DNA from: Squalus acanthias
Lineage: Eukaryota
Assembly (NCBI GenBank): GCA_030390025.1
Contig: JASTWF010000080.1
Span: 1 to 64,000 of the forward strand
Direction: 5' to 3'
Length of the DNA stretch: 64,000 nt
Shown: piece by piece, positions 1-64,000 of the stretch
Position numbering within the stretch: the first letter of the stretch is position 1
Layout of the letters: every line of letters begins with the position of its first letter
Notes under the pieces: model-generated
Databases searched by the model: none
Seen by the model: the letters and a program-made list of their open reading frames with translations, nothing else
Told to the model about the DNA's origin: nothing
Translations under genes and position numbers: made by a program

Positions 1-715
1 CCCCTGTCACCCCTCCCCCTCTCTCCCCCCCACTCTTCCCTCGGTACTGTGGCAAGGGTGGAAACCTCAGTAGAGGGATTCACACATAGAGTTACGGGAA
101 AGGTGGGCATGGATTTGGGAGGCATGTTCAAGGACATTGGAAAGCAAAGGGAGATTGGAGATGGAATGGCTGTTTGCAAGGACAGAGGGGTCAAGTGTGC
201 TTTTTTTGAGGAGAGGGGTGATGACGGCTGATTTGAACATAAGAACACAAGAAATAGGAGCAGGAGTCGGCCATTCGGCACCTCGAGCCTGCTCCGCCAT
301 TCAATGAGATCATGGCTGAAGGGGAGCGGGACAGTACCTGAGGAGAGAGAAACATTAACAACATCAGCTAGAATGGGGGCCAGGATCGGGAGTTGGGTGG
401 TCAGCAGTTTAGTGGGGAGGGTTGAGGGAGCAGGAGGTGGGCCTCATGGACAAGATGAGCTCGGAGTGGGCATGAGGGGAGATAGGAGAAAACCAGAGAA
501 AGATGCGAGTTCAGGACTAGGGCAGGGGGGAATCTTAGAGGAAGTTTGGCTTGGTGGGCTGGGGGGAGTGAGTGAATTGGCAGAGGCAGCTGAACGGATG
601 GTCTCAATCTTAGTGACAAAAAAGTCCATGAGCTCCTCGCACTTGTTGTCTGAGGTGAGTGTGGAGGAGGCTGGGGAGGGTGGTTCAAGAAGACGGTGGA
701 GAAGAAAAGCTGAAG
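1..715 (-). mobile_element. L2-clade LINE ORF2 fragment (degenerate)
   Basis: Minus-strand peptides MDFFVTKIETIRSAA and KSAVITPLLKKSTLDPSVLANSHSISNLPLLSNVLE resemble the L2 RT N-terminal motif (TPLLKKPxLDPxxLxNYRPISNLPFLSKxLE). Confidence 0.75.
238..320 (-). mobile_element. Short CR1 3' tail inserted in the L2 fragment
   Basis: cataagaacacaagaaataggagcaggagtcggccattcggc matches the CR1 tails at 36924 and 59002; TGAA is duplicated at 234-237 and 317-320. Confidence 0.65.
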
Positions 716-892
716 GTTATCTTAGCATTCCAGAATGCTCCTGGAGTAACAAACAGTTCTGACACATACAGAGACCAGAGGGCATCTTCCCACACTGTTA
801 GGAACGTAGGAACAGGAGGAGGTAATTCCCCCTCCTTTGCTCCATATCCCTTGATACCCTTACCGTGGAAAAATTCCAATTTTAATTTCAGT

Positions 893-2370
893 GTCAGCTG
901 TGACTCAGTGGTAGCACTCTCGCCTCTGAGTCAGAAGGTTGTGGGTTCAAGTCGCACTCCAGAAATTTGAGCACATAATCTAGGCTGACACTCCAGTGCA
1001 GTACTGAGGGAGCGCTGCACTGTCGGAGTGGCAGTACTGATGGAGTGCTGCACTGTCGGAGGGGCAGTACTGAGGGAGTGCTGCACTGTCGGAGGGGCAG
1101 TACTGAGGGAGCTCTGCACTGTCGGAGGGGCAGTACTGAGGGAGCTGCTGCACTGTCGAGGGGCAGTACTGATGGAGCTCTGCACTGTCGGAGGGGCAGT
1201 ACTGAGGGAGCTCTGCACTGTCGGAGGGGCAGTACTGAGGGAGCTCTGCACTGTCGGAGGGGCAGTACTGAGGGAGCTCTGCACTGTCGGAGGGGCAGTA
1301 CTGATGGAGCTCTGCACTGTCGGAGGGGCAGTACTGAGGGAGTGCTGCACTGTCGGAGGGGCAGTACTGAGGGAGTGCTGCACTGTCGGAGGGGCAGTAC
1401 TGATGGAGTGCCGCACTGTCAGAGGGGCAGTACTGATGGAGCTCTGCACTGTCGGAGGGGCAGTACTGAGGGAGCTCTGCACTGTCGGAGGGGCAGTACT
1501 GAGGGAGTGCCGCACTGTCGGAGGGGCAGTACTGAGGGACCTCTGCACTGTCGGAGGGGCAGTACTGATGGAGTGCCGCACTGTCAGAGGGGCAGTACTG
1601 AGGGAGCGCTGCACTGTCGGAGGGGCAGTACTGATGGAGTGCTGCACTGTCGGAGTGGCAGTACCGAGGGAGCGCTGCACTGTCGGAGGGGCAGTACTTA
1701 GGGAGTGCCGCACTGTCGGAGGGGCAGTACTGAGGGAGCTCTGCACTGTCGGAGGGGCAGTACTGAGGGAGTGCTGCACTGTTGGAGGGGCAGTACTGAG
1801 GGAGTGCTGCACTGTCGGAGGGGCAGTACTGAGGGAGTGCTGCACTGTCGGAGGGGCACTACTGAGGGAGTGCTGCACTGTCGGAGGGGCAGTACTGAGG
1901 GAGCTCTGCACTGTCGGAGGGGCACTACTGAGGGAGTGCTGCACTGTCGGAGGGGCAGTACTGAAGGATGCTGCACTGTAGGAGGGGCAGTACTGAGGGA
2001 GCTCTGCACTGTAGGAGGGGCAGTACTGAGGGAGTGCTGCACTGTCGGAGGTGCTGTCTTTCTGATGAACCGAGGCCCCGTCTGCTCTCTCGGGTGGAAA
2101 AGATCCCATGGCACTATTTCGAAGAAGAGCAGGGGAGTTCTCCCCGATGTCCTGGCCAATATTGGTTCCTCAACCAACATAACAAAAACAGATTATCTGG
2201 TCATTATCACATTGCTGTTTGTGGGACCTTGCTGTGCGCAAATTGGCTGCCGTGTTTCCCACATTGCAACAGTGACTACACTTCAGAAAAAAGAAGTACT
2301 TCATTGGCTGGAAAGCGCTTTGGGACGTCCGGTGGTCGTGAAAGGCGCTATATAAATGCAAGTCTTTCTC
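893..2370 (+). mobile_element. tRNA-derived Deu-domain SINE (SacSINE1/DeuSINE-like) with internal minisatellite
   Basis: A-box/B-box head (tgactcagtggtagc...gggttcaagtc), Deu-like core (agatcccatggcactattt...gttctcccc) and L2-type tail (aaagcgctttgggacg...aggcgctatataaatgcaag). Confidence 0.75.
998..2050. repeat. 33-bp minisatellite GCAGTACTGAGGGAGTGCTGCACTGTCGGAGGG, about 32 copies
   Basis: Direct tandem repeat visible in the sequence. Confidence 0.95.
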
Positions 2371-2859
2371 TTCATCGTGCCTGTGCTGGCTCTCGGAGAG
2401 AGCTATCAATTAGACCCACTCTCCTGCTCTTCTCCCATGGCCCTGTGAATTCTTTCCCTTCCAGGATTTACCCAATTCCCTTTCGAAAGGGAATAATATA
2501 ATCTTTGTTTTCCTTTGTCACTTTCTATATTTCTCTCAGTCTTCTGCATTACCACTTTTCTTGGTCCTTGCGTCAGCCACTCCCTTTAGTTTTATACACA
2601 TTGACCTCGGCTGATTGACTGTACGAGTGGAACTTTGCTCTGTCGGGGTGTGTATTGGTCCTGTATTGTACTGAATACTTCTTTGAACAACCTCCCGCTG
2701 TTTTTCAGTCGGTTCACCTGTGTTAATAGCTCAGCCCAGTTTAGCGTGTTCACCTTACGTCTCATTCCTTCGAAGTCAGCCTTACTTAAGTTTAAAGCCT
2801 TAGGTCGTGTGTGATCTTTCTCCTTCTCAAAACTTCACGTCAAACTCGATCGTGTGATG

Positions 2860-3256
2860 TTAAATATGGAGACCAAAACTGTACGCAGTACGCCAGCTGT
2901 GGTCTCACCAGCGCCCTGTACAGTTGTAACAGGACTTCCCTACTTTTATACTCCATCCCCCTTGCAATAAAGGCCAACATTCCATTTGCCTTCCTCATTA
3001 CTTGCTGTACCTGCACGCTAACTTTCTGTGATTCATGTACAAGGACTCCCAGATCCCTCTGTGCCTCATCATTTTGTAATCTCTCCCCATTTAAATAATT
3101 GCTTTTTAGTTATTCCTACCGAAGTGGTATACCACGCATTTTCCCACATTATACTCCATCTGCCAGATTCCTGCCCACTCACCTAGCCTATCTGTATCCC
3201 TTTGGAGATTCTTTGCGTCCTCCACACTATTTGCTTTCCCACCTATCTTTGTATTG
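2860..3256 (-). mobile_element. CR1 LINE RT fragment
   Basis: Minus strand encodes TKIGGKANSVEDAKNLQRDTDRLGEWAGIWQMEYNVGKC, homologous to the other CR1 ORFs here. Confidence 0.85.
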
Positions 3257-3686
3257 ATGGATTGTCGGCTCTGTGGCGTGGGGCAGTTTGCACAGCGCAG
3301 CCTGTGGCGGAGGAGTGAACAGCAGGCCGTCGGGACCACAAATTCCAGGCCATTCAAAACTGTCCAGGATACCCTCGAGAAACCCGCCCCCATCACGGCC
3401 TGAGCTTTTCCCTGCGAGAAATCAAAATTGCCCATTTCAACCATTTTCCACTTGCTACAAGCCTCTCTGCTCTCCGTATTCCTGCGTGTTGCTGTCAGGA
3501 GGCCTGCACACAACTCCCACCGCAGGCTGACGGCCTGTGCTGGCTCCAATGGTGTGAAATATCAGGCAGGATGTAGAACCGGCGACCGATCAAACATCAC
3601 CCTTTTCAAACTCTCGCCAAAAGCTCAAAATCACCCACACACACAGAGAGAGAGAGAGAGAATGGAGGGATGAGTTCTGTACTTAC

Positions 3687-3738
3687 CGGGAGAGACCCAG
3701 GAAAAACACAAGGATATGAAGAAAAGAAGCAGCAACAT
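3687..3738 (-). CDS. MHC class I-like gene, copy 0: leader exon only (MLLLLFFISLCFSWVSP)
   Basis: ATG, 17 hydrophobic codons, phase-1 G then GTAAGT donor; near-identical to the leaders at 31232 and 51851; no alpha1 exon inside the window. Confidence 0.75.
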
Positions 3739-3912
3739 TCTGGGAATCCACTGCCCCTTTTCCAAATGGTGACTGGGAATAAAATACTCCCAGTGGGAGT
3801 AGCCTGAAGAATACCCCAAATAAACAGCAAGTCGATCGAGGCTCCACTTTACTGTTTATCTCGAACTTTGTTCACTTCCCTGATCTCAAAGTGCAGAGCC
3901 AGAGGGTGAATG

Positions 3913-4024
3913 ATTGGTTACTCTGAGAAAAATACCCAATTAGAGGAATTAACAGTCGCCTGTCACCAGTTACTGGGAGGATCAAACTCAGGCAGGTTGA
4001 GAATCAACCTGTGAAACAGAAACT
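3913..4024 (-). promoter_or_regulatory. MHC class I promoter, copy 0: ISRE, S, X1/X2, Y and second CCAAT box
   Basis: Minus strand reads AGTTTCTGTTTC (ISRE, 4013-4024), CAACCT (S), 16 nt, CCCAGTAACTGGTGAC (X), about 21 nt, ATTGG (Y, 3936-3940), then CCAAT (3913-3917). Confidence 0.75.
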
Positions 4025-4065
4025 AGAGAGAGACTAAACCAGCCTGGGACACCAGCTCCAGTGTA

Positions 4066-4691
4066 CTCTTTTGACTGGGTACTAAACCAAATGACTGTAA
4101 ATCAATAAAACTTTAAATGAAACTTAACAAATTAAATTAAAATTTGGTTGGCCGGGGTGACGATGCACTCCAGTCCCCGCGGCGCCCACCGGTCGCGGAA
4201 AAACTCAAGCGTGCCGGCGGACACCGCGTGCTCCATCTCCAGGGCCACCCGGGCGCGAACATGGCTGCGGAAGAGAGGCAGGCAATCGGGCCGAACGACC
4301 CCCTCGACCGCCCGCTGCCTGGACCAATTAATGGCCTTCTTGGCCAGGCCCAGGAGCAGTCCCACGAGGAGGTCCTCCGACCTGCCCGCTCCCCTCCGCT
4401 CCGGGTGACCGTAGATCAGGAGCGTGGGGCTGAAGTGGAACCAGAAATTGAGGAGCAGCCCCTTCAGGTAATGAAAGAGGGGCTGCAACCTGTCACACTC
4501 TATATATACGTGAAATACGGACTCCTCCAGGCCGCAGAAATGGCAAGCAGCCTGGGAGTCCGTAAACCTATTTAAAACCCTGTTGCACGGGACCGTTCAG
4601 TGCAACACCCTCCAGGCCAAGTCCCCAATAGAATAAGGGAAGACTCCCGCGTAGAGAGCCCTCCATTGGGGACCTTCGCCTCCGCCGGACG
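4066..4691 (-). mobile_element. Tx1-clade non-LTR retrotransposon 3' fragment
   Basis: C-terminal peptide QPLFHYLKGLLLNFW...LLLGLAKKAI...FRDRWAP; flanked by 14-bp duplication CCAGCTCCAGTGTA (4052-4065, 4692-4705); empty site at 31572 and 52191. Confidence 0.75.
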
Positions 4692-4879
4692 CCAGCTCCA
4701 GTGTAAAGGGAGAAGACACTGAGATCCCGGGCTCCCCCCTCACAGTCCCTCTCCCCCGGAAACCTTAAAACTGGCTCTGCTCCAGACTGGAGTAACACCA
4801 CAACATCTTACAGTTATCGACCATATTTAATAGAGTGAACATCACACGGGACATCACAGAGCAACTCACCGAGCGGTGG

Positions 4880-6833
4880 AGAGTGAGGGGAGGGGGTCAA
4901 ACTAACAGGGAGTGAGGGGAGGGGGTCAAACTAACAGGGAGTGAGGGGAGGGGGTCACACTAACAGGGAGTGAGGGGAGGGGGTCAAACTAACAGAGAGT
5001 GAGGGGAGGGGGTCAAACTAACAGGGAGTGAGGGGAGGGGGTCAAACTAACAGGGAGTGAGGGGAGGGGGTCAAACTAACGGAGAGTGAGGGGAGGGGGT
5101 TAAACTAACAGAGAGTGAGGGGAGGGGGTCAAACTAACAGGGAGTGAGGGGAGGGGTCAAACTAACAGGGAGTGAGGGGAGGGGGTTAAACTAACAGGGA
5201 GTGAGGGGAGGGGTCAAACTAACAGGGAGTGAGGGGAGGGGTCAAACTAACAAGGAGTGAGGGGAGGGGGTCAAACTAACAGGGAGTGAGGGGAGGGGTC
5301 AAACTAACAGAGAGTGAGGGGAGGGGGTCAAACTAACAGAGAGTGAGGGGAGGGGGTCAAACTAACAGGTAGTGAGGGGAGGGGGTCAAACTAACGGAGT
5401 GAGGGGAGGGGGTCAAACTAACAGGGAGTGAGGGGAGGGGGTCAAACTAACAGAGAGTGAGGGGAGGGGGTCAAACTAACGGAGTGAGGGGAGGAGTGAG
5501 GGGAGGAGGGGAGGGGGTCAAACTAACAGGGAGTGAGGGGAGGGGGTCAAACTAACAGAGAGTGAGGGGAAGGGGTCAAACTAACAGAGAGTGAGGGGAG
5601 GGGGTCAAACTAACAGAGAGTGAGGGGAGGGGGTCAAACTAACAGAGAGTGAGGGCAGGGGGTTAAACTAACAGGGAGTGAGGGGAGGGGTCAAACTAAC
5701 AGGGAGTGAGGGGAGGGGGTCAAACTAACAGAGTGAGGTGAGTGGATCAAACTAACGGAGTGAGGGGAGGGGGTCAAACTAACAGAGAGTGAGGGGAGGG
5801 GATCAAACTAACAGGGAGTGAGGGGAGGGGGTCAAACTAACAGGGAGTGAGGGGAGGGGATCAAACTAACAGAGAGTGAGGGGAGGGGGTCAAACTAACA
5901 GGGAGTGAGGGGAGGGGGTCAAACTAACAGGGAGTGAGGGGAGGGGTCAAACTAACAGAGAGTGAGGGGAGGGGGTCAAACTAACGGAGAGTATGGGGAG
6001 GGGGTCAAACTAACGGAGTGTGAGGGGAGGGGGTCAAACTAACGGAGATTGAGGGGAGGGGTCAAACTAACAGAGAGTGAGGGGAGGGGTCAAACTAACA
6101 GAGAGTGAGGGGAGGGGGTCAAACTAAGGGAGTGAGGGGAGGGGTCAAACTAACAGGGAGTGAGGGGAGGGGTCAAACTAACAGAGAGTGAGGGGAGGGG
6201 GTCAAACTAACAGAGAGTGAGGGGAGGGGGTCAAACTAACGGAGTGAGGGGAGGGGATCAAACTAAGGGAGTGAGGGGAGGGGTCAAACTAACAGGGAGT
6301 GAGGGGAGGGGGTCAAACTAACAGAGAGTGAGGGGAGGGGGTCAAACTAACAGGGAGTGAGGGGAGGGGGTCAAACTAACAGGGAGTGAGGGGAGGGGGT
6401 CAAACTAACAGAGAGTGAGGGGAGGGGTCAAACTAACAGGGAGTGAGGGGAGGGGGTTAAACTAACAGGGAGTGAGGGGAGGGGGTCAAACTAACAGGGA
6501 GTGAGGGGAGGGGGTTAAACTAACTGGGAGTGAGGGGAGGGGGTTAAACTAACAGGGAGTGAGGGGAGGGGGTCAAACTAACAGGGAGTGAGGGGAGGGG
6601 GTTAAACTAACAGGGAGTGAGGGGAGGGGGTCAAACTAACAGGGAGTGAGGGGAGGGGGTTAAACTAACAGGGAGTGAGGGGAGGGGGTTAAACTAACAG
6701 AGAGTGAGGGGAGGGGTCAAACTAACAGGGAGTGAGGGGAGGGGGTTAAACTAACAGGGAGTGAGGGGAGGGGGTCAAACTAACAGGGAGTGAGGGGAGG
6801 GGGTTAAACTAACAGAGAGTGAGGGGAGGGGGT
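4880..6833. repeat. 29-bp G-rich minisatellite GGTCAAACTAACAG(G/A)GAGTGAGGGGAGGG, unit A
   Basis: Direct tandem repeat. Confidence 0.95.
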
Positions 6834-7359
6834 TGTAAGATTTCAATTGATCTCAGAGTTCTTGGACAAGACACCAATTGGCAGCAGCCAGTAAGTTTGA
6901 GCAATAGATCAGATTTATTAAGCTTACAGCGTAATCAATACTTAACAACAGGCGATAGTTTTAACGAGTAGCTCGCAGACCTTGGTCTCTGGAGCCTCTC
7001 GGACACAGATGACGTCGTCTTAAGTCTGTTCCTTTGTTCTCGCAGTAAGTCTGTGTAAAGTTGTTCTTTGAGTGTCGAGGTTTTAACCCTTTTCTCATCA
7101 AAAGTTCGCTCAGCCAGTGTCCATAGTCTTTAACAAATCAGCTTCTTTAATTGGTTCCAATGGTTAAAATACCATGGTCACTCAGACTAAGGGTAGCTTC
7201 TTGCCTTTCCAGTGTTTATCCTGCAACTTTACCCTGTTCATCGTTATCTTGTTTATAGTTCTTCACCCCATTGGAATTCATCTTATCTCTCTTATTCTAG
7301 GTTCCCTGGTACAAGCAGTGTTAAGGAAACTCTCATTAAGCTTAGCATTATAATACATT

Positions 7360-8102
7360 GGCCCAAAAATTCGTGAGGAAGCCTTCGTGCGAGGGTAAGG
7401 CCTCCCCGCGATCTCTCACTCCGCGTTGGCTTTTTTAGTTCCAGCTCGCACGAACTTGATGTTCTGGACAGCTGCTGCGCTGGGCTTGCGTATCCCACCG
7501 GCGTAGTTAATTCATGCGAGCTGTGGGATCACGTGACTCAGTTAGAGCCAATGGCAGCACACCATCTTCCATTCATAACTTTCACATAAGTGCTGTGAAA
7601 GTTATAAATACTATAGCCCCCCAAAAGAACCGCTAAACCTCAATTAAATTAAAAAAAAAACCATCACATTAATAAAATAAGTATAGTTAAATAAATTAAC
7701 CATTTTAAATAAAAAATTAAATTTTTGAAAAAATTTAAAATCTTTTAAAAAGTTATAAAAATAAACTTACCTGTCTTTAAAGTCTCTAAAAAAGATATAC
7801 CTGTTAAAAAAAATTCAAAATAATACTTAATTCACTACTTACCTTGTTAAAAGTGGGTCTTACTCCTCCTTTTTTTATGTGTAGAATCTTCCGTACTTAC
7901 CTGCGCGTTGAAACCACTAAGTGCACAGCGTGCGCGCAGCCTGTAGTGCGCACGCGGTTCACCTAGGACCCGCCCCCTTTTCCATTCACCAAGTGCCGGT
8001 TTTCAGCGCATGCGCAGTGCATGCAGAAAACCGGCAATTGGAGACAGAATACGCGAGAGTACGCAGTGCGTACTCTCGCGTAGCGGCACTAACTTTTGGG
8101 CC
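7360..8102. mobile_element. MITE (probably Harbinger-type) inserted in the 3' LTR of copy A only
   Basis: Terminal inverted repeats GGCCCAAAA / TTTTGGGCC with ATT/AAT flanks; absent at the orthologous sites near 35035 and 54318. Confidence 0.75.
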
Positions 8103-8739
8103 AATATTTACCAATTTAAGCTTCACTCGCAGCCTGTGGCTGTTTGTTAACAGAGCTGAGTCAAAACTGCTTTTGACTGTCTCCGCGGCTATATTCGAAC
8201 AGTCTTTAACATTTCCATACCCACAGGGAATTATGGGTAAGATTAGTTGGTCAATGGCTACCCTTGAATTTATACATATGAGATTTGTCTAAATACCAGT
8301 CTTTCGTACAGTCCCCACCTCGAGGATGAAATGTTTCAAACATTGATTCCTCGACTATTTCAATCTATTCTCTGACAAGCGTTGTTGCAAATTGGAGTCC
8401 TCTAATTGAGGGGAACGGAGCGCTTCTCAAAGGAGGTTTTATCCCCCTCGTCATTATCGGTCTGGGTTCTAACTATGACATTCCCAGGGGCCGACCCTTT
8501 ACTATTGTCATGGCTGAGGGACACCCTGGGGTCTCCCTAACCATCATGTCGGCCGTGCTGATATTCCTTTCCTTCCAGTGCGTCCCAGTCTATCATTTCT
8601 CCTCCGTCCGCTGCTCCTACTGCTGAATCATACGATCTGACAGTGGTGACCCTGATCTGACCCCGCCTGGGTCTCCTCTACATTGCTTCGGATCTTCTCT
8701 TTCGGTGTGCTATATTAATTTGTTGGTGCTGCTTAGTCA

Positions 8740-9890
8740 TAGGCATGAGTACACAATTGGCTTATCCATCGAAGTCTTACTACACGGGTTACATATATCA
8801 AATACACTATCATTACAAGTTGGAGAACTAACTGAGCGTGTGAATTAATTCAAACCTAAGGGTGTGCTGATATATTAAGCCCAATATCCCACCAGTGTGA
8901 GTTTCCCCTATGCTGTTAATTTCAATATCTATTCTCGAGTTGTCTTGCTCCAAAACATCAAAATGCTTCAGGGAGGAGTTCAGTCACATCATGAGCTCAC
9001 TGAAACCCCCAGACAACAGGGGACTGTAGTATCCGAATTGTGCCACATAATTGTGCAGCTCATACTTAAGTATCTCATTTACTGTCAGTTTCACTTGAGC
9101 ATAGGTTTTGATATTGAGTAAAACGAGTTGGTTGATGGGACAGGTCCTGTTCGACCCGTAGATCATGGTAGTTGCGGTAGTAGTGACACAGGAGGCACCA
9201 CCAAAACCACCTCATTCTGGATTCGTGCTGGTTTTTCCCACGAGCTGTTACCTACAAAACACAATTATTACAGTCACAAGTTAAATTCAGTCTTACAATC
9301 ATTTCACGCGACAACTAATCAACAAATCAGATCTCTCTTTTACTCGTATCCATCTTGTGGATAATTCATGTTAAACATGATTTCTCCTCAGCCCTCAATT
9401 GTCCCAATCCAAATTTCATGTAACTCTCCACTTCAACTACGATTTCATTCCCTCTAACAGGTACCAGTGTGTTTAACTCTATTCTGATTGTTTCATTAGT
9501 TAGATAGTTTCTCGATGGAGTATGCGTCAATGCTTTAAAAGTTGTCTCACTCTCCTGAGCCACATTAACCATTTCATGTCGTGCTGTTGTCAAGTAACGG
9601 AGAATGTCTGAGACCCGTTCTTCAGTGCAGATTCACCATACATTTCCGGATGGTAATTGCTCCATACGCACAAATCACATTTGCACACTCGTACCGGTAT
9701 CTCAATATCATGCCAAACGTGCCATCCGATACAAGCCATTCCCGGGCTTTCAGATGATCCTATCAAAAGATTGTAGTTGTCTGGAGATCTTTGCTCATCT
9801 TCCTCTGCATGGTCCCGATGTCTTAGGTAGTGGCCAGACTATCAATTCAGTTTTCTTAAAAAGTACATAGGCAAGACACAAATGTCTCCA
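8740..9890 (-). pseudogene. Degenerate env-like fragments of the LTR element
   Basis: Located just 5' of the PPT and 3' LTR; broken frames with N-glycosylation sites and Cys, ending in SHWWDIGLNISAHP*V*INSHAQLVLQLVMIVYLIYVTRVVRLR (Trp-rich membrane-proximal segment, TM, basic stop-transfer). Confidence 0.45.
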
Positions 9891-11765
9891 AGAGAAAGCT
9901 ATCAATTTACTATTTGTAACTACACTTTCCTGACTTTCACTAGAAAGTTAGGAAAATTCCCATTTGATGGTGTAATTCTCCTGTTTCTATCTCGCACCCT
10001 CAATCACTTCCTCTCTCCATTTTACACATCCCATTAATTATCATTCATATCTCATTCATGAGTCCTGGAGGAACTTTACTGTCCAGTACAATATTTACGA
10101 TAGAAAACATAGATCAAACATTCTCACTTGGTCCAAGTTATTAACACTTTTTATTGATCATTATTTTAGAGGATCTTTTATTTTCCCAAAAGTAACCCAA
10201 TATATAGTGCCTGAGTCCATTTTGTCATTTCAAAATTATCCCAAAATCCAAACAGCAGTACTGTTGAACTGATCGGTTTTGTCAATGTTCAATTTCATTT
10301 CTATCAATTTATCTTATCAATTCCAATTTCAGAAACAAGTGATTCTCAGGCTAGGTGGTTTACACAGTGTTTTAACATTAGAGACAGAAGTGTTACAATT
10401 AGTTTACAAGGTAACTTCCATATAACAAAAGAAAGCAGAGAATCCATTGTGGCTCTGCTTAAGAGCCCAAGGGGTTAATTTATCAAATCATAATTTACCT
10501 TCTGCCACTCTGGGGAAATATTAACTTCAAATTAAGAAACTTAAATTTAACAATGTCCAATATCTTTAAACTTCATTCAGCAATACTAAAGTTGTTGCTC
10601 GGTGAACTTAAACAGCTGTCGGTGGAAAGGGTTAACTCCTTTGCAGGTTTTTAAGAAGGTGGAGTGAAACATTGTCAGGCGCACGCAATTGCGTCACTTC
10701 ACGTAAATTAAAAAAATCTTTCCCGATCGAAAAAGACAGTTGTGTTGTCACACTTTAACTAAACACGAACAGAACAGATAAAACAAAACAAAATAGCACA
10801 TGCTTGCAGGAAACAGTAAATTACGTCATATTTCTAATTGTCCTTTCTTCAGATGCCTTTCCAAATAACTGTAAAAACATTGAATACAACTGGAGAAAAA
10901 TTAGTTTTTCACATTTAAACAAATCAAATCAAACTGCTTTGGAAGATTTCACCACAGCAACCACGATTCCAAGGTTAAATCTTGGACTGAAACGTAATCT
11001 TTTGTTAAACAAACTTTTTGTTTTTCTCAGTTTTTCCACACCAGCTTAACTTAAATTGTAGTTCAAAGTTTTTTTTTCTAATTCTTGGGGCACAGTCTTA
11101 TTCGCACATTCTTAAAACTTCCAAAATCCAAGACAACACAAAAGGGTTAAACGCCTTTAACACAGAAGTGGGTGGAGCTAAAACACACACAATAGACACT
11201 TTTTGTTTTAAAGACAAACTTTCAGACAAAAGGAATACTGTAACTTCTTAAACATTCATAGTTAGGAAAACTTTTACTCTTTAACACACACTTCCACACA
11301 AACTGAAATTCCAGCATTTTTTAAGGTTCCTTTCACTCAAGTCTTGTGTTTTATTTGTTTCAGCACAGACGTGAATAACTTCCATGTCGGTAAAACTTTA
11401 AGTTTCTCTTTTTTTTCCTTTTTTGTAAATCGGCATCTCAGCAGCTTTTCCTGGCTTTCCAAATCCCTGTTTTTTTCCTTTTCTTTGCTGAATTTTCAGA
11501 TTGGTTAGCCTGCAATTTAGATTTTTTTCCTTCTCTATCCCCCCACTCTCTCTCCTGCACTTTATGCTTCACCTCCTTCAGGCTATCTATCAACTGTTCC
11601 CAGTGATATGCTAACGCCATTGTATTTCTGGTTTTACTTTTTAACACACTCTTTCCCACTTGCTACTTTCAGAGAGAAAAACACTCAGTCTAAGCAACAA
11701 TCACGTGTGTTTGACCAAGTCCCTCTGGTCCCCATAACCAGAACCTTACAACTCGCAACTCTGTG

Positions 11766-11783
11766 ATCCCACTTCTGACACCA
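11766..11783 (-). promoter_or_regulatory. Primer binding site complementary to tRNA-Leu(CAA)
   Basis: TGGTGTCAGAAGTGGGAT 1 nt after the LTR end; same sequence at 40283-40300 and 61537-61554. Confidence 0.85.
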
Positions 11784-12520
11784 CTGTAAGATTTGGATCA
11801 CAGGTCACACACAGATTACCCAAAGGTTCTTAGGAGTTGTAAGGCTTTTTATTAAAGAGCTACAGTTTAAAGCATAATCAGATATTGCTACATGTGATTG
11901 AAATAGATACAGTAGACACACAACCCGTGACAGATGAGGGCGATCTACGGCCCTAGAATGGAACGAAACAACCGAACAGACGGGGAGGCAGTACGGTGGT
12001 CTCGGATTGGGTGGATTCCTGCAGTCTGCGGTCACTTCCGTTGGGTCATCCCTCGAGCTGTTGGAGGTGTTAGGCCGCAGCCACCTTGGGGAAGCCTTCG
12101 CCCCTAACTGCCTGATTTCCTCTCTCGGTCGTCTACTTTTATAGTTATTGCGGTGGGCTGGTGATTACCTGGTGTCAATCATTTGTTCCCCATCCCATTG
12201 TCCAATTACAAGGGAGAGATTACCTATGACAGCCCCCTCCTAGTCTCATGAGGTAATTTTCCTCCTTATCTCTGTTCTAAAGGTCTTGTTGGCCTCTTGT
12301 AGACAGCTTATTTATCCTCCAGCTCCTTGCTGCATCCCGTATCAGGCCTAGTTATGCCCACTCGAAGGCCTGTTTTTGTGTTCTGACCTCGTAATTCAGC
12401 TCTCTGTGCAGCTATTTTTCTGACATGACTGGAATCTTTCTGTGTCATCAACTTAGGCAAACTGCTGATCGAGGGAACCCGTAACAGACTATTATTTCTT
12501 TCAATCCATGATTTCTTACA

Positions 12521-12711
12521 AGTGTCTGGGAGGGTGAGTCGGGGTGAGGAGGGGAGTGAGATTAGTCTGACAGGGTTTAACAGTGTCTGGGAGGGTGAGA
12601 TGGGGTCAGGAGGGGAGTGAGGTTAGTCTGACAGGGTTTAACAGTGTCTGGGAGAGTGAGATTAGTCTGACAGGGTTTAACAGTGTCTGGGAGGGTGAGA
12701 CGGGGTCAGGA
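12521..12711. repeat. 61-bp minisatellite, left part, split by the foamy provirus
   Basis: Unit GAGATTAGTCTGACAGGGTTTAACAGTGTCTGGGAGGGTGAGACGGGGTCAGGAGGGGAGT; resumes at 18718. Confidence 0.9.
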
Positions 12712-15700
12712 TCAAGGGATAATTACTAGCCCTAGCCCATTTGTGGCTACCCCGGATCAGGCATATTTCTCAGATGTTCACTTTCAACTATAGTTTGGGT
12801 TAGCTGCATCCGAAAGACGCTTAATTGGGTCTAAAGGTCCGGACTATCTCTCCCTAAAGGAAAGGAACAACTCGAGAATGTTACCGTCCTCCAGATAGCA
12901 CTTTTAATAAGTTTAGCTAGACTGTAACATTCCGGATATTATGAGGGTCCGGAAAACTCCCCCAGAATTCTGCAACTCCTCACCAAAGAGTGTACAGAGA
13001 TTGAGTATGCGAGTTTTTGATACAGAAGTCTTGTGAGACAATTCTAAAAATATATAGATTTATTAAAGAACCGGCATGCAATTTACAGTTGGTGAATCAA
13101 TCGCAACATGAACAGTTCCAAAAAGAGAAAACATACGATCATTTTAACAGAGAATCTTACTTTCAAATCTTAACTTCGCTACAGTATTACAGTTCTTAAA
13201 GTGTTCCACAGAATATCCACCAATATCAAATACCTTTGATCCCCGAGGTACAAAGAGCTGAAGCCGAGAATCGCTTTGCCTGATTAAAGCGAGTCTGTTA
13301 TCCATTTGAGAGTTCAATATTTATATCCTTTTCCAGTGGTATTTCCTTTAAAGTTTTCTGCTGATGCAAGCTAATTATCTCTAGTCATTTTTCTGCCAAC
13401 CTCTGCAACTCTTACAGCCACCTCAGCCAGAATCATGTCTCATCTCTAGGTGTTCTAAGTTTACCATATAAAAACAGTGTGACAGCAGGTGTTCCTTACT
13501 TTATGTCATCTTTACGAGGGCAGATGTTCCTTATCTTATGTGCTTCTTTACAAAGTGTAAATTAGAACACCTTATCCAGGGTGAACCATTGTTTCGTTCC
13601 CGAAAGTTCAGCCTGTCGGAGCCCTTCACCTTCTGTTTCAATAAGGTTATTTATTCAGGGTCAACATCTATCTGATCTCAATAGCCAGAATGCTTTCACA
13701 GCTATTTCATAGTTAGGTTTCTAAATTTCCAAACCCAGTTTGTCATGTTTTAATAAGGCCAGAATTCTTTCATAAGATAGTGTATTTTTCTGAATAGGTT
13801 ATATGGCTTATTCCTTCACACCCACCTCTTGACTAAAAAATGAGCTCGAACATCAGTGCAGAGTTTGGTCAATGTTACAAATAAGGTTGCAATAGTACAT
13901 TAATTTCACGAGATTCACAAGAGCCCAATCATGTGCTACATGAAAATTCCTTTAAGTCATCCCAGGACTATGTTTTACCTTATTTTAAATTGAACACAAA
14001 TGAAAGAATGATAGGAACATTGTCATGCAATTAGCGAAACAACATGTACTTAGAATGTCCAATTGACAGATGTATGTTCCGTAGAGCTGAGTTATTCATA
14101 CGAGTTAAGGAGACGTCATTTGGAGCTGGCTGAAGCTTGACACAATGTTCCATTGATCCAGCGTGAGGACAGATTCTTGTTTTCGTAAAGGCCTTGCCAG
14201 AATCTCAGATGATTCCTTCTCCATCCACAGTGTTTCCTCCTTCGTTGAAGTAACTTGTTGGTCTTTACTTGTTTTGGTTGTGGCTTTTTGCGAATCCAAT
14301 TTCTGAGGCGTTGCCAAGCATCATGTGGAGGAGTCGGCGACACTGTCTGGCTGACTGTCGTCAGTAGTTCCATCGCATCCATTTGCTGTGTCGTGCTCCA
14401 AGCTGGGTCTTGGAAGACAGTGTACGACAGCACCTTGTATTGTTCCTCCCTTCCGGTATCCAGCAGGACATCTTTTGAGATTGTCTATGGAGACAGTTTT
14501 AAGAATATGTTTGCCATTCGGCTGATTAATATGTATTTTAACAGTTCTTTCATTAATAACGGAACGTATTTGAACAGGTTTTTTCCACTTATGTCTTAAA
14601 CCAGGTTTTTGCTCGAACTTCTTTTCCTGTACCCATTCTCCTGCTAGGGGTTGCCATGCTTTGTTTGTCAATTTTTTCTGCCTATTTGTCTCCCTTATCC
14701 TCTGATCAATTTAATGTATCTCCTCTGTTTCTTTTTTTAAATCTAACTGTCACTGTCGGGTAAAGGAATCAGAGAGTGCAGAGGCAATAAAAGAACTATG
14801 GGTAAGCGGTGTATGCATCTCAACCCCATACATCAGATAATATGGAGTTTTAGGGGACACTGTCCCTGATGCAGATGCGGGCACATTATCGAGTGATAGC
14901 TGTACCTCCGGAATGACGGTGTTCCACTTATTTCCCCTGATTCTCAACAGTTTGACCAATAGCTTTTTTACTTCCTGGTTTTTACGTTCCACCAGCCCCG
15001 CTGATTGTGGATGACGTGGCGTGCTGTGCTCTAACCCAATCCCCCATTGCTCGCAGTAGTCTTTGAAGACCTTGGAGACAAAGGCTCCGCCTTGATCGGA
15101 GTGTAAGATTTTGGGTGCACCAGCTACAGTAATTATGTCATTGGCGAGTGTGTTTTCCGAAACAGTTTTTGTGGGGACCAGCCAGCAGAAGGAAGTGCAT
15201 CCATCTACACAAATGAGAACATGTCTGTATCCCAAAGATGGGGGAAGTGGTCCAATGAAGTCAATAATGAATTTTCCCATTGGTTCATCAGCTTTCACAC
15301 AAGCCAATGGTGGTGGCTTAATTAGTGATGACTCATTGGTTAAATAGCATGGCTCACAATTTGCCACGTATGTTTTACAGGCCTTAAGCATGCCTGGCCA
15401 CCAATATAAGAGAGTCAATTTACAGAATGTTGTTCTGGCACCACAATGTGCTTGACCTATGCCCTCGTGAGCTCCTTTTACAAGCTATTCTCGTTTGTGT
15501 CTCGGGGGTACCTCTCGGTTTCCCTTGAGCACAATACCAGTAGGGGTTTCTGAGTAAAAGTACTTTGATGGATATCCTGGTGGATTCTCTTTTGTTGGCT
15601 CTAATAGCTGAATCAGTTCCTCATCCTGATTAGCTGCCCGTTCTGCCCTAGTAATAACACTAATATTGGCAGGCCCCTCTCGAGGGGGTGTCATGCAGAC

Positions 15701-15900
15701 TGAACATTTCGCTTGTTCGTCTGCAAGACTGTTTCCTTTTGAGTGTACTGTCCCAGTGGTATGCCCGTTTACATGAATCACCTGACAATTCTGTTTCTCC
15801 ATCCTCGAACGGAGAATGTCTTCCCACAATGACTTATGTTTTATGGGTTTAGCCTTATGGTTGGTAAAGTTTGTTTGTTCCCAGAAAACTAGATCTTGGT

Positions 15901-16554
15901 ATAACAACAGCAAACGCTGGAAAAACTCAGCAGGCCAGGTAGCATCCGTGGAGAGAGAAACAGAGTTAACGTTTCAGGTCGAAGACCTTTCGTCAGAACT
16001 GGAAAAAAGCAGGAAATGAAATAGATTTAAAGCAAGTATAAAGCTGGGAAAAGGGGGAGGGGATGAAAGAACAAAGGGGAAGGTCAGTGGTGGGATAGAA
16101 AGCAGGAGAGATTAAGAGACATTGAGAGACATTAAGAGATAATCAAGGTAAGTGGAGGTGTTAATGTGACAGGTTGAGGCGAGATGAAGTGTGAGATGCG
16201 CTGGCAGAATGAAGGACAGCTGCCAGCTTATGGGAGGGGGGAAAAAAGGCCAAACAAAAGGGTGGATGAAAAAAAATATATAAATGTGATAGGGGCCAAG
16301 GTTATGATCTGAAATTGTTGAACTCAATGTTGAGTCCAGAGGGCTGTAGGGTGCCTAAACGAAAGATGAGGTGCTGTTCCTCGAGCTTACGCTGAGCTTC
16401 CATGGAACAATGCAAGAAGCCGAGGACGGTGAGGTCAGAGTGGGAGTGGAGCGGAGAATTAAAGTGACAGTCCACCGGGAGCTCGGGGTCCCCCTTACGG
16501 ACTGAACGGAGGTGTTCCGCAAAGCGGTCACCCAATCTGCGTTTGGTCTCCCCA
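15901..16554 (-). mobile_element. Penelope-like element 3' fragment (GIY-YIG C-terminus and terminal repeat) inserted in foamy RNase H
   Basis: IGETKRRLGDRFAEHLRSV...KLEEQHLIFRLGTLQPSGLNIEF; ATCTTGGT flanks both sides (15893-15900, 16555-16562). Confidence 0.85.
15961..16002 (-). ncRNA. Minimal hammerhead ribozyme motif in the Penelope terminal repeat
   Basis: Minus strand cagttCTGACGAaaggtcttcgacctGAAACgttaactctg: catalytic boxes, stem II AGGTC-TTC-GACCT and palindromic AACGTT stem III. Confidence 0.6.
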
Positions 16555-17013
16555 ATCTTGGTTATCTTGGTTATATCCTCTTTTACAATAGTCACTATCT
16601 GTACAGATTAATGTGGGTTTAAGAGGGTCTGCCTTTTCTAAAGCATACCATAGTGCTGCGGCTTCAGGATATTGCGCTGTTTTATGGCCAAGGGGTATGG
16701 ACAGTAATTCTTCTGGATAAAAAGAATAGGAATCTCAAAAAGTCCCTGCTACTATCCCCATCCCAGCTGAGGATTGTTGGGATGTCCCTTTTTTAATCGT
16801 CATTGACGATCCCTCATAGTAAATGACTTGTTGGTAGCAATCGTTTGAATTTCCTAATAAAAAGACTTGGCCAATTCCGACAGGGTTTGCCATTTCGTCA
16901 GGACCTAACCTCGGTTAGGATTTAATATGAACTTTATAAGAAATTTCTAGACCTGAATGGTATATTGAGGGAGTTCTGATTTAAGTTCTACAAGGCCTGA
17001 TCAGGGACTTCTT

Positions 17014-17380
17014 GGGGGAAAAATTCAGTTGGTTGCGCCTCCCGTTAGTGCCTTAAGAGGGCACTAATGGGGCGCAAAGCAACCAGTGCCCGGGCGCGGC
17101 GATGTTTGCGCCGCTCGCGAAATTAACTAGACATTTTGCGGCGGCGCTAAACAGTACCGCCACGATCTCCTGCGCCGGCAGATCGTGACGTCAGTCGAGT
17201 GCGCAACGCCCCGGTAGTGCCACGGAGCGGATATTGAGTGGCGCCCCCTGCCTTACCGCCTGCCGCTAGCAACGACAGGTTGAGGGAAGCGTTTTGCAGT
17301 CAGGAAGGGACTGGGGAGCGCTATTTAAAGGCGACCGCTTCCTGCCTTTTTTTGTTGGCGACATTTTTGAACCACGCATT

Positions 17381-17417
<37 letters not shown>

Positions 17418-17837
17418 CTGGAGAGATTCAACGCTGTGTGAAGGAGTTTTGGGTACTGTGCAGTACTTTGCAGGTTCATTTTGATTTGCCCTTCCTTGTA
17501 TCGATTTAGAAGTCACTGTGGGGGCTGCACTCTGAGCTCTTTCCCTGGGCCTCCCCATTGCTCTTTCCAGCAGATTTGATGTACAGGTTTCTCCAGGCCG
17601 AGATTCAAGGCTGCAATGAGCAGGATGTGGATGGAAAGCAAGATCAACCCTCCCCTTTAAGAACTGGCCGGGGCCATTTTGTGTGTGTTCCATTGCTGAC
17701 TGACATCACATGAGCTTCGCCAGCGCGCTGAGTTAGCGCCTCGCTCCTCGGCCTTTGCGCCTTAAGACAGAGGTGTAGCGCCTGATTTAGCGCTCCAATC
17801 ACCTCCAGGGGCGATAAAAGTCAAGTTTGCAGTCGGA
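17014..17837. mobile_element. Harbinger-derived non-autonomous DNA transposon, one end deleted
   Basis: Starts with TIR GGGGGAAAAATTCAGT; reverse-complement homologue of 26125-27010. Confidence 0.75.
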
Positions 17838-18717
17838 GAATTCTGCAACTCCTCACCAAAGAGTGTACAGAGATTGAGTTCGCGAGTTTTTGATACAGAA
17901 GTCTTATGTGAGACAATTCTAAAAATATATAGATTTATTAAAGAACCGGCATGCAGTTTACAGTTGGTGAATCAATCGCAACATTTACAGTTCCAAAAAG
18001 AGAAAACATACGATCTTTTTAACAGAGAATTTTACTTTCAAATCTGAACTTCGCTACAGTATTACAGTTCTTAAAGTGTTCTACAGGATATCCACCAATA
18101 TCAAATACCTTTGCTCCCCGAGGTAAAAAGAGTTGGAGAATACAGAGCCGCCTCTGAAGCCAAGAATCGCTTTGCCCAATTAAAGTGAGTCTGTTATTCC
18201 TTTTGAGAGTTCAATATTTATACCCTTTTCCAGTGGTATTTCCTTTAAGGTTTTCTGCTGATGCAAGCTAATTATCTCTAGTCATTTTTCTGCCGACCTC
18301 TGCAACTCTTACAGCCACCTCAGCCAGAATCATGTCTCATCTCCAGGTGTTCTAAGTTTACCATATAAAAACAGTGTGAGGGCAGGCGTTCCTTACTTTA
18401 TGTCATCTTGACGAGGGCAGATGTTCCTTACCTTATGTGCTTCTTTACGAAGTGTAAATTAGAACACCTTATCCAGGGTGAACCATTGTTTTGTTCCCAA
18501 AAGTTCAGCCTGTCGGAGCCCTTCACCTTCTGTTTCAATAATGTTATTTATTCAGGGTCAACATCTATCTTTACTCATTAGCCAGAACGCTTTCACAGCT
18601 ATTTCATAGTTAGGTTTCTACATTTCCAAACCCAGCTTGTCATGTTTTAATAAGGCCAGAATTCTTTCATAAGGTAGTGTATTTTTCTGACTAGGTTATA
18701 TGGCTTATTCCTTCACA

Positions 18718-18900
18718 AGGAGGGGAGTGAGATTAGTCTGACAGGGTTTAACCGTGTCTGGGAGGGTGAGACGGGGTCAGGAGGGGGAGTGAGATCAGTC
18801 TGACAGGGTTTAACAGTGTCTGGGAGGGTGAGACAGGATCAGGAGGGGAGTGAGATTAGTCTGACAGGGTTTAACAGTGTCTGGGAGGGTGAGACGGCGT
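18718..18900. repeat. 61-bp minisatellite, right part
   Basis: Continuation of 12521-12711. Confidence 0.9.
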
Positions 18901-18953
18901 CGGTGAGGATGTGAGTGTGTGCGGCGGGTTTGATGCTTGACATTATGCCTGGT

Positions 18954-19275
18954 CTGTGCTCCCAGTACTGGAGATACCCCACACTCACTCTGTCCCTCAG
19001 TTCTACATTCCTCTCTCTCACTCTCCCCTCTCAGTGCCCTGTGCTCCCAGTACTGGAGGTTCCCCACACTCGCTCTGTCCCTCAGTTCTACATTCCCCTC
19101 TCTCACTCTCTCCTCTCAGTGCCCTGTGCTCCCAGTACTGGAGATTCCCCACACTCACTCTGTCCCTCAGTTCTACATTCCTCTCTCTCACTCTCCCCTC
19201 TCACTGCCCTGTGCTCCCAGTACTGGAGATTCCCCACACTCACTCTGTCCCTCAGTTCTACATTCCCTTCTCTCT
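18954..19275. repeat. 85-bp tandem repeat in the post-TM intron (also 42030-42322)
   Basis: About 4 copies of ctgtgctcccagtactggagattccccacactcactctgtccctcagttctacatt... Confidence 0.9.
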
Positions 19276-19284
19276 GATTCTTAC

Positions 19285-19398
19285 CTCTCCGTTGTTTTAT
19301 CCAGATGAATATTCCAATTATCCCGATTATAACCAGTGCAGCGACTGTTCCAATTATAATTCCAGGATGGGAGCGTGCTCCACTGTTTTCCGGTATTT
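19285..19398 (-). CDS. MHC I copy 1 connecting peptide/transmembrane exon
   Basis: tttcag|...EIPENSGARSHPGIIIGTVAALVIIGIIGIFIWIKQRR...|gtaag. Confidence 0.9.
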
Positions 19399-22300
19399 CT
19401 GAAACACATTTGAATAATATCAGGATAGTTTCTCTGTTCCCGGATCCATTCCCAGTTCGGTGTCGATGGAGGGACAATTTTAACCTCACCCGCCCGTCGG
19501 GAATCTGAGGGATCGGGTCCAACGCTGGTTTTACTCTCGCCTGATCTCACTCTCCACTGGAGTCAATAAAGAGTCTCATTGATGGTGGTGTTGGACCGGC
19601 GTTGCCCCGATCCCCGGGGTTACCTGCCCGGCGAGCTCGGTTCAATTTACCCCCCATGTCTGTGTCCTGTCCTGGGTCCATCCCCAGGGTCACATTGTAC
19701 GCCCCAGGAGTCAGCATCACTGATGGATTTCACATCAAACTTCAAAGGGATGGGGAATAAATTGACTGCAGCAAACTGGGCTGAGCTGGTAATGAGTAAA
19801 GCTACAGATAAACAGTGGGGACGCTTCAAAAGAAGTACTGGGTACAATCCAACACCAGGACTTTCCCCGACAACGCAAAGACTCCACTTCTGTAGTTAGG
19901 CAACCATGGTCGACAAATGAAAGAAGTGAGAGTATCCAGGTAAAGGGAAAGGCTGACACAGTGACCAGAGATTGAGATACAGAGCACTTAGACAAGTATC
20001 GGCTGATCAGAGAGTCAGCATAGATTTGTGAAGGGTAGGTCCTGTCTGACTAATCTAATTGAATTTTATGAGGAGGTCACTAACATGGTGGATAAGGGAG
20101 TGTCGGTGGATGTTGTGTATCTGGACTTCCAGAAGGCATTTGATAAGGTTCCTCACGAGAGATTATTAGCAGAAATAAAAGCTTACAGATTTGGAGCTAA
20201 TCTTGTGACACGGGTTGAAAATTGGCTGGGAGGAAGGAGTCAGAGAATCGGGATAAAGGGAATGTGCTCCGATTGGCAGGATGTTCTGAGTGGTGTTCCC
20301 CAGGGATCTGTACTGAGGCCTCAGCTTTTCACCATATATATCAATGACTTGGATGAAGGAACAGGGAGTTGTATATCCAAGTTTGCAGATGGCACTAAGT
20401 TAGGATGCACAGTAAAGGGACATTGACAGATTAAATGAGTGAACTGCATCTGCCACAGTTTTGCCCAAGGTGGGGAAGTGTGAGATCATCCACGCGAGAT
20501 CTGAGAAAGACAGATTGGAATATTGTCTCAATGGTGACAGACCAGGAGCTGTAAAGGAGCAAAGAGATTTGGGTGTCCATGTCCACAAATCACTAAAAGC
20601 TCGTGCCAGGGTTAAATAAAGCAATCAAAAAGGCTAATGGAATGTTGGCTTTAATCTCAAGAGGGTGAGAATAGAAAGTGAGGAAATTATGCTTCAGTTG
20701 TACAGACCCTTGGTCAGACTCCATCTGGCGTATTACATTCAGTTCTTGGCACCAAACCTCACGTAAGATATATTGGCCTTGGAGGGGGTACAGAGCAGAT
20801 TCACCAGAATGATACCAGCTCAGAGGGTTAAATTTTGAGGACAAAGTTGGCTTGTATTGCGCTGAGTGTAGAAGGGTGAAGGGTGGTCACATTGAGGTGT
20901 TTAAAATGATAAAGGGATTCGATAGGGTAGATACAGAGAAACTATTTTCACTGGTGGTGAATCCGGAACAAAAGAGCATAATCTTAAAATTAGAGCCAGG
21001 ACAGTTAGAGTGAAATCAGAAAGCACTTCTTCACACAAAGGGCAGTGGAAATCTGGAACTCTCTCCCCCAAAAGTCTGTGGGTTCAATTGAAATTTTTAT
21101 GACTGAGATCGAGTGATTTTTGTTGGGTAAGGGTATCAAGGGATGTAGAGCAATGACGGGTAAATGGAGTTGAGGTACTGATCAGTCATGATCTCATTGA
21201 ATGGTGGAACAGACTCAAGGGGCCGAATGTCCTACTCCTGTTCCTATGATCCATACATGCTCACAGAGACACACGCACACATCCAGTGCAGTTCCTTACC
21301 CCACCGATAGACCTTTGCCTCTGCCAGGCTGCTGTGTTCAATTTGACAGGAGTATTGATCCTCATCCCCAGCATTCACTTCAATCTCGTTCTTGATCTGA
21401 TGGGTCCCATTGTGGTTCGGTCGAACCCCCGAGGAGTGGCTCTCAGACACTGGCTCTCCATTCCTTAGCCAGGTCACCTCGATGTCTACAGGGTAAAATC
21501 CAGTAACCAGGCAGGAGAGAGTGGGCGGTTTGTACTGAATATTGGGGTCAGTTTTGGAGATGAACACTTCGGGCTGAACTGAAAGGGGAAAGGGAGAAAA
21601 CACAAACAGTAGACAGACACCGAATGGAATGGGAGAACGGTTTCATAGATCTGTGAAGTTAGATCAGAACATGGGATAAAAACTGAAATCAATACCTTTC
21701 CTTTCAAAGTATTCCTTTCCAGCTCGCAAATATAAATGTAAATGCTCAACAAATCCTACTTCCAGATGTGTTTTCCAATACTTGTTCCAGGATTCACCCG
21801 AATTCCATTTCTCCATTGTCTTCACCGCATTGTGATTGGATGCGACCCATCTCATTCTGTCTGGCTCTAAACTAATATAGTCCTTTCCGTCATATCCAAC
21901 ACGCATCGATCTCTTAATGGAGCCGTCGTCAGTTATTTCAACGATTGAAATCCATTGAAAAATGTGAACTCCTGTCAGTGACCAAACAGTAATCAATAAT
22001 CAATAGTTAATGGAAAATCACAAATCAGTCTGATCAGAGGGGAAAGGGACTGTAGAATCAGATATAAATGGGGGGGTTAGAGTCACAGACTGATCACAGA
22101 ATCCCCACAGTGCAGATAGAGGCCATTTCGGCCCATCGAGCCTGCACCGACACATATCCCACCCTATCCCCGTAACCCCACGTATTTAATCCCCCTAACA
22201 CCAAGGGTCAATTTATCATAGCCAAATCAACCTAACCCGCACATCTTTGGACTGTGGGAGGAAACCGGAGCACCCGGAGGAAACCCACGCAGACACGGGG

Positions 22301-25300
22301 AGAATGTGCAAACTCCACACAGACAGTCACCCGAGGCCGGATTCGAATCCGGGTCCCTGGCGCTGTGAGGCAACAGTGCTAACCACTATGCCACCGTGTA
22401 GAAATGGGGTGTTAGAGTCACAGTCTGATCAGAGGGGAAAGGGGCTGTAGAATCAGGGGGAAATGGGGGGTTAGAGTCACTGTCTGATCAGAGGGGAAAG
22501 GGGCTGTAGAATCAGGGGGAAATGGGGGGTTAGAGTCACAGTCTGATCAGAGGGGAAAGGGACTGTAGAATCAGGGGGAAATGGGGGGTTAGAGTCACAG
22601 TCTGATCAGAGGGGAAAGGGACTGTAGAATCAGGGGGAAATGGAGTGTCCCAGGGGTCAGTGCTAGGAGATGGGCTGAGTGGAGTGTCCCAGGGATCAGT
22701 GCTGGGAGATGGGCTGAGTGGAGTGTCCCAGGGGTCAGTGCTGGGAGATGGGCTGAGTGGAGTGTCCCAGGGGTCAGTGCTGGGAGATGGGCTGAGTGGA
22801 GTGTCCCAGGGATCAGTGCTGGGAGATGGGCTGAGTGGAGTGTCCCAGGGATCAGTGCTGGGAGATGGGCTGAGTGGTGCGCTAGACATTGACCAGTACA
22901 CATGGTTAAAAGGTCATTGCTTCAGCAGGAACATCGACGTCTCCTCCCAACACGCATGCTCGTTAGTGTTACGATCTGTTGAATGCTCTCCGCACATTCT
23001 CCATCCATGAGTGAGTGCCTCTGTCCCTAATAGTCTTCACTGCCTTAACTCTCTGAGGTATTTAACACAGAGAGTCCCATTCTCCTTTCACACTGCCTCC
23101 TGGATTGGCATTGCCCATTCTGCTCTACTGGAGAAGACCGATCTCACCCCCAGATATATGAATATACACCGAGACACAAAAAGAAGCCAGGAATTGCCCA
23201 ACAAGCTTCCCTTTCCTGGATGGTCACAACCATCTCACCATATTCTCAACTTGCTCTATCGCAAACCTCTCCTGATCTTCGTCAATGTGGTCAGAACTTT
23301 GTAAATATCTCGATCAGAATAGGGAGAAGGAACAGAATAACTGTCTGTGTGTCCCTGATTCATGGTGGCCATACACTATACAGTCCAGTGTTAGAATGCA
23401 GTATAACTATGGCTGGGTACCTGTCCGGCACCCATTAAACAGGGCAGGCGGTGGGAGATTCTGCTGATCTTACCGGATGTCTGGTTTGTCCCCTTCATTA
23501 TCGTATTCAGATTCTCCTTTGCTGTGGTTGACAGTGTGTTCCCGAGACCTGTGAGAAGATCCCAGTATTCCACATCGAAAGCGTCTGCCATGAACTGCTG
23601 CCTGGGGATCATCCGACGGATATCAGTGTCATGATAATTAAGTTGAACTCCCTTCACCATCGCAACATTAGTAACCTCGGGAAAGTCACTAATGCCAGAG
23701 ATTGCCATGTACATCACAGTAAGTGAGTTAGTGTCTGTAAAATAAACAATTAAAGGGACAGATTAATAGAGTCATAGAGTTATACAGCATAGAAAGAGGC
23801 CCTTCGGCCCATCGTGTCCGTGCCGGCCATCAAGCCCTGTCTATTCTAATCCCATTATCCAGCACTTGGTCCGTAGCCTTGTATGCTATGGCGTTTCAAG
23901 TGTTCATCTAAATGCTTCTTGAATGTTGTGAGGGTTCCTGCCTCTACCACCCTTTCAGGCAGTGAGTTCCAGATTCCAACCACCCTCTGGGTGAAAAAGT
24001 TTTTCCTCAAATTCCCTCTAAACCTCCTGCCCCTTACCTTGAAACTATGCCCCCTGGTTATTGACCCCTCTACTAAGGGGAAAAGTTCCTTTCCATCTAC
24101 CCTATCTATGCCCCTCATAATTTTGTACACCTCAATCAGGTCCCCCCTCAGCCTTCTCTGCTCTAAGGAAAACAACCCCAGCCTGTCCAGTCTCTCTTCA
24201 TAGCGGAAGCGCTCCAGCCCAGGTAACATCCTGGTGAATCTCCTCTGCACCCTCTCCAATGCATTCACATCCTTCCTATAGTGTGGCGACCAGAACTGCA
24301 CACAGTATTCCAGCTGTGGCCTAACTAGCATTTTGTACAGCTCCATCATAACCTCCCTGCTCTTATATTCTATGCCTTGACTAAAGGAGGCAAGTATCCC
24401 ATATGCCATTTTAACCACCTTATCTACCTGTCCTGCTGCCTTCAGGGATCTATGTACATGCACACCAAGGTCCCTCTGATCCTCTGTCCTTCCTAGGGTC
24501 CTACCATTCTTTGTGTATTCCCTTGCCTTGTTAGTCCTCCTAAAATGCATCACCTCACACTTTTCAGGGTTAAATTCCATTTGCCACTGCTCTGCCCATC
24601 GAACCAATCCATCTATATCGTCCTGTAGCCTGAGGCTTCCCTCCTCGCTATTTACCACTCTTCCAATTTTCATGTCATCTGCGAACTAACTGATCATACC
24701 TCCTACATTCATATCTAAATCATTAATGTACACTACAAACAGCAAAGGACCCAGCACCGATCCCTGCGGTACACCACTGGACACAGGCTTCCAGTCACAA
24801 AAACAACCTTCGACCATCACCCTCTGCCTCCTGCCACTAAGCCAATTTTGGATCCAATGTGCCAAATTGCCCTGGATCCCATGGGCTCTTACCTTCTTGA
24901 CCAGTCTCCCATGTGGGACTTTGTCAAAAGCCTTACTGAAGTTCATGTAGACTACATCAACTGCACTACCCTCATCCACACACCTAGTCACCCCCTCGAA
25001 AAATTCAATCAAATTGGTTAGACATGATTTCCCCCTGACAAAGCCATGCTGACTATCCTTGATTAATCCTTGCCTCTCCAAGTGGAGACTAATTCTGTCC
25101 CTCAGAATTTTTTCCAATAATTTCCCTACCACTGATGTTAGGCTCACTGGCCTGTAATTCCCTGGTTTATCCCTTCTTGAATAATGGTATTATGTTAGCT
25201 GTTCTCCAGTCCTCTGGCACCTCCCCTGTGGCCAGAGAGGTTCTGAAAATTTGTGTCAGAGCCCCTGCAATCTCCTCCCTTGCCTCACACAGCAGCCTGG

Positions 25301-28300
25301 GATACATCTCATCTGGGCCTGGGGATTTATCCACTTTTAAGCCCGCTAAAACCGCTAGTACCTCCTCCCTCTCAATACTAATTTGTTCAAGTATATCTCA
25401 ATCCCCCTGCCTGATTTCTATGCCTATATCGTCCTTCTCCATAGTGAACACAGATGCAAAATATTCATTTAAAACCTCACCTACATCTTCTGGCTCTACA
25501 CACAGATTGCCACTTTGGTCCCTAATGGGCCCTACTCTTTCCCTGGTTATCCTCTTGCCCTTAATATACTTATAAAACACCTTGGAATTTTCCTTTATTT
25601 TGCCCGCCAGTGTTTTTTCATGCCCCCTCTTCGCTCTCCTAATTTCTTTTTTAAGTAGCCCCCTGCACTTTCTATACTCCTCTAGGGCTTCCACTGTTTT
25701 TAGTCCTTTGTATCTGCCAAAAGCCTCCCTTTTTTTCCTAATCCATTCTCGTATATCCCTTGACATCCAGGGTTCCCTGGGCTTGTTGGTGCCACCCTTG
25801 ACCTTTACGGGAACATGTTGGCGTTGTACTCTCTCTATTTCCTTTCTGAAAGACTCCCACTGCTCTGTACATAATAAACATTTACAAACACTATTCAAAG
25901 TGATGCCCATTCAAAAAATGACAATCTCCAACAGCCCACCACTTTATCGCAACGTCTGATATTATAAATATAATACAATTAAACTGGGTCAGAATCAGAT
26001 GGCTGCAGCACCTCCCAACAGGGAGTAAACATGGAATCAGAGTCACTGAGATGCCTGATGAAGTCCGAGGGGACACGTGGGCGAGTCGGGGACACATTCG
26101 AGGGATGGTGGTGTTAAACAGAAGGGGGGAAAAATTCAGTATCGTCCCATTTGGGGCGCAATTATCGGCCGGGCGCAAAGTTTAGCGCCTGGTGCTAATT
26201 ATCGCCTCCGACTGCAAACTTGGCTTTTATCGCCCCTGGAGGTGATTGGAGCGCTAAATCAGGCGCTTCACACCTGTCTTAAGGCGCAAAGGCCGAGGAG
26301 CGAGGCGCTACCTCAGAGCGCTGGCAAAGCTCATGTGATGTTAGTCAGCAATTGAACACAGACACAATGGCGCCGGCCAGTTCTTAAGGGTGAGAGATGA
26401 TCTTGCTCTCCATCCACATCCTGCTCATTGCAGCCTTGAATCTCGGCCTGGAGAGACCTGTACATCAAATCTGCTGGAAAGAACAATGGAGAGGCCCAGG
26501 GAAAGAGCTCAGAGTGCAGCCCCCACAGACTCTTCTAAATCGATACAAGGAAGGGCAAATCAAAATGAACCTGCAAAGTGCTGCTCAGTACCCAAAACTC
26601 CTTCACACAGCGTTGAATCTCTCCAGAAGTCTCTCTCTCTCTCTCTCAGAATGCGTGGTGCAAAAATGTGACGAACAAAAAAAAGGCAGGAAGCGTCCGC
26701 CTTGAAATAGCGCTCCCCCAGTCCCTTCCTGACTGCAAAACGCTCCCCTCAACCTGTCGTTGCTAGGCGGTAAGGCAGGGGGCACCACTCAATATCCAGT
26801 CCGGGGCGCTACCAGGGCGTTGCAACTCGACTGACGTCACGATCTGCCGGCGTAAAAGATCGTGGCGGTAGTGTTCAGCGCCGCCGCAAAATGTCTCGTT
26901 AATTTCATGAGCGGCGCAAACATCGCTGTGCCCGGGCGTTAGTTGCTTTGCGCCACATTAGCGCCTTCTTAAGGCGATAACGGGAGGCAAAGCAACTGAA
27001 TTTTTCCCCCAAGATCTCTAAACAAGGAACAGTAACCTGGGACACACCCGGTCTATCTCAAACCAGGAACAGTAACCTGGAACACACCCGGTCTATCTCG
27101 AACCAGGAACAGTAACCTGGGATACACCCGGTCTATCTCTAACCAGGAACAGTAACCTGGGACACACCCGGTCTATCTATAACCAGGAACAGTAACCTGG
27201 GACACACCCGGTCTATCTCTAACCTGGAACAGTAACCTGGGACACACCCGGACTAAATCTACCCTGGAACAGTAACCTGGGACACACCCGGTCTATCTCT
27301 AACCAGGAACAGTAACCTGGGACACACCCGGTCTATCTCTAACCAGGAACAGTAACCCGGGACACACCCGGACTAAATGTACCCTGGAACAGTAACCTGG
27401 GACACACCCGGTCTATCTCTAACCTGGAACAGTAACCTGGAACACAACCGTTCTATCTCTAACCTGGAACAGTAACCTGGGACACACCCGGTCTATCTCT
27501 AACCAGGAACAGTAACCTGGGACACACCCGGTCTATCTCTAACCAGGAACAGTAACCTGGGACACACCAGGTCTATCTCTAACCTGGAACAGTAACCTGG
27601 GACACACCCGGTCTATCTCTAACCTGGAACAGTAACCTGGGACACACTCGGTCTATCTCTAACCTGGAACAGTAGCCTGGGACACACCCAGTCTATCTCT
27701 AACCAGGAACAGTAACCTGGGACACACCCGGTCTAACAATAACCTGGAACAGTAACCTGGGACACACCCAGTCTATCTCTCACCTGGATCAGTAACCTGG
27801 GACAAACCCGGTCTATCTCTAGCCAGGAACAGTAACCTGGGACACACCCGGTCTATCTCTAACCAGGAAAAGTAACCTGGGACACACCCGGTCTATCTCT
27901 AACCAGGAACAGTAACCTGGGACACACCCGGTCTATCTCTAACCTGGAACAGTAACCTGGGACACAACCGTTCTATCTCTAACCTGGAACAGTAACCTGG
28001 GACACACCCGGTCTATCTCTAACCAGGAACAGTAACCTGGGACACACCGGGTCTATCTCTAACCAGGAACAGTAACCTGGGACACACCCGGTCTATCTCT
28101 AACCAGGAACAGTAACCTGGGACACACCCGGTCTATCTATAACCAGGAACAGTAACCTGGGACACACCCGGTCTATCTCTAACCTGGAACAGTAACCTGG
28201 GACACACCCGGTCTATCTCTAACCAGGAACAGTAACCTGGGTCACACCCGGTCTATCTCTAACCTGGAACAGTAACCTGGGACACACCCGGTCTATCACT

Positions 28301-31283
28301 AACCTGGAACAGTAACCTGGGACACACCCTGTCTATCACTAACCTGGAACAGTAAGCTGGGACACACCCAGTCTATCTCTAACCAGGAACAGTAACCTGG
28401 GACACACCCGGTCTATCTCTAACCTGGAACAGTAACCTGGGACACAACCGTTCTATCTCTAACCTGGAACAGTAACCTGGGACACACCTGGTCTATCTCT
28501 AACCTGACACAGTAACCTGGGACACACCCGGTCTATCTCTAACCAGGAACAGTAACCCGGGACACACCCGGTCTGTCTATAACCTGGAACAGTAACCTGG
28601 GACACACCCGGTCTATCTCTAATCAGGAACAGTAACCTGGGACACACCCGGTCTATCTCTAACCAGGAACAGTAACCTGGGACACACCCGGTCTATCTCT
28701 AACCTGGAACAGTAACCTGGGACACACCCGGTCTATCTCTAACCTGTAACAGTAACCTGGGACACACCGGTTCTATCTCTAACCTGGAATAGTAACCTGG
28801 GACACACCCGGTCCATCTCTAACCTGGAACAGTAACCCGGGACACATCCGGTCTATCTCTAACCAGGAACAGTAACCTGGGACACACCCGGTCTATCTCT
28901 AACCAGGAACAGTAACCTGGGAAAAAACCCGGTCAATCTCTAACCTGGAACATTGACTTGGGATAAATCCAACTCTATCTGAAACTTAACCAGGGGACAT
29001 CTGGAGAGAGATATTGAGGAGACCCTCCTGACCAGGGAACATCTGGAGAGAGATATTGAGGAGACCCTCCTGACCAGGGGACATCTGGAGAGAGATATTG
29101 AGGAGACCCTCCTGACCAGGGAACATCTGGAGAGAGCTAGTGAGGAGACCCTCCTGACCAGGGGACATCTGGAGAGAGATATTGAGGAGACCCTCCTGAC
29201 CAGGGAACATCTGGAGAGAGCTAGTGAGGAGACCCTCCTGACCAGGGAACATCTGGAGAGAGGAATTGTGGATAACCCGAGGGCAGGTCTGTTGTTTATC
29301 GTCATAACGATGTGGGAATAAAAATTCGATTGCCCCTGAAAACGAGTGCGGGGATCTCAACACGCAATCAACCCGCACCCGGTCAAAGTACTGCAGGAAG
29401 CACGCAAACTTCGTGCTGTCTGGTAATTATAATGATTGTAACGTGCAGCCAACGCTTAACATGCTGCTGAGAGGCTGCATGCCTCAGCAGGGGGCCCAAG
29501 TTCTCGCGAGGCTAGCACCACTTAAAGCTAGCCTGCACTACTTAAAGCCAGCCTGCACGTCTTAAAGGGGAGGTGCATTCTGGCTGCAGCAGGTACTGGA
29601 AGTCATTGTAGAGGTGTATGAGACCTGCAGGAAGAATGAAGATGGTGCAACATGGCAGAGAGGGCTCCCAGATTTTCTGATGCAGTACTCGAGGGCCTGG
29701 TGCAGCAGGTGGACAGGAGGAGAGATGTCGCTGAATCCACAGGGGACCAGGAGGCCCTCCAGACAAACTGTGAGAAGGCAATGGGAGCAGAAAGCCGTCG
29801 TGGTCAATGCCAGCAGGGCAAGAAGTTTAATGACCTCACGCCAGTGGTCACGGTCAGTGAATTCATCTTCAAATGCCACATCCTTACAACTGAACCACTG
29901 CTCAATTCATCACCCGCCCCTCCTTCACTCTCACCTACCAACAAACTCCATCAATCACGATTCATACCTCACATTCATAGCACCACCTCACCCTCACAAA
30001 CTTAGCACTGCTGAACCCTCACACCCACAGCTCACACCTTGCACACACTGCCAGCTATTCAACCATGACAGCCACATCACCCAAACACAAGGTGGATACA
30101 AACTACTGCACCCATGTCTGGGAGCAACTAATCTAAGCAGAAGCCTTGAAGTAAGCTGCCACACCAATCCCTGGAGACGTCAGCAACTTCAAATAAGATA
30201 ACAAACCACCAAACACTTCTACAAACTCACCAAGAGCCAGTAGAAATCAATCAGCACCTAACCTGAAAGCAGTTGATGGTCCCTTTAAATAGCGCTGGTG
30301 GGCGGTCCTCCCAGCATGTTCAGCTGTGTGTCTTTAAGAGAGGGCGTTAGCTGGAGTGTGGAGCTCAAAAATGGCAGCGCTGGTGTCAAATCACCATTAC
30401 ACACTGACTGACGTCACGATCTGCCTACCCTGCAAACTTCCGACGCACACTCCCAGCGCCCGCGCTAACAAACTACCCAAAATGGTGTCCACGCGGCCCA
30501 CACCAGAAGCAGGCGCGCGTGGCGCGGAATCCATTTTAGACACAAAACGCCACCTGTAGCACCAAAAAACCGAGCGCTACCGAGTCGAATTTCGCGGCCG
30601 TGCTGTGAGAGAATTCAGAAATGAACAGAAGGGAAACAGTGATATTTGGGAAGATGAAGTGCGATGCCATGGGGTGCGGTCACTCTAGGAACAGTCTGAC
30701 TGTCGACCAGGGGTGATGGACAATCAGGGGCAGCAGCTCCACTGTGCTTCACAGATCCTATAATGACCACTTTACACATGGGCAGTAGGGGCCCAAAGGA
30801 TGTTGGTGGTGGATTGTCTGAGATAACCTGGCCTATTCAACCACGAGGGCATCACAGCTGAGCCTGGCGTGGGTTAAACATGGATTATCCTCCCGGCACA
30901 GTTCAGAACACTTTAGTCCAGGAGAGGTGAAGCTGTTTCCCGTCTCCCAAACAATGTGAACATTAAAATTGCCCATTTCAACCATTTTCCACTTGCTACA
31001 AGCCTCCCTGCTCTCTGTATTCCTGCGTGTTGCTGTCAGGAGGCCTGCGCACAACTCCCACCGCAGGCTGACGGCCTGTGCTGGCTCCAATGGTGTGAAA
31101 TATCAGGCAGGATGTAGAACCGGCGGCCGATCAAACATCACCCTTTTCAAACTCTCGCCAAAAGCTCAAAATCACCCACACACAGAGAGAGAGAGAGAGA
31201 GTGAGAATGGAGGGATGAGTTCTGTACTTACCGGGAGAGACCCAGGAAAAACACAGGGATATGGAGAAAAGAATCAGCAACAT
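19285..31283 (-). CDS. Non-classical MHC class I heavy chain, copy 1 (exons 31283-31232, 23734-23474, 21971-21696, 21578-21300, 19398-19285; cytoplasmic exon uncertain)
   Basis: Five open exons of class I size (52, 261, 276, 279, 114 nt), all GT-AG phase 1; motifs FPE, YW, NQT, GYDGKDY, C1-set LSCLVTGFYP...YSCQIEHSSL. Confidence 0.9.
19468..19655. mobile_element. Short MITE-like element (also about 42516-42700)
   Basis: Imperfect TIRs GGGACAATTTTAACC / GGTTCAATTTACCCCC. Confidence 0.45.
19975..21247 (+). mobile_element. Degenerate CR1 LINE 3' part in the alpha3-TM intron
   Basis: KGRSCLTNLIEFYEEVT...DFQKAFDKVPH...SGVPQGSVL...FADGTKL followed by a CR1 tail. Confidence 0.9.
21300..21578 (-). 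CDS. MHC I copy 1 alpha3 exon (Ig C1-set)
   Basis: VQPEVFIS...LSCLVTGFYPVDIEVTWLRNG...PNHNGTHQI...YSCQIEHSSL...VYRW; 279 nt. Confidence 0.93.
21696..21971 (-). CDS. MHC I copy 1 alpha2 exon (no cysteine)
   Basis: GVHIFQWISIVEITDDGSI...GYDGKDYISL...AVKTMEKWN...HLEVGFVEHLHLYLRAGKEYFERK; 276 nt. Confidence 0.92.
22030..22640. repeat. 59-bp tandem repeat (also 45230-45440), interrupted by a SINE
   Basis: Unit gtcacagtctgatcagaggggaaaggggctgtagaatcagggggaaatggggggttaga. Confidence 0.85.
22091..22398 (-). mobile_element. HE1-like V-SINE, copy 1 only
   Basis: tRNA-like head (cacggtggcatagtggttagcac...gggttcgaatcc), V-domain (gggtttcctccgggtgctccggtttcctcccaca) and CR1-type tail. Confidence 0.85.
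22641..22877. repeat. 39-bp minisatellite GGAGTGTCCCAGGGATCAGTGCTGGGAGATGGGCTGAGT, about 6 copies
   Basis: Direct tandem repeat. Confidence 0.95.
23474..23734 (-). CDS. MHC I copy 1 alpha1 exon
   Basis: ttttacag|DTNSLTVMYMAISGISDFPE...YHDTDIRRMIPRQQFM...EYW...IMKGTNQTS|gtaag; 261 nt. Confidence 0.92.
23769..25871 (-). mobile_element. 5'-truncated CR1 LINE in intron 1 of copy 1 only
   Basis: ORF2 pieces 23855-24673, 24686-25147 and 25398-25870; TAATA duplicated; empty site near 48170. Confidence 0.92.
26125..27010. mobile_element. Harbinger-derived non-autonomous DNA transposon
   Basis: TIRs GGGGGAAAAATTCAGT / ACTGAATTTTTCCCCC with AAG on both flanks. Confidence 0.8.
27015..28952. repeat. 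40-bp minisatellite AACC(A/T)GGAACAGTAACCTGGGACACACCCGGTCTATCTCT, about 48 copies
   Basis: Direct tandem repeat; about 9-10 copies at 49320-49710. Confidence 0.95.
28989..29260. repeat. 42-bp tandem repeat, about 6.5 copies (about 2.5 at 49735-49840)
   Basis: Unit gaccagggaacatctggagagagatattgaggagaccctcct. Confidence 0.9.
29314..30599 (+). mobile_element. Harbinger-derived element with Myb/SANT-like protein remnant
   Basis: MAERAPRFSDAVLEGLVQQVDRRRDV at 29652; degenerate TIRs AAATTCGA / TCGAATTT. Confidence 0.65.
31232..31283 (-). CDS. MHC I copy 1 leader exon (MLLILFSISLCFSWVSP)
   Basis: ATG, signal peptide, phase-1 GTAAGT donor compatible with the alpha1 acceptor; SXY module about 170-240 bp upstream. 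Confidence 0.85.
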
Positions 31284-31432
31284 TCTGGGAATCCACTGCC
31301 CCTTTTCCAATCGGTGACTGGGAATAAAATACTCCCAGTGAGACACATCTACTGTTTATAGACTGAAAAATACCCCAAATAAACATCAAGTCAATCCAGG
31401 CTCCACTTTCCTGTTTATCTCGAGGGTGACTG

Positions 31433-31544
31433 ATTGGGTATTTTTCTTAGAGTAACCAATTAGAGGAATTAACAGTCGCCTGTCACCAGTTACTGGGAGG
31501 ATCAAACTCAGGCAGGTTGAGAGTCAGCCTGTGAATCAGAAACT
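31433..31544 (-). promoter_or_regulatory. MHC I promoter, copy 1 (degenerate ISRE, S-X-Y, CCAAT)
   Basis: Same module as 3913-4024; ISRE reads GAATCAGAAACT on the + strand. Confidence 0.75.
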
Positions 31545-31774
31545 AGAGAGAGACTGAACCAGCCTGGGACACCAGCTCCAGTGTAAAGGGAGGAGACACT
31601 GAGATCCCGGGCTCCCCCCTCACAGTCAACACACTGACACCGGTCCCCCTCCCCTGGGGACCCTTAACACTGGCTCTGCCCCAGACTGGAGTAACACCAC
31701 AAAATCTTACAGTTATCGACCACATTTAATAGAGTGAACATCACACGGGACATCACAGAGCATCTCACCGAGCG

Positions 31775-34510
31775 GGGGAGAGTGAGGGGAGGGAGTAAAA
31801 CTAACAGAGAGTGAGGGGAGGGGGTCAAACTAACAGGGAGTGAGGGGAGGGGGTCAGACTAACAGGGAGTGAGGGGAGGGGGTCAAACTAACAGGGAGTG
31901 AGGGGAGGGGGTCAGACTAACAGGGAGTGAGGGGAGGGGGTCAGACTAACAGGGAGTGAGGGGAGGGGGTCAAACTAACAGGGAGTGAGGGGAGGGGGTC
32001 AGACTAACAGGGAGTGAGGGGAGGGGGTCAAACTAACAGGGAGTGAGGGGAGGGGGTCAGACTAACAGAGTGAGGGGAGGGGGTCAAACTAACAGAGTGA
32101 GGGGAGGGGTCAAACTAACAGAGTGAGGGGAGGGGGTCAAACTAACAGAGAGTGAGGGGAGGGGGTCAAACTAACAGGGAGTGAGGGGAGGGGGTCAAAC
32201 TAACAGGGAGTGAGGGGAGGGGGTCAAACTAACAGAGTGAGGGGAGGGGATCAAACTAACAGGGAGTGAGGGGAGGGGGTCAAACTAACAGAGAGTGAGG
32301 GGAGGGGATCAAACTAACAGAGAGTGAGGGGAGGGGGTCAAACTAACAGAGACTGAGGGGAGGGGATCAAACTAACAGAGAGTGAGGGGAGGGGGTCAAA
32401 CTAACAGGGAGTGAGGAGAGGGGGTCAAACTAACAGGGAGTGAGGGGAGGGGGTCAAACTAACAGAGAGTGAGGGGAGGGGGTCAAACTAACAGGGAGTG
32501 AGGGAAGGGGGTCAAACTAACAGGGAGTGAGGGGAGGGGGTCAAACTAACAGGGAGTGAGGGGAGGGGGTCAAACTAACAGAGAGTGAGGGGAGGGGGTC
32601 AGACTAACAGAGTGAGGGGAGGGGTCAAACTAACAGGGAGTGAGGGGAGGGGGTCAAACTAACAGAGAGTGAGGGGAGGGGGTCAAACTAACAGGGAGTG
32701 AGGGGAGGGGGTCAAACTAACAGGGAGTGAGGGGAGGGGGTCAAACTAACAGAGTGAGGGGAGGGGATCAAACTAACAGGGAGTGAGGGGAGGGGGTCAA
32801 ACTAACAGAGAGGGGAGGGGATCAAACTAACAGAGAGTGAGGGGAGGGGGTCAAACTAACAGAGAGTGAGGGGAGGGGATCAAACTAACAGAGAGTGAGG
32901 GGAGGGGATCAAACTAACAGAGAGTGAGGGGAGGGGTCAAACTAACAGAGAGTGAGGGGAGGGGGTCAAACTAACAGGGAGTGAGGGAAGGGGGTCAAAC
33001 TAACAGAGAGTGAGGGGAGGGGTCAAACTAACAGAGAGTGAGGGGAGGGGGTCAAACTAACGGAGAGTGAGGGGAGGGGGTCAAACTAACAGAGTGAGGG
33101 GAGGGGTCAAACTAACAGGGAGTGAGGGGAGGGGATCAAATTAACAGAGAGTGAGGGGGGGGGTCAAACTAACAGAGTGAGGGGAGGGGTCAAACTAACA
33201 GGGAGTGAGGGGAGGGGGTCAAACTAACAGGGAGTGAGGGGAGGGGTCAAACTAACGGAGAGTGAGGGGAGGGGGTCAAACTAACAGGAAGTGAGGGGAG
33301 GGGTCAAACTAACAGGGAGTGATGGAAGGGGGTCAAACTAACAGGGAGTGAGGAGAGGGGGTCAAACTAACAGGGAGTGAGGGGAGGGGGTCAAACTAAC
33401 AGAGAGTGAGGGGAGGGGGTCAAACTAACAGGGAGTGAGGGAAGGGGGTCAAACTAACAGAGAGTGAGGGGAGGGGTCAAACTAACAGAGAGTGAGGGGA
33501 GGGGTCAAACTAACAGGGAGTGAGGGGAGGGGGTCAAACTAACGGAGAGTGAGGGGAGGGGATCAAACTAACAGAGAGTGAGGGGGGGGATCAAACTAAC
33601 AGAGAGTGAGGGGAGGGGGTCAAACTAACAGGGAGTGAGGGGAGGGGGTCAAACTAACAGAGAGTGAGGGGAGGGGGTCAAACTAACAGGGAGTGAGGGG
33701 AGGGGGTCAAACTAACAGAGAGTGAGGGGGGGGATCAAACTAACAGAGAGTGAGGGGAGGGGGTCAAACTAACAGAGAGTGAGGGGAGGGGATCAAACTA
33801 ACAGAGAGTGAGGGGAGGGGGTCAAACTAACAGGGAGTGAGGGAAGGGGGTCAAACTAACAGAGAGTGAGGGGAGGGGGTCAAACTAACAGGGAGTGAGG
33901 GGAGGGGGTCAAACTAACAGAGAGTGAGGGGGGGGTCAAACTAACGGAGAGTGAGGGGAGGGGATCAAACTAACAGGGAGTGAGGGGAGGGGATCAAACT
34001 AACAGAGAGTGAGGGGAGGGGATCAAACTAACAGAGAGTGAGGGGGGGGATCAAACTAACAGAGAGTGAGGGGAGGGGATCAAACTAACAGAGAGTGAGG
34101 GGAGGGGGTCAAACTAACAGGGAGTGAGGGAAGAGGGTCAAACTAACAGAGAGTGAGGGGAGGGGGTCAAACTAACAGGGAGTGAGGGGAGGGGGTCAAA
34201 CTAACAGAGAGTGAGGGGGGGGATCAAACTAACAGAGAGTGAGGGGAGGGGATCAAACTAACAGAGAGTGAGGGGAGGGGGTCAAACTAACAGGGAGTGA
34301 GGGAAGGGGTCAAACTAACAGAGAGTGAGGGGAGGGGGTCAAACTAACAGGGAGTGAGGGGAGGGGGTCAAACTAACAGAGAGTGAGGGGGGGGGGATCA
34401 AACTAACAGAGAGTGAGGGGAGGGGGTCAAACTAACCGGGAGTGAGGGGAGGGGGTCACACTAACAGGGAGTGAGGGGAGGGGATCAAACTAACAGGGAG
34501 GGGAGGGGGT
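31775..34510. repeat. 29-bp G-rich minisatellite, unit B
   Basis: Direct tandem repeat, about 2.7 kb. Confidence 0.95.
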
Positions 34511-37500
34511 TGTAAGATTTCAATTGATCTCAGAGTTCTTGGACAAGACACCAATAGGCAGCAGCCAGTAAGTTTGAGCAATAGATCAGATTTATTAAGC
34601 TTACAGCGTAATCAATACTTAACAACAGGCGATAGTTTTAACGAGTAGCTCGCAGACCTTGGTCTCTGGAACCTCTCGGACACAGATGACGTCGTCTTAA
34701 GTCTGTTGCTTTGTTCTCGCAGTAAGTCTGTGTAAAGTTGTTCTTTGAGTGTCGAGGTTTTAACCCTTTTCTCATCAAAAGTTCGCTCAGCCAGTGTCCA
34801 TAGTCTTTAACAAATCACCTTCTTTCATTGGTTCCAATGGTCAAAATACCATTGTCACTCAGACTAAGGGTAGCTTCTTGCCTTTCCAGTATTTATCCTG
34901 CAACTTTACCCTGTTCATCGTTATCTTGTTTATAGTTCTTCACCCCATTGGAATTCATCTTATCTCTCTTATTCTAGGTTCCCTGGTACAAGCAGTGTTA
35001 AAAAAACTCTAATTAAGCTTAGCATTATAATACGTTATTTACCAATTTAACCTTCACTCGCAGCCTGTGGCTGTTTGTTACCAGAGCTGAGTAAAAACTG
35101 CTTTTGACTGTCTCCGCGGCTATATTCAAACAGTCTTTAACGTTTCCATACCCACAGGGAATTATGGGTAAGATTAGTTGGTCAATGGCTACCTTTGAAT
35201 TTATACATATGAGATTTCTCTAAATACCAGTCTTTCGTACAGTCCCCACCTCGAGGATGAAATGTTTCAAACATTGATTCCTCGACTATTTCAATCTATT
35301 CTCTGACAAGCGTTGTTGCAAATTGGAGTCCTGTAATTGAGGGGAACGGAGCGCTTCTCAAAGGAGGCTTTATCCCCCTTGTCATTATAGGTCTGGGTTC
35401 TAACTATGACATTCCCAGGGGCCGACCCTTTACTATTGTCATGGCTGAGGGACACCCCGGGGTCTCCCTAACCATCATGTCGGCCGTGCTGATATTCCTT
35501 TCCTTCCAGTGCGTCCCAGTCTATCATTTCTCCTCCGCCCGCTGCTCCTACTGCTGAATCATACGATCTGGCAGTGGTGACCCTGATCTGACCCCGCCTG
35601 GGTCTCCTCTACATTGCTTCGGATCTTCTCTTTCGGTCTGCTTAATTAACTTGTTGGTGCTGCTTAGTCATAGGCATGAGTACACAATTGGCTTATCCAT
35701 CGAAGTCTTACTACACGGGTTACATATATCAAATACACTATCATTACAAGTTGGACAACTAACTGAGCGTGTGAATTAATTCGAACCTAAGGGCGTGCTG
35801 ATATATCAAGCCCAATATCCCACCAGTGTGAGTTTCCCCTTTGCTGTTAATTTCAATATCTATTCTCGAGTTGTCTTGCTCCAAAACATCAAAATGCTTC
35901 AGGGAGGAGTTCAGTCACATCATGAGCTCACTGAAACCCTCAGACAACAGGTGAATGTAGTATCCGAATTGTGCCACATAATTGTGCAGCTCATACTTAA
36001 GTATCTCATTTACTGTCAGTTTCACTTGAGCATAGGTTTTGATATTGAGTAAAACGAGTTGGTTGATGGGACAGGTCCTGTTCGACCCGTAGATCATGGT
36101 AGTTGCGGTAGTAGTGACACAGGAGGCACCACCAAAATCACCTCATTCTGGATTCGTGCTGGTTTTTCCCACGAGCTGTTACCTACAAAACACAATTATT
36201 ACAGTCACAGTTAAATTCAGTCTTACAATCATTTCACGCGACAACTAATCAACAAATCAGATCTCTCTTTTACTCGTATCCATCTTGTGGATAATTCATG
36301 TTAAACATGATTTCTCCTCAGCCCTCAATTGTCCCAATCCAAATTTCATGTAACTCTCCACTTCAACTATGATTTCATTCCCTCTAACAGGTACCAGTGT
36401 GTTTAACTCTATTCTGATTGTTTCATTAGTTAGATAGTTTCTCGATGGAGTATGCGTCAATGCTTTAAAAGTTGTCTCACTCTCCTGAGCCACATTAACC
36501 ATTTCATGTCGTGCTGTTGTCAAGTAACTGAGAATGTCTGAGACCCGTTCTTCAGTGCAGATTCACCATACATTTCCGGATGGTAATTGCTCCATACGCA
36601 CAAATCACATTTGCACACTCGTACCGGTATCTCAATATCATGCCAAACGTGCCATCCGATACAAGCCATTCCCGGGCTTTCAGATGATCCTATCAAAAGA
36701 CTGTAGTTGTCTGGAGATCTTTGCTCATCTTCCTCTGCATGGTCCCGATGTCTTGGGTAGTGGCCAGACTATCAATTCAGTTTTCTTAAAAAGTACATAG
36801 GCAAGACACAAATGTCTGCAAGAGAAAGCTGTCAATTTACTATTTGTAACTACACTTTCCTGACTTTCACTAGAAAGTTAGGAAAATTCCCATTTGATGG
36901 TGTAATTCTCCTGTTTCTATCTTACATAGAAACATAGAAAATAGGTGCAGGAGTAGACCATTCGGTCCTTCGAGCCTGCACCGCCATTCAATGCGTTCAT
37001 GGCTGAACATGCTACCTCAGTACCCCATTCCTGCTTTCTCGCCATACCCCTTGATCCCCCTAGTTGTGAGTATTATATCTAACTCCCTTTTGAATATATT
37101 TAGCGAACTGGCCTCAACAACCTTCTGTGGAAGAGAATTCCACAGATTCACCACTCTCTGGGTGAAGAAGTTCCTCCTCATCTCAGTCTTAAATGGCTTC
37201 CCCTTTATCCTTAGACTGTGACCCCTGGTTTTAGTTTCCCCTAACATTGGAAACATTCTGCCCGCATCTAATTTGTCTAAGCCAGTCAGGATTTTAAACG
37301 TCTCTATAAGATCCCCCCTCATTCTTCTGAACTCCAGAGGATACAAGTTCAGTTGATCCAGTCTTTCTTGATATGTCAGTCTGGCCATCCCAGGAATCAA
37401 TCTAGTGAACCTTCGTTGCACTCCCTCAATAGCAAGAATGTCCTTCCTCAAGTTAGGAGACCAAAACTGCACACAATACTCCAGGTGTGGCCTCACCAAG

Positions 37501-40500
37501 GCCCTGTACAACTGTAGCATCACCTCCCTACTCCTGTACTCAAATCCCCTTGCTATGAAGGCCATCATGCCATTTACTTTCTTGACTGCCTGCTGCACTT
37601 GCCTTCCCACCTTCAGTGACTGATGTACCATGACGCCCAGGTCTCGTTGCACCTCCCCTTTCCCTAATCTGCCACCATTCAGGTAATAGTCTGCCTCCCT
37701 ATTTTTACCACCAAAGTGGATAACCTCACATTTATCCACATTGTACTTCATCTGCCATACATTTGCCCATTCACCCAACCTGTCCAAGTCACTCTGTAGC
37801 CTCCTAGCATCCTCCTCATTGTTCACACTGCCTCCCAATTTAGTGTCATCCGCAAATTTGGAGATATTACAATTAATCCCTTCGTCCAAATCATTAATAT
37901 ATAATGTAAACAGCTGGGGTCCCAGCACCGAACCCTGCGGTACCCCGCTGGTCACTGCCTGCCATTCTGAAAAGTACCCATTTACTCCTACTCTTTGTTT
38001 CCTGTGTGCCAACCAGTTCTCAATCCACGTCAACACATTACCTCCAATCCCATGTGCTTTAACTTTGCACACCAATCTCTTTTGTGGGACCTTGTCGAAG
38101 GCCTTCTGAAAGTCCAAATACACCACATCTACTGGTTCCCCCCCGTCCACCCTATTGGAAACATCCTCAAAAAATTCCAGAAGATTTGTCAAGCATGATT
38201 TCCCTATCACAAATCCATGCTGACTTGGACCTATCATGTCGCCACTTTCCAAATGGTCTGTTATGACATCTTTAATAATTGATTCCATCATTTTACCCAA
38301 CACCGATGTCAGGCTGACCGGTCTATAATTCCCTGCTTTCTCCCTCCCTCCTTTTTAAAAAAGAGGGGTTACATTAGCCACCCTCCACTCCTTCGGAACT
38401 GCTCCAGAGTCTAAGGAATGTTGGAAAATGATCGTCAATGCATCCACTATTTCCAAGGCCACCTCCTTAAGTACTCTGGGATGCAGACCATCAGGCCCTG
38501 GGGATTTATCAGCCTTCACCCTCAATCACTTCCTCTCTCCATTTTACACATCCCATTAATTACCATTCATATCTCATTCATGAGCCTTGGAGGAACTTTA
38601 CTGTCCAGTACAATATTTAAGATTGAAAACATAGATCAAACATTCTCACTTGGTCCAAGCTATTAACACTTTTTATTGATCATTATTTTAGAGGATCTTT
38701 TATTTTCCCAAAAGTAACCCAATATATAGTGCCTGAGTCCATTTTGTCATTTCAAAATTATCCCAAAATCCAAACAGCAGTACTGTTAAACTGAAAGGTT
38801 TTGTCAATGTTCAATTTCATTTCTATCAATTTATCTTCCATTTCTAATTTCAGAAACAAATGATTTCCAGGCTAGGTGGTTTACACAGTGTTTTAACATT
38901 TGAGACAGAAGTGCTGCAATAAGTTTACAAGGTAACTTCCATATAACAAAAGAAAGCAGAGAATCCATTGTGGCTCTGCTTAAGAGCCCAAGGGGTTAAT
39001 TTATCAAATCATAATTTTCCTTCTGTCACTCTGGGGAAATATTAACTTAAAATTAAGAAACTTAAATTTAATAATGTCCAATATCTTTAAATTTCATTCA
39101 GCAATACTAAAGTTGTTGCTCGGTGAACTTAAACAGCTGTCAGTGGAAAGGGTTAACTCCTTTGCAGGTTTTTAAGAAGGCGGAGCGAAATTTTGTTAGG
39201 CGCACGCAATTGCGTCACTTCACGTAAATTAAAAAAATCTTTCTCGATCGAAAAAGACAGTTGTATTTTCACACTTTAGCTAAACACAAACAGAACAGAT
39301 AAAACAAAACAAAATAGCACATGCTTGCAGGAAACAGTAAATTATGTCATATTTCTTATTGTCCTTTCTTCAGATGCCTTTCCAAATAACTGTAAAAACA
39401 TTGAATACAACTGGAGAAAAATTCGTTTTTCACATTTAAACAAATCAAATCAAACTGCTTTGGAAGATTTCACCATAGCAACCACGATTCCAAGGTTAAA
39501 TCTTAGACGGAAACTTAATCTTTTGTTAAACAAACTTTTTGTTTTTCTCAGTTTTTCCACACCACCTTAAATTAAATTGTAATTCAAGGTTTTCTTTCCA
39601 ATTCTTGGGGCACAGTCTTATTCGCACATTCTTAAAACTTCCAAAATCCAAGACAACACAAAAGGGTTAAATGCTTTTAACACAGAGATGTGGGTGGAGC
39701 TAAAACACACATAATAGACACTTTTTGTTTTAAAGACAAACTTTCAGACAAAAGGAATACTGTTACTACTTAAACATTGTCAGGAAAACTTTCACACTTT
39801 AACACACACTTCCACACAAACTGAAATTCCAGCATTTTTTTAAGGTTCCTTTCACTCAGCAAATCTTGTGTTTTATTTGTTTCAGCACAGACGTTAATAA
39901 CTTCCATGTCAGTGAAACTTTAAGTTTCTCTTTTTATTTCTTTTTTTAAATCGACGTCTCAGCAGCTTTTCCTGGCTTTCCAAATCCCTGTTTTTTTCCC
40001 TTTGCTGAATTTTCAGATTGGTTAGCCTGCAATTTAGATTTTTTTCCTTCTCTATCTCCCCACTCTCTCTCCTGCACTTTATGCTTCACCTCCTTCAGGC
40101 TATCTATCAACTGTTCCTGGTAATATGCCAACGCCATTGTATTTCTGGTTTTACTTTTTAACACGCTCTTTCCCGCTCCCTTCTTTCAGAGAGAAAAATA
40201 CTCAGTCTAAGCAACGATCACGTGCATTTGACCAAGTCCCTCTGGTCCCCACAACCAGAACCTTACAACGCCCAACTCTGTGATCCCACTTCTGACACCA
40301 CTGTAAGATTTGGATCACAGGTCACACACAGATTACCCAAAGGTTCTTAGGAGTTGTAAGGCTTTTTATTAAAGAGCTACAGTTTAAAGCATAATCAGAT
40401 ATTACTACATGTGATTGAAATAGATACAGTAGACACACAACCCGTGACAGATGAGGGCGATCTACGGCCCTAGAATGGAACGAAACAACCGGACAGACGG

Positions 40501-41045
40501 GGAGGCAGTACGGTGGTCTCGGATTGGGTGGATTCCTGCAGTCTGCTGCAGCGGTCACTTCCGTTGGGTCATCCCTCGAGCTGTAGGAGGTGTTAGGCTG
40601 CAGCCACCTTGGGGAAGCCTTCGCCCCTAACTGCCTGATTTCCCCTCTCGGTCGTCTATATTTATAGTTATTTCAGTGGGCTGGTGATTACCTGGTGTCA
40701 ATCATTTGTTCCCCATCCCATTGTCCAATTACAAGGGAGAGGTTACCTCTGACAGCCCCCTCCCAGTGTCATGAGGTAATTTTCCTCCTTATCTCTGTTC
40801 TAAAGGTCTTGTTGGCCTCTTGTAGATAGCTTGTTTATCCCACAGCTCCTTGCTGTATCTCGTATCAGGCCTAGTTTTGCCCACTCGAAGGCCTATTTTA
40901 GTGTTCTGACCTCGTAATTCAGCTCTCTGTGTACAGCTATTTTTCTGACATGACTGGAATCTTTCTGTGTCATCAACTTAGGCAAACTGCTGATCGAGGG
41001 AACCCGTAACAGACTATTATTTCTTTCAATCCATGATTTCTTACA
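34511..41045 (-). mobile_element. LTR retroelement remnant with dissimilar LTRs, copy B
   Basis: 3' LTR 34511-35241, PBS 40283-40300, 5' LTR 40302-41045; colinear with 6834-12520. Confidence 0.8.
36924..38516 (-). mobile_element. 5'-truncated CR1 LINE with open 428-aa RT frame, inside ERV copy B
   Basis: ORF 37017-38303 (SCLTNLLEFFE, DFQKAFDKV, FADDTKL); ACATAGAA tail; absent from copy A near 9993. Confidence 0.93.
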
Positions 41046-41330
41046 AGTGTCTGGGAGGGTGAGACGGGGTCAGGAGGGGGAGTGAGATTAGTCTGACAGG
41101 GTTTAACAGTGTCTGGGATGGTGAGTCGGGGTGAGGAGGGGAGTGAGATTAGTCTGACAGGGTTTAACAGTGTCTGGGAGGGTGAGACGGGGTCAGGAGG
41201 GGAGTGAGATTAGTCTGACAGGGTTTAACAGTGTCTGGGAGGGTGAGACGGGGTCAGGAGGGGAGTGAGATTAGTCTGACAGGGTTTAGCAGTGTCTGGG
41301 AGAGTGAGACGGGCTTAGGAGGGGAGTGAA
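41046..41330. repeat. 61-bp minisatellite, uninterrupted (empty foamy-virus site)
   Basis: Direct tandem repeat with no LTR inside. Confidence 0.9.
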
Positions 41331-41382
41331 AAAGTCACAAATACGTCAACAGGGGGAAAGAATCGAAACTTCACTTACTGAA

Positions 41383-41414
41383 TCACAAAGGAGCCGGCAC
41401 AGAGACATCAGAAG
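41383..41414 (-). CDS. MHC I copy 2 candidate cytoplasmic exon (ASDVSVPAPL*)
   Basis: Strong acceptor tgttttattttctcag, in frame with the phase-1 TM exon, TGA, then GTAAGT donor 4 nt later. Confidence 0.55.
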
Positions 41415-44400
41415 CTGAGAAAATAAAACAGAATGTGAGAAATGGGAATAAAATATATAAATAGAGAATGTGAGATATTCTACATCACTGACTGGGCCCA
41501 GGAGCCAATCACCTCCCAGCAATAACTAAACAGACTCACAAATGATAAATGTGCACAGAGACAAGGGACTGGAGGGCGAGGGACTGGAGAGCGAGGGACT
41601 GGAGGACGAGGGACTGGAGGGTGAGGGACAGGAGAGCGAGGGACTGGAGGGGGAGGGACTGGAGGGGGAGGGACTGGAGGGCGAGGGGCTGGAGGGCGAG
41701 TGGCTGGAGGGCGAGGGGCTGGAGGGCGAGGGGCTGAACGGCGAGGGGCTGAACGGCGAGGGACTGGAGAGCGAGGGACTGGAGAGCGAAGGGCTGGAGG
41801 GCGAGGGGCTGGAGGGCGAGGGACTGGAGTTCGAGGGACTGGATGGCGAGGGACTGGAGGGCGAGGGACTGGCGGGCGAGGGATTGGAGTTTGAGGGACT
41901 GGAGTTTAAGGGACTGGAGGGCGCGGGATTGGTGTGAGTAACGCAGAGTGTAATAAATGTCAGTTGGAATGGGGATAACCCATTATTAGAGTGTGAGCAC
42001 ACACCCAGTGTGAGGATCGGAGAGTGTGTACTCACTCTGTCCCTCAGTTCTACATTCCTCTCTCTCACTCTCTCCTCTCAGTGCCCTGTGCTCCCAGTAC
42101 TGGAGATTCCCCACACTCACTCTGTCCCTCAGTTCTACATTCCTCTCTCTCACTCTCTCCTCTCAGTGCCCTGTGCTCCCAGTACTGGAGATTCCCCACA
42201 CTCACTCTGTCCCTCAGTTCTACATTCCTCTCTCTCACTCTCCCCTCTCAGTGCCCTGTGCTCCCAGTACTGGAGATTCCCCACACTCACTCTGTCCCTC
42301 AGTTATACATTCCCCTCTCTCTGATTCTTACCTCTCCGTTGTTTTATCCAGATGAATATTCCAATTATCCCGATTATAACCAGTGCAGCGACTGATCCAA
42401 TTATAATTCCAGGATAGGAGCGTGCACCACTGTTTTCCGGTATTTCTGAAACACATTTGAATAATATCAAGGTAGTCTTTCTTTTCCCGGATCCATTCCC
42501 AGTTCGGTGTCAACGGAGGGACAATTTTAACCTCACCCGCCCGTCGGGAATCTGAGGGATCGGGTCCAACGCTGGTTTTACTCTCGCCTGATCTCACTCT
42601 CCATTGGAGTCAATAAAGAGTCTCATTGATGGTGGTGTTGGACCGGCGTTGCCCCGATCCCCGGGTTACCTGCCCGGCGAGCTCGGTTCAATTTACCCCC
42701 CATGTCTCTGTGTCCTGTCCTGGGTCCATCCCCAGGGTCACATTGTACGCCCCAGGAGTCAGCATCACTGATGGATTTCACATCAAACTTCAAAGGGATG
42801 GGGAATAAATTGACTGCAGTAAACTGGGCTGAGCTGGTAATGAGTAAAGCTACAGATAAACAGTGGGGACGCTTCAAAAGAAGTACCGGGTACAATCCAA
42901 CACCAGGACTTTCCCCGACAACGCAAAGACTCCACTTCTGTAGTTAGGCAACCATGGTCGACAAATGAAAGAAGTGAGAGTATCCAGGTAAAGGGAAAGG
43001 CTGACACAGTGACCAGAGATTGAGATACAGAGCACTTAGACAAGTATCGGCTGATCAGAGAGTCAGCATGGATTTGTGAAGGGTAGGTCCTGTCTGACGA
43101 ATCTAATTGAATTTCATGAGGAGGTCACTAACATGGTGGATAAGGCAGTGTCGGTGGATGTTGTGTATATGGACTTCCAGAAGGCATTTGATAAGGTTCC
43201 TCACGAGAGATTATTAGCAGAAATAAAAGCTTACAGAATTGGAGCTAATCTTGTGACACGGGTTGAAAATTGGTTGGGAGGAAGGAGTCAGAGAATCGGG
43301 ATAAAGGGAATGTGCTCCGATTGGCAGGATGTTCCGAGTGGTGTTCCCCAGGGATCTGTACTGAGGCCTCAGCTTTTCACCATATATATCAATGATTTGG
43401 ATGAAGTTTCACATTCTCACCACTCTCTGGGTAAAGAAGTTTCTTCTGAATTCCCTATTGGATTTCTTGGTGACTATCTTATATTGATGGCCTCTATGCT
43501 CTTCCCCACAAGTGGAAACATTCTCTCTGTATCCACTCAATCAAATCCGGTCATAATTTTATAGACTCTATTAGGTCACCCCTCAGCCTTCTTTTTTCAA
43601 GTGAAAAGAGACCCAGCTTGTTCATCTTTTCCTGATATGTATAGCCTCGCATTTCTGGTATCATCCTTGTAAATCTTCTCTGCACCCTCTCCAGGCCTCT
43701 ATATCCTTTTTATAATATGGCGACCAGAACTGTACGCAGTACTCCAAGTGTGGTCTAACCAAGGATTGATGAAGGTTTAGCATAACTTCACTACTTTTCC
43801 ATTCTATCCCTCTAGAAATAAACCCTAGCGCTTGATTTGCTTTTTTTATGGCCTTGTTACCTGTGGCGCAACTTTTAGTGATTTGTGTATTTGTACTCCA
43901 AGATCCCTTTGTTCCTCTAACCCACCTCTGGCGTACTACATTCAGTTCTGGGCACCAAACCTCACGTAAGATATATTGGCCTTGGAGGGGGTACAGAGCA
44001 GATTCACCAGAATGATACCAGCTCAGAGGGTTACATTTTGAGGACAAAGTTGGCTTGTATTGCGCTGAGCGTAGAAGGATGAAGGGTGATCACATTGAGG
44101 TGTTTAAAATGATAAAGGGATTGGATAGGGTAGATACAGAGAAACTATTTTCACTGGTGGTGAATCCGGAACAAAAGAGCATAATCTTAAAATTAGAGCC
44201 AGGACATTTAGGAGTGAAATCAGAAAGCACTTCTTCACACAAAGGGCAGTGGAAATCTGGAACTCTCTCCCCCAAAAGTCTGTGGGTTCAACTGAAATTT
44301 TTATGACTGAGATCGAGTGATTTTTGTTGGGTAAGGGTATCAAGGGATGTAGAGCAATGACGGGTAAATGGAGTTGAGGTACTGAACAGTCATGATCTCA

Positions 44401-47400
44401 TTGAATGGTGGAACAGACTCAAGGGGCCGAATGTCCTACTCCTGTTCCTATGATCCATACATGCTCACAGAGACACACGCACACATCCAGTGCAGTTCCT
44501 TACCCCACCGATAGACCTCTGCCTCTGCCAGGCTGCTGTGTTCAATTTGACAGGAGTATTGATCCTCATCCCCAGCATTCACTTCAATCTCGTTCTTGAT
44601 CTGATGGGTCCCATTGTGGTTCGGTCGAACCCCCGAGGAGTGGCTCTCAGACATTGGCTCTCCATTCCTTAGCCAGGTCACCTCGATGTCTACAGGGTAA
44701 AATCCAGTAACCAGGCAGGAGAGAGTGGGCGGTTTGTCCTGACTATTGGGGTCACTTCTGGAGATGAACACTTCGGGCTGAACTGAAAGGGGAAAGGGAG
44801 AAAACACAAACAGTAGACTGACACCGAATGGAATGGGAGAACGGTTTCATAGATCTGTGAAGTTAGATCAGAACATGGGATAAAAACTGAAATCAATACC
44901 TTTCCTTTCAAAATATTCCTTTCCAGCTCGCAAATATAATGTTAAATCATTAACAAATCCTTGTTCTAGATGTGCTTTCCAATACTTGTTCCAGGATTCA
45001 TCCGAATTCCATTTCTCCATTGTCTTCACTGAATTGTGATTGGTTGCGACCCATCTCATTCTGTCTGGCTCTAAACTAAGATAGTCCTTTCCGTCATATC
45101 CAACACGCATCGATCTCTTAATGGAGCCGTCGTCAGTTATTTCAACAATTGAAATCCATTGAAAAATGTGAAGTCCTGTCAATGACCAAACAGGGATCAA
45201 TAATCAATAGTTAATGGAAAATCACAAATCAGTCTGATCAGAGGGGAAAGGGACTGTAGAATCAGGGGGAAATGGGGGGATAGAGTCACAGTCGGATCAG
45301 AGGGGAAAGGGGCTGTAGAATCAGGGGGAAATGGGGGGTTAGAGTCACAGTCTGATCAGAGGGGAAAGGGACTGTAGAATCAGATAGAAATGGAGGGTTA
45401 AAGTCACAGACTGATCAGAGAGGAAAGGGGCTGTAGAATCGGTAGAAATATCAGAAGGGTTCCCAGTGGAAGCTGATTATTGGACTTTTTTAAGTGAATT
45501 CAGAGACCAGCCTGAACCTTCCTATTAATGGGCAGAAGTTTAACGGAATGATTAATGGGAAATTGGGCAGAGATCCATTATGTTACCCAACCAAGAGGGT
45601 TAAATCCCACTAGTGTAAGCAAAGGAGTAAATTCCCAGCACGGTAACAACATGAGTTAATTCCCAACACACTAACGGAAGGGGTTACTTCACAGAATGGA
45701 GTGTCCCAGGGGTCAGTGCTGGGAGATGGACTGAGTGGAGTGTCCCAGGGATCAGTGCTGAGAGATGGGCAGAGTGCAGTGTCCCAGGGATCAGTGCTGG
45801 GAGATGGACTGAGTGGAGTGTCCCAGGGATCAGTGCTGGGAGATGGACTGAGTGGAGAGTCCCAGGGATCAGTGCTGGGAGATGGACTGAGTGGAGTGTC
45901 CCAGGGATCAGTGCTGGGAGATGGACTGAGTGGAGTGTCCCAGGGATCAGTGCTGGGAGATGGACTGAGTGGAGTGTCCCAGGGGTCAGTGCTGGGAGAT
46001 GGACTGCGTGGAGTGTCCCAGGGGTCAGTGCTGGGAGATGGACTGCGTGGAGTGTCCCAGGGGTCAGTGCTGGGAGATGGGCTGAGTGGAGTTTCTCAGG
46101 GATCAATGCTGGGAGATGGACTGAGTGATGTGTTCCAGGGATCAGTGCTGGGAGATGGACTGTGTGATGTGTCCCAGGGATCAGTGCTGGGAGATGGGCT
46201 GAGTGGAGTGTCCCAGGGGTCAGTGCTGGGAGATGGACTGAGTGGAGTGTCCCAGGGGTTAGTGCTGGGAGATGGACTGAGTGGAGTGTCCCAGGGATCA
46301 GTGCTGGGAGATGGGCTGAGTGGAGTGGCCCAGGGATCAGTGCTGGGGGCAGAGTGCAGTGTCCCAGGGATCAGTGCTGGGAGATGGACTGAGTGGAGTG
46401 TCCCAGGGATCAGTGCTAGGGGCTGAGTGGAGTGTCCCAGGGGTCAGTGCTGGGGGCTGAGTGGAGTGTCCCAGGGATCAGTGCTGGGAGATGGGCTGAG
46501 TGGAGTGTCCCAGGGATCAGTGCTGGGAGATGGGCTGAGTGGAGTGTCCCAGGGATCAGTGCTGGGAGATGGGCTGAGTGATGTGTCCCAGGGATCAGTG
46601 CTGGGAGATGGGCTGAGTGGAGTGTCCCAGGGATCAGTGCTGGGAGATGGGCTGAGTGGAGTGTCCCAGGGATCAGTGCTGGGAGATGGGCTGAGTGGAG
46701 TGTCCCAGGGATTAGTGCTGGGAGAAGGACTGACTGGAGTGTCCCAGGGATCAGTGCTGGAAGATGGGCTGAGTGGAGTGTCCCAGGGATCAGTGCTGGA
46801 AGATGGGCTGAGTGGAGTGTCCCAGGGGTCAGTGCTGGGAGATGGACTGAGTGGAGTGTCCCAGGGATCAGTGCTGGGAGATGGGCTGAGTGGAGTGTCC
46901 CAGGGATCAGTGCTGGGAGATGGACTGAGTGGAGTGTCCCAGGGATCAGTGCTGGGAGATGGGCTGAGTGGAGTGTCCCAGGGATCAGTGCTTGGGGATG
47001 GGCTGAGGGGAGTGTCCCAGGGATCAGTGCTGGGAGATGGGCTGAGTGGAGTGTCCCAGGGATCAGTGCTGGGAGATGGACTGAGTGGAGTGTCCCAGGG
47101 GTCAGTGCTGGGAGATGGGCTGAGTGGAGTGTCCCAGGGGTCAGTGCTGGGAGATGGACTGAGTGGAGTGTCCCAGGGGTCAGTGCTGGGAGATGGACTG
47201 AGTGGAGTGTCCCAGGGGTCAGTGCTGGGAGATGGGCTGAGTGGAGTGTCCCAGGGATCAGTGCTCGGAGATGGGCTGAGTGGAGCGCTAGACATTGACC
47301 AGTACACATGCTTAAAAGGTCATTGCTTCAGCAGGAACATCGACGCCTCCTCCCAACACGCATGCTCATTAGTGTTACGATCTGTTGAATGCTCTCCGCA

Positions 47401-50400
47401 CATTCTCCATCAAGGAGTGAGTGCCTCTGTCCCTTACAGTCTTCACTGCCTTAACTCTCTGAGGTATTTATCACAGAGAGTCCCATTCTCCTTTCACACT
47501 GCCTCCTGGATTGGCATTGCCCATTCTGCTCTACTGGAGAAGACCGATCTCACCCCCAGATATATGAATATACACCGAGACACAAAAAGAAGCCAGTAAT
47601 TGCCCAACAAGCTTCCCTTTCCTGGATGATCTCAACCATCTCACCATATTCTCAACTTGCTCTATCGCAAACCTCTCCTGATCTTCGTCAATGTGGACAG
47701 TACTTTGTAAATATCTCGATCAGAATAGGGAGAAGGAACAGAATAACCGTCTGTGTGTCCCTGATTCATGGTGGCCATACACTATACAGTCCAGTGTTAG
47801 AATGCAGTATAACTATGGCTGGGTACCTGTCCGGCACCCATTAAACAGGGCAGGCAGTGGGAGATTCTGCTGATCTTACCGGATGTCTGGTTTGTCCCCT
47901 TCATTATCGTATTCAGATTCTCCTTTGCCTTGCCTGACCGTGTGTTCCCGAGATCTGTGAGATATTCCCAGTATTCCACATCGAAAGCGTCTGCCATGAA
48001 CTGCTGCCTGGGGATCATCCGACGGATATCAGTGTCATGATAATTAAGTTGAACTCCCTTCACCATCGCAACATTAGTAACCTCGGGAAAGTCACTAATG
48101 CCAGAGATTGCTGTGTACATCACAGTAAGTGAGTTAGTGTCTGTAAAATAAACAATTAAAGGGACAGGTTAATAAACATTTACAAACACGATTCAAAGTG
48201 AAGCCCATTCACACAATGACAATCTCCAATAGTCCACCACTTTATCGCAACGTCTGATATTATAAACATAATACAATTAAACTGGGTCAGAATAAGATGG
48301 CTGCAGCCCCTCCAAACAGGGAGTAAACGCGGAATCAGAGTTACTGAGACGCCCGATGGAGTCCATGGGAATACGTGAGAGAGTCTGGGACACATTCAAT
48401 GGGTTGGGGTGTTAAAGAGAAGCGGGGAGAAATTCAGTATTGCCCCATTTGGGGCGCAATTATCGGCCGGGCGCAAAGATTAGCGCCTGGCGCTAATTAT
48501 CACCACCGACTGCAAACTTGACTTTTATCGCCCCTGGAGGTGATTGCTGCGCTAAATCAGGCGCTTCACACCTGTCTTAAGGCTCAAAGGCCGAGGAGCG
48601 AGGCGCTACCTCAGAGCGCTGGCGAAGCTCATGTAATGTCAGTCAGCAATGGAACACACACACAATGGCGCGGGCCAGTTCTTAAAGGGGATGGTTAATC
48701 TTGCTTTCCATCCACATCCTGCTCATTGCAGCCTTGAATCTTGGCCTGGAGAGACCTGCACATCAAATCTGCTGGAACGAACAATGGAGAGTACCAGGCA
48801 AAGAGCTCAGATTGCAGCCCCCACAGTCTCTTCTAAATCAATACAAGGAATGGCAAATCAAAATGAACCTGCAAAGTGCTGCTCAGTACCCAAAACTCCT
48901 TCACACAGCGTTGAATCTCTACAGAAGTCTCTCTCTCTCTCTCTCAAAATGCGTAGTTCAAAAATGGCACCAACAATAAAAGGCAGGAAGCGGTCACCTT
49001 TAAATAGCGCTCCCCCTTTCCCTTCATGACTGCAGAACGCTCTCCTCAACCTGTTGTTGCTAGCGCCAGGCGGTAAGGCAGGGGGCGCCACTCAATATCC
49101 GCTCCGGGGCGATACCGGGGCGTTGCGCACTCGACTGACGTCACGATCTGTCGGCGCAGGAGATTGTGGCGGTAGTGTTTAGCGCCGCCGCAAAATGTCT
49201 AGTTAATTTCGCGAGCGGCGCAAACTTCGCCGCGCCTAGGCGCTAGATGCTTTGCGCCCCATTAGCGCCCTCTTAAGGTGCTAACGGGAGGCGCAACCAA
49301 CTGAATTTTTCCCCCAAGATCTCTAACCAAGGAACAGTAACCTGGGACACACCTGTTCTATCTCTAAACTGGAACAGTAACCTGGGACACACTCGGTCTT
49401 TCTCTAACCAGGAACAGTAACCAGAGACACACCTGGTCTATCTCTAACCAATGAACAGTAACCTGGGACACACCTGGTCTATCTCTAACCTGGAACAGTA
49501 ACCTGGGACACACCCGGTCGATCTCTAAACTGGAACAGTAACCTGGGACACACTCGGTCTTTCTCTAACCAGGAACAGTAACCAGAGACACACCTGGTCT
49601 ATCTCTAACCAAGGAACAGTAACCTGGGACACACCCGGTCTATCTCTAACCTGGAACATTAACCTGGTACACACCCGGTCTATCTCTAACCTGGAACATT
49701 GACCTGGGATAAATCCAACTCTATCTGAAACTCAACCAGGGGACATCTGGAGAGAGATATTGAGGAGACTCTCCTGACCAGGGAACATCTGGAGAGAGAT
49801 GTTGAGGAGACCCTTCTGACCAGGGAACATCTGGAGAGAGGAATTGTGGATAACCCGTGGACAGGTCTGTTGTTTATCATCATAACCAGGAAACATGTGG
49901 GAATAAAAATTCGATTGCCCCTGAAAACGGGTGCGGGGATCGCAACGCGCAATCAACCCGCACCCGGTCAAAGTACTGCAGGAAGCACGCAAACTTCGTG
50001 CTGTCTGGTAAATATGATTGTAACGTGCAGCCAACGCTTAACATGCTGTTGAGAGGCTGCACACCTCAGCAAGGGGCCCAAGTTCGTGCGAGGCTAGCAC
50101 CACTTAAAGCTAGCCTGCACTACTTAAAGCCAGCCTGCACGTCTTAAAGGGGAGGTGCATTCTGGCTGCAGCAGGTACTGGAAGTCATTGTAGAGGTGTA
50201 TGAGACCTACAGGAAGAATGAAGATGGTGCAACATGGCAGAGAGGGCTCCCAGATTTTCTGATGCAGTACTCGAGGGCCTGGTGCAGCAGGTGGACAGGA
50301 GGTGAGATGTCCTGAATCCACAGGGGACCAGGAGGCCCTCCAGACAAACTGTGAGAAGGCAATGGGAGCAGATAGCCGTCGTGGTCAATGCCAGCAGGGC

Positions 50401-51902
50401 AAGAAGTTTAATGACCTCACGCCAGTGGTCACGGTCAGTGAATTCATCTTCAAATGCCACATCCTTACAACTGAACCACTGCTCAATTCATCACCCGCCC
50501 CTCCTTCACTCTCACCTACCAACAAACTCCATCAATCACGATTCATACCTCACATTCATAGCACCACCTCACCCTCACAAACTTAGCACTGCTGAAGCCT
50601 CACACCCACAGCTCACACCTTGCACACACTGCCAGCTATTCAACCATGACAGCCACATCACCCAAACACATTGCACCACACCCACTGACACACTTCCCTC
50701 TCTCTTGCAGGACAAGGTGGATACAAACTACTGCACCCATGTCTGGGAGCAACTAATCTAAGCAGAAGCCTTGAAGTAAGCTGCCACACCACTCCCTGGA
50801 GACTTCAGCAACTTCAAATAAGATAACAAGCCACCAAACACTTCTACAAACTCACCAAGAGCCAGTAGAAATCAATCAGCACCTAACCTGAAAGCAGTTG
50901 ATGGTCCCTTTAAATAGCGCTGGTGGGCGGTCCGCCCAGCATGTTCAGCTGTGTGTCTTTAAGAGAGGGCGTCAGCTGGAGTGTGGAGCTCAAAAATGGC
51001 AGCGCTGGTGTCAAATCACCATTACACACTGACTGACGTCACGATCTGCCTACCCTGCAAACTTCCGGCGCACACTCCCAGCGCCCGCGCTAACAAACTA
51101 CCCAAAATGGTGTCCGCGCGGCCCACACCAGAAGCGGGCGCGCGTGGCGCGGAATCCATTTTAGACACAAAACGCCACCCGTAGCACCAAAAAACCGAGC
51201 GCTACCGAGTCGAATTTCGCGGCCGTGCTGTGAGAGAATTCAGAAATGAACAGAAGGGAAACAGTGATATTTGGGAAGATGAAGTGCGTTGCCATGGGGT
51301 GCGGTCACTCTAGGAACAGTCTGACTGTCGACCAGGGGTGATGGACAATCAGGGGCAGCAGCTCCACTGTGCTTCACAGATCCTATAATGACCACTTTAC
51401 ACATGGGCAGTAGGGGCCCAAAGGATGTTGGTGGTGGATTGTCTGAGATAACCTGGCCTATTCAACCACGAGGGCATCACAGCTGAGCCTGGCGTGGGTT
51501 AAACATGGATTATCCTCCCCGCACAGTTCAGAACACTTTAGTCCAGGAGAGGTGAAGCTGTTTCCCGTCTCCCAAACAATGTGAACATTAAAATTGCCCA
51601 TTTCAACCATTTTCCACTTGCTACAAGCCTCCCTGCTCTCCGTATTCCTGCGTGTTGCTGTCAGGAGGCCTGCGCACAACTCCCACCGCAGGCTGACGGC
51701 CTGTGCTGGCTCCAATGGTGTGAAATATCAGGCAGGATGTAGAACCGGCGGCCGATCAAACATCACCCGTTTCAAACTCTCGCCAAAAGCTCAAAATCAC
51801 CCACACACAGAGAGAGAGAGAGAGAATGGAGGGATGAGTTCTGTACTTACCGGGAGAGACCCAGGAAAAACACAGGGATATGGAGAAAAGAATCAGCAAC
51901 AT
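41383..51902 (-). CDS. Non-classical MHC class I heavy chain, copy 2 (exons 51902-51851, 48140-47880, 45175-44900, 44782-44504, 42445-42332, probable 41414-41383)
   Basis: All exons open, GT-AG phase 1, same sizes as copy 1; candidate cytoplasmic exon supplies a stop codon. Confidence 0.9.
41565..41925. repeat. 15-bp tandem repeat GAGGGCGAGGGACTG
   Basis: About 24 copies; copy 2 only. Confidence 0.9.
42332..42445 (-). CDS. MHC I copy 2 transmembrane exon
   Basis: EIPENSGARSYPGIIIGSVAALVIIGIIGIFIWIKQRR; 114 nt. Confidence 0.9.
43020..44451 (+). mobile_element. Degenerate CR1 in the alpha3-TM intron, with an opposite-strand CR1 segment at about 43406-43920
   Basis: Colinear with 19975-21247 except for the replaced middle segment. 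Confidence 0.85.
44504..44782 (-). CDS. MHC I copy 2 alpha3 exon
   Basis: VQPEVFISRSDPNSQDKPPTLSCLVTGFYP...YSCQIEHSSL; 279 nt. Confidence 0.93.
44900..45175 (-). CDS. MHC I copy 2 alpha2 exon (no cysteine)
   Basis: GLHIFQWISIVEI...GYDGKDYLSL...HLEQGFVNDLTLYLRAGKEYFERK; 276 nt. Confidence 0.92.
45697..47285. repeat. 39-bp minisatellite, about 40 copies
   Basis: Expanded counterpart of 22641-22877. Confidence 0.95.
47880..48140 (-). CDS. MHC I copy 2 alpha1 exon
   Basis: DTNSLTVMYTAISGISDFPE...EYWEYLTDLGNTRSGKAKENLNTIMKGTNQTS; 261 nt. Confidence 0.92.
48423..49315. mobile_element. Harbinger-derived non-autonomous DNA transposon (paralogue of 26125-27010)
   Basis: Same TIRs and same intron position. 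Confidence 0.8.
49320..49840. repeat. 40-bp and 42-bp minisatellites, short versions
   Basis: Same units as 27015-29260. Confidence 0.9.
49899..51224 (+). mobile_element. Harbinger-derived element with Myb-like remnant (paralogue of 29314-30599)
   Basis: Colinear sequence. Confidence 0.65.
51851..51902 (-). CDS. MHC I copy 2 leader exon
   Basis: MLLILFSISLCFSWVSP, G|gtaagt. Confidence 0.85.
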
Positions 51903-52051
51903 TCTGGGAATCCACTGCCCCTTTTCCAAATGGTGACTGGGAATAAAATACTCCCAGTGAGACACATCTACTGTTTATAGACTGAAAAATACCCCAAATA
52001 AACATCAAGTCAATCCAGGCTCCACTTTCCTGTTTATCTCGAGGGTGACTG

Positions 52052-52163
52052 ATTGGGTATTTTTCTTAGAGTAACCAATTAGAGGAATTAACAGTCGCCT
52101 GTCACCAGTTACTGGGAGGATCAAACTCAGGCAGATTGAGAGTCAGCCTGTGAATCAGAAACT
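52052..52163 (-). promoter_or_regulatory. MHC I promoter, copy 2 (degenerate ISRE, altered S box, X-Y, CCAAT)
   Basis: Same module; S box reads CAATCT instead of CAACCT. Confidence 0.72.
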
Positions 52164-52394
52164 AGAGAGAGACTGAACCAGCCTGGGACACCAGCTCCAG
52201 TGTAAAGGGAGGAGACACTGAGATCCCGGGCTCCCCCCTCACAGTGAACACACTGACACCGGTCCCCCTCCCCCGGAAACCTTAAAACTGGCTCTGCTCC
52301 AGACTGGAGTAACACCACAACATCTTACAGTTATCGACCACATTTAATAGAGTGAACATCACACGGGACATCACAGAGCATCTCACCGAGCGGG

Positions 52395-53810
52395 AGAGAG
52401 TGAGGGGAGGAGACAAACTAACAGAGAGTGAGGGGAGGGGGTCAAACTAACAGAGTGAGGGGAGGGGGTCAAACTAACAGAGAGTGAGGGGAGGGGGTCA
52501 GACTAACAGAGAGTGAGGGGAGGGGGTCAAACTAACAGAGAGTGAGGGGAGGGGGTCAGACTAACAGAGAGTGAGGGGAGGGGGTCAAACTAACAGAGAG
52601 TGAGGGGAGGGGGTCAAACTAACAGAGAGTGAGGGGAGGGGTCAAACTAACGGAGAGTGAGGGGAGGGGGTCAAACTAACAGGGAGTGAGGGGAGGGGGT
52701 CAAACTAACGGAGTGAGGGGAGGGGATCAAACTAACAGGGAGTGAGGGGAGGGGTCAAACTAACAGAGAGTGAGGGGAGGGGGTCAAACTAACAGGGAGT
52801 GAGGGGAGGGGGTAAAACTAACGGAGTGAGGGGAGGGGATCAAACTAACGGAGTGAGGGGAGGGAGTCAAACTAACAGGGAGTGAGGGGAGGGGGTCAAA
52901 CTAACAGGGAGAGAGGGGGGGGTCAAACTAACAGAGAGTGAGGGGAGGGGGTCAAACTAACAGAGAGTGAGGGGAGGGGTCAAACTAACAGAGAGTGAGG
53001 GGAGGGGGTCAAACTAAGAGGGAGTGAGGGGAGGGGGTCAAACTAAGAGGGAGTGAGGGGAGGGGGTCAAACTAACGGAGAGTGAGGGGAGGGGTCAAAC
53101 TAACAGAGAGTGAGGGGAGGGGGTCAAACTAAGAGGGAGTGAGGGGAGGGGGTCAAACTAACAGAGAGTGAGGGGAGGGGTCAAACTAACGGAGTGAGGG
53201 GAGGGGGTCAAACTAACAGGGAGTGAGGGGAGGGGGTCAAACTAACAGAGAGTGAGGGGAGGGGGTCAAACTAACAGAGAGTGAGGGGAGGGGTCAAACT
53301 AACAGAGAGTGAGGGGAGGGGATCAAACTAACAGGGAGTGAGGGGAGGGGGGCAAACTAACAGGGAGTGACGGGAGGGGTCAAACTAACAGAGAGTGAGG
53401 GGAGGGGTCAAACTAACAGGGAGTGAGGGGAGGGGATCAAACTAACAGGGAGTGAGGGGAGGGGGGCAAACTAACAGGGAGTGATGGGAGGGGTCAAACT
53501 AAGAGAGAGTGAGGGGAGTGGGTCAAACTAACAGGGAGTGAGGGGAGGGGTCATACTAACAGAGAGTGAGGGGAGGGGTCAAACTAACGGAGAGTGAGGG
53601 GAGGGGTCAAACTAACAGAGAGTGAGGGGAGGGGATCAAACTAACGGAGAGTGAGGGGAGTGGGTCAAACTAACGGAGAGGGAGGGGAGGGGGTCAAACT
53701 AACAGGGAGTGAGCGGAGGGGGTCAAACTAACAGAGAGTGAGGGGAGGGGATCAAACTAACAGAGAGTGAGGGGAGGGGGTCAAACTAACAGGGAGTGAG
53801 GGGAGGGGGT
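52395..53810. repeat. 29-bp G-rich minisatellite, unit C
   Basis: Direct tandem repeat, about 1.4 kb. Confidence 0.95.
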
Positions 53811-56207
53811 TGTAAGATTTCAATTGATCTCAGAGTTCTTGGAGAAGACACCAACAGGCAGCAGCCAGTAAGTTTGAGCAATAGATCAGATTTATTAAGC
53901 TTACAGCGTAATCAATACTTAACAACAGGCGATAGTTTTAACGAGTCTCTGGAGCCTCTCGGACACAGATGACGTCGTCTTAAGTTTGTTCCTTTGTTCT
54001 CGCAGTAAGTCTGTGTAAAGTTGTTCTTTGAGTGTCGAGGTTTTAACCCTTTTCTCATCAAAAGTTCGCTCAGCCAGTGTCCATAGTCTTTAACAAATCA
54101 TCTTCTTTAATTGGTTCCAATGGTAAAAATACCATTTTCACTCAGACTAAGGGTAGCTTCTTGCCTTTCCAGTATTTATCCTACAACTTTACCCTGTTCA
54201 TCGTTATCTTGTTTATAGTTCTTCACCCCATTGGAATTCATCTTATCTCTCTTATTCTAGGTTCCCTGGTACAAGCAGTGTTAAGGAAACTCTCATTAAG
54301 CTTAGCATTATAATATATTATTTACCAATTTAACCTTCACTCGCAGCCTGTGGCTGTTTGTTATCAGAGCTGAGTCAAAACTGCTTTTGACTGTCTCCGC
54401 GGCTATATTCGAACAGTCTTTAACATTTCCATACCCACAGGGAATTATGGGTAAGATTAGTTGGTCAATGGCTACCTTTGACTTTATACATATGAGATTT
54501 CTCTAAATACCAGTCTTTCGTACAGTCCCCACCTCGAGGATGAAATGTTTCAAACATTGATTCCTCGACTATTTCAATCTATTCTCTGACAAGAATTGTT
54601 GCAAATTGGAGTCCTCTAATTGAGGGGAACGGAGCGCTACTCAAAGGAGGTTTTATCCCCCTTGTCATTATAGGTCTGGGTTCTAACTATGACATTCCCA
54701 GGGGCCGACCCTTTACTATTGTCATGGCTGAGGGACACCCCGGGGTCTCCCTAACCATCATGTCGGCCGTGCTGATATTCCTTTCCTTCCAGTGCGTCCC
54801 AGTCTATCATTTCTCCTCCGCCCGCTGCTCCTACTGCTGAATCATACGATCTGGCAGTGGTGACCCTGATCTGACCCCGCCTGGGGTCTCCTCTACATTG
54901 CTTCGGATCTTCTCTTTCGGTGTGCTTAATTAATTTGTTGGTGCTGCTTAGTCATAGGCATGAGTACACAATTGGCTTATCCATCGAAGTCTTACTACAC
55001 GGGTTACATATATCAAATACACTATCATTACAAGTTGGACAACTAACTGAGCGTGTGAATTAATTCGAACCTAAGGGTGTGCTGATATATCAAGGCCAGT
55101 ATCCCACCAGTGTGAGTTTCCCCTTTGCTGTTAATTTCAATATCTATTCTCGAGTTGTCTTGCTCCAAAACATCAAAATGCTTCAGGGAGGAGTTCAGTC
55201 ACATCATGAGCTCACTGAAACCCTCAGACAACAGGGTACTGTAGTATCCGAATTGTGCCACATAATTGTGCCGCTCATACTTAAGTATCTCATTTACTGT
55301 CAGTTTCACTTGAGCATAGGATCTGATATCGAGTAAAACAAGTTGGTTGATGGGACAGGTGCTGTTCGACCCGTAGATCATGGTAGTTGCGGTAGTAGTG
55401 ACACAGGAGGCACCACCAAAATCACCTCATTCTGGATTCGTTCTGGTTTTTCCCACGAGCTGTTACCTACAAAACACAATTATTACAGTCACAGTTAAAT
55501 TCAGTCTTACAATCATTTCACGCGACAACTAATCAACAAATCAGATCTCTCTTTTACTCGTATCCATCTTGTGGATAATTCATGTTAAACATGATTTCTC
55601 CTCAGCCCTCAATTGTCCCAATCCAAATTTCATGTAACTCTCCACTTCAACTACGATTTCATTCCCTCTAACAGGTACCAGTGTGTTTAACTCTATTCTG
55701 ATTGTTTCATTAATTAGATAGTTTCTCGATGGAGTATGCGTCAATGCTTTAAAAGTTGTCTCACTCTCCTGAGCCACATTAACCATTTCATGTCGTGCTG
55801 TTGTCAAGTAACTGAGCATGTCTGAGACCCGTTCTTCAGTGCAGATTCACCATACATTTCCGGATGGTAATTGCTCCATACGCACAAATCACATTTGCAC
55901 ACTCGTACCGGTATCTCACTATCATGCCAAACGTGCCATCCGATACAAGCCATTCCCGGGCTTTCAGATGATCCTATCAAAAGATTGTAGTTGTCTGGAG
56001 ATCTTTGCTCATCTTGCTCTGCATGGTCCCGCTGTCTTGGGTAGTGGCCAGACTATCAATTCAGTTTTCTTAAAAAGTACATAGGCAAGGCACAAATGTC
56101 TCCAAGAGAAAGCTGTCAATTTACTATTTGTAACTACACTTTCCTGACTTTCACTAGAAAGTTAGGAAAATTCCCATTTGATGGTGTAATTCTCCTGTTT
56201 CTATCTT

Positions 56208-57808
56208 ACATAGAAACATAGAAACATAGAAAATAGGTGCAGGAGTAGACCATTCGGTCCTTCGAGCCTGCACCGCCATTCAATGCGTTCATGGCTGAAC
56301 ATGCTACCTCAGTACCCCATTCCTGCTTTCTCGCCATACCCCTTGATCCCCCTAGTTGTGAGTATTATATCTAACTCCCTTTTGAATATATTTAGCGAAC
56401 TGGCCTCAACAACCTTCTGTGGTAGAGAATTCCACAGATTCACCACTCTCTGGGTGAAGAAGTTCCTCCTCATCTCAGTCTTAAATGGCTTCCCCTTTAT
56501 CCTTAGACTGTGACCCCTGGTTTTAGTTCCCCCTAACATTGGAAACATTCTGCCCGCATCTAATTTGTCTAAACCAGTCAGGATTTTAAACGTCTCTATA
56601 AGATCCCCCCTCATTCTTCTGAACTCCAGAGGATACAAGTTCAGTTGATCCAGTCTTTCTTGCTATGTCAGTCTAGCCATCCCAGGAATCAATCTAGTGA
56701 ACCTTCGTTGCACTCCCTCAATAGCAAGAATGTCCTTCCTCAAGTTAGGAGACCAAAACTGCACACAATACTCCAGGTGTGGCCTCACCAAGGCCCTGTA
56801 CAACTGTAGCATCACCTCCCTACTCCTGTACTCAAATCCCCTTGCTATGAAGGCCATCATGCCATTTGCTTTCTTGACTGCCTGCTGCACTTGTCTTCCC
56901 ACCTTCAGTGACTGATGTACCATGACGCCCAGGTCTCGTTGCACCTCCCCTTTCCCTAATCTGCCACCATTCAGGTAATAATCTGCCTCCCTATTTTTAC
57001 CACCAAAGTGGATAACCTCACATTTATCCACATTGTACTTCATCTGCCATACATTTGCCCATTCACCCAACCTGTCCAAGTCACTCTGTAGCCTCCTAGC
57101 ATCCTCCTCATTGTTCACACTGCCTCCCAATTTAGTGTCATCCGCAAATTTGGAGATATTACAATTAATCCCTTCGTCCAAATCATTAATATATAATGTA
57201 AACAGCTGGGGCCCCAGCACCGAACCCTGCGGTACCCCGCTGGTCACTGCCTGCCATTCTGAAAAGTACCCATTTACTCCTACTCTTTGTTTCCTGTGTG
57301 CCAACCAGTTCTCAATCCACGTCAACACATTACCCCCAATCCCATGTGCTTTAACTTTGCACACCAATCTCTTTTGTGGGACCTTGTCGAAGGCCTTCTG
57401 AAAGTCCAAATACACCACATCTACTGGTTCCCCCCCGTCCACCCTATTGGAAACATCCTCAAAAAATTCCAGAAGATTTGTCAAGCATGATTTCCCTATC
57501 ACAAATCCATGCTGACTTGGACCTATCATGTCGCCACTTTCCAAATGGTCTGTTATGACATCTTTAATAATTGATTCCATCATTTTACACAACACCGATG
57601 TCAGGCTGACCGGTCTATAATTCCCTGCTTTCTCCCTCCCTCCTTTTTAAAAAAGAGGGGTTACATTAGCCACCCTCCACTCCATCGGAACTGATCCAGA
57701 GTCTAAGGAATGTTGGAAAATGATCGTCAATGCATCCACTATTTCCAAGGCCACCTCCTTAAGTACTCTGGGATGCAGACCATCAGGCCCTGGGGATTTA
57801 TCAGCCTT
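56208..57808 (-). mobile_element. CR1 LINE, duplicated copy of 36924-38516 with one premature stop at 56663
   Basis: Same insertion point and 5' truncation as in copy B. Confidence 0.93.
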
Positions 57809-59001
57809 CACCCTCAATCACTTCCTCTCTCCATTTTACACATCCCCTTAATTATCATTCATATCTCATTCATGAGCCTTGGAGGAACTTTACTGTCCAG
57901 TACAATATTTAAGATTGAAAACATAGATCAAACATTCTCACTTGGTCCAAGCTATTAACACTTTTTATTGATCAATATTTTAGAGGATCTTTTATTTTCC
58001 CAAAAGTAACCCAATATATAGTGCCTGAGTCCATTTTGTCATTTCAAAATTATCCCAAAATCCAAACAGCAGTACTGTTAAACTGAAAGGTTTTGTCAAT
58101 GTTCAATTTCATTTCTATCAATTTATCTTCCATTTCTAATTTCAGAAACAAATGATTTCCAGGCTAGGTGGTTTACACAGTGTTTTAACATTAGAGACAG
58201 AAGTGCTGCAATAAGTTTACAAGGTAACTTCCATATAACAAAAGAAAGCAGAGAATCCATTGTGGCTCTGCTTAAGAGCCCAAGGGGTTAATTTATCAAA
58301 TCATAATTTTCCTTCTGTCACTCTGGGGAAATATTAACTTAAAATTAAGAAACTTAAATTTAATAATGTCCAATATCTTTAAATTTCATTCAGCAATACT
58401 AAAGTTGTTGCTCGGTGAACTTAAACAGCTGTCAGTGGAAAGGGTTAACTCCTTTGCAGGTTTTTAACAAGGCGGAGCGAAACATTGTTAGGCGCACGCA
58501 ATTGCGCCACTTCACGTAAATTTAAAAAATCTTTCCCGATCGAAAAAGACAGTTGTGTTTTCACACTTTAACTGAACACGAACAGAACAGATAAAACAAA
58601 ACAAAACAGCACATGCTTGCAGGAAACAGTAAATTACGTCATATTTCTTATTGTCCTTTCTTCAGATGCCTTTCCAAATAACTGTAAAAACATTGAATAC
58701 AACTGGAGAAAAATTCGTTTTTCACATTTAAACAAATCAAATCAAACTGCTTTGGAAGATTTCACCATAGCAACCACGATTCCAAGGTTAAATCTTAGAC
58801 GGAAACTTAATCTTTTGTTAAACAAACTTTTTGTTTTTCTCAGTTTTTCCACACCAGCTTAAATTAAATTGTAATTCAAGGTTTTCTTTCCAATTCTTGG
58901 GGCACAATCTTATTCACACATTCTTAAAACTTCCAAAATCCAACACAAAAGGGTTAAATGCTTTTAACACAGAGATGTGGGTGGAGCTAAAACACACATA
59001 A

Positions 59002-60978
59002 TAAGAACATATAAGAACATAAGAAATAGGAGCAGGAGTAGGCCAATCGGCCCCTCGAGCCTGCTCCGCCATTCAATAAGATCATGGCTGATCTGATCCT
59101 AACCGCCAATCTACTATCACAGAACCATCTCCTGAATCTAACAGAATTGCACACACGAAATAGGAGCAGAATCAGGCTACACAGTCCCTGGGCCCGCTCC
59201 ACTACCCACAGGGCCATGACCGATCCGAACCTAGACTCATGTCCAAATTCCTGCCCGCTCCCCGTAACCCTTAATGCCCTTTACTTCTAGGAAACTGTCT
59301 ATTTCTGTTTTAAATTTAATTAATGTTGTAGCTTCTACAGCTTTTTGTGGCAGCATATTCCATGGACCTACCACCCTCTGAGTGAAGTAGTTCCTCCTCA
59401 TCTCAGTTTTGAAAGAGCAGCCCCTTATTCTAAGACTATGTCCCCTAGTTCTCGTCTCACCCGTCATCGGGAACATCCTCCCCGCATCCACCCGATCCAA
59501 CCCCTTCACAATCTTATATGTTTCAATAAGATCGCCTCTCATTCTTCTGAACTCCAATGAGTAGAGTCCCAATCTACCCAACCTCTCCTCATATGACCAC
59601 CCCCTCATCCCCGGGATTAACCGAGTGAACCTTTTTTGCACTGCCTCGAGAGCAAGGATGTCTTTCCTTAAGTAAGGACACCAAAACTGTATGCAGTATT
59701 CCAGGTGCGGTCTCACCAATACCTTGTACAACTGAAGCAATACCTCCCTATTTTTATATTCTATCCCCCTAGCAATGAAAGCCAACATTCCATTTGCCTT
59801 CTTAATCACTTGCTGCACCTGCATACTAACCTTTTGAGTTTCGTGCACCAGGACCCCCAGATCCCTTTGCACTTCAGTACTCTCCAGTTTCTTGCCATTA
59901 AGATAATAAATTGCTTTAGGATTTTTCCTGCCAAAGTGCATCACCTCACACTTTCCAGTGTTGTATTCCATCTGCCAAATCTCTGCCCACTTACTTAGCC
60001 TGTCTATGTCCCCTTGCAGGTTTTTTATGTCCTCCTCACTCACTACTTTCCCTCCCATCTTTGTATCATCTGCAAATTTTGATATGTTACACTTGGTCCC
60101 TTCCTCCAAATCGTTAATATAGATTGTGAAGAGTTGGGGACCCAGCACTGACCCCTGTGGAACACCACTAGTTACTGATTGCCAGTCTGAGAATGAACCA
60201 TTTATCCCAACTCTTTGCTTTCTGTTAGATAGCCAATCCTCTATCCATGCCAGAATATTACCCCCAATCCCGTGATTTTTTACCTTAAGCAATAATCTTT
60301 TGTGTGGCACCTTGTCAAATGCCTTTTGGAAGTCTAAATACACTACGTCCACTGGTTCCCCTTTATCCACTCTATATGTTACTTCCTCAAAGAACTCCAG
60401 CAAATTTGTCAAACATGACTTCCCCTTCGTAAAACCATGCTGACTTTGTCCTATTAAATTATGATTATCCAAATGTCCTGTTACTGTTTCCTTAATAATG
60501 GACTCCAAAATTTTACCTACCACAGATGTTAGGCTAACCGGTCTATAGTTACCAGCCTTCTGTCTACTGCCCTTTTTAAATAAGGGTGTTACATTAGCAG
60601 TTTTCCAGTCTGCCGGGACCTTAGCGGAATCCAGGGAGTTTTGAAAAATTATTACCAATGCATCTACAATCCCTACCGCCACTTCCTTCAAGACTCTAGG
60701 ATGTAAGCCATCAGGTCCAGGTGATTTATCCGCCTTGAGTCCCATTATTTTACCGAGTACCACTTCCTTAGTGATTTTGATCGTGTTTAGCTCCTCTCCC
60801 CCTATAGCACCCCTGTTTGTCCAGTGTTGGGATATTCTTAGTGTCCTCTACTGTAAAGACTGATACAAAATATTCATTCAGTGTTTTTGCCATCTCCATA
60901 TTTCCCAACATTAATTTCCCGGTCTCATCCTCTAAGGGACCAACATTTACTTTAGCCACCCTTTTTCTTTTTATATAA
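59002..60978 (-). mobile_element. Young 5'-truncated CR1 LINE (508-aa open RT frame), copy C only
   Basis: ORF 59237-60763 KSPGPDGLHPRVLKE...NYRPVSLTS...FADDTK; ATAAGAAC tail; empty site near 39712 and 11190. Confidence 0.93.
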
Positions 60979-62291
60979 CTTTTTGTTTTAAAGACAAACT
61001 TTCAGACAAAAGGAATACTGTAACTTCTTAAACATTGTCAGGAAAACTTTCACACTTTAACACACACTTCCACACAAACTGAAATTCCAGCATTTTTTTA
61101 AGGTTCCTTTCACTCAGCAAATCTTGTGTTTTATTTGTTTCAGCACAGACGTTAATAACTTCCATGTCAGTGAAACTTTAAGTTTCTCTTTTTATTTCTT
61201 TTTTTAAATCGACGTCTCAGCAGCTTTTCCTGGCTTTCCAAATCCCTGTTTTTTCCCTTTCTTTGCTGAATTTTCAGATTGGTTAGCCTGCAATTTAGAT
61301 TTTTTTCCTTCTCTATCTCCCCCCTCTCTCTCCTGCACTTTATGCTTCACCTCCTTCAGGCTATCTATCAACTGTTCCTGGTGATATGCCAACGCCATTG
61401 TATTTCTGGTTTTACTTTTTAACACACTCTTTCCCGCTCCCTTCTTTCAGAGAGAAAAACACTCAGTCTAAACAACAATCACGTGCGTTTGACCAAGTCC
61501 CTCTGGTCCCCACAACCAGAACCTTACAACTCTGTGATCCCACTTCTGACACCACTGTAAGATTTGGATCACAGGTCACACACAGATTACCCAAAGGTTC
61601 TTAGGAGTTGTAAGGCTTTTTATTAAAGAGCTACAGTTTAAAGCATAATCAGATATTGCTACATGTGATTGAAATAGATACAGTAGACACACAACCCGTG
61701 ACAGATGAGGGCGATCTACGGCCCTAGAATGGAACGAAACAACCGGACAGACGGGGAGGCAGTACGGTGGTCTCGGATTGGGTGGATTCCTGCAGTCTGC
61801 GGTCACTTCCGTTGGGTCATCCCTCGAGCTGTTGGAGGTGTTAGGCCGCAGCCACCTTGGGGAAGCCTTCGCCCCTAACTGCCTGATTTCCTCTCTCGGT
61901 CGTCTACTTTTATAGTTATTGCGGTGGGCTGGTGATTACCTGGTGTCAATCATTTGTTCCCCATCCCATTGTCCAATTACAAGGGAGAGATTACCTATGA
62001 CAGCCCCCTCCTAGTCTCATGAGGTCATTTTCCTCCTTATCTCTGTTCTAAAGGTCTTGTTGGCCTCTTGTAGACAGCTTATTTATCCTCCAGCTCCTTG
62101 CTGCATCTCGTATCAGGCCTAGTTATGCCCACTCGAAGGCCTGTTTTTGTGTTCGGACCTCGTAATTCAGCTCTCTGTACAGCTATTTTTCTGACATGAC
62201 TGGAATCTTTCTGTGTCATCAACTTAGGCAAACTGCTGATCGAGGGAACCCGTAACAGACTATTATTTCTTTCAATCCATGATTTCTTACA

Positions 62292-63177
62292 AGTGTCTGG
62301 GAGGGTGAGACGGGGTCAGGAGGGGAGTGAGATTAGTCTGACCGGGTTGAACAGGGTCTGGAAGGGTGAGACGGGGTCAGGAGGGGAGTGAGATTAGTCT
62401 GACAGGGTTGAACAGTGTCTGGGAGGGTGAGTCGGGGTCAGGAGGGGGAGTGAGATTAGTCTGACAGGGTTTAACAGTGTCTGGGAGGGTGAGACGGGGT
62501 CAGGAGGGGAGTGAGATTAGTCTGACAGGGTTTAACAGTGTCTGGGAGGGTGAGACGGGGTCAGGAGGGGAGTGAGATTAGTCTGACAGGGTTTAACAGT
62601 GTCTGGGAGGGTGAGACGGGATCAGGAGAGGAGTGAGATTAGTCTGACAGGGTTTAACAGTATCTGGGAGGGTGAGACGGGGTCAGGAGGGGGAGTGAGA
62701 TTAGTCTGACAGGGTTTAACAGTGTCTGGGAGGGTGAGACGGGGTCAGGAGGGGAGTGAGATTAGTCTGACAGGGTTTAACAGTGTCTGGGAGGATGAGA
62801 TGGGGTCAGGAGGGGAGTGAGATTAGTCTGACAGGGTTTAACAGTGTCTGGGAGGATGAGATGGGGTCAGGAGGGGATTGAGATTAGTCTGACAGGGTTT
62901 AACAGTGTCTGGGAGGATGAGATGGGGTCAGGAGGGGAGTGAGATCAGCCTGACAGGGTTTAACAGTGTCTGGGAGGGTGAGACGGGGTCAGGAGCGGAG
63001 TGAGATTAGTCTGACAGGGTTTAACAGTATCTGGGAGAGTGAGATGGGGTCAGGAGGGGAGTGAGATTAGTCTGACAGGGTTTAACAGTGTCTGGGAGGG
63101 TGAGATGGGGTCAGGAGGGGAGTGAGATTAGTCTGACAGGGTTTAACAGTGTCTGGGAGGGTGAGACGGGGTCAGGA
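62292..63177. repeat. 61-bp minisatellite, about 14 copies
   Basis: Direct tandem repeat. Confidence 0.95.
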
Positions 63178-64000
63178 TCAAGGGATAATTACTAGCCCTA
63201 GCCCATTTGTGGCTACCCCGGATCAGGCATATTTCTCAGATGTTCACTTTCAACTATAGTTTGGGTTAGCTGCATCCGAAAGACGCTTAATTGGGTGTAA
63301 AGGTCCGGACTATCTCTCCCTAAAGGAAAGGAACAACTCGAGAATGTTACCGTCCTCCAGATAGCACTTTTAATAAGTTTAGCTAGACTGTAACGTTCCG
63401 GATATTATGAGGGTCCGGAAAACTCCCCCAGAATTCTGCAACTCCTCACCAAAGAGTGTACAGAGATTGAGTATGCGAGTTTTTGATGCAGAAGTCTTGT
63501 GAGACAATTCTAAAAATATATAGATTTATTAAAGAACCGGCATGCAATTTACAGTTGGTGAATCAATCGCAACATGAACAGTTCCAAAAAGAGAAAACAT
63601 ACGATCATTTTAACAGAGAATCTTACTTTCAAATCTTAACTTCGCTACAGTATTACAGTTCTTAAAGTGTTCCACAGAATATCCACCAATATCAAATACC
63701 TTTGATCCCCGAGGTACAAAGAGCTGAAGCCGAGAATCGCTTTGCCTGATTAAAGCGAGTCTGTTATCCCATTTGAGAGTTCAATATTTATATCCTTTTC
63801 CAGTGGTATTTCCTTTAAAGTTTTCTGCTGATGCAAGCTAATTATCTCTAGTCATTTTTCTGCCAACCTCTGCAACTCTTACAGCCACCTCAGCCAGAAT
63901 CATGTCTCATCTCTAGGTGTTCTAAGTTTACCATATAAAAACAGTGTGACAGCAGGTGTTCCTTACTTTATGTCATCTTTACGAGGGCAGATGTTCCTTA
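63178..64000 (-). mobile_element. Second copy of the endogenous foamy virus 3' LTR (runs off the window)
   Basis: Near-identical to 12712-13535 with the same junction ggggtcAGGA|tcaagggat. Confidence 0.92.

Follow-up and report, generated by a model that had tools for sequence, protein, structure and literature searches.

Foamy viruses of the mammalian type are described as making Pol separately from Gag, from its own start codon on a spliced mRNA (PMC3705302). In cartilaginous fish, an endogenous foamy virus has already been published (Wang, Chen and Cui 2023, J Virol 97:e0181622), so shark foamy ERVs as such are already known; the wording of its title, "rooting to vertebrate counterparts", is consistent with where the family described below falls in our trees. 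For the small-spotted catshark, ERV-Spuma.0-Sca (PMC10699275) is described as a numerous foamy-like ERV (293 elements) whose gag and pol are annotated in the same frame (frame 3), with an LTR of ~870 bp, a gag of 2.3 kb, and a grouping with teleost foamy-like ERVs. The elephant shark element CmiFLERV, for which only pol is reported as found, and the teleost FLERVs likewise belong to the foamy clade and have aquatic hosts (PMC5512871, PMC5210030). In culture, env-deficient PFV retrotransposes intracellularly, and the review that describes this treats it as an open question whether foamy intracellular retrotransposition occurs naturally or only with env-deleted vectors (PMC3185757).

Here, we analyzed a 64,000-nucleotide stretch of Squalus acanthias DNA (the window; contig JASTWF010000080.1, positions 1 to 64,000), which hosts a minus-strand provirus at 12712-18717. 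This window copy is defunct and carries internal deletions; it belongs to a foamy-type ERV family of high copy number, with hundreds of relatives in the genome, and together with its MHC site it is ordinary when taken alone (i.e., one decayed copy among hundreds). We consider it likely that the window copy belongs to a form that spread non-autonomously, relying on more complete relatives for its packaging and copying.

The window provirus and its foamy affinity

The preliminary description had reported a 1.1-kb LTR, a PPT, and the TSD AGGA, and all three were recovered, with AGGA on both flanks and the PPT adjacent to the 3' LTR (Table 1). Its estimate that the LTRs are ~5% apart is close to the measured 4.55% (39/857 differences). 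Both LTRs are indeed present; neither is whole, as the 5' LTR has only 881 bp and the 3' LTR lacks the outer CA that occurs in 10/10 other parsed family copies. Deletion A removed ~3.3 kb (gag, protease, and RT) and left ~20 gag codons, and the window provirus holds no protease, RT, or env gene. From env, ~3.1 kb is deleted, with an identical junction wherever long and short env-less copies were compared; an appearance of two distinct env deletions proved to be an alignment effect, the junction being the same in the four comparable copies. A further ~480 bp (LTR end, primer site, and part of the leader) was lost at the 5' end of the window copy and is retained in the second copy. The two nested repeats are unrelated to the provirus, and the one interrupting RNase H has no Pfam match.

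Table 1. Positions of the provirus, its target, and neighboring features in the window
Feature	Position	Strand	Comment
Target minisatellite, unit ~61 bp	12521-12711, resumes 18718-18915		Provirus integrated into it
TSD AGGA, left	12708-12711	+	
TSD AGGA, right	18718-18721	+	
3' LTR, 1,109 bp	12712-13820	-	Begins TG; family's terminal CA absent at outer end
3' polypurine tract (PPT)	13821-13830	-	Just inside 3' LTR
env remnant	13826-14484	-	env start (overlaps integrase end), 35-bp internal env piece, post-env region
Integrase C-terminal SH3 part	14321-14710	-	PF18103; frame differs from that of core
Integrase zinc finger and core	14750-15484	-	PF17921, PF00665; DDE motif residues retained
RNase H second half plus integrase N-terminal extension	15485-15899	-	
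Nested insert interrupting RNase H	~15900-16564	-	Presumably a Penelope-like endonuclease end
RNase H first half	16565-16836	-	Broken by a frameshift
First gag codons	16836-16893	-	Fused in frame to RNase H via deletion A
Leader, 3' part	16894-17005	-	
Nested 0.9-kb repeat, inverted ends (MITE-like)	17010-17838	-	Further copies 26206-27014, 48506-49319
5' LTR, shortened to 881 bp	17837-18717	-	Primer-binding site gone
MHC class I-like transmembrane exon	19280-19399	-	Ends in splice donor ~0.55 kb from provirus
MHC class I-like alpha3 exon	21301-21582	-	
MHC class I-like alpha2 exon	21685-21975	-	
MHC class I-like alpha1 exon	23421-23735	-	
Second copy, 3' LTR	63178-64000	-	Whole copy extends to contig position 69627; 5' LTR complete, primer site present

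The foamy identity that had been proposed from motifs is borne out. The window integrase scored 203 bits (E 5e-59) against PFV integrase, its best solved relative, compared with 52 bits for Ty3 and 36 bits for HIV-1, and the best match of the window RNase H is foamy Pol. Pol phylogeny agrees, with the window integrase (support 100/99), the family RT (100/98), and RT plus connection (99/98) all falling inside the foamy clade; orthoretrovirus, coelacanth, reptile, and bird references are absent from these trees, and matches that were too short were dropped (1/42 hits for RT, 5/35 for integrase). Pol does not group with Ty3/gypsy or gamma/epsilon-like ERVs; integrase scores and three trees place it with foamy viruses. 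In the RT plus connection tree, the family lies in a shark clade that includes a Scyliorhinus torazame protein (96/96) and is sister to the newt and mammalian foamy viruses; the grouping with the Scyliorhinus protein is absent from the shorter RT tree. CmiFLERV and the teleost FLERVs, in contrast, fall outside the clade formed by the window family and the tetrapod viruses (97/98). From ERV-Spuma.0-Sca as described, the family is set apart by an LTR of at least 1.1 kb, a gag of 525 codons, and its position outside the teleost clade.

With the exogenous foamy viruses (PFV, SFV, and FFV; Spumaretrovirinae), the family shares a Pol with 38-39% identity across 91% of the 894-aa query, the foamy-specific Gag, Env, and integrase domains, and a 4-bp TSD, which is the foamy length and was observed in 9/10 parsed copies. 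Fuller copies carry PF20672 (Gag central domain; E 1e-13) and PF03408 (Env; E 1e-21), and the foamy integrase SH3 domain is found in the window copy itself, where gag and env domains are absent. The family also has a PPT, TG...CA ends, and a tRNA-Lys1,2-type primer site that matches the human foamy virus PBS over 14 nt. Natural copies encode a YVDD RT motif and a Gag with Gly/Arg-rich stretches (by eye) and without a Cys-His box. Unlike the exogenous viruses, the family is mostly env-less, has hundreds of germ-line copies, and showed no exact central PPT in the two copies scanned. In three env-bearing copies, the ~0.6 kb that follows env contains only broken frames, in which no tas/bet-type accessory gene was recognised.

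Copy classes and the gag-pol frame

The element had been thought rare, which the genome search contradicts. All 150 scored integrase candidates match at 88-100% identity, and 433 leader and 3,531 LTR candidates were returned at first look (contig depths were left out of the copy-number estimates). Fuller copies of two kinds were recovered: a few that bear env, located at six places in the genome (five of them examined), and env-less gag-pol copies (long forms). Most of the family consists of these long forms and of short forms from which gag, protease, and RT are missing. Among 69 dispersed copies chosen by integrase, there were 22 long copies, 15 with deletion A, 18 with B, 4 with C, and 10 other, and none carried env (0/69). 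A further 40 copies, chosen with a leader probe that came from a type-A copy and therefore biases the sample, comprised 18 A, 16 B, and 6 long, again with no env (0/40). The parsed dispersed copies carry their own TSDs at separate sites, and the family grew mainly through new integrations at dispersed sites. Median LTR difference was 2.75% for the sampled long copies (n = 10) versus 4.6% for type A (n = 16), i.e., the long copies look younger. Joints A, B, and C were also found in contigs from runs labelled as other organisms, whereas for expression no RNA data set was listed as a carrier. A near-length search seeded with the window integrase returned only two matches, both weak.

Three natural copies keep one and the same frame from the gag ATG onwards into protease. 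At the gag-pol boundary, 21 of 30 copies have a stop codon and the other 9 a sense codon, and no Met occurs between this boundary and the protease active site in the natural copies. Judging from sequence, the family thus appears to depart from the separate, spliced pol of canonical Spumaretrovirinae, having a single gag-pol frame and no pol AUG, and its Pol would be made as a Gag-Pol fusion.

Short forms and their possible spread

Deletions A, B, and C are separate events, all of which retain the 5' end up to the first gag codons together with RNase H-integrase; among the 40 leader-chosen copies, every deletion form shared between copies included RNase H-integrase. Junctions A and B both fall at the RNase H start and are in frame in 20/21 and 19/21 parsed copies, respectively. 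Splicing was rejected as the source of these two deletions, since their ends are not GT-AG. The B breakpoint is located on look-alike sequence, and its position may reflect template switching rather than selection. According to PMC5035957, the foamy signal CAS-I extends 200 nt into gag, and CAS-II consists of ~1.8 kb of 3' pol. By position, the kept segments of the short forms match CAS-I and CAS-II; the kept region of the two copies scanned contained no exact copy of the central PPT, which PFV has within CAS-II, only other purine runs.

We propose that one env loss was followed by amplification of the family inside germ-line cells, by analogy with env-deleted foamy vectors, which behave in this way in culture. 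Deletions A, B, and C would have spared the 5' end with the gag start and RNase H-integrase because these segments carry the RNA packaging signals (CAS-I and CAS-II), not because a fused protein was needed. Packaging and mobilisation of the short forms are predictions of this model. Mouse IAP deletion forms, ETn/MusD, and VL30 present a similar combination of env loss, high copy number, and short passengers mobilised in trans; those are non-foamy, whereas the passengers of the window family keep 1.8 kb of 3' pol, as engineered foamy vectors do. In our literature search, which covered openly accessible papers and few supplements, we found no description of short or env-less endogenous foamy forms or of read-through.

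A somewhat unlikely alternative is germ-line reinfection, in which the short and env-less forms were passengers in infectious particles of env-bearing helpers. Such env-bearing copies do exist, trans complementation has been suggested for teleost foamy-like ERVs (PMC5512871), and at several sites most type-A copies agree in allele with all five env-bearing copies and not with the long env-less ones. This allele sharing counts against intracellular spread, as it also fits help from infectious virus; the missing exact central PPT and the younger age of the sampled long copies relative to A also speak against our reading. On the other side, env-bearing copies are few, with none in either sample, type B is a mosaic with env-less long-form alleles, and the shared RT variants of the long copies look constrained.

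It seems improbable that RNase H-integrase was kept as an in-frame Gag-RNase H-integrase fusion that was translated and useful in cis. The frame and position of both main junctions would suit such a protein, as would the low N/S of variants that at least three copies of type A or of type B have in common. However, the low N/S disappears after separating the variants that also occur in long, C, or env-bearing copies, and PFV is reported to package only the whole Pol precursor (PMC3705302). Variants private to A+B number 111 N/32 S, against 507/146 for singletons (p = 1), and those common to A+B and long or env-bearing copies number 56/55 (p = 1e-8). Private variants in three or more copies are few (30 N/11 S), making this a weak test of neutrality, and those found in just two copies may be recurrent mutations. 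Protein-level selection in the short forms was rejected, as it was not apparent once the shared variants had been separated; RNA rather than a fused protein was probably what these forms kept.

A more far-reaching reading, which we hold to be somewhat less likely than not, is that this foamy virus of sharks became a genuine family of intracellular retrotransposons whose natural passengers amount to minimal foamy vectors. The split CAS-I/CAS-II arrangement would then predate the shark-tetrapod divide, and spliced pol would have come later than an early Gag-Pol in one frame. The family appears to exemplify foamy retrotransposition in a natural germ line, with hundreds of datable copies; its separate deletions sparing the same segments would map cis signals in a lineage remote from mammals, and its single gag-pol frame is relevant to the time of origin of the spliced pol mRNA, a foamy hallmark.

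The MHC class I-like site and the second copy

The inferred shark MHC class I-like cluster holds up, given that alpha1, alpha2, alpha3, and transmembrane exons were all identified. A 152-kb span of the contig holds six class I units, of which just two carry the provirus. Since both copies share the site, the TSD, and both nested inserts, a single integration was later copied at the DNA level. The second copy, said earlier to differ at only a handful of sites, does so at 9/5,096 (0.18%) over the 3' LTR and interior, and at 14/871 (1.6%) in the 5' LTRs. This near-identity reflects a recent gene-conversion tract of ~6 kb and not the date of duplication.

We give little credence to the earlier view that a rare provirus was passively multiplied by duplication of whole MHC units and can be dated by differences between copies. 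The shared site, TSD, and inserts fit it, and 5' LTRs that are not significantly less different than the flanks (p = 0.13) fit an older duplication; the hundreds of dispersed copies, the four empty units, and the fact that, beyond the homogenised tract, units 1 and 3 show no greater similarity than other units do not. Rarity and dating by inter-copy differences are refuted, multiplication of the family by MHC duplication is not supported, and what stands is the single copying at the DNA level. That the second copy is an assembly artefact of two haplotypes in tandem is very improbable: the 0.18% difference over 5.1 kb and a repeat-rich contig are compatible with it, but the flanks differ by 2-3% and the class I exons by ~8% of residues, as between other units, and inserts and intron lengths also differ between the two units.

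In the proposed history, a type-A copy would have inserted into the minisatellite next to the transmembrane exon of a class I-like gene, an event that an assumed rate dates to ~45-55 million years ago. The provirus would then have gained its two inserts. One DNA-level copying into a paralogous class I unit and later partial homogenisation of the two copies by gene conversion would have followed. No contigs bridging the provirus-minisatellite junction were found from other individuals or species. Within class Ib, UEA is described as the multicopy lineage (PMC10751288). An ORF at 12308-12622 was rejected as a class I tail exon, because it coincides with the end of a different abundant repeat and has no convincing tail match. 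A single weak class I tail match at 4782-4687 (E 0.003) suggests that the provirus may be intronic in a class I-like gene.

Structure, age and host site of the window provirus

The element in the window is a real foamy-type provirus, one decayed passenger out of a large family, and it sits in a minisatellite. Its Pfam matches comprise the integrase zinc finger, the integrase core, a foamy-type SH3 domain, and RNase H in two pieces, and the integrase scored 203 bits against prototype foamy virus (PFV), 52 against Ty3, and 36 against HIV-1. It has no protease, reverse transcriptase (RT), or env and almost no gag. The foamy virus identity advanced in the preliminary description is borne out by the integrase scores, the SH3 domain, and the trees described below, and the proposed target-site duplication (TSD), AGGA, was confirmed at the provirus ends. 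Both of the LTRs it reported are present, but the 5′ LTR lacks its end. A second copy carries ~480 bp, spanning the end of the LTR, the primer site, and some of the leader, that the window copy lacks, and both copies have two other repeats nested inside. Inserts of the 0.9-kb inverted-end element were also found in other foamy-family copies and other class I units.

Features mapped in the window
Feature	Position	Length	Remark
Window provirus	18717 to 12712		minus strand
3′ LTR of window provirus		1,109 bp	
5′ LTR of window provirus		881 bp	
Second provirus copy	start 63178		
Nested element with inverted ends	17010-17838, 26206-27014, 48506-49319	0.9 kb	
Class I-like gene	23735-19280		exons alpha1, alpha2, alpha3, transmembrane; same strand as provirus
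Repeat directly left of the minisatellite	8105-12520		
LINE RT fragments	20007-20426, 23855-25959, 37017-38354, 56309-57646, 59237-61001		one with a 536-aa open frame

The LTRs at the class I site differ by 4.55% (39 differences, 12 of them CpG-type) and 5.56%, in agreement with the earlier estimate by eye of ~5%. With the 0.5e-9 per year that has been assumed for catshark (PMC10699275, in part), the integration would be about 45-56 million years old, uncorrected; it could be older if one uses 7e-10 per generation, a rate obtained from pedigrees (PMC10587355, in part).

A search with alpha3 of the neighboring class I-like gene returned shark proteins or records without an organism name in 111 of 112 matches, the best by identity being Heptranchias (89%) and Pristiophorus (86-87%), which marks the host as a shark. 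Seven close alpha2 matches occur on the contig, six of them within the first 152 kb (units 1 to 6), and the cluster is likely a multicopy non-classical lineage (compare PMC10751288, in part). Tail exons of the class I-like genes were looked for, and none was firmly placed. The units at 1-152000 form a patchwork: the alpha1-alpha3 translations of units 2 and 5 are identical, alpha2 of unit 6 is divergent (74%), and introns between alpha1 and alpha2 measure 1.4 to 13.5 kb. The repeat to the left of the minisatellite recurs there in all six units; where it ends, at 12520, several runs show an abundant repeat end. The LINE fragments are presumably CR1-like.

The provirus is present in units 1 and 3, and units 2, 4, 5, and 6 have the bare minisatellite. 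Between ~12000 and 17900, units 1 and 3 hardly differ (9 differences in 5,096 positions of the provirus), whereas their 5′ LTRs differ by 1.6% (p=4e-7) and their flanks by 2-3%, as between other units. Thus, a single integration was copied once at the DNA level, and the two units were later partly homogenised. Of the passive multiplication by MHC duplication originally suggested, only that one DNA-level copying step stands; the provirus occupies only two of six units, and the near-identity reflects the homogenised tract. The empty units either never held the provirus or lost it cleanly via recombination between flanking repeats.

Placement in the foamy clade and the gag-pol frame

The Pol of a long copy (i.e., the env-less gag-pol form) shares 38-39% identity with simian foamy Pol, scoring 596 bits against 170 for the next match outside the foamy viruses, and feline foamy virus was the top match in a search of 1.8 billion representatives. 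The Pol phylogeny proposed earlier as a check gave the same answer, as RT, integrase, and RT-plus-connection trees all place the family inside the foamy clade. In the longest alignment, the family, a second lineage of the same genome, a Scyliorhinus torazame protein, and one further database record make up a shark clade (96/96). This clade is sister to newt and mammalian foamy viruses (97/98), with the teleost and elephant shark elements falling separately. In a shorter tree, the S. torazame fragment was placed elsewhere. A 2023 paper reportedly concerns foamy viruses of cartilaginous fish, and the position of the shark clade fits its title.

Three natural copies have a single frame running from the gag ATG via 525 codons into protease, and in a database relative in the shark clade, one frame of 1,687 aa spans gag-pol. 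Of 30 copies, 21 carry a stop at the boundary codon and 9 a sense codon; between that codon and the protease active site, the copies read contain no Met. In mammalian foamy viruses, by contrast, pol expression uses an mRNA made by splicing (PMC3705302, in part), a defining feature that the family does not appear to fit, judging from its sequence. Nor was an exact central polypurine tract found in the copies scanned. Given both departures, we file the family under the foamy clade and not as a canonical spumaretrovirus. The frequency of the sense codon (long and C copies) is far above background change, and these variants may have spread as lineages.

The second lineage (L055-L056, ~78.18 Mb on G000:C10) is distinct, its RT being 48% identical, and it has long open frames, gag and pol lying in one frame. 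Its LTR segments are 99.7-100% identical, indicating a much younger integration, and its env and gag gave no foamy Pfam match. Other ERVs with long Pol frames (L150, L151, L152, L155, and L156) belong to further, non-foamy families; two cluster with frog elements (Xenopus, Aquarana "NYNRIN-like").

Env loss, amplification and short forms

The interest lies in the family rather than in the window copy: mass amplification accompanied by the loss of env, short forms that resemble vectors, and a one-frame gag-pol. Our literature search found no description of these in endogenous foamy viruses, the 2023 paper being known by title alone. Endogenous foamy viruses had been presented as rare, which this family is not: across the genome, every one of the 150 integrase candidates that were scored matches at 88-100%, and first-look candidates numbered 433 for a leader probe and 3,531 for an LTR probe (40 scored per probe). 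Family copies have TG...CA ends; the TSD is 4 bp in 9 of the 10 that were parsed, and the primer site has 14 nt identical to that of human foamy virus (PMC3386198, in part). A foamy env profile matched six places in the genome; the five inspected all belong to this family.

Env was found in none of 69 dispersed integrase-chosen copies (9 hand-picked, partly for long frames, and 60 taken by rank order). These comprised 22 long copies, 15 with the type A deletion common to the window copy, 18 B, 4 C (without protease-RT), and 10 other or cut. Forty leader-chosen copies yielded 18 A (1 by its 5′ breakpoint only), 16 B, and 6 long; none had a shared form lacking RNase H-integrase, and some had lost integrase parts through one-off events. 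Median LTR-LTR difference was 4.6% for A (n=16), 3.15% for B (n=20), and 2.75% for long copies (n=10), and in a tree of 98 copies, which was star-like in shape, the A, B, and long forms were interspersed. The A, B, and C joints were also seen in contigs from four runs, each labelled as a different organism (A in 3, B in 3, C in 3 or 4; short sides, 23-56 letters), so the deletions probably predate the split of those species.

Deletions A and B fuse the first gag codons in frame to the start of RNase H; their 3′ breakpoints lie 20 nt apart, and C ends ~80-100 nt earlier. The short forms thereby retain about the set of cis elements essential in PFV: CAS-I, which ends 200 nt inside gag; CAS-II, which covers ~1.8 kb of 3′ pol; and CAS-III (PMC5035957, in part). 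Counting non-CpG variants only, those private to A and B (111 non-synonymous/32 synonymous) show the same proportion as singletons (507/146), and the protein of the short forms therefore looks unconstrained; for variants common to three or more copies (30/11), the test is weak. Non-synonymous change is depleted among A and B variants that recur in long, C, or env-bearing copies (56/55, p=1e-8), which argues for sequence exchange between the short forms and coding helpers, something that co-packaging would permit. Env-deficient PFV retrotransposes in culture, its natural occurrence being called open (PMC3185757, in part). Mobilisation of the short forms with help from env-bearing virus is a real rival; in allele sharing, A tends toward env-bearing copies and B toward both groups.

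Tandem proviruses with a common middle LTR were seen at L133 with L132 and at L134. L072, L090, L091, and L106, short copies that lie on small contigs and are almost identical to one another, are probably segmental duplicates or haplotypes.

Follow-up and report, generated by a model that had tools for sequence, protein, structure and literature searches.

Two tandem MHC class I genes that encode no cysteine in the α2 domain are found in the window, the 64,000-nucleotide stretch of spiny dogfish (Squalus acanthias) DNA analysed here (contig JASTWF010000080.1, positions 1 to 64,000). In the accessible text of PMC9359109 and PMC6926029, the C101-C164 bond, which neither gene can form, is treated as a conserved part of the class I structure, one that TAPBPR binding requires in HLA-A2. 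Taken as a whole, the data lead us, with moderate confidence, to read the genes as members of a non-classical shark family, very likely UEA, whose product would be a β2m-bound presenting molecule with an A-pocket end that has been rebuilt and varies between copies. Published reference sequences already show the absence of the cysteines, and the lineage itself is therefore no discovery; what is new are the dogfish members, the evidence against pairwise compensation for the lost bond, and the movement of variability onto the helix around it.

Organization of the Two Class I Genes

Both genes (A and B) lie on the minus strand and have the layout of an MHC class I heavy chain, with leader, α1, α2, α3, and transmembrane (TM) exons and phase-1 introns. 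Gene A is comprised of a leader exon (coding part 31232..31283, located by tblastn to a homologue, with an ATG and a GT donor), an α1 exon (23474..23734) with Val at position 7, the N86 sequon and no Cys, an α2 exon (21696..21971), an α3 exon (21300..21578) with both Ig cysteines, and an exon for the connecting peptide and TM segment (19285..19398). The corresponding exons of gene B are found at 51851..51902 (leader, coding part), 47880..48140 (α1), 44900..45175 (α2; V101, F164, and no Cys), 44504..44782 (α3), and 42332..42445 (TM). Read from 21971 to 21696, the α2 exon of gene A runs from an AG acceptor to a GT donor in phase 1 at both ends, with an open frame and not a single Cys codon. In both genes all five exons are intact, with canonical splice sites throughout and no stop or frameshift, where intact refers to the gene up to the TM exon. 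These features support the open frames reported by an earlier sequence-only reading of the window (the first-pass annotation), and a window gene product matches PF00129. The leader exon of a further copy is located at 3687..3738 on the minus strand, and no other exon was found between it and the start of the contig.

Nurse-shark UDA (P0308), which belongs to another lineage, has exactly the same 17-residue leader as the window genes (31232-31283 in gene A). Retroelement-like frames, integrase-like and LINE reverse-transcriptase-like, were recognized by eye in and between the genes (14324-15973, 23858-25910, and 37020-38354, all on the minus strand), and long tandem repeats occupy about 1.0-2.1, 4.9-6.8, 31.8-34.5, 45.7-47.3, and 52.4-53.8 kb of the window.

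Absence of the α2 Cysteines

Ungapped alignment to the solved class I chain 7cpo_A places Val (codon GTT, 21942-21940) at C101 and Phe (codon TTT, 21753-21751) at C164 of gene A, and the α2 exon of gene B (45175-44900) also reads V/F, so the central observation of the first-pass annotation, zero α2 Cys with this replacement in both paralogues, holds. It was equally correct that α1 carries no Cys and the α3 pair is intact in both window genes, and the residues that it listed as retained (Q96, D119, G120, D122, and the N86 glycan site) are all present in the alignment. All seven α2 exons of the family on the contig are free of Cys, with Val or Ala at 101 and Phe or Leu at 164, whereas other chondrichthyan class I proteins retain C101 in 73/74 cases and C164 in 74/74; the absence is therefore neither chance nor sequencing error. 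The teleost S and P lineages retain the cysteine pair, as far as the accessible portion of PMC4364491 describes them. No statement of the shark loss was found in the literature searched, although the papers defining the lineages lay outside its reach, and the part of PMC9586880 that could be consulted holds nothing on it. The α2 row of a ray sequence labeled UHA in Supplemental File 10 of PMC10751288 is also Cys-free, possibly through a separate loss.

A Multicopy Family Found in Sharks

A protein search with the α2 domain gave 52 proteins from 61 candidates, all from sharks. In a profile search, the best 107 matches (at least 326 bits) among the 120 listed of 128 consisted of 106 shark proteins and one unnamed, and beyond these the identity falls to mostly 32-38%. 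Among the matches listed, the family spans 13 named species and no rays, whose class I proteins in the database belong to other lineages, the protein search being word-seeded and of a kind that rays could escape. The 13 species, which we take to represent six orders, each carry numerous paralogues; no dogfish member was present among the proteins returned by the searches. An α2 match was obtained for 101 of 109 family representatives, giving 103 domains. Position 101 is never Cys (0/93; V86, A3, I2, L2), and position 164 is occupied by 11 different residues (L31, F26, Y11, C10, S7, D5, G4, T2, V1, H1, and W1; n = 99).

A phylogeny was calculated with IQ-TREE from 65 ectodomains after deletion of columns 101 and 164, comprising 51 family rows, UCA, and 13 others taken from a FastTree; models that were partial or tandem-fused and duplicate isoforms were excluded, and the nurse-shark reference described below also lay outside the tree. 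The family forms a clade (100/99) with UCA as its sister (97/85), dogfish copies A-E group with the sawshark protein P0053 (96/81), and the UBA-like and UGA-like rows are separate clades from the family. The state at C101 changes once on this tree, and that at C164 twice within the family. Because the UCA branch is long (1.37), a single loss of C101 shared by the family and UCA is not secure.

Lineage Assignment

Among the sequences in Supplemental File 10 of PMC10751288 is one from nurse shark with an assembly-style NODE name, Gcirratum_UCA_NODE_26056. It comes from the laboratory that described UEA, is labeled UCA, and has V101/L164 and thus neither α2 Cys. Compared by eye, it is identical to gene A at 61/92 positions in α2 and 75/93 in α3, and to copy F, its closest match on the contig, at 60/87 in α1; gene A and copy F share 42/87 residues in α1. 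The file lists UAA, UBA, UCA, UDA, UFA, UGA, and UHA, and the string UEA is absent from it. UEA is described as an expanded multigene family of sharks (PMC10751288 and the accessible part of PMC12562908), a trait that the seven α2 and ten α3 exons on one dogfish contig fit. Nine white-shark homologues are found on one 115.8 Mb chromosome. UEA is reported to be present in sharks and absent from rays and chimaeras, to be related to UCA, and to have a hydrophobic groove and weak tissue expression.

With high confidence we identify the family as the UEA lineage, a name that is reached indirectly, since the reference itself would be UEA only by inference. That the family is instead an undescribed lineage distinct from UEA appears most improbable: the UCA label of the matching reference and the missing string UEA would favor it, but UEA is the sole lineage letter that the supplement lacks, and section 9 of PMC10751288 presents UEA as the gene with multiple copies in the class Ib cluster next to brd2 and b2m. 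The accession numbers of the white-shark homologues also lie around those of b2m and class II, and their grouping resembles that of the MHC-Ib LOC numbers in the chromosome 19 table of PMC10751288, which is circumstantial evidence against a distinct lineage. The first-pass annotation had raised the possibility of a new lineage or sub-lineage; this did not survive, because the genes nest in a family whose published references (nurse shark and dogfish UCA) already lack both Cys, and they are very likely new members of a described shark family. The class Ib cluster that contains UEA is bounded by brd2/b2m and rxrb/slc39a7. In dogfish, the window contig is separate from the contig on which a BET domain is found next to UAA-like genes (C3751) and from that with an slc39a7-like gene (C26).

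Comparison with Named Class I Lineages

The window genes share with the UEA reference a multicopy, shark-only distribution, a near-identical α3, V101, and the lack of α2 Cys, and differ from it in belonging to another sub-branch, shared with sawshark P0053, and in having F164 in place of L164. Dogfish UCA is represented by a distant, Cys-free α2 exon on contig C2098 (locus L009) that is 100% identical to UniProt Q8HWI9, a spiny dogfish non-classical class I sequence that Supplemental File 10 of PMC10751288 gives as UCA (AF515705). UCA (V101, V164) has V7, W97, and the loss of G100 and G112 in common with gene A, but it is identical at only 18/87, 31/91, and 40/91 positions by domain, lacks T143, K146, W147, Y171, and N86, and lies on another contig than the window genes. 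UCA proper was rejected as the identity of the window genes, their α2 identity to Q8HWI9 being 34% and L009 being its true match. A second UCA copy, L017 (C2098:282412-282624), has an α2 frame that ends after about 70 codons and is probably broken.

UCA, UAA, UBA-like, and UGA-like sequences match gene A in α2 at only 22-34 of 90-91 positions. Classical UAA (Sqac-UAA, Q8HWH7; nurse shark 6LUP) and UBA have the same exon layout, class I fold, β2m contacts, N86 sequon, and T143/K146/W147 as the window genes but, unlike them, keep C101-C164, G100, and G112, with groove-domain identity of about 30%; UAA also keeps Y7, R84, Y159, and W167. A classical class Ia assignment (UAA) was rejected, as gene A has V7, G84, and H159, though Y59, T143, K146, W147, and Y171 are kept. 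Nurse shark UDA (P0308) and UGA are MHC-linked non-classical class I, as the family would be, but keep the α2 cysteines. UBA and UGA were set aside as separate tree clades, and UDA and UFA, compared by eye, because both retain the two α2 Cys.

The Groove and Its Predicted Structure

Residues were counted in 51 family rows using HLA-A2 numbering set by motif anchors, with roles taken from the accessible part of PMC4364491 and from what is established for class I. The surroundings of the bond and the A-pocket are largely dismantled: Y7, G100, C101, G112, and W167 occur in none of the rows and Y159 in 6, with Y59 in 27 and Y171 in 33. Other chondrichthyan class I rows have G100 in 73/74 and G112 in 71/74. 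The opposite, F-pocket end of the groove is kept (T143 in 42, K146 in 49, W147 in 51, and Y123 in 45), as are the β2m contacts (H93, Q96, G120, and D122 in all 51, D119 in 49), N86 (50), and the helix core (L160 in 44, V165 in 43, and L168 in 50). The loss of the bond thus accompanies the loss of Y7, G100, G112, and W167 at one end of a groove whose other end and β2m contacts persist. In the portion of PMC6926029 that could be consulted, the bond sits within the A-pocket and ties the α2-2 helix to the sheet, and its mutation abolishes TAPBPR binding.

An AlphaFold model of the sawshark protein P0053, which also has V101/F164, shows the α1-α2 platform at pLDDT 84-95 with a weaker α3, values to which resemblance to class I structures already solved may contribute. 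The model superimposes on class I folds with Z of about 23.5-23.9 and an r.m.s. deviation of 5-7 Å over about 255 residues. Both class I and MR1 structures are among its matches, so the model does not discriminate between ligands. The hydrophobicity of the groove floor is 1.49 in gene A, 1.24-1.41 in UAA, and 1.91-2.11 in UGA-like sequences; a lipid groove is not supported, the gene A score being near UAA and below UGA-like.

Variability Around the Lost Bond

The segment 158-170 has a mean entropy of 1.82 across 50 family rows, compared with 0.88 for α2 overall, and ranks first of 79 windows, having been picked after the ranks were seen and from rows that are related rather than independent. 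The same segment ranks 59th of 79 in UBA-like (22 rows), 71st in UAA-like (28), 70th in UGA-like (12), and 57th in a fourth bond-keeping lineage (12). Positions 99-100 on the groove floor are highly variable as well (2.21), and together with 158-170 they make up the most variable part of α2. Among dogfish copies A-D, pN/pS reaches 2.26 within 158-170 against 0.40 for the remainder of α2 (small pairwise counts), and with copies F and G added the values are 1.03 and 0.60. The diversity of 158-170 could reflect either relaxed constraint or positive selection.

For the deep pair A/F, dN/dS is 0.45 in α1 and 0.47 in α2, with dS of 0.82 in α1, 0.29 in α2, and 0.00 in α3. No purifying signal was observed in α3 among the seven copies, whose few differences (4 synonymous, 12 non-synonymous) are in an about neutral ratio (P 0.70). 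Since this exon is homogenized, its dN/dS within the dogfish genome is uninformative, and only comparison between species reveals constraint on α3 (mean entropy 0.38). The earlier argument that the genes are functional rather than decaying is consequently upheld in part: the loss is old and lineage-wide, but the α3 variation on which a test of that argument turned is about neutral and lends it no help.

A Proposed Mechanism and Its Alternatives

The mechanistic part of our reading, which we regard as evenly poised, would have the 158-170 helix pinned by the conserved L160, V165, and L168 and not by a V101/F164 pair. The ligand would be gripped at the F-pocket end, and the A end might accept something other than a free peptide N terminus, such as an extended, modified, or lipid-bearing end. 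Loading would be independent of TAPBPR-type editing, which needs the bond in HLA-A2, and each paralogue may have its own ligand or receptor specificity.

Within the same lineage, the groove might alternatively be empty or closed and the protein a receptor ligand or decoy resembling MIC or HFE, with 158-170 as a receptor- or pathogen-facing surface. Consistent with this, several of the most variable positions (158, 162, 166, 169, and 170) face upward from the helix in class I structures, and the floor carries the bulky W97 (43/51) and M114 (51/51), with R99 in 25/51. We consider it unlikely, as the residues that bind the peptide C terminus (T143, K146, W147, and Y123) are kept across six shark orders and the groove-facing positions 99, 159, 163, and 167 are as variable as the exposed ones. 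A different account of the lost bond, proposed by the first-pass annotation, holds that the cysteines gave way to V101 and F164, a hydrophobic pair that would compensate for them. V/F is indeed the second commonest pair and is present in the sawshark orthologue as well as several subclades, and most residues at 164 are hydrophobic (L31, F26, and Y11 of 99). It is nevertheless found in only 22/103 α2 domains, the entropy of position 164, which accepts 11 residues including Cys, is the 10th highest of 91, and dogfish copies C and D combine F164 with A101. Because the residue at 164 that accompanies V101 can be L, F, C, S, Y, G, D, V, H, W, or T, there is no fixed V101/F164 pair, and compensation appears improbable.

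It is more improbable still that the window copies arose by recent duplication, have no function, and are drifting neutrally within an otherwise functional family. The neutral-looking variation of α3, the codon identity of copies B and E over three exons, and the presence of three neighbors without α1 and α2 speak for drift, but the five uninterrupted exons and canonical splice sites of genes A and B speak against it, as does the clustering of changes on the groove helices, where α1 has 17 non-synonymous variants to 1 synonymous among copies A-E (P 0.058).

Returning to the preferred reading of a β2m-bound presenter with a rebuilt A-pocket end, a broader proposal can be put forward tentatively, and we think it somewhat less probable than not. 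UEA and UCA would form one ancient clade that dropped the α2 disulphide together with the whole A-pocket network, shifting the diversifying surface onto the freed 158-170 helix and leaving a half-open groove with C-terminal anchoring only and loading free of tapasin-family editing. A connection between loss of the bond and relocation of diversity may not have been reported before. A large bond-free shark family, with natural variants at 164 from Gly to Trp and including a lone Cys, also provides a series in which the folding and loading of the groove can be tested.

Other Class I Copies in the Dogfish Genome

Searching the same genome with the α2 domain (20 matches of 47 candidates) revealed seven copies on contig C3663 at 65-100% identity, in addition to a broken fragment on contig C13 and distant class I exons elsewhere, and the α3 query found ten copies on C3663. 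Some copies are probably decaying, because copy G has no detectable α1 or leader and carries W37R in α3. The α1 exon assigned to copy C (C3663:86511-86774) is about 13.5 kb from its α2 and has two new cysteines four residues apart. Copy E (C3663:123870-131354) is codon-identical to gene B (window 42332-51902) in α1, α2, and α3, with 99.2% identity over 3.4 kb, and is either a very recent duplicate of gene B or a retained haplotype. The α3-to-TM half (window 21300-21578 and paralogues) is 97-98% identical among copies with deeply divergent α1 exons, a sign that the 3′ half may recently have been converted or shuffled.

Three copies run from leader to α3 to TM without α1 or α2 (C3663:200058-206910 (+), 336891-330380 (-), and 696532-704675 (+); loci L051-L062). 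They share one breakpoint, their homology to gene A stopping at window position 21672, and the third has Trp replaced by Arg in α3. As the leader donor and α3 acceptor are canonical and in phase, these copies could encode a membrane protein with a single Ig domain and no groove, or they could be remnants; a leader-α3 form was absent among 13 short or partial protein matches from other sharks.

Outside the family, at least 16 α2 exons at C26:32.7-38.4 Mb (L035-L039, L041, and L042) form one cluster with four on C1054, C2252, C3263, and C99. Seven exons of the C26 cluster that were compared match the nurse-shark UGA reference by eye; UGA is described as single- or low-copy in the accessible part of PMC12562908 and looks strongly expanded in dogfish. 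An slc39a7-like gene lies at C26:32.11 Mb, and a class I gene at C26:30.708-30.710 Mb (L040 / L011) has both α2 Cys and no close UAA-UHA reference by eye. Next to UGA, the trees also show a second well supported clade, made up of proteins from sharks and rays.
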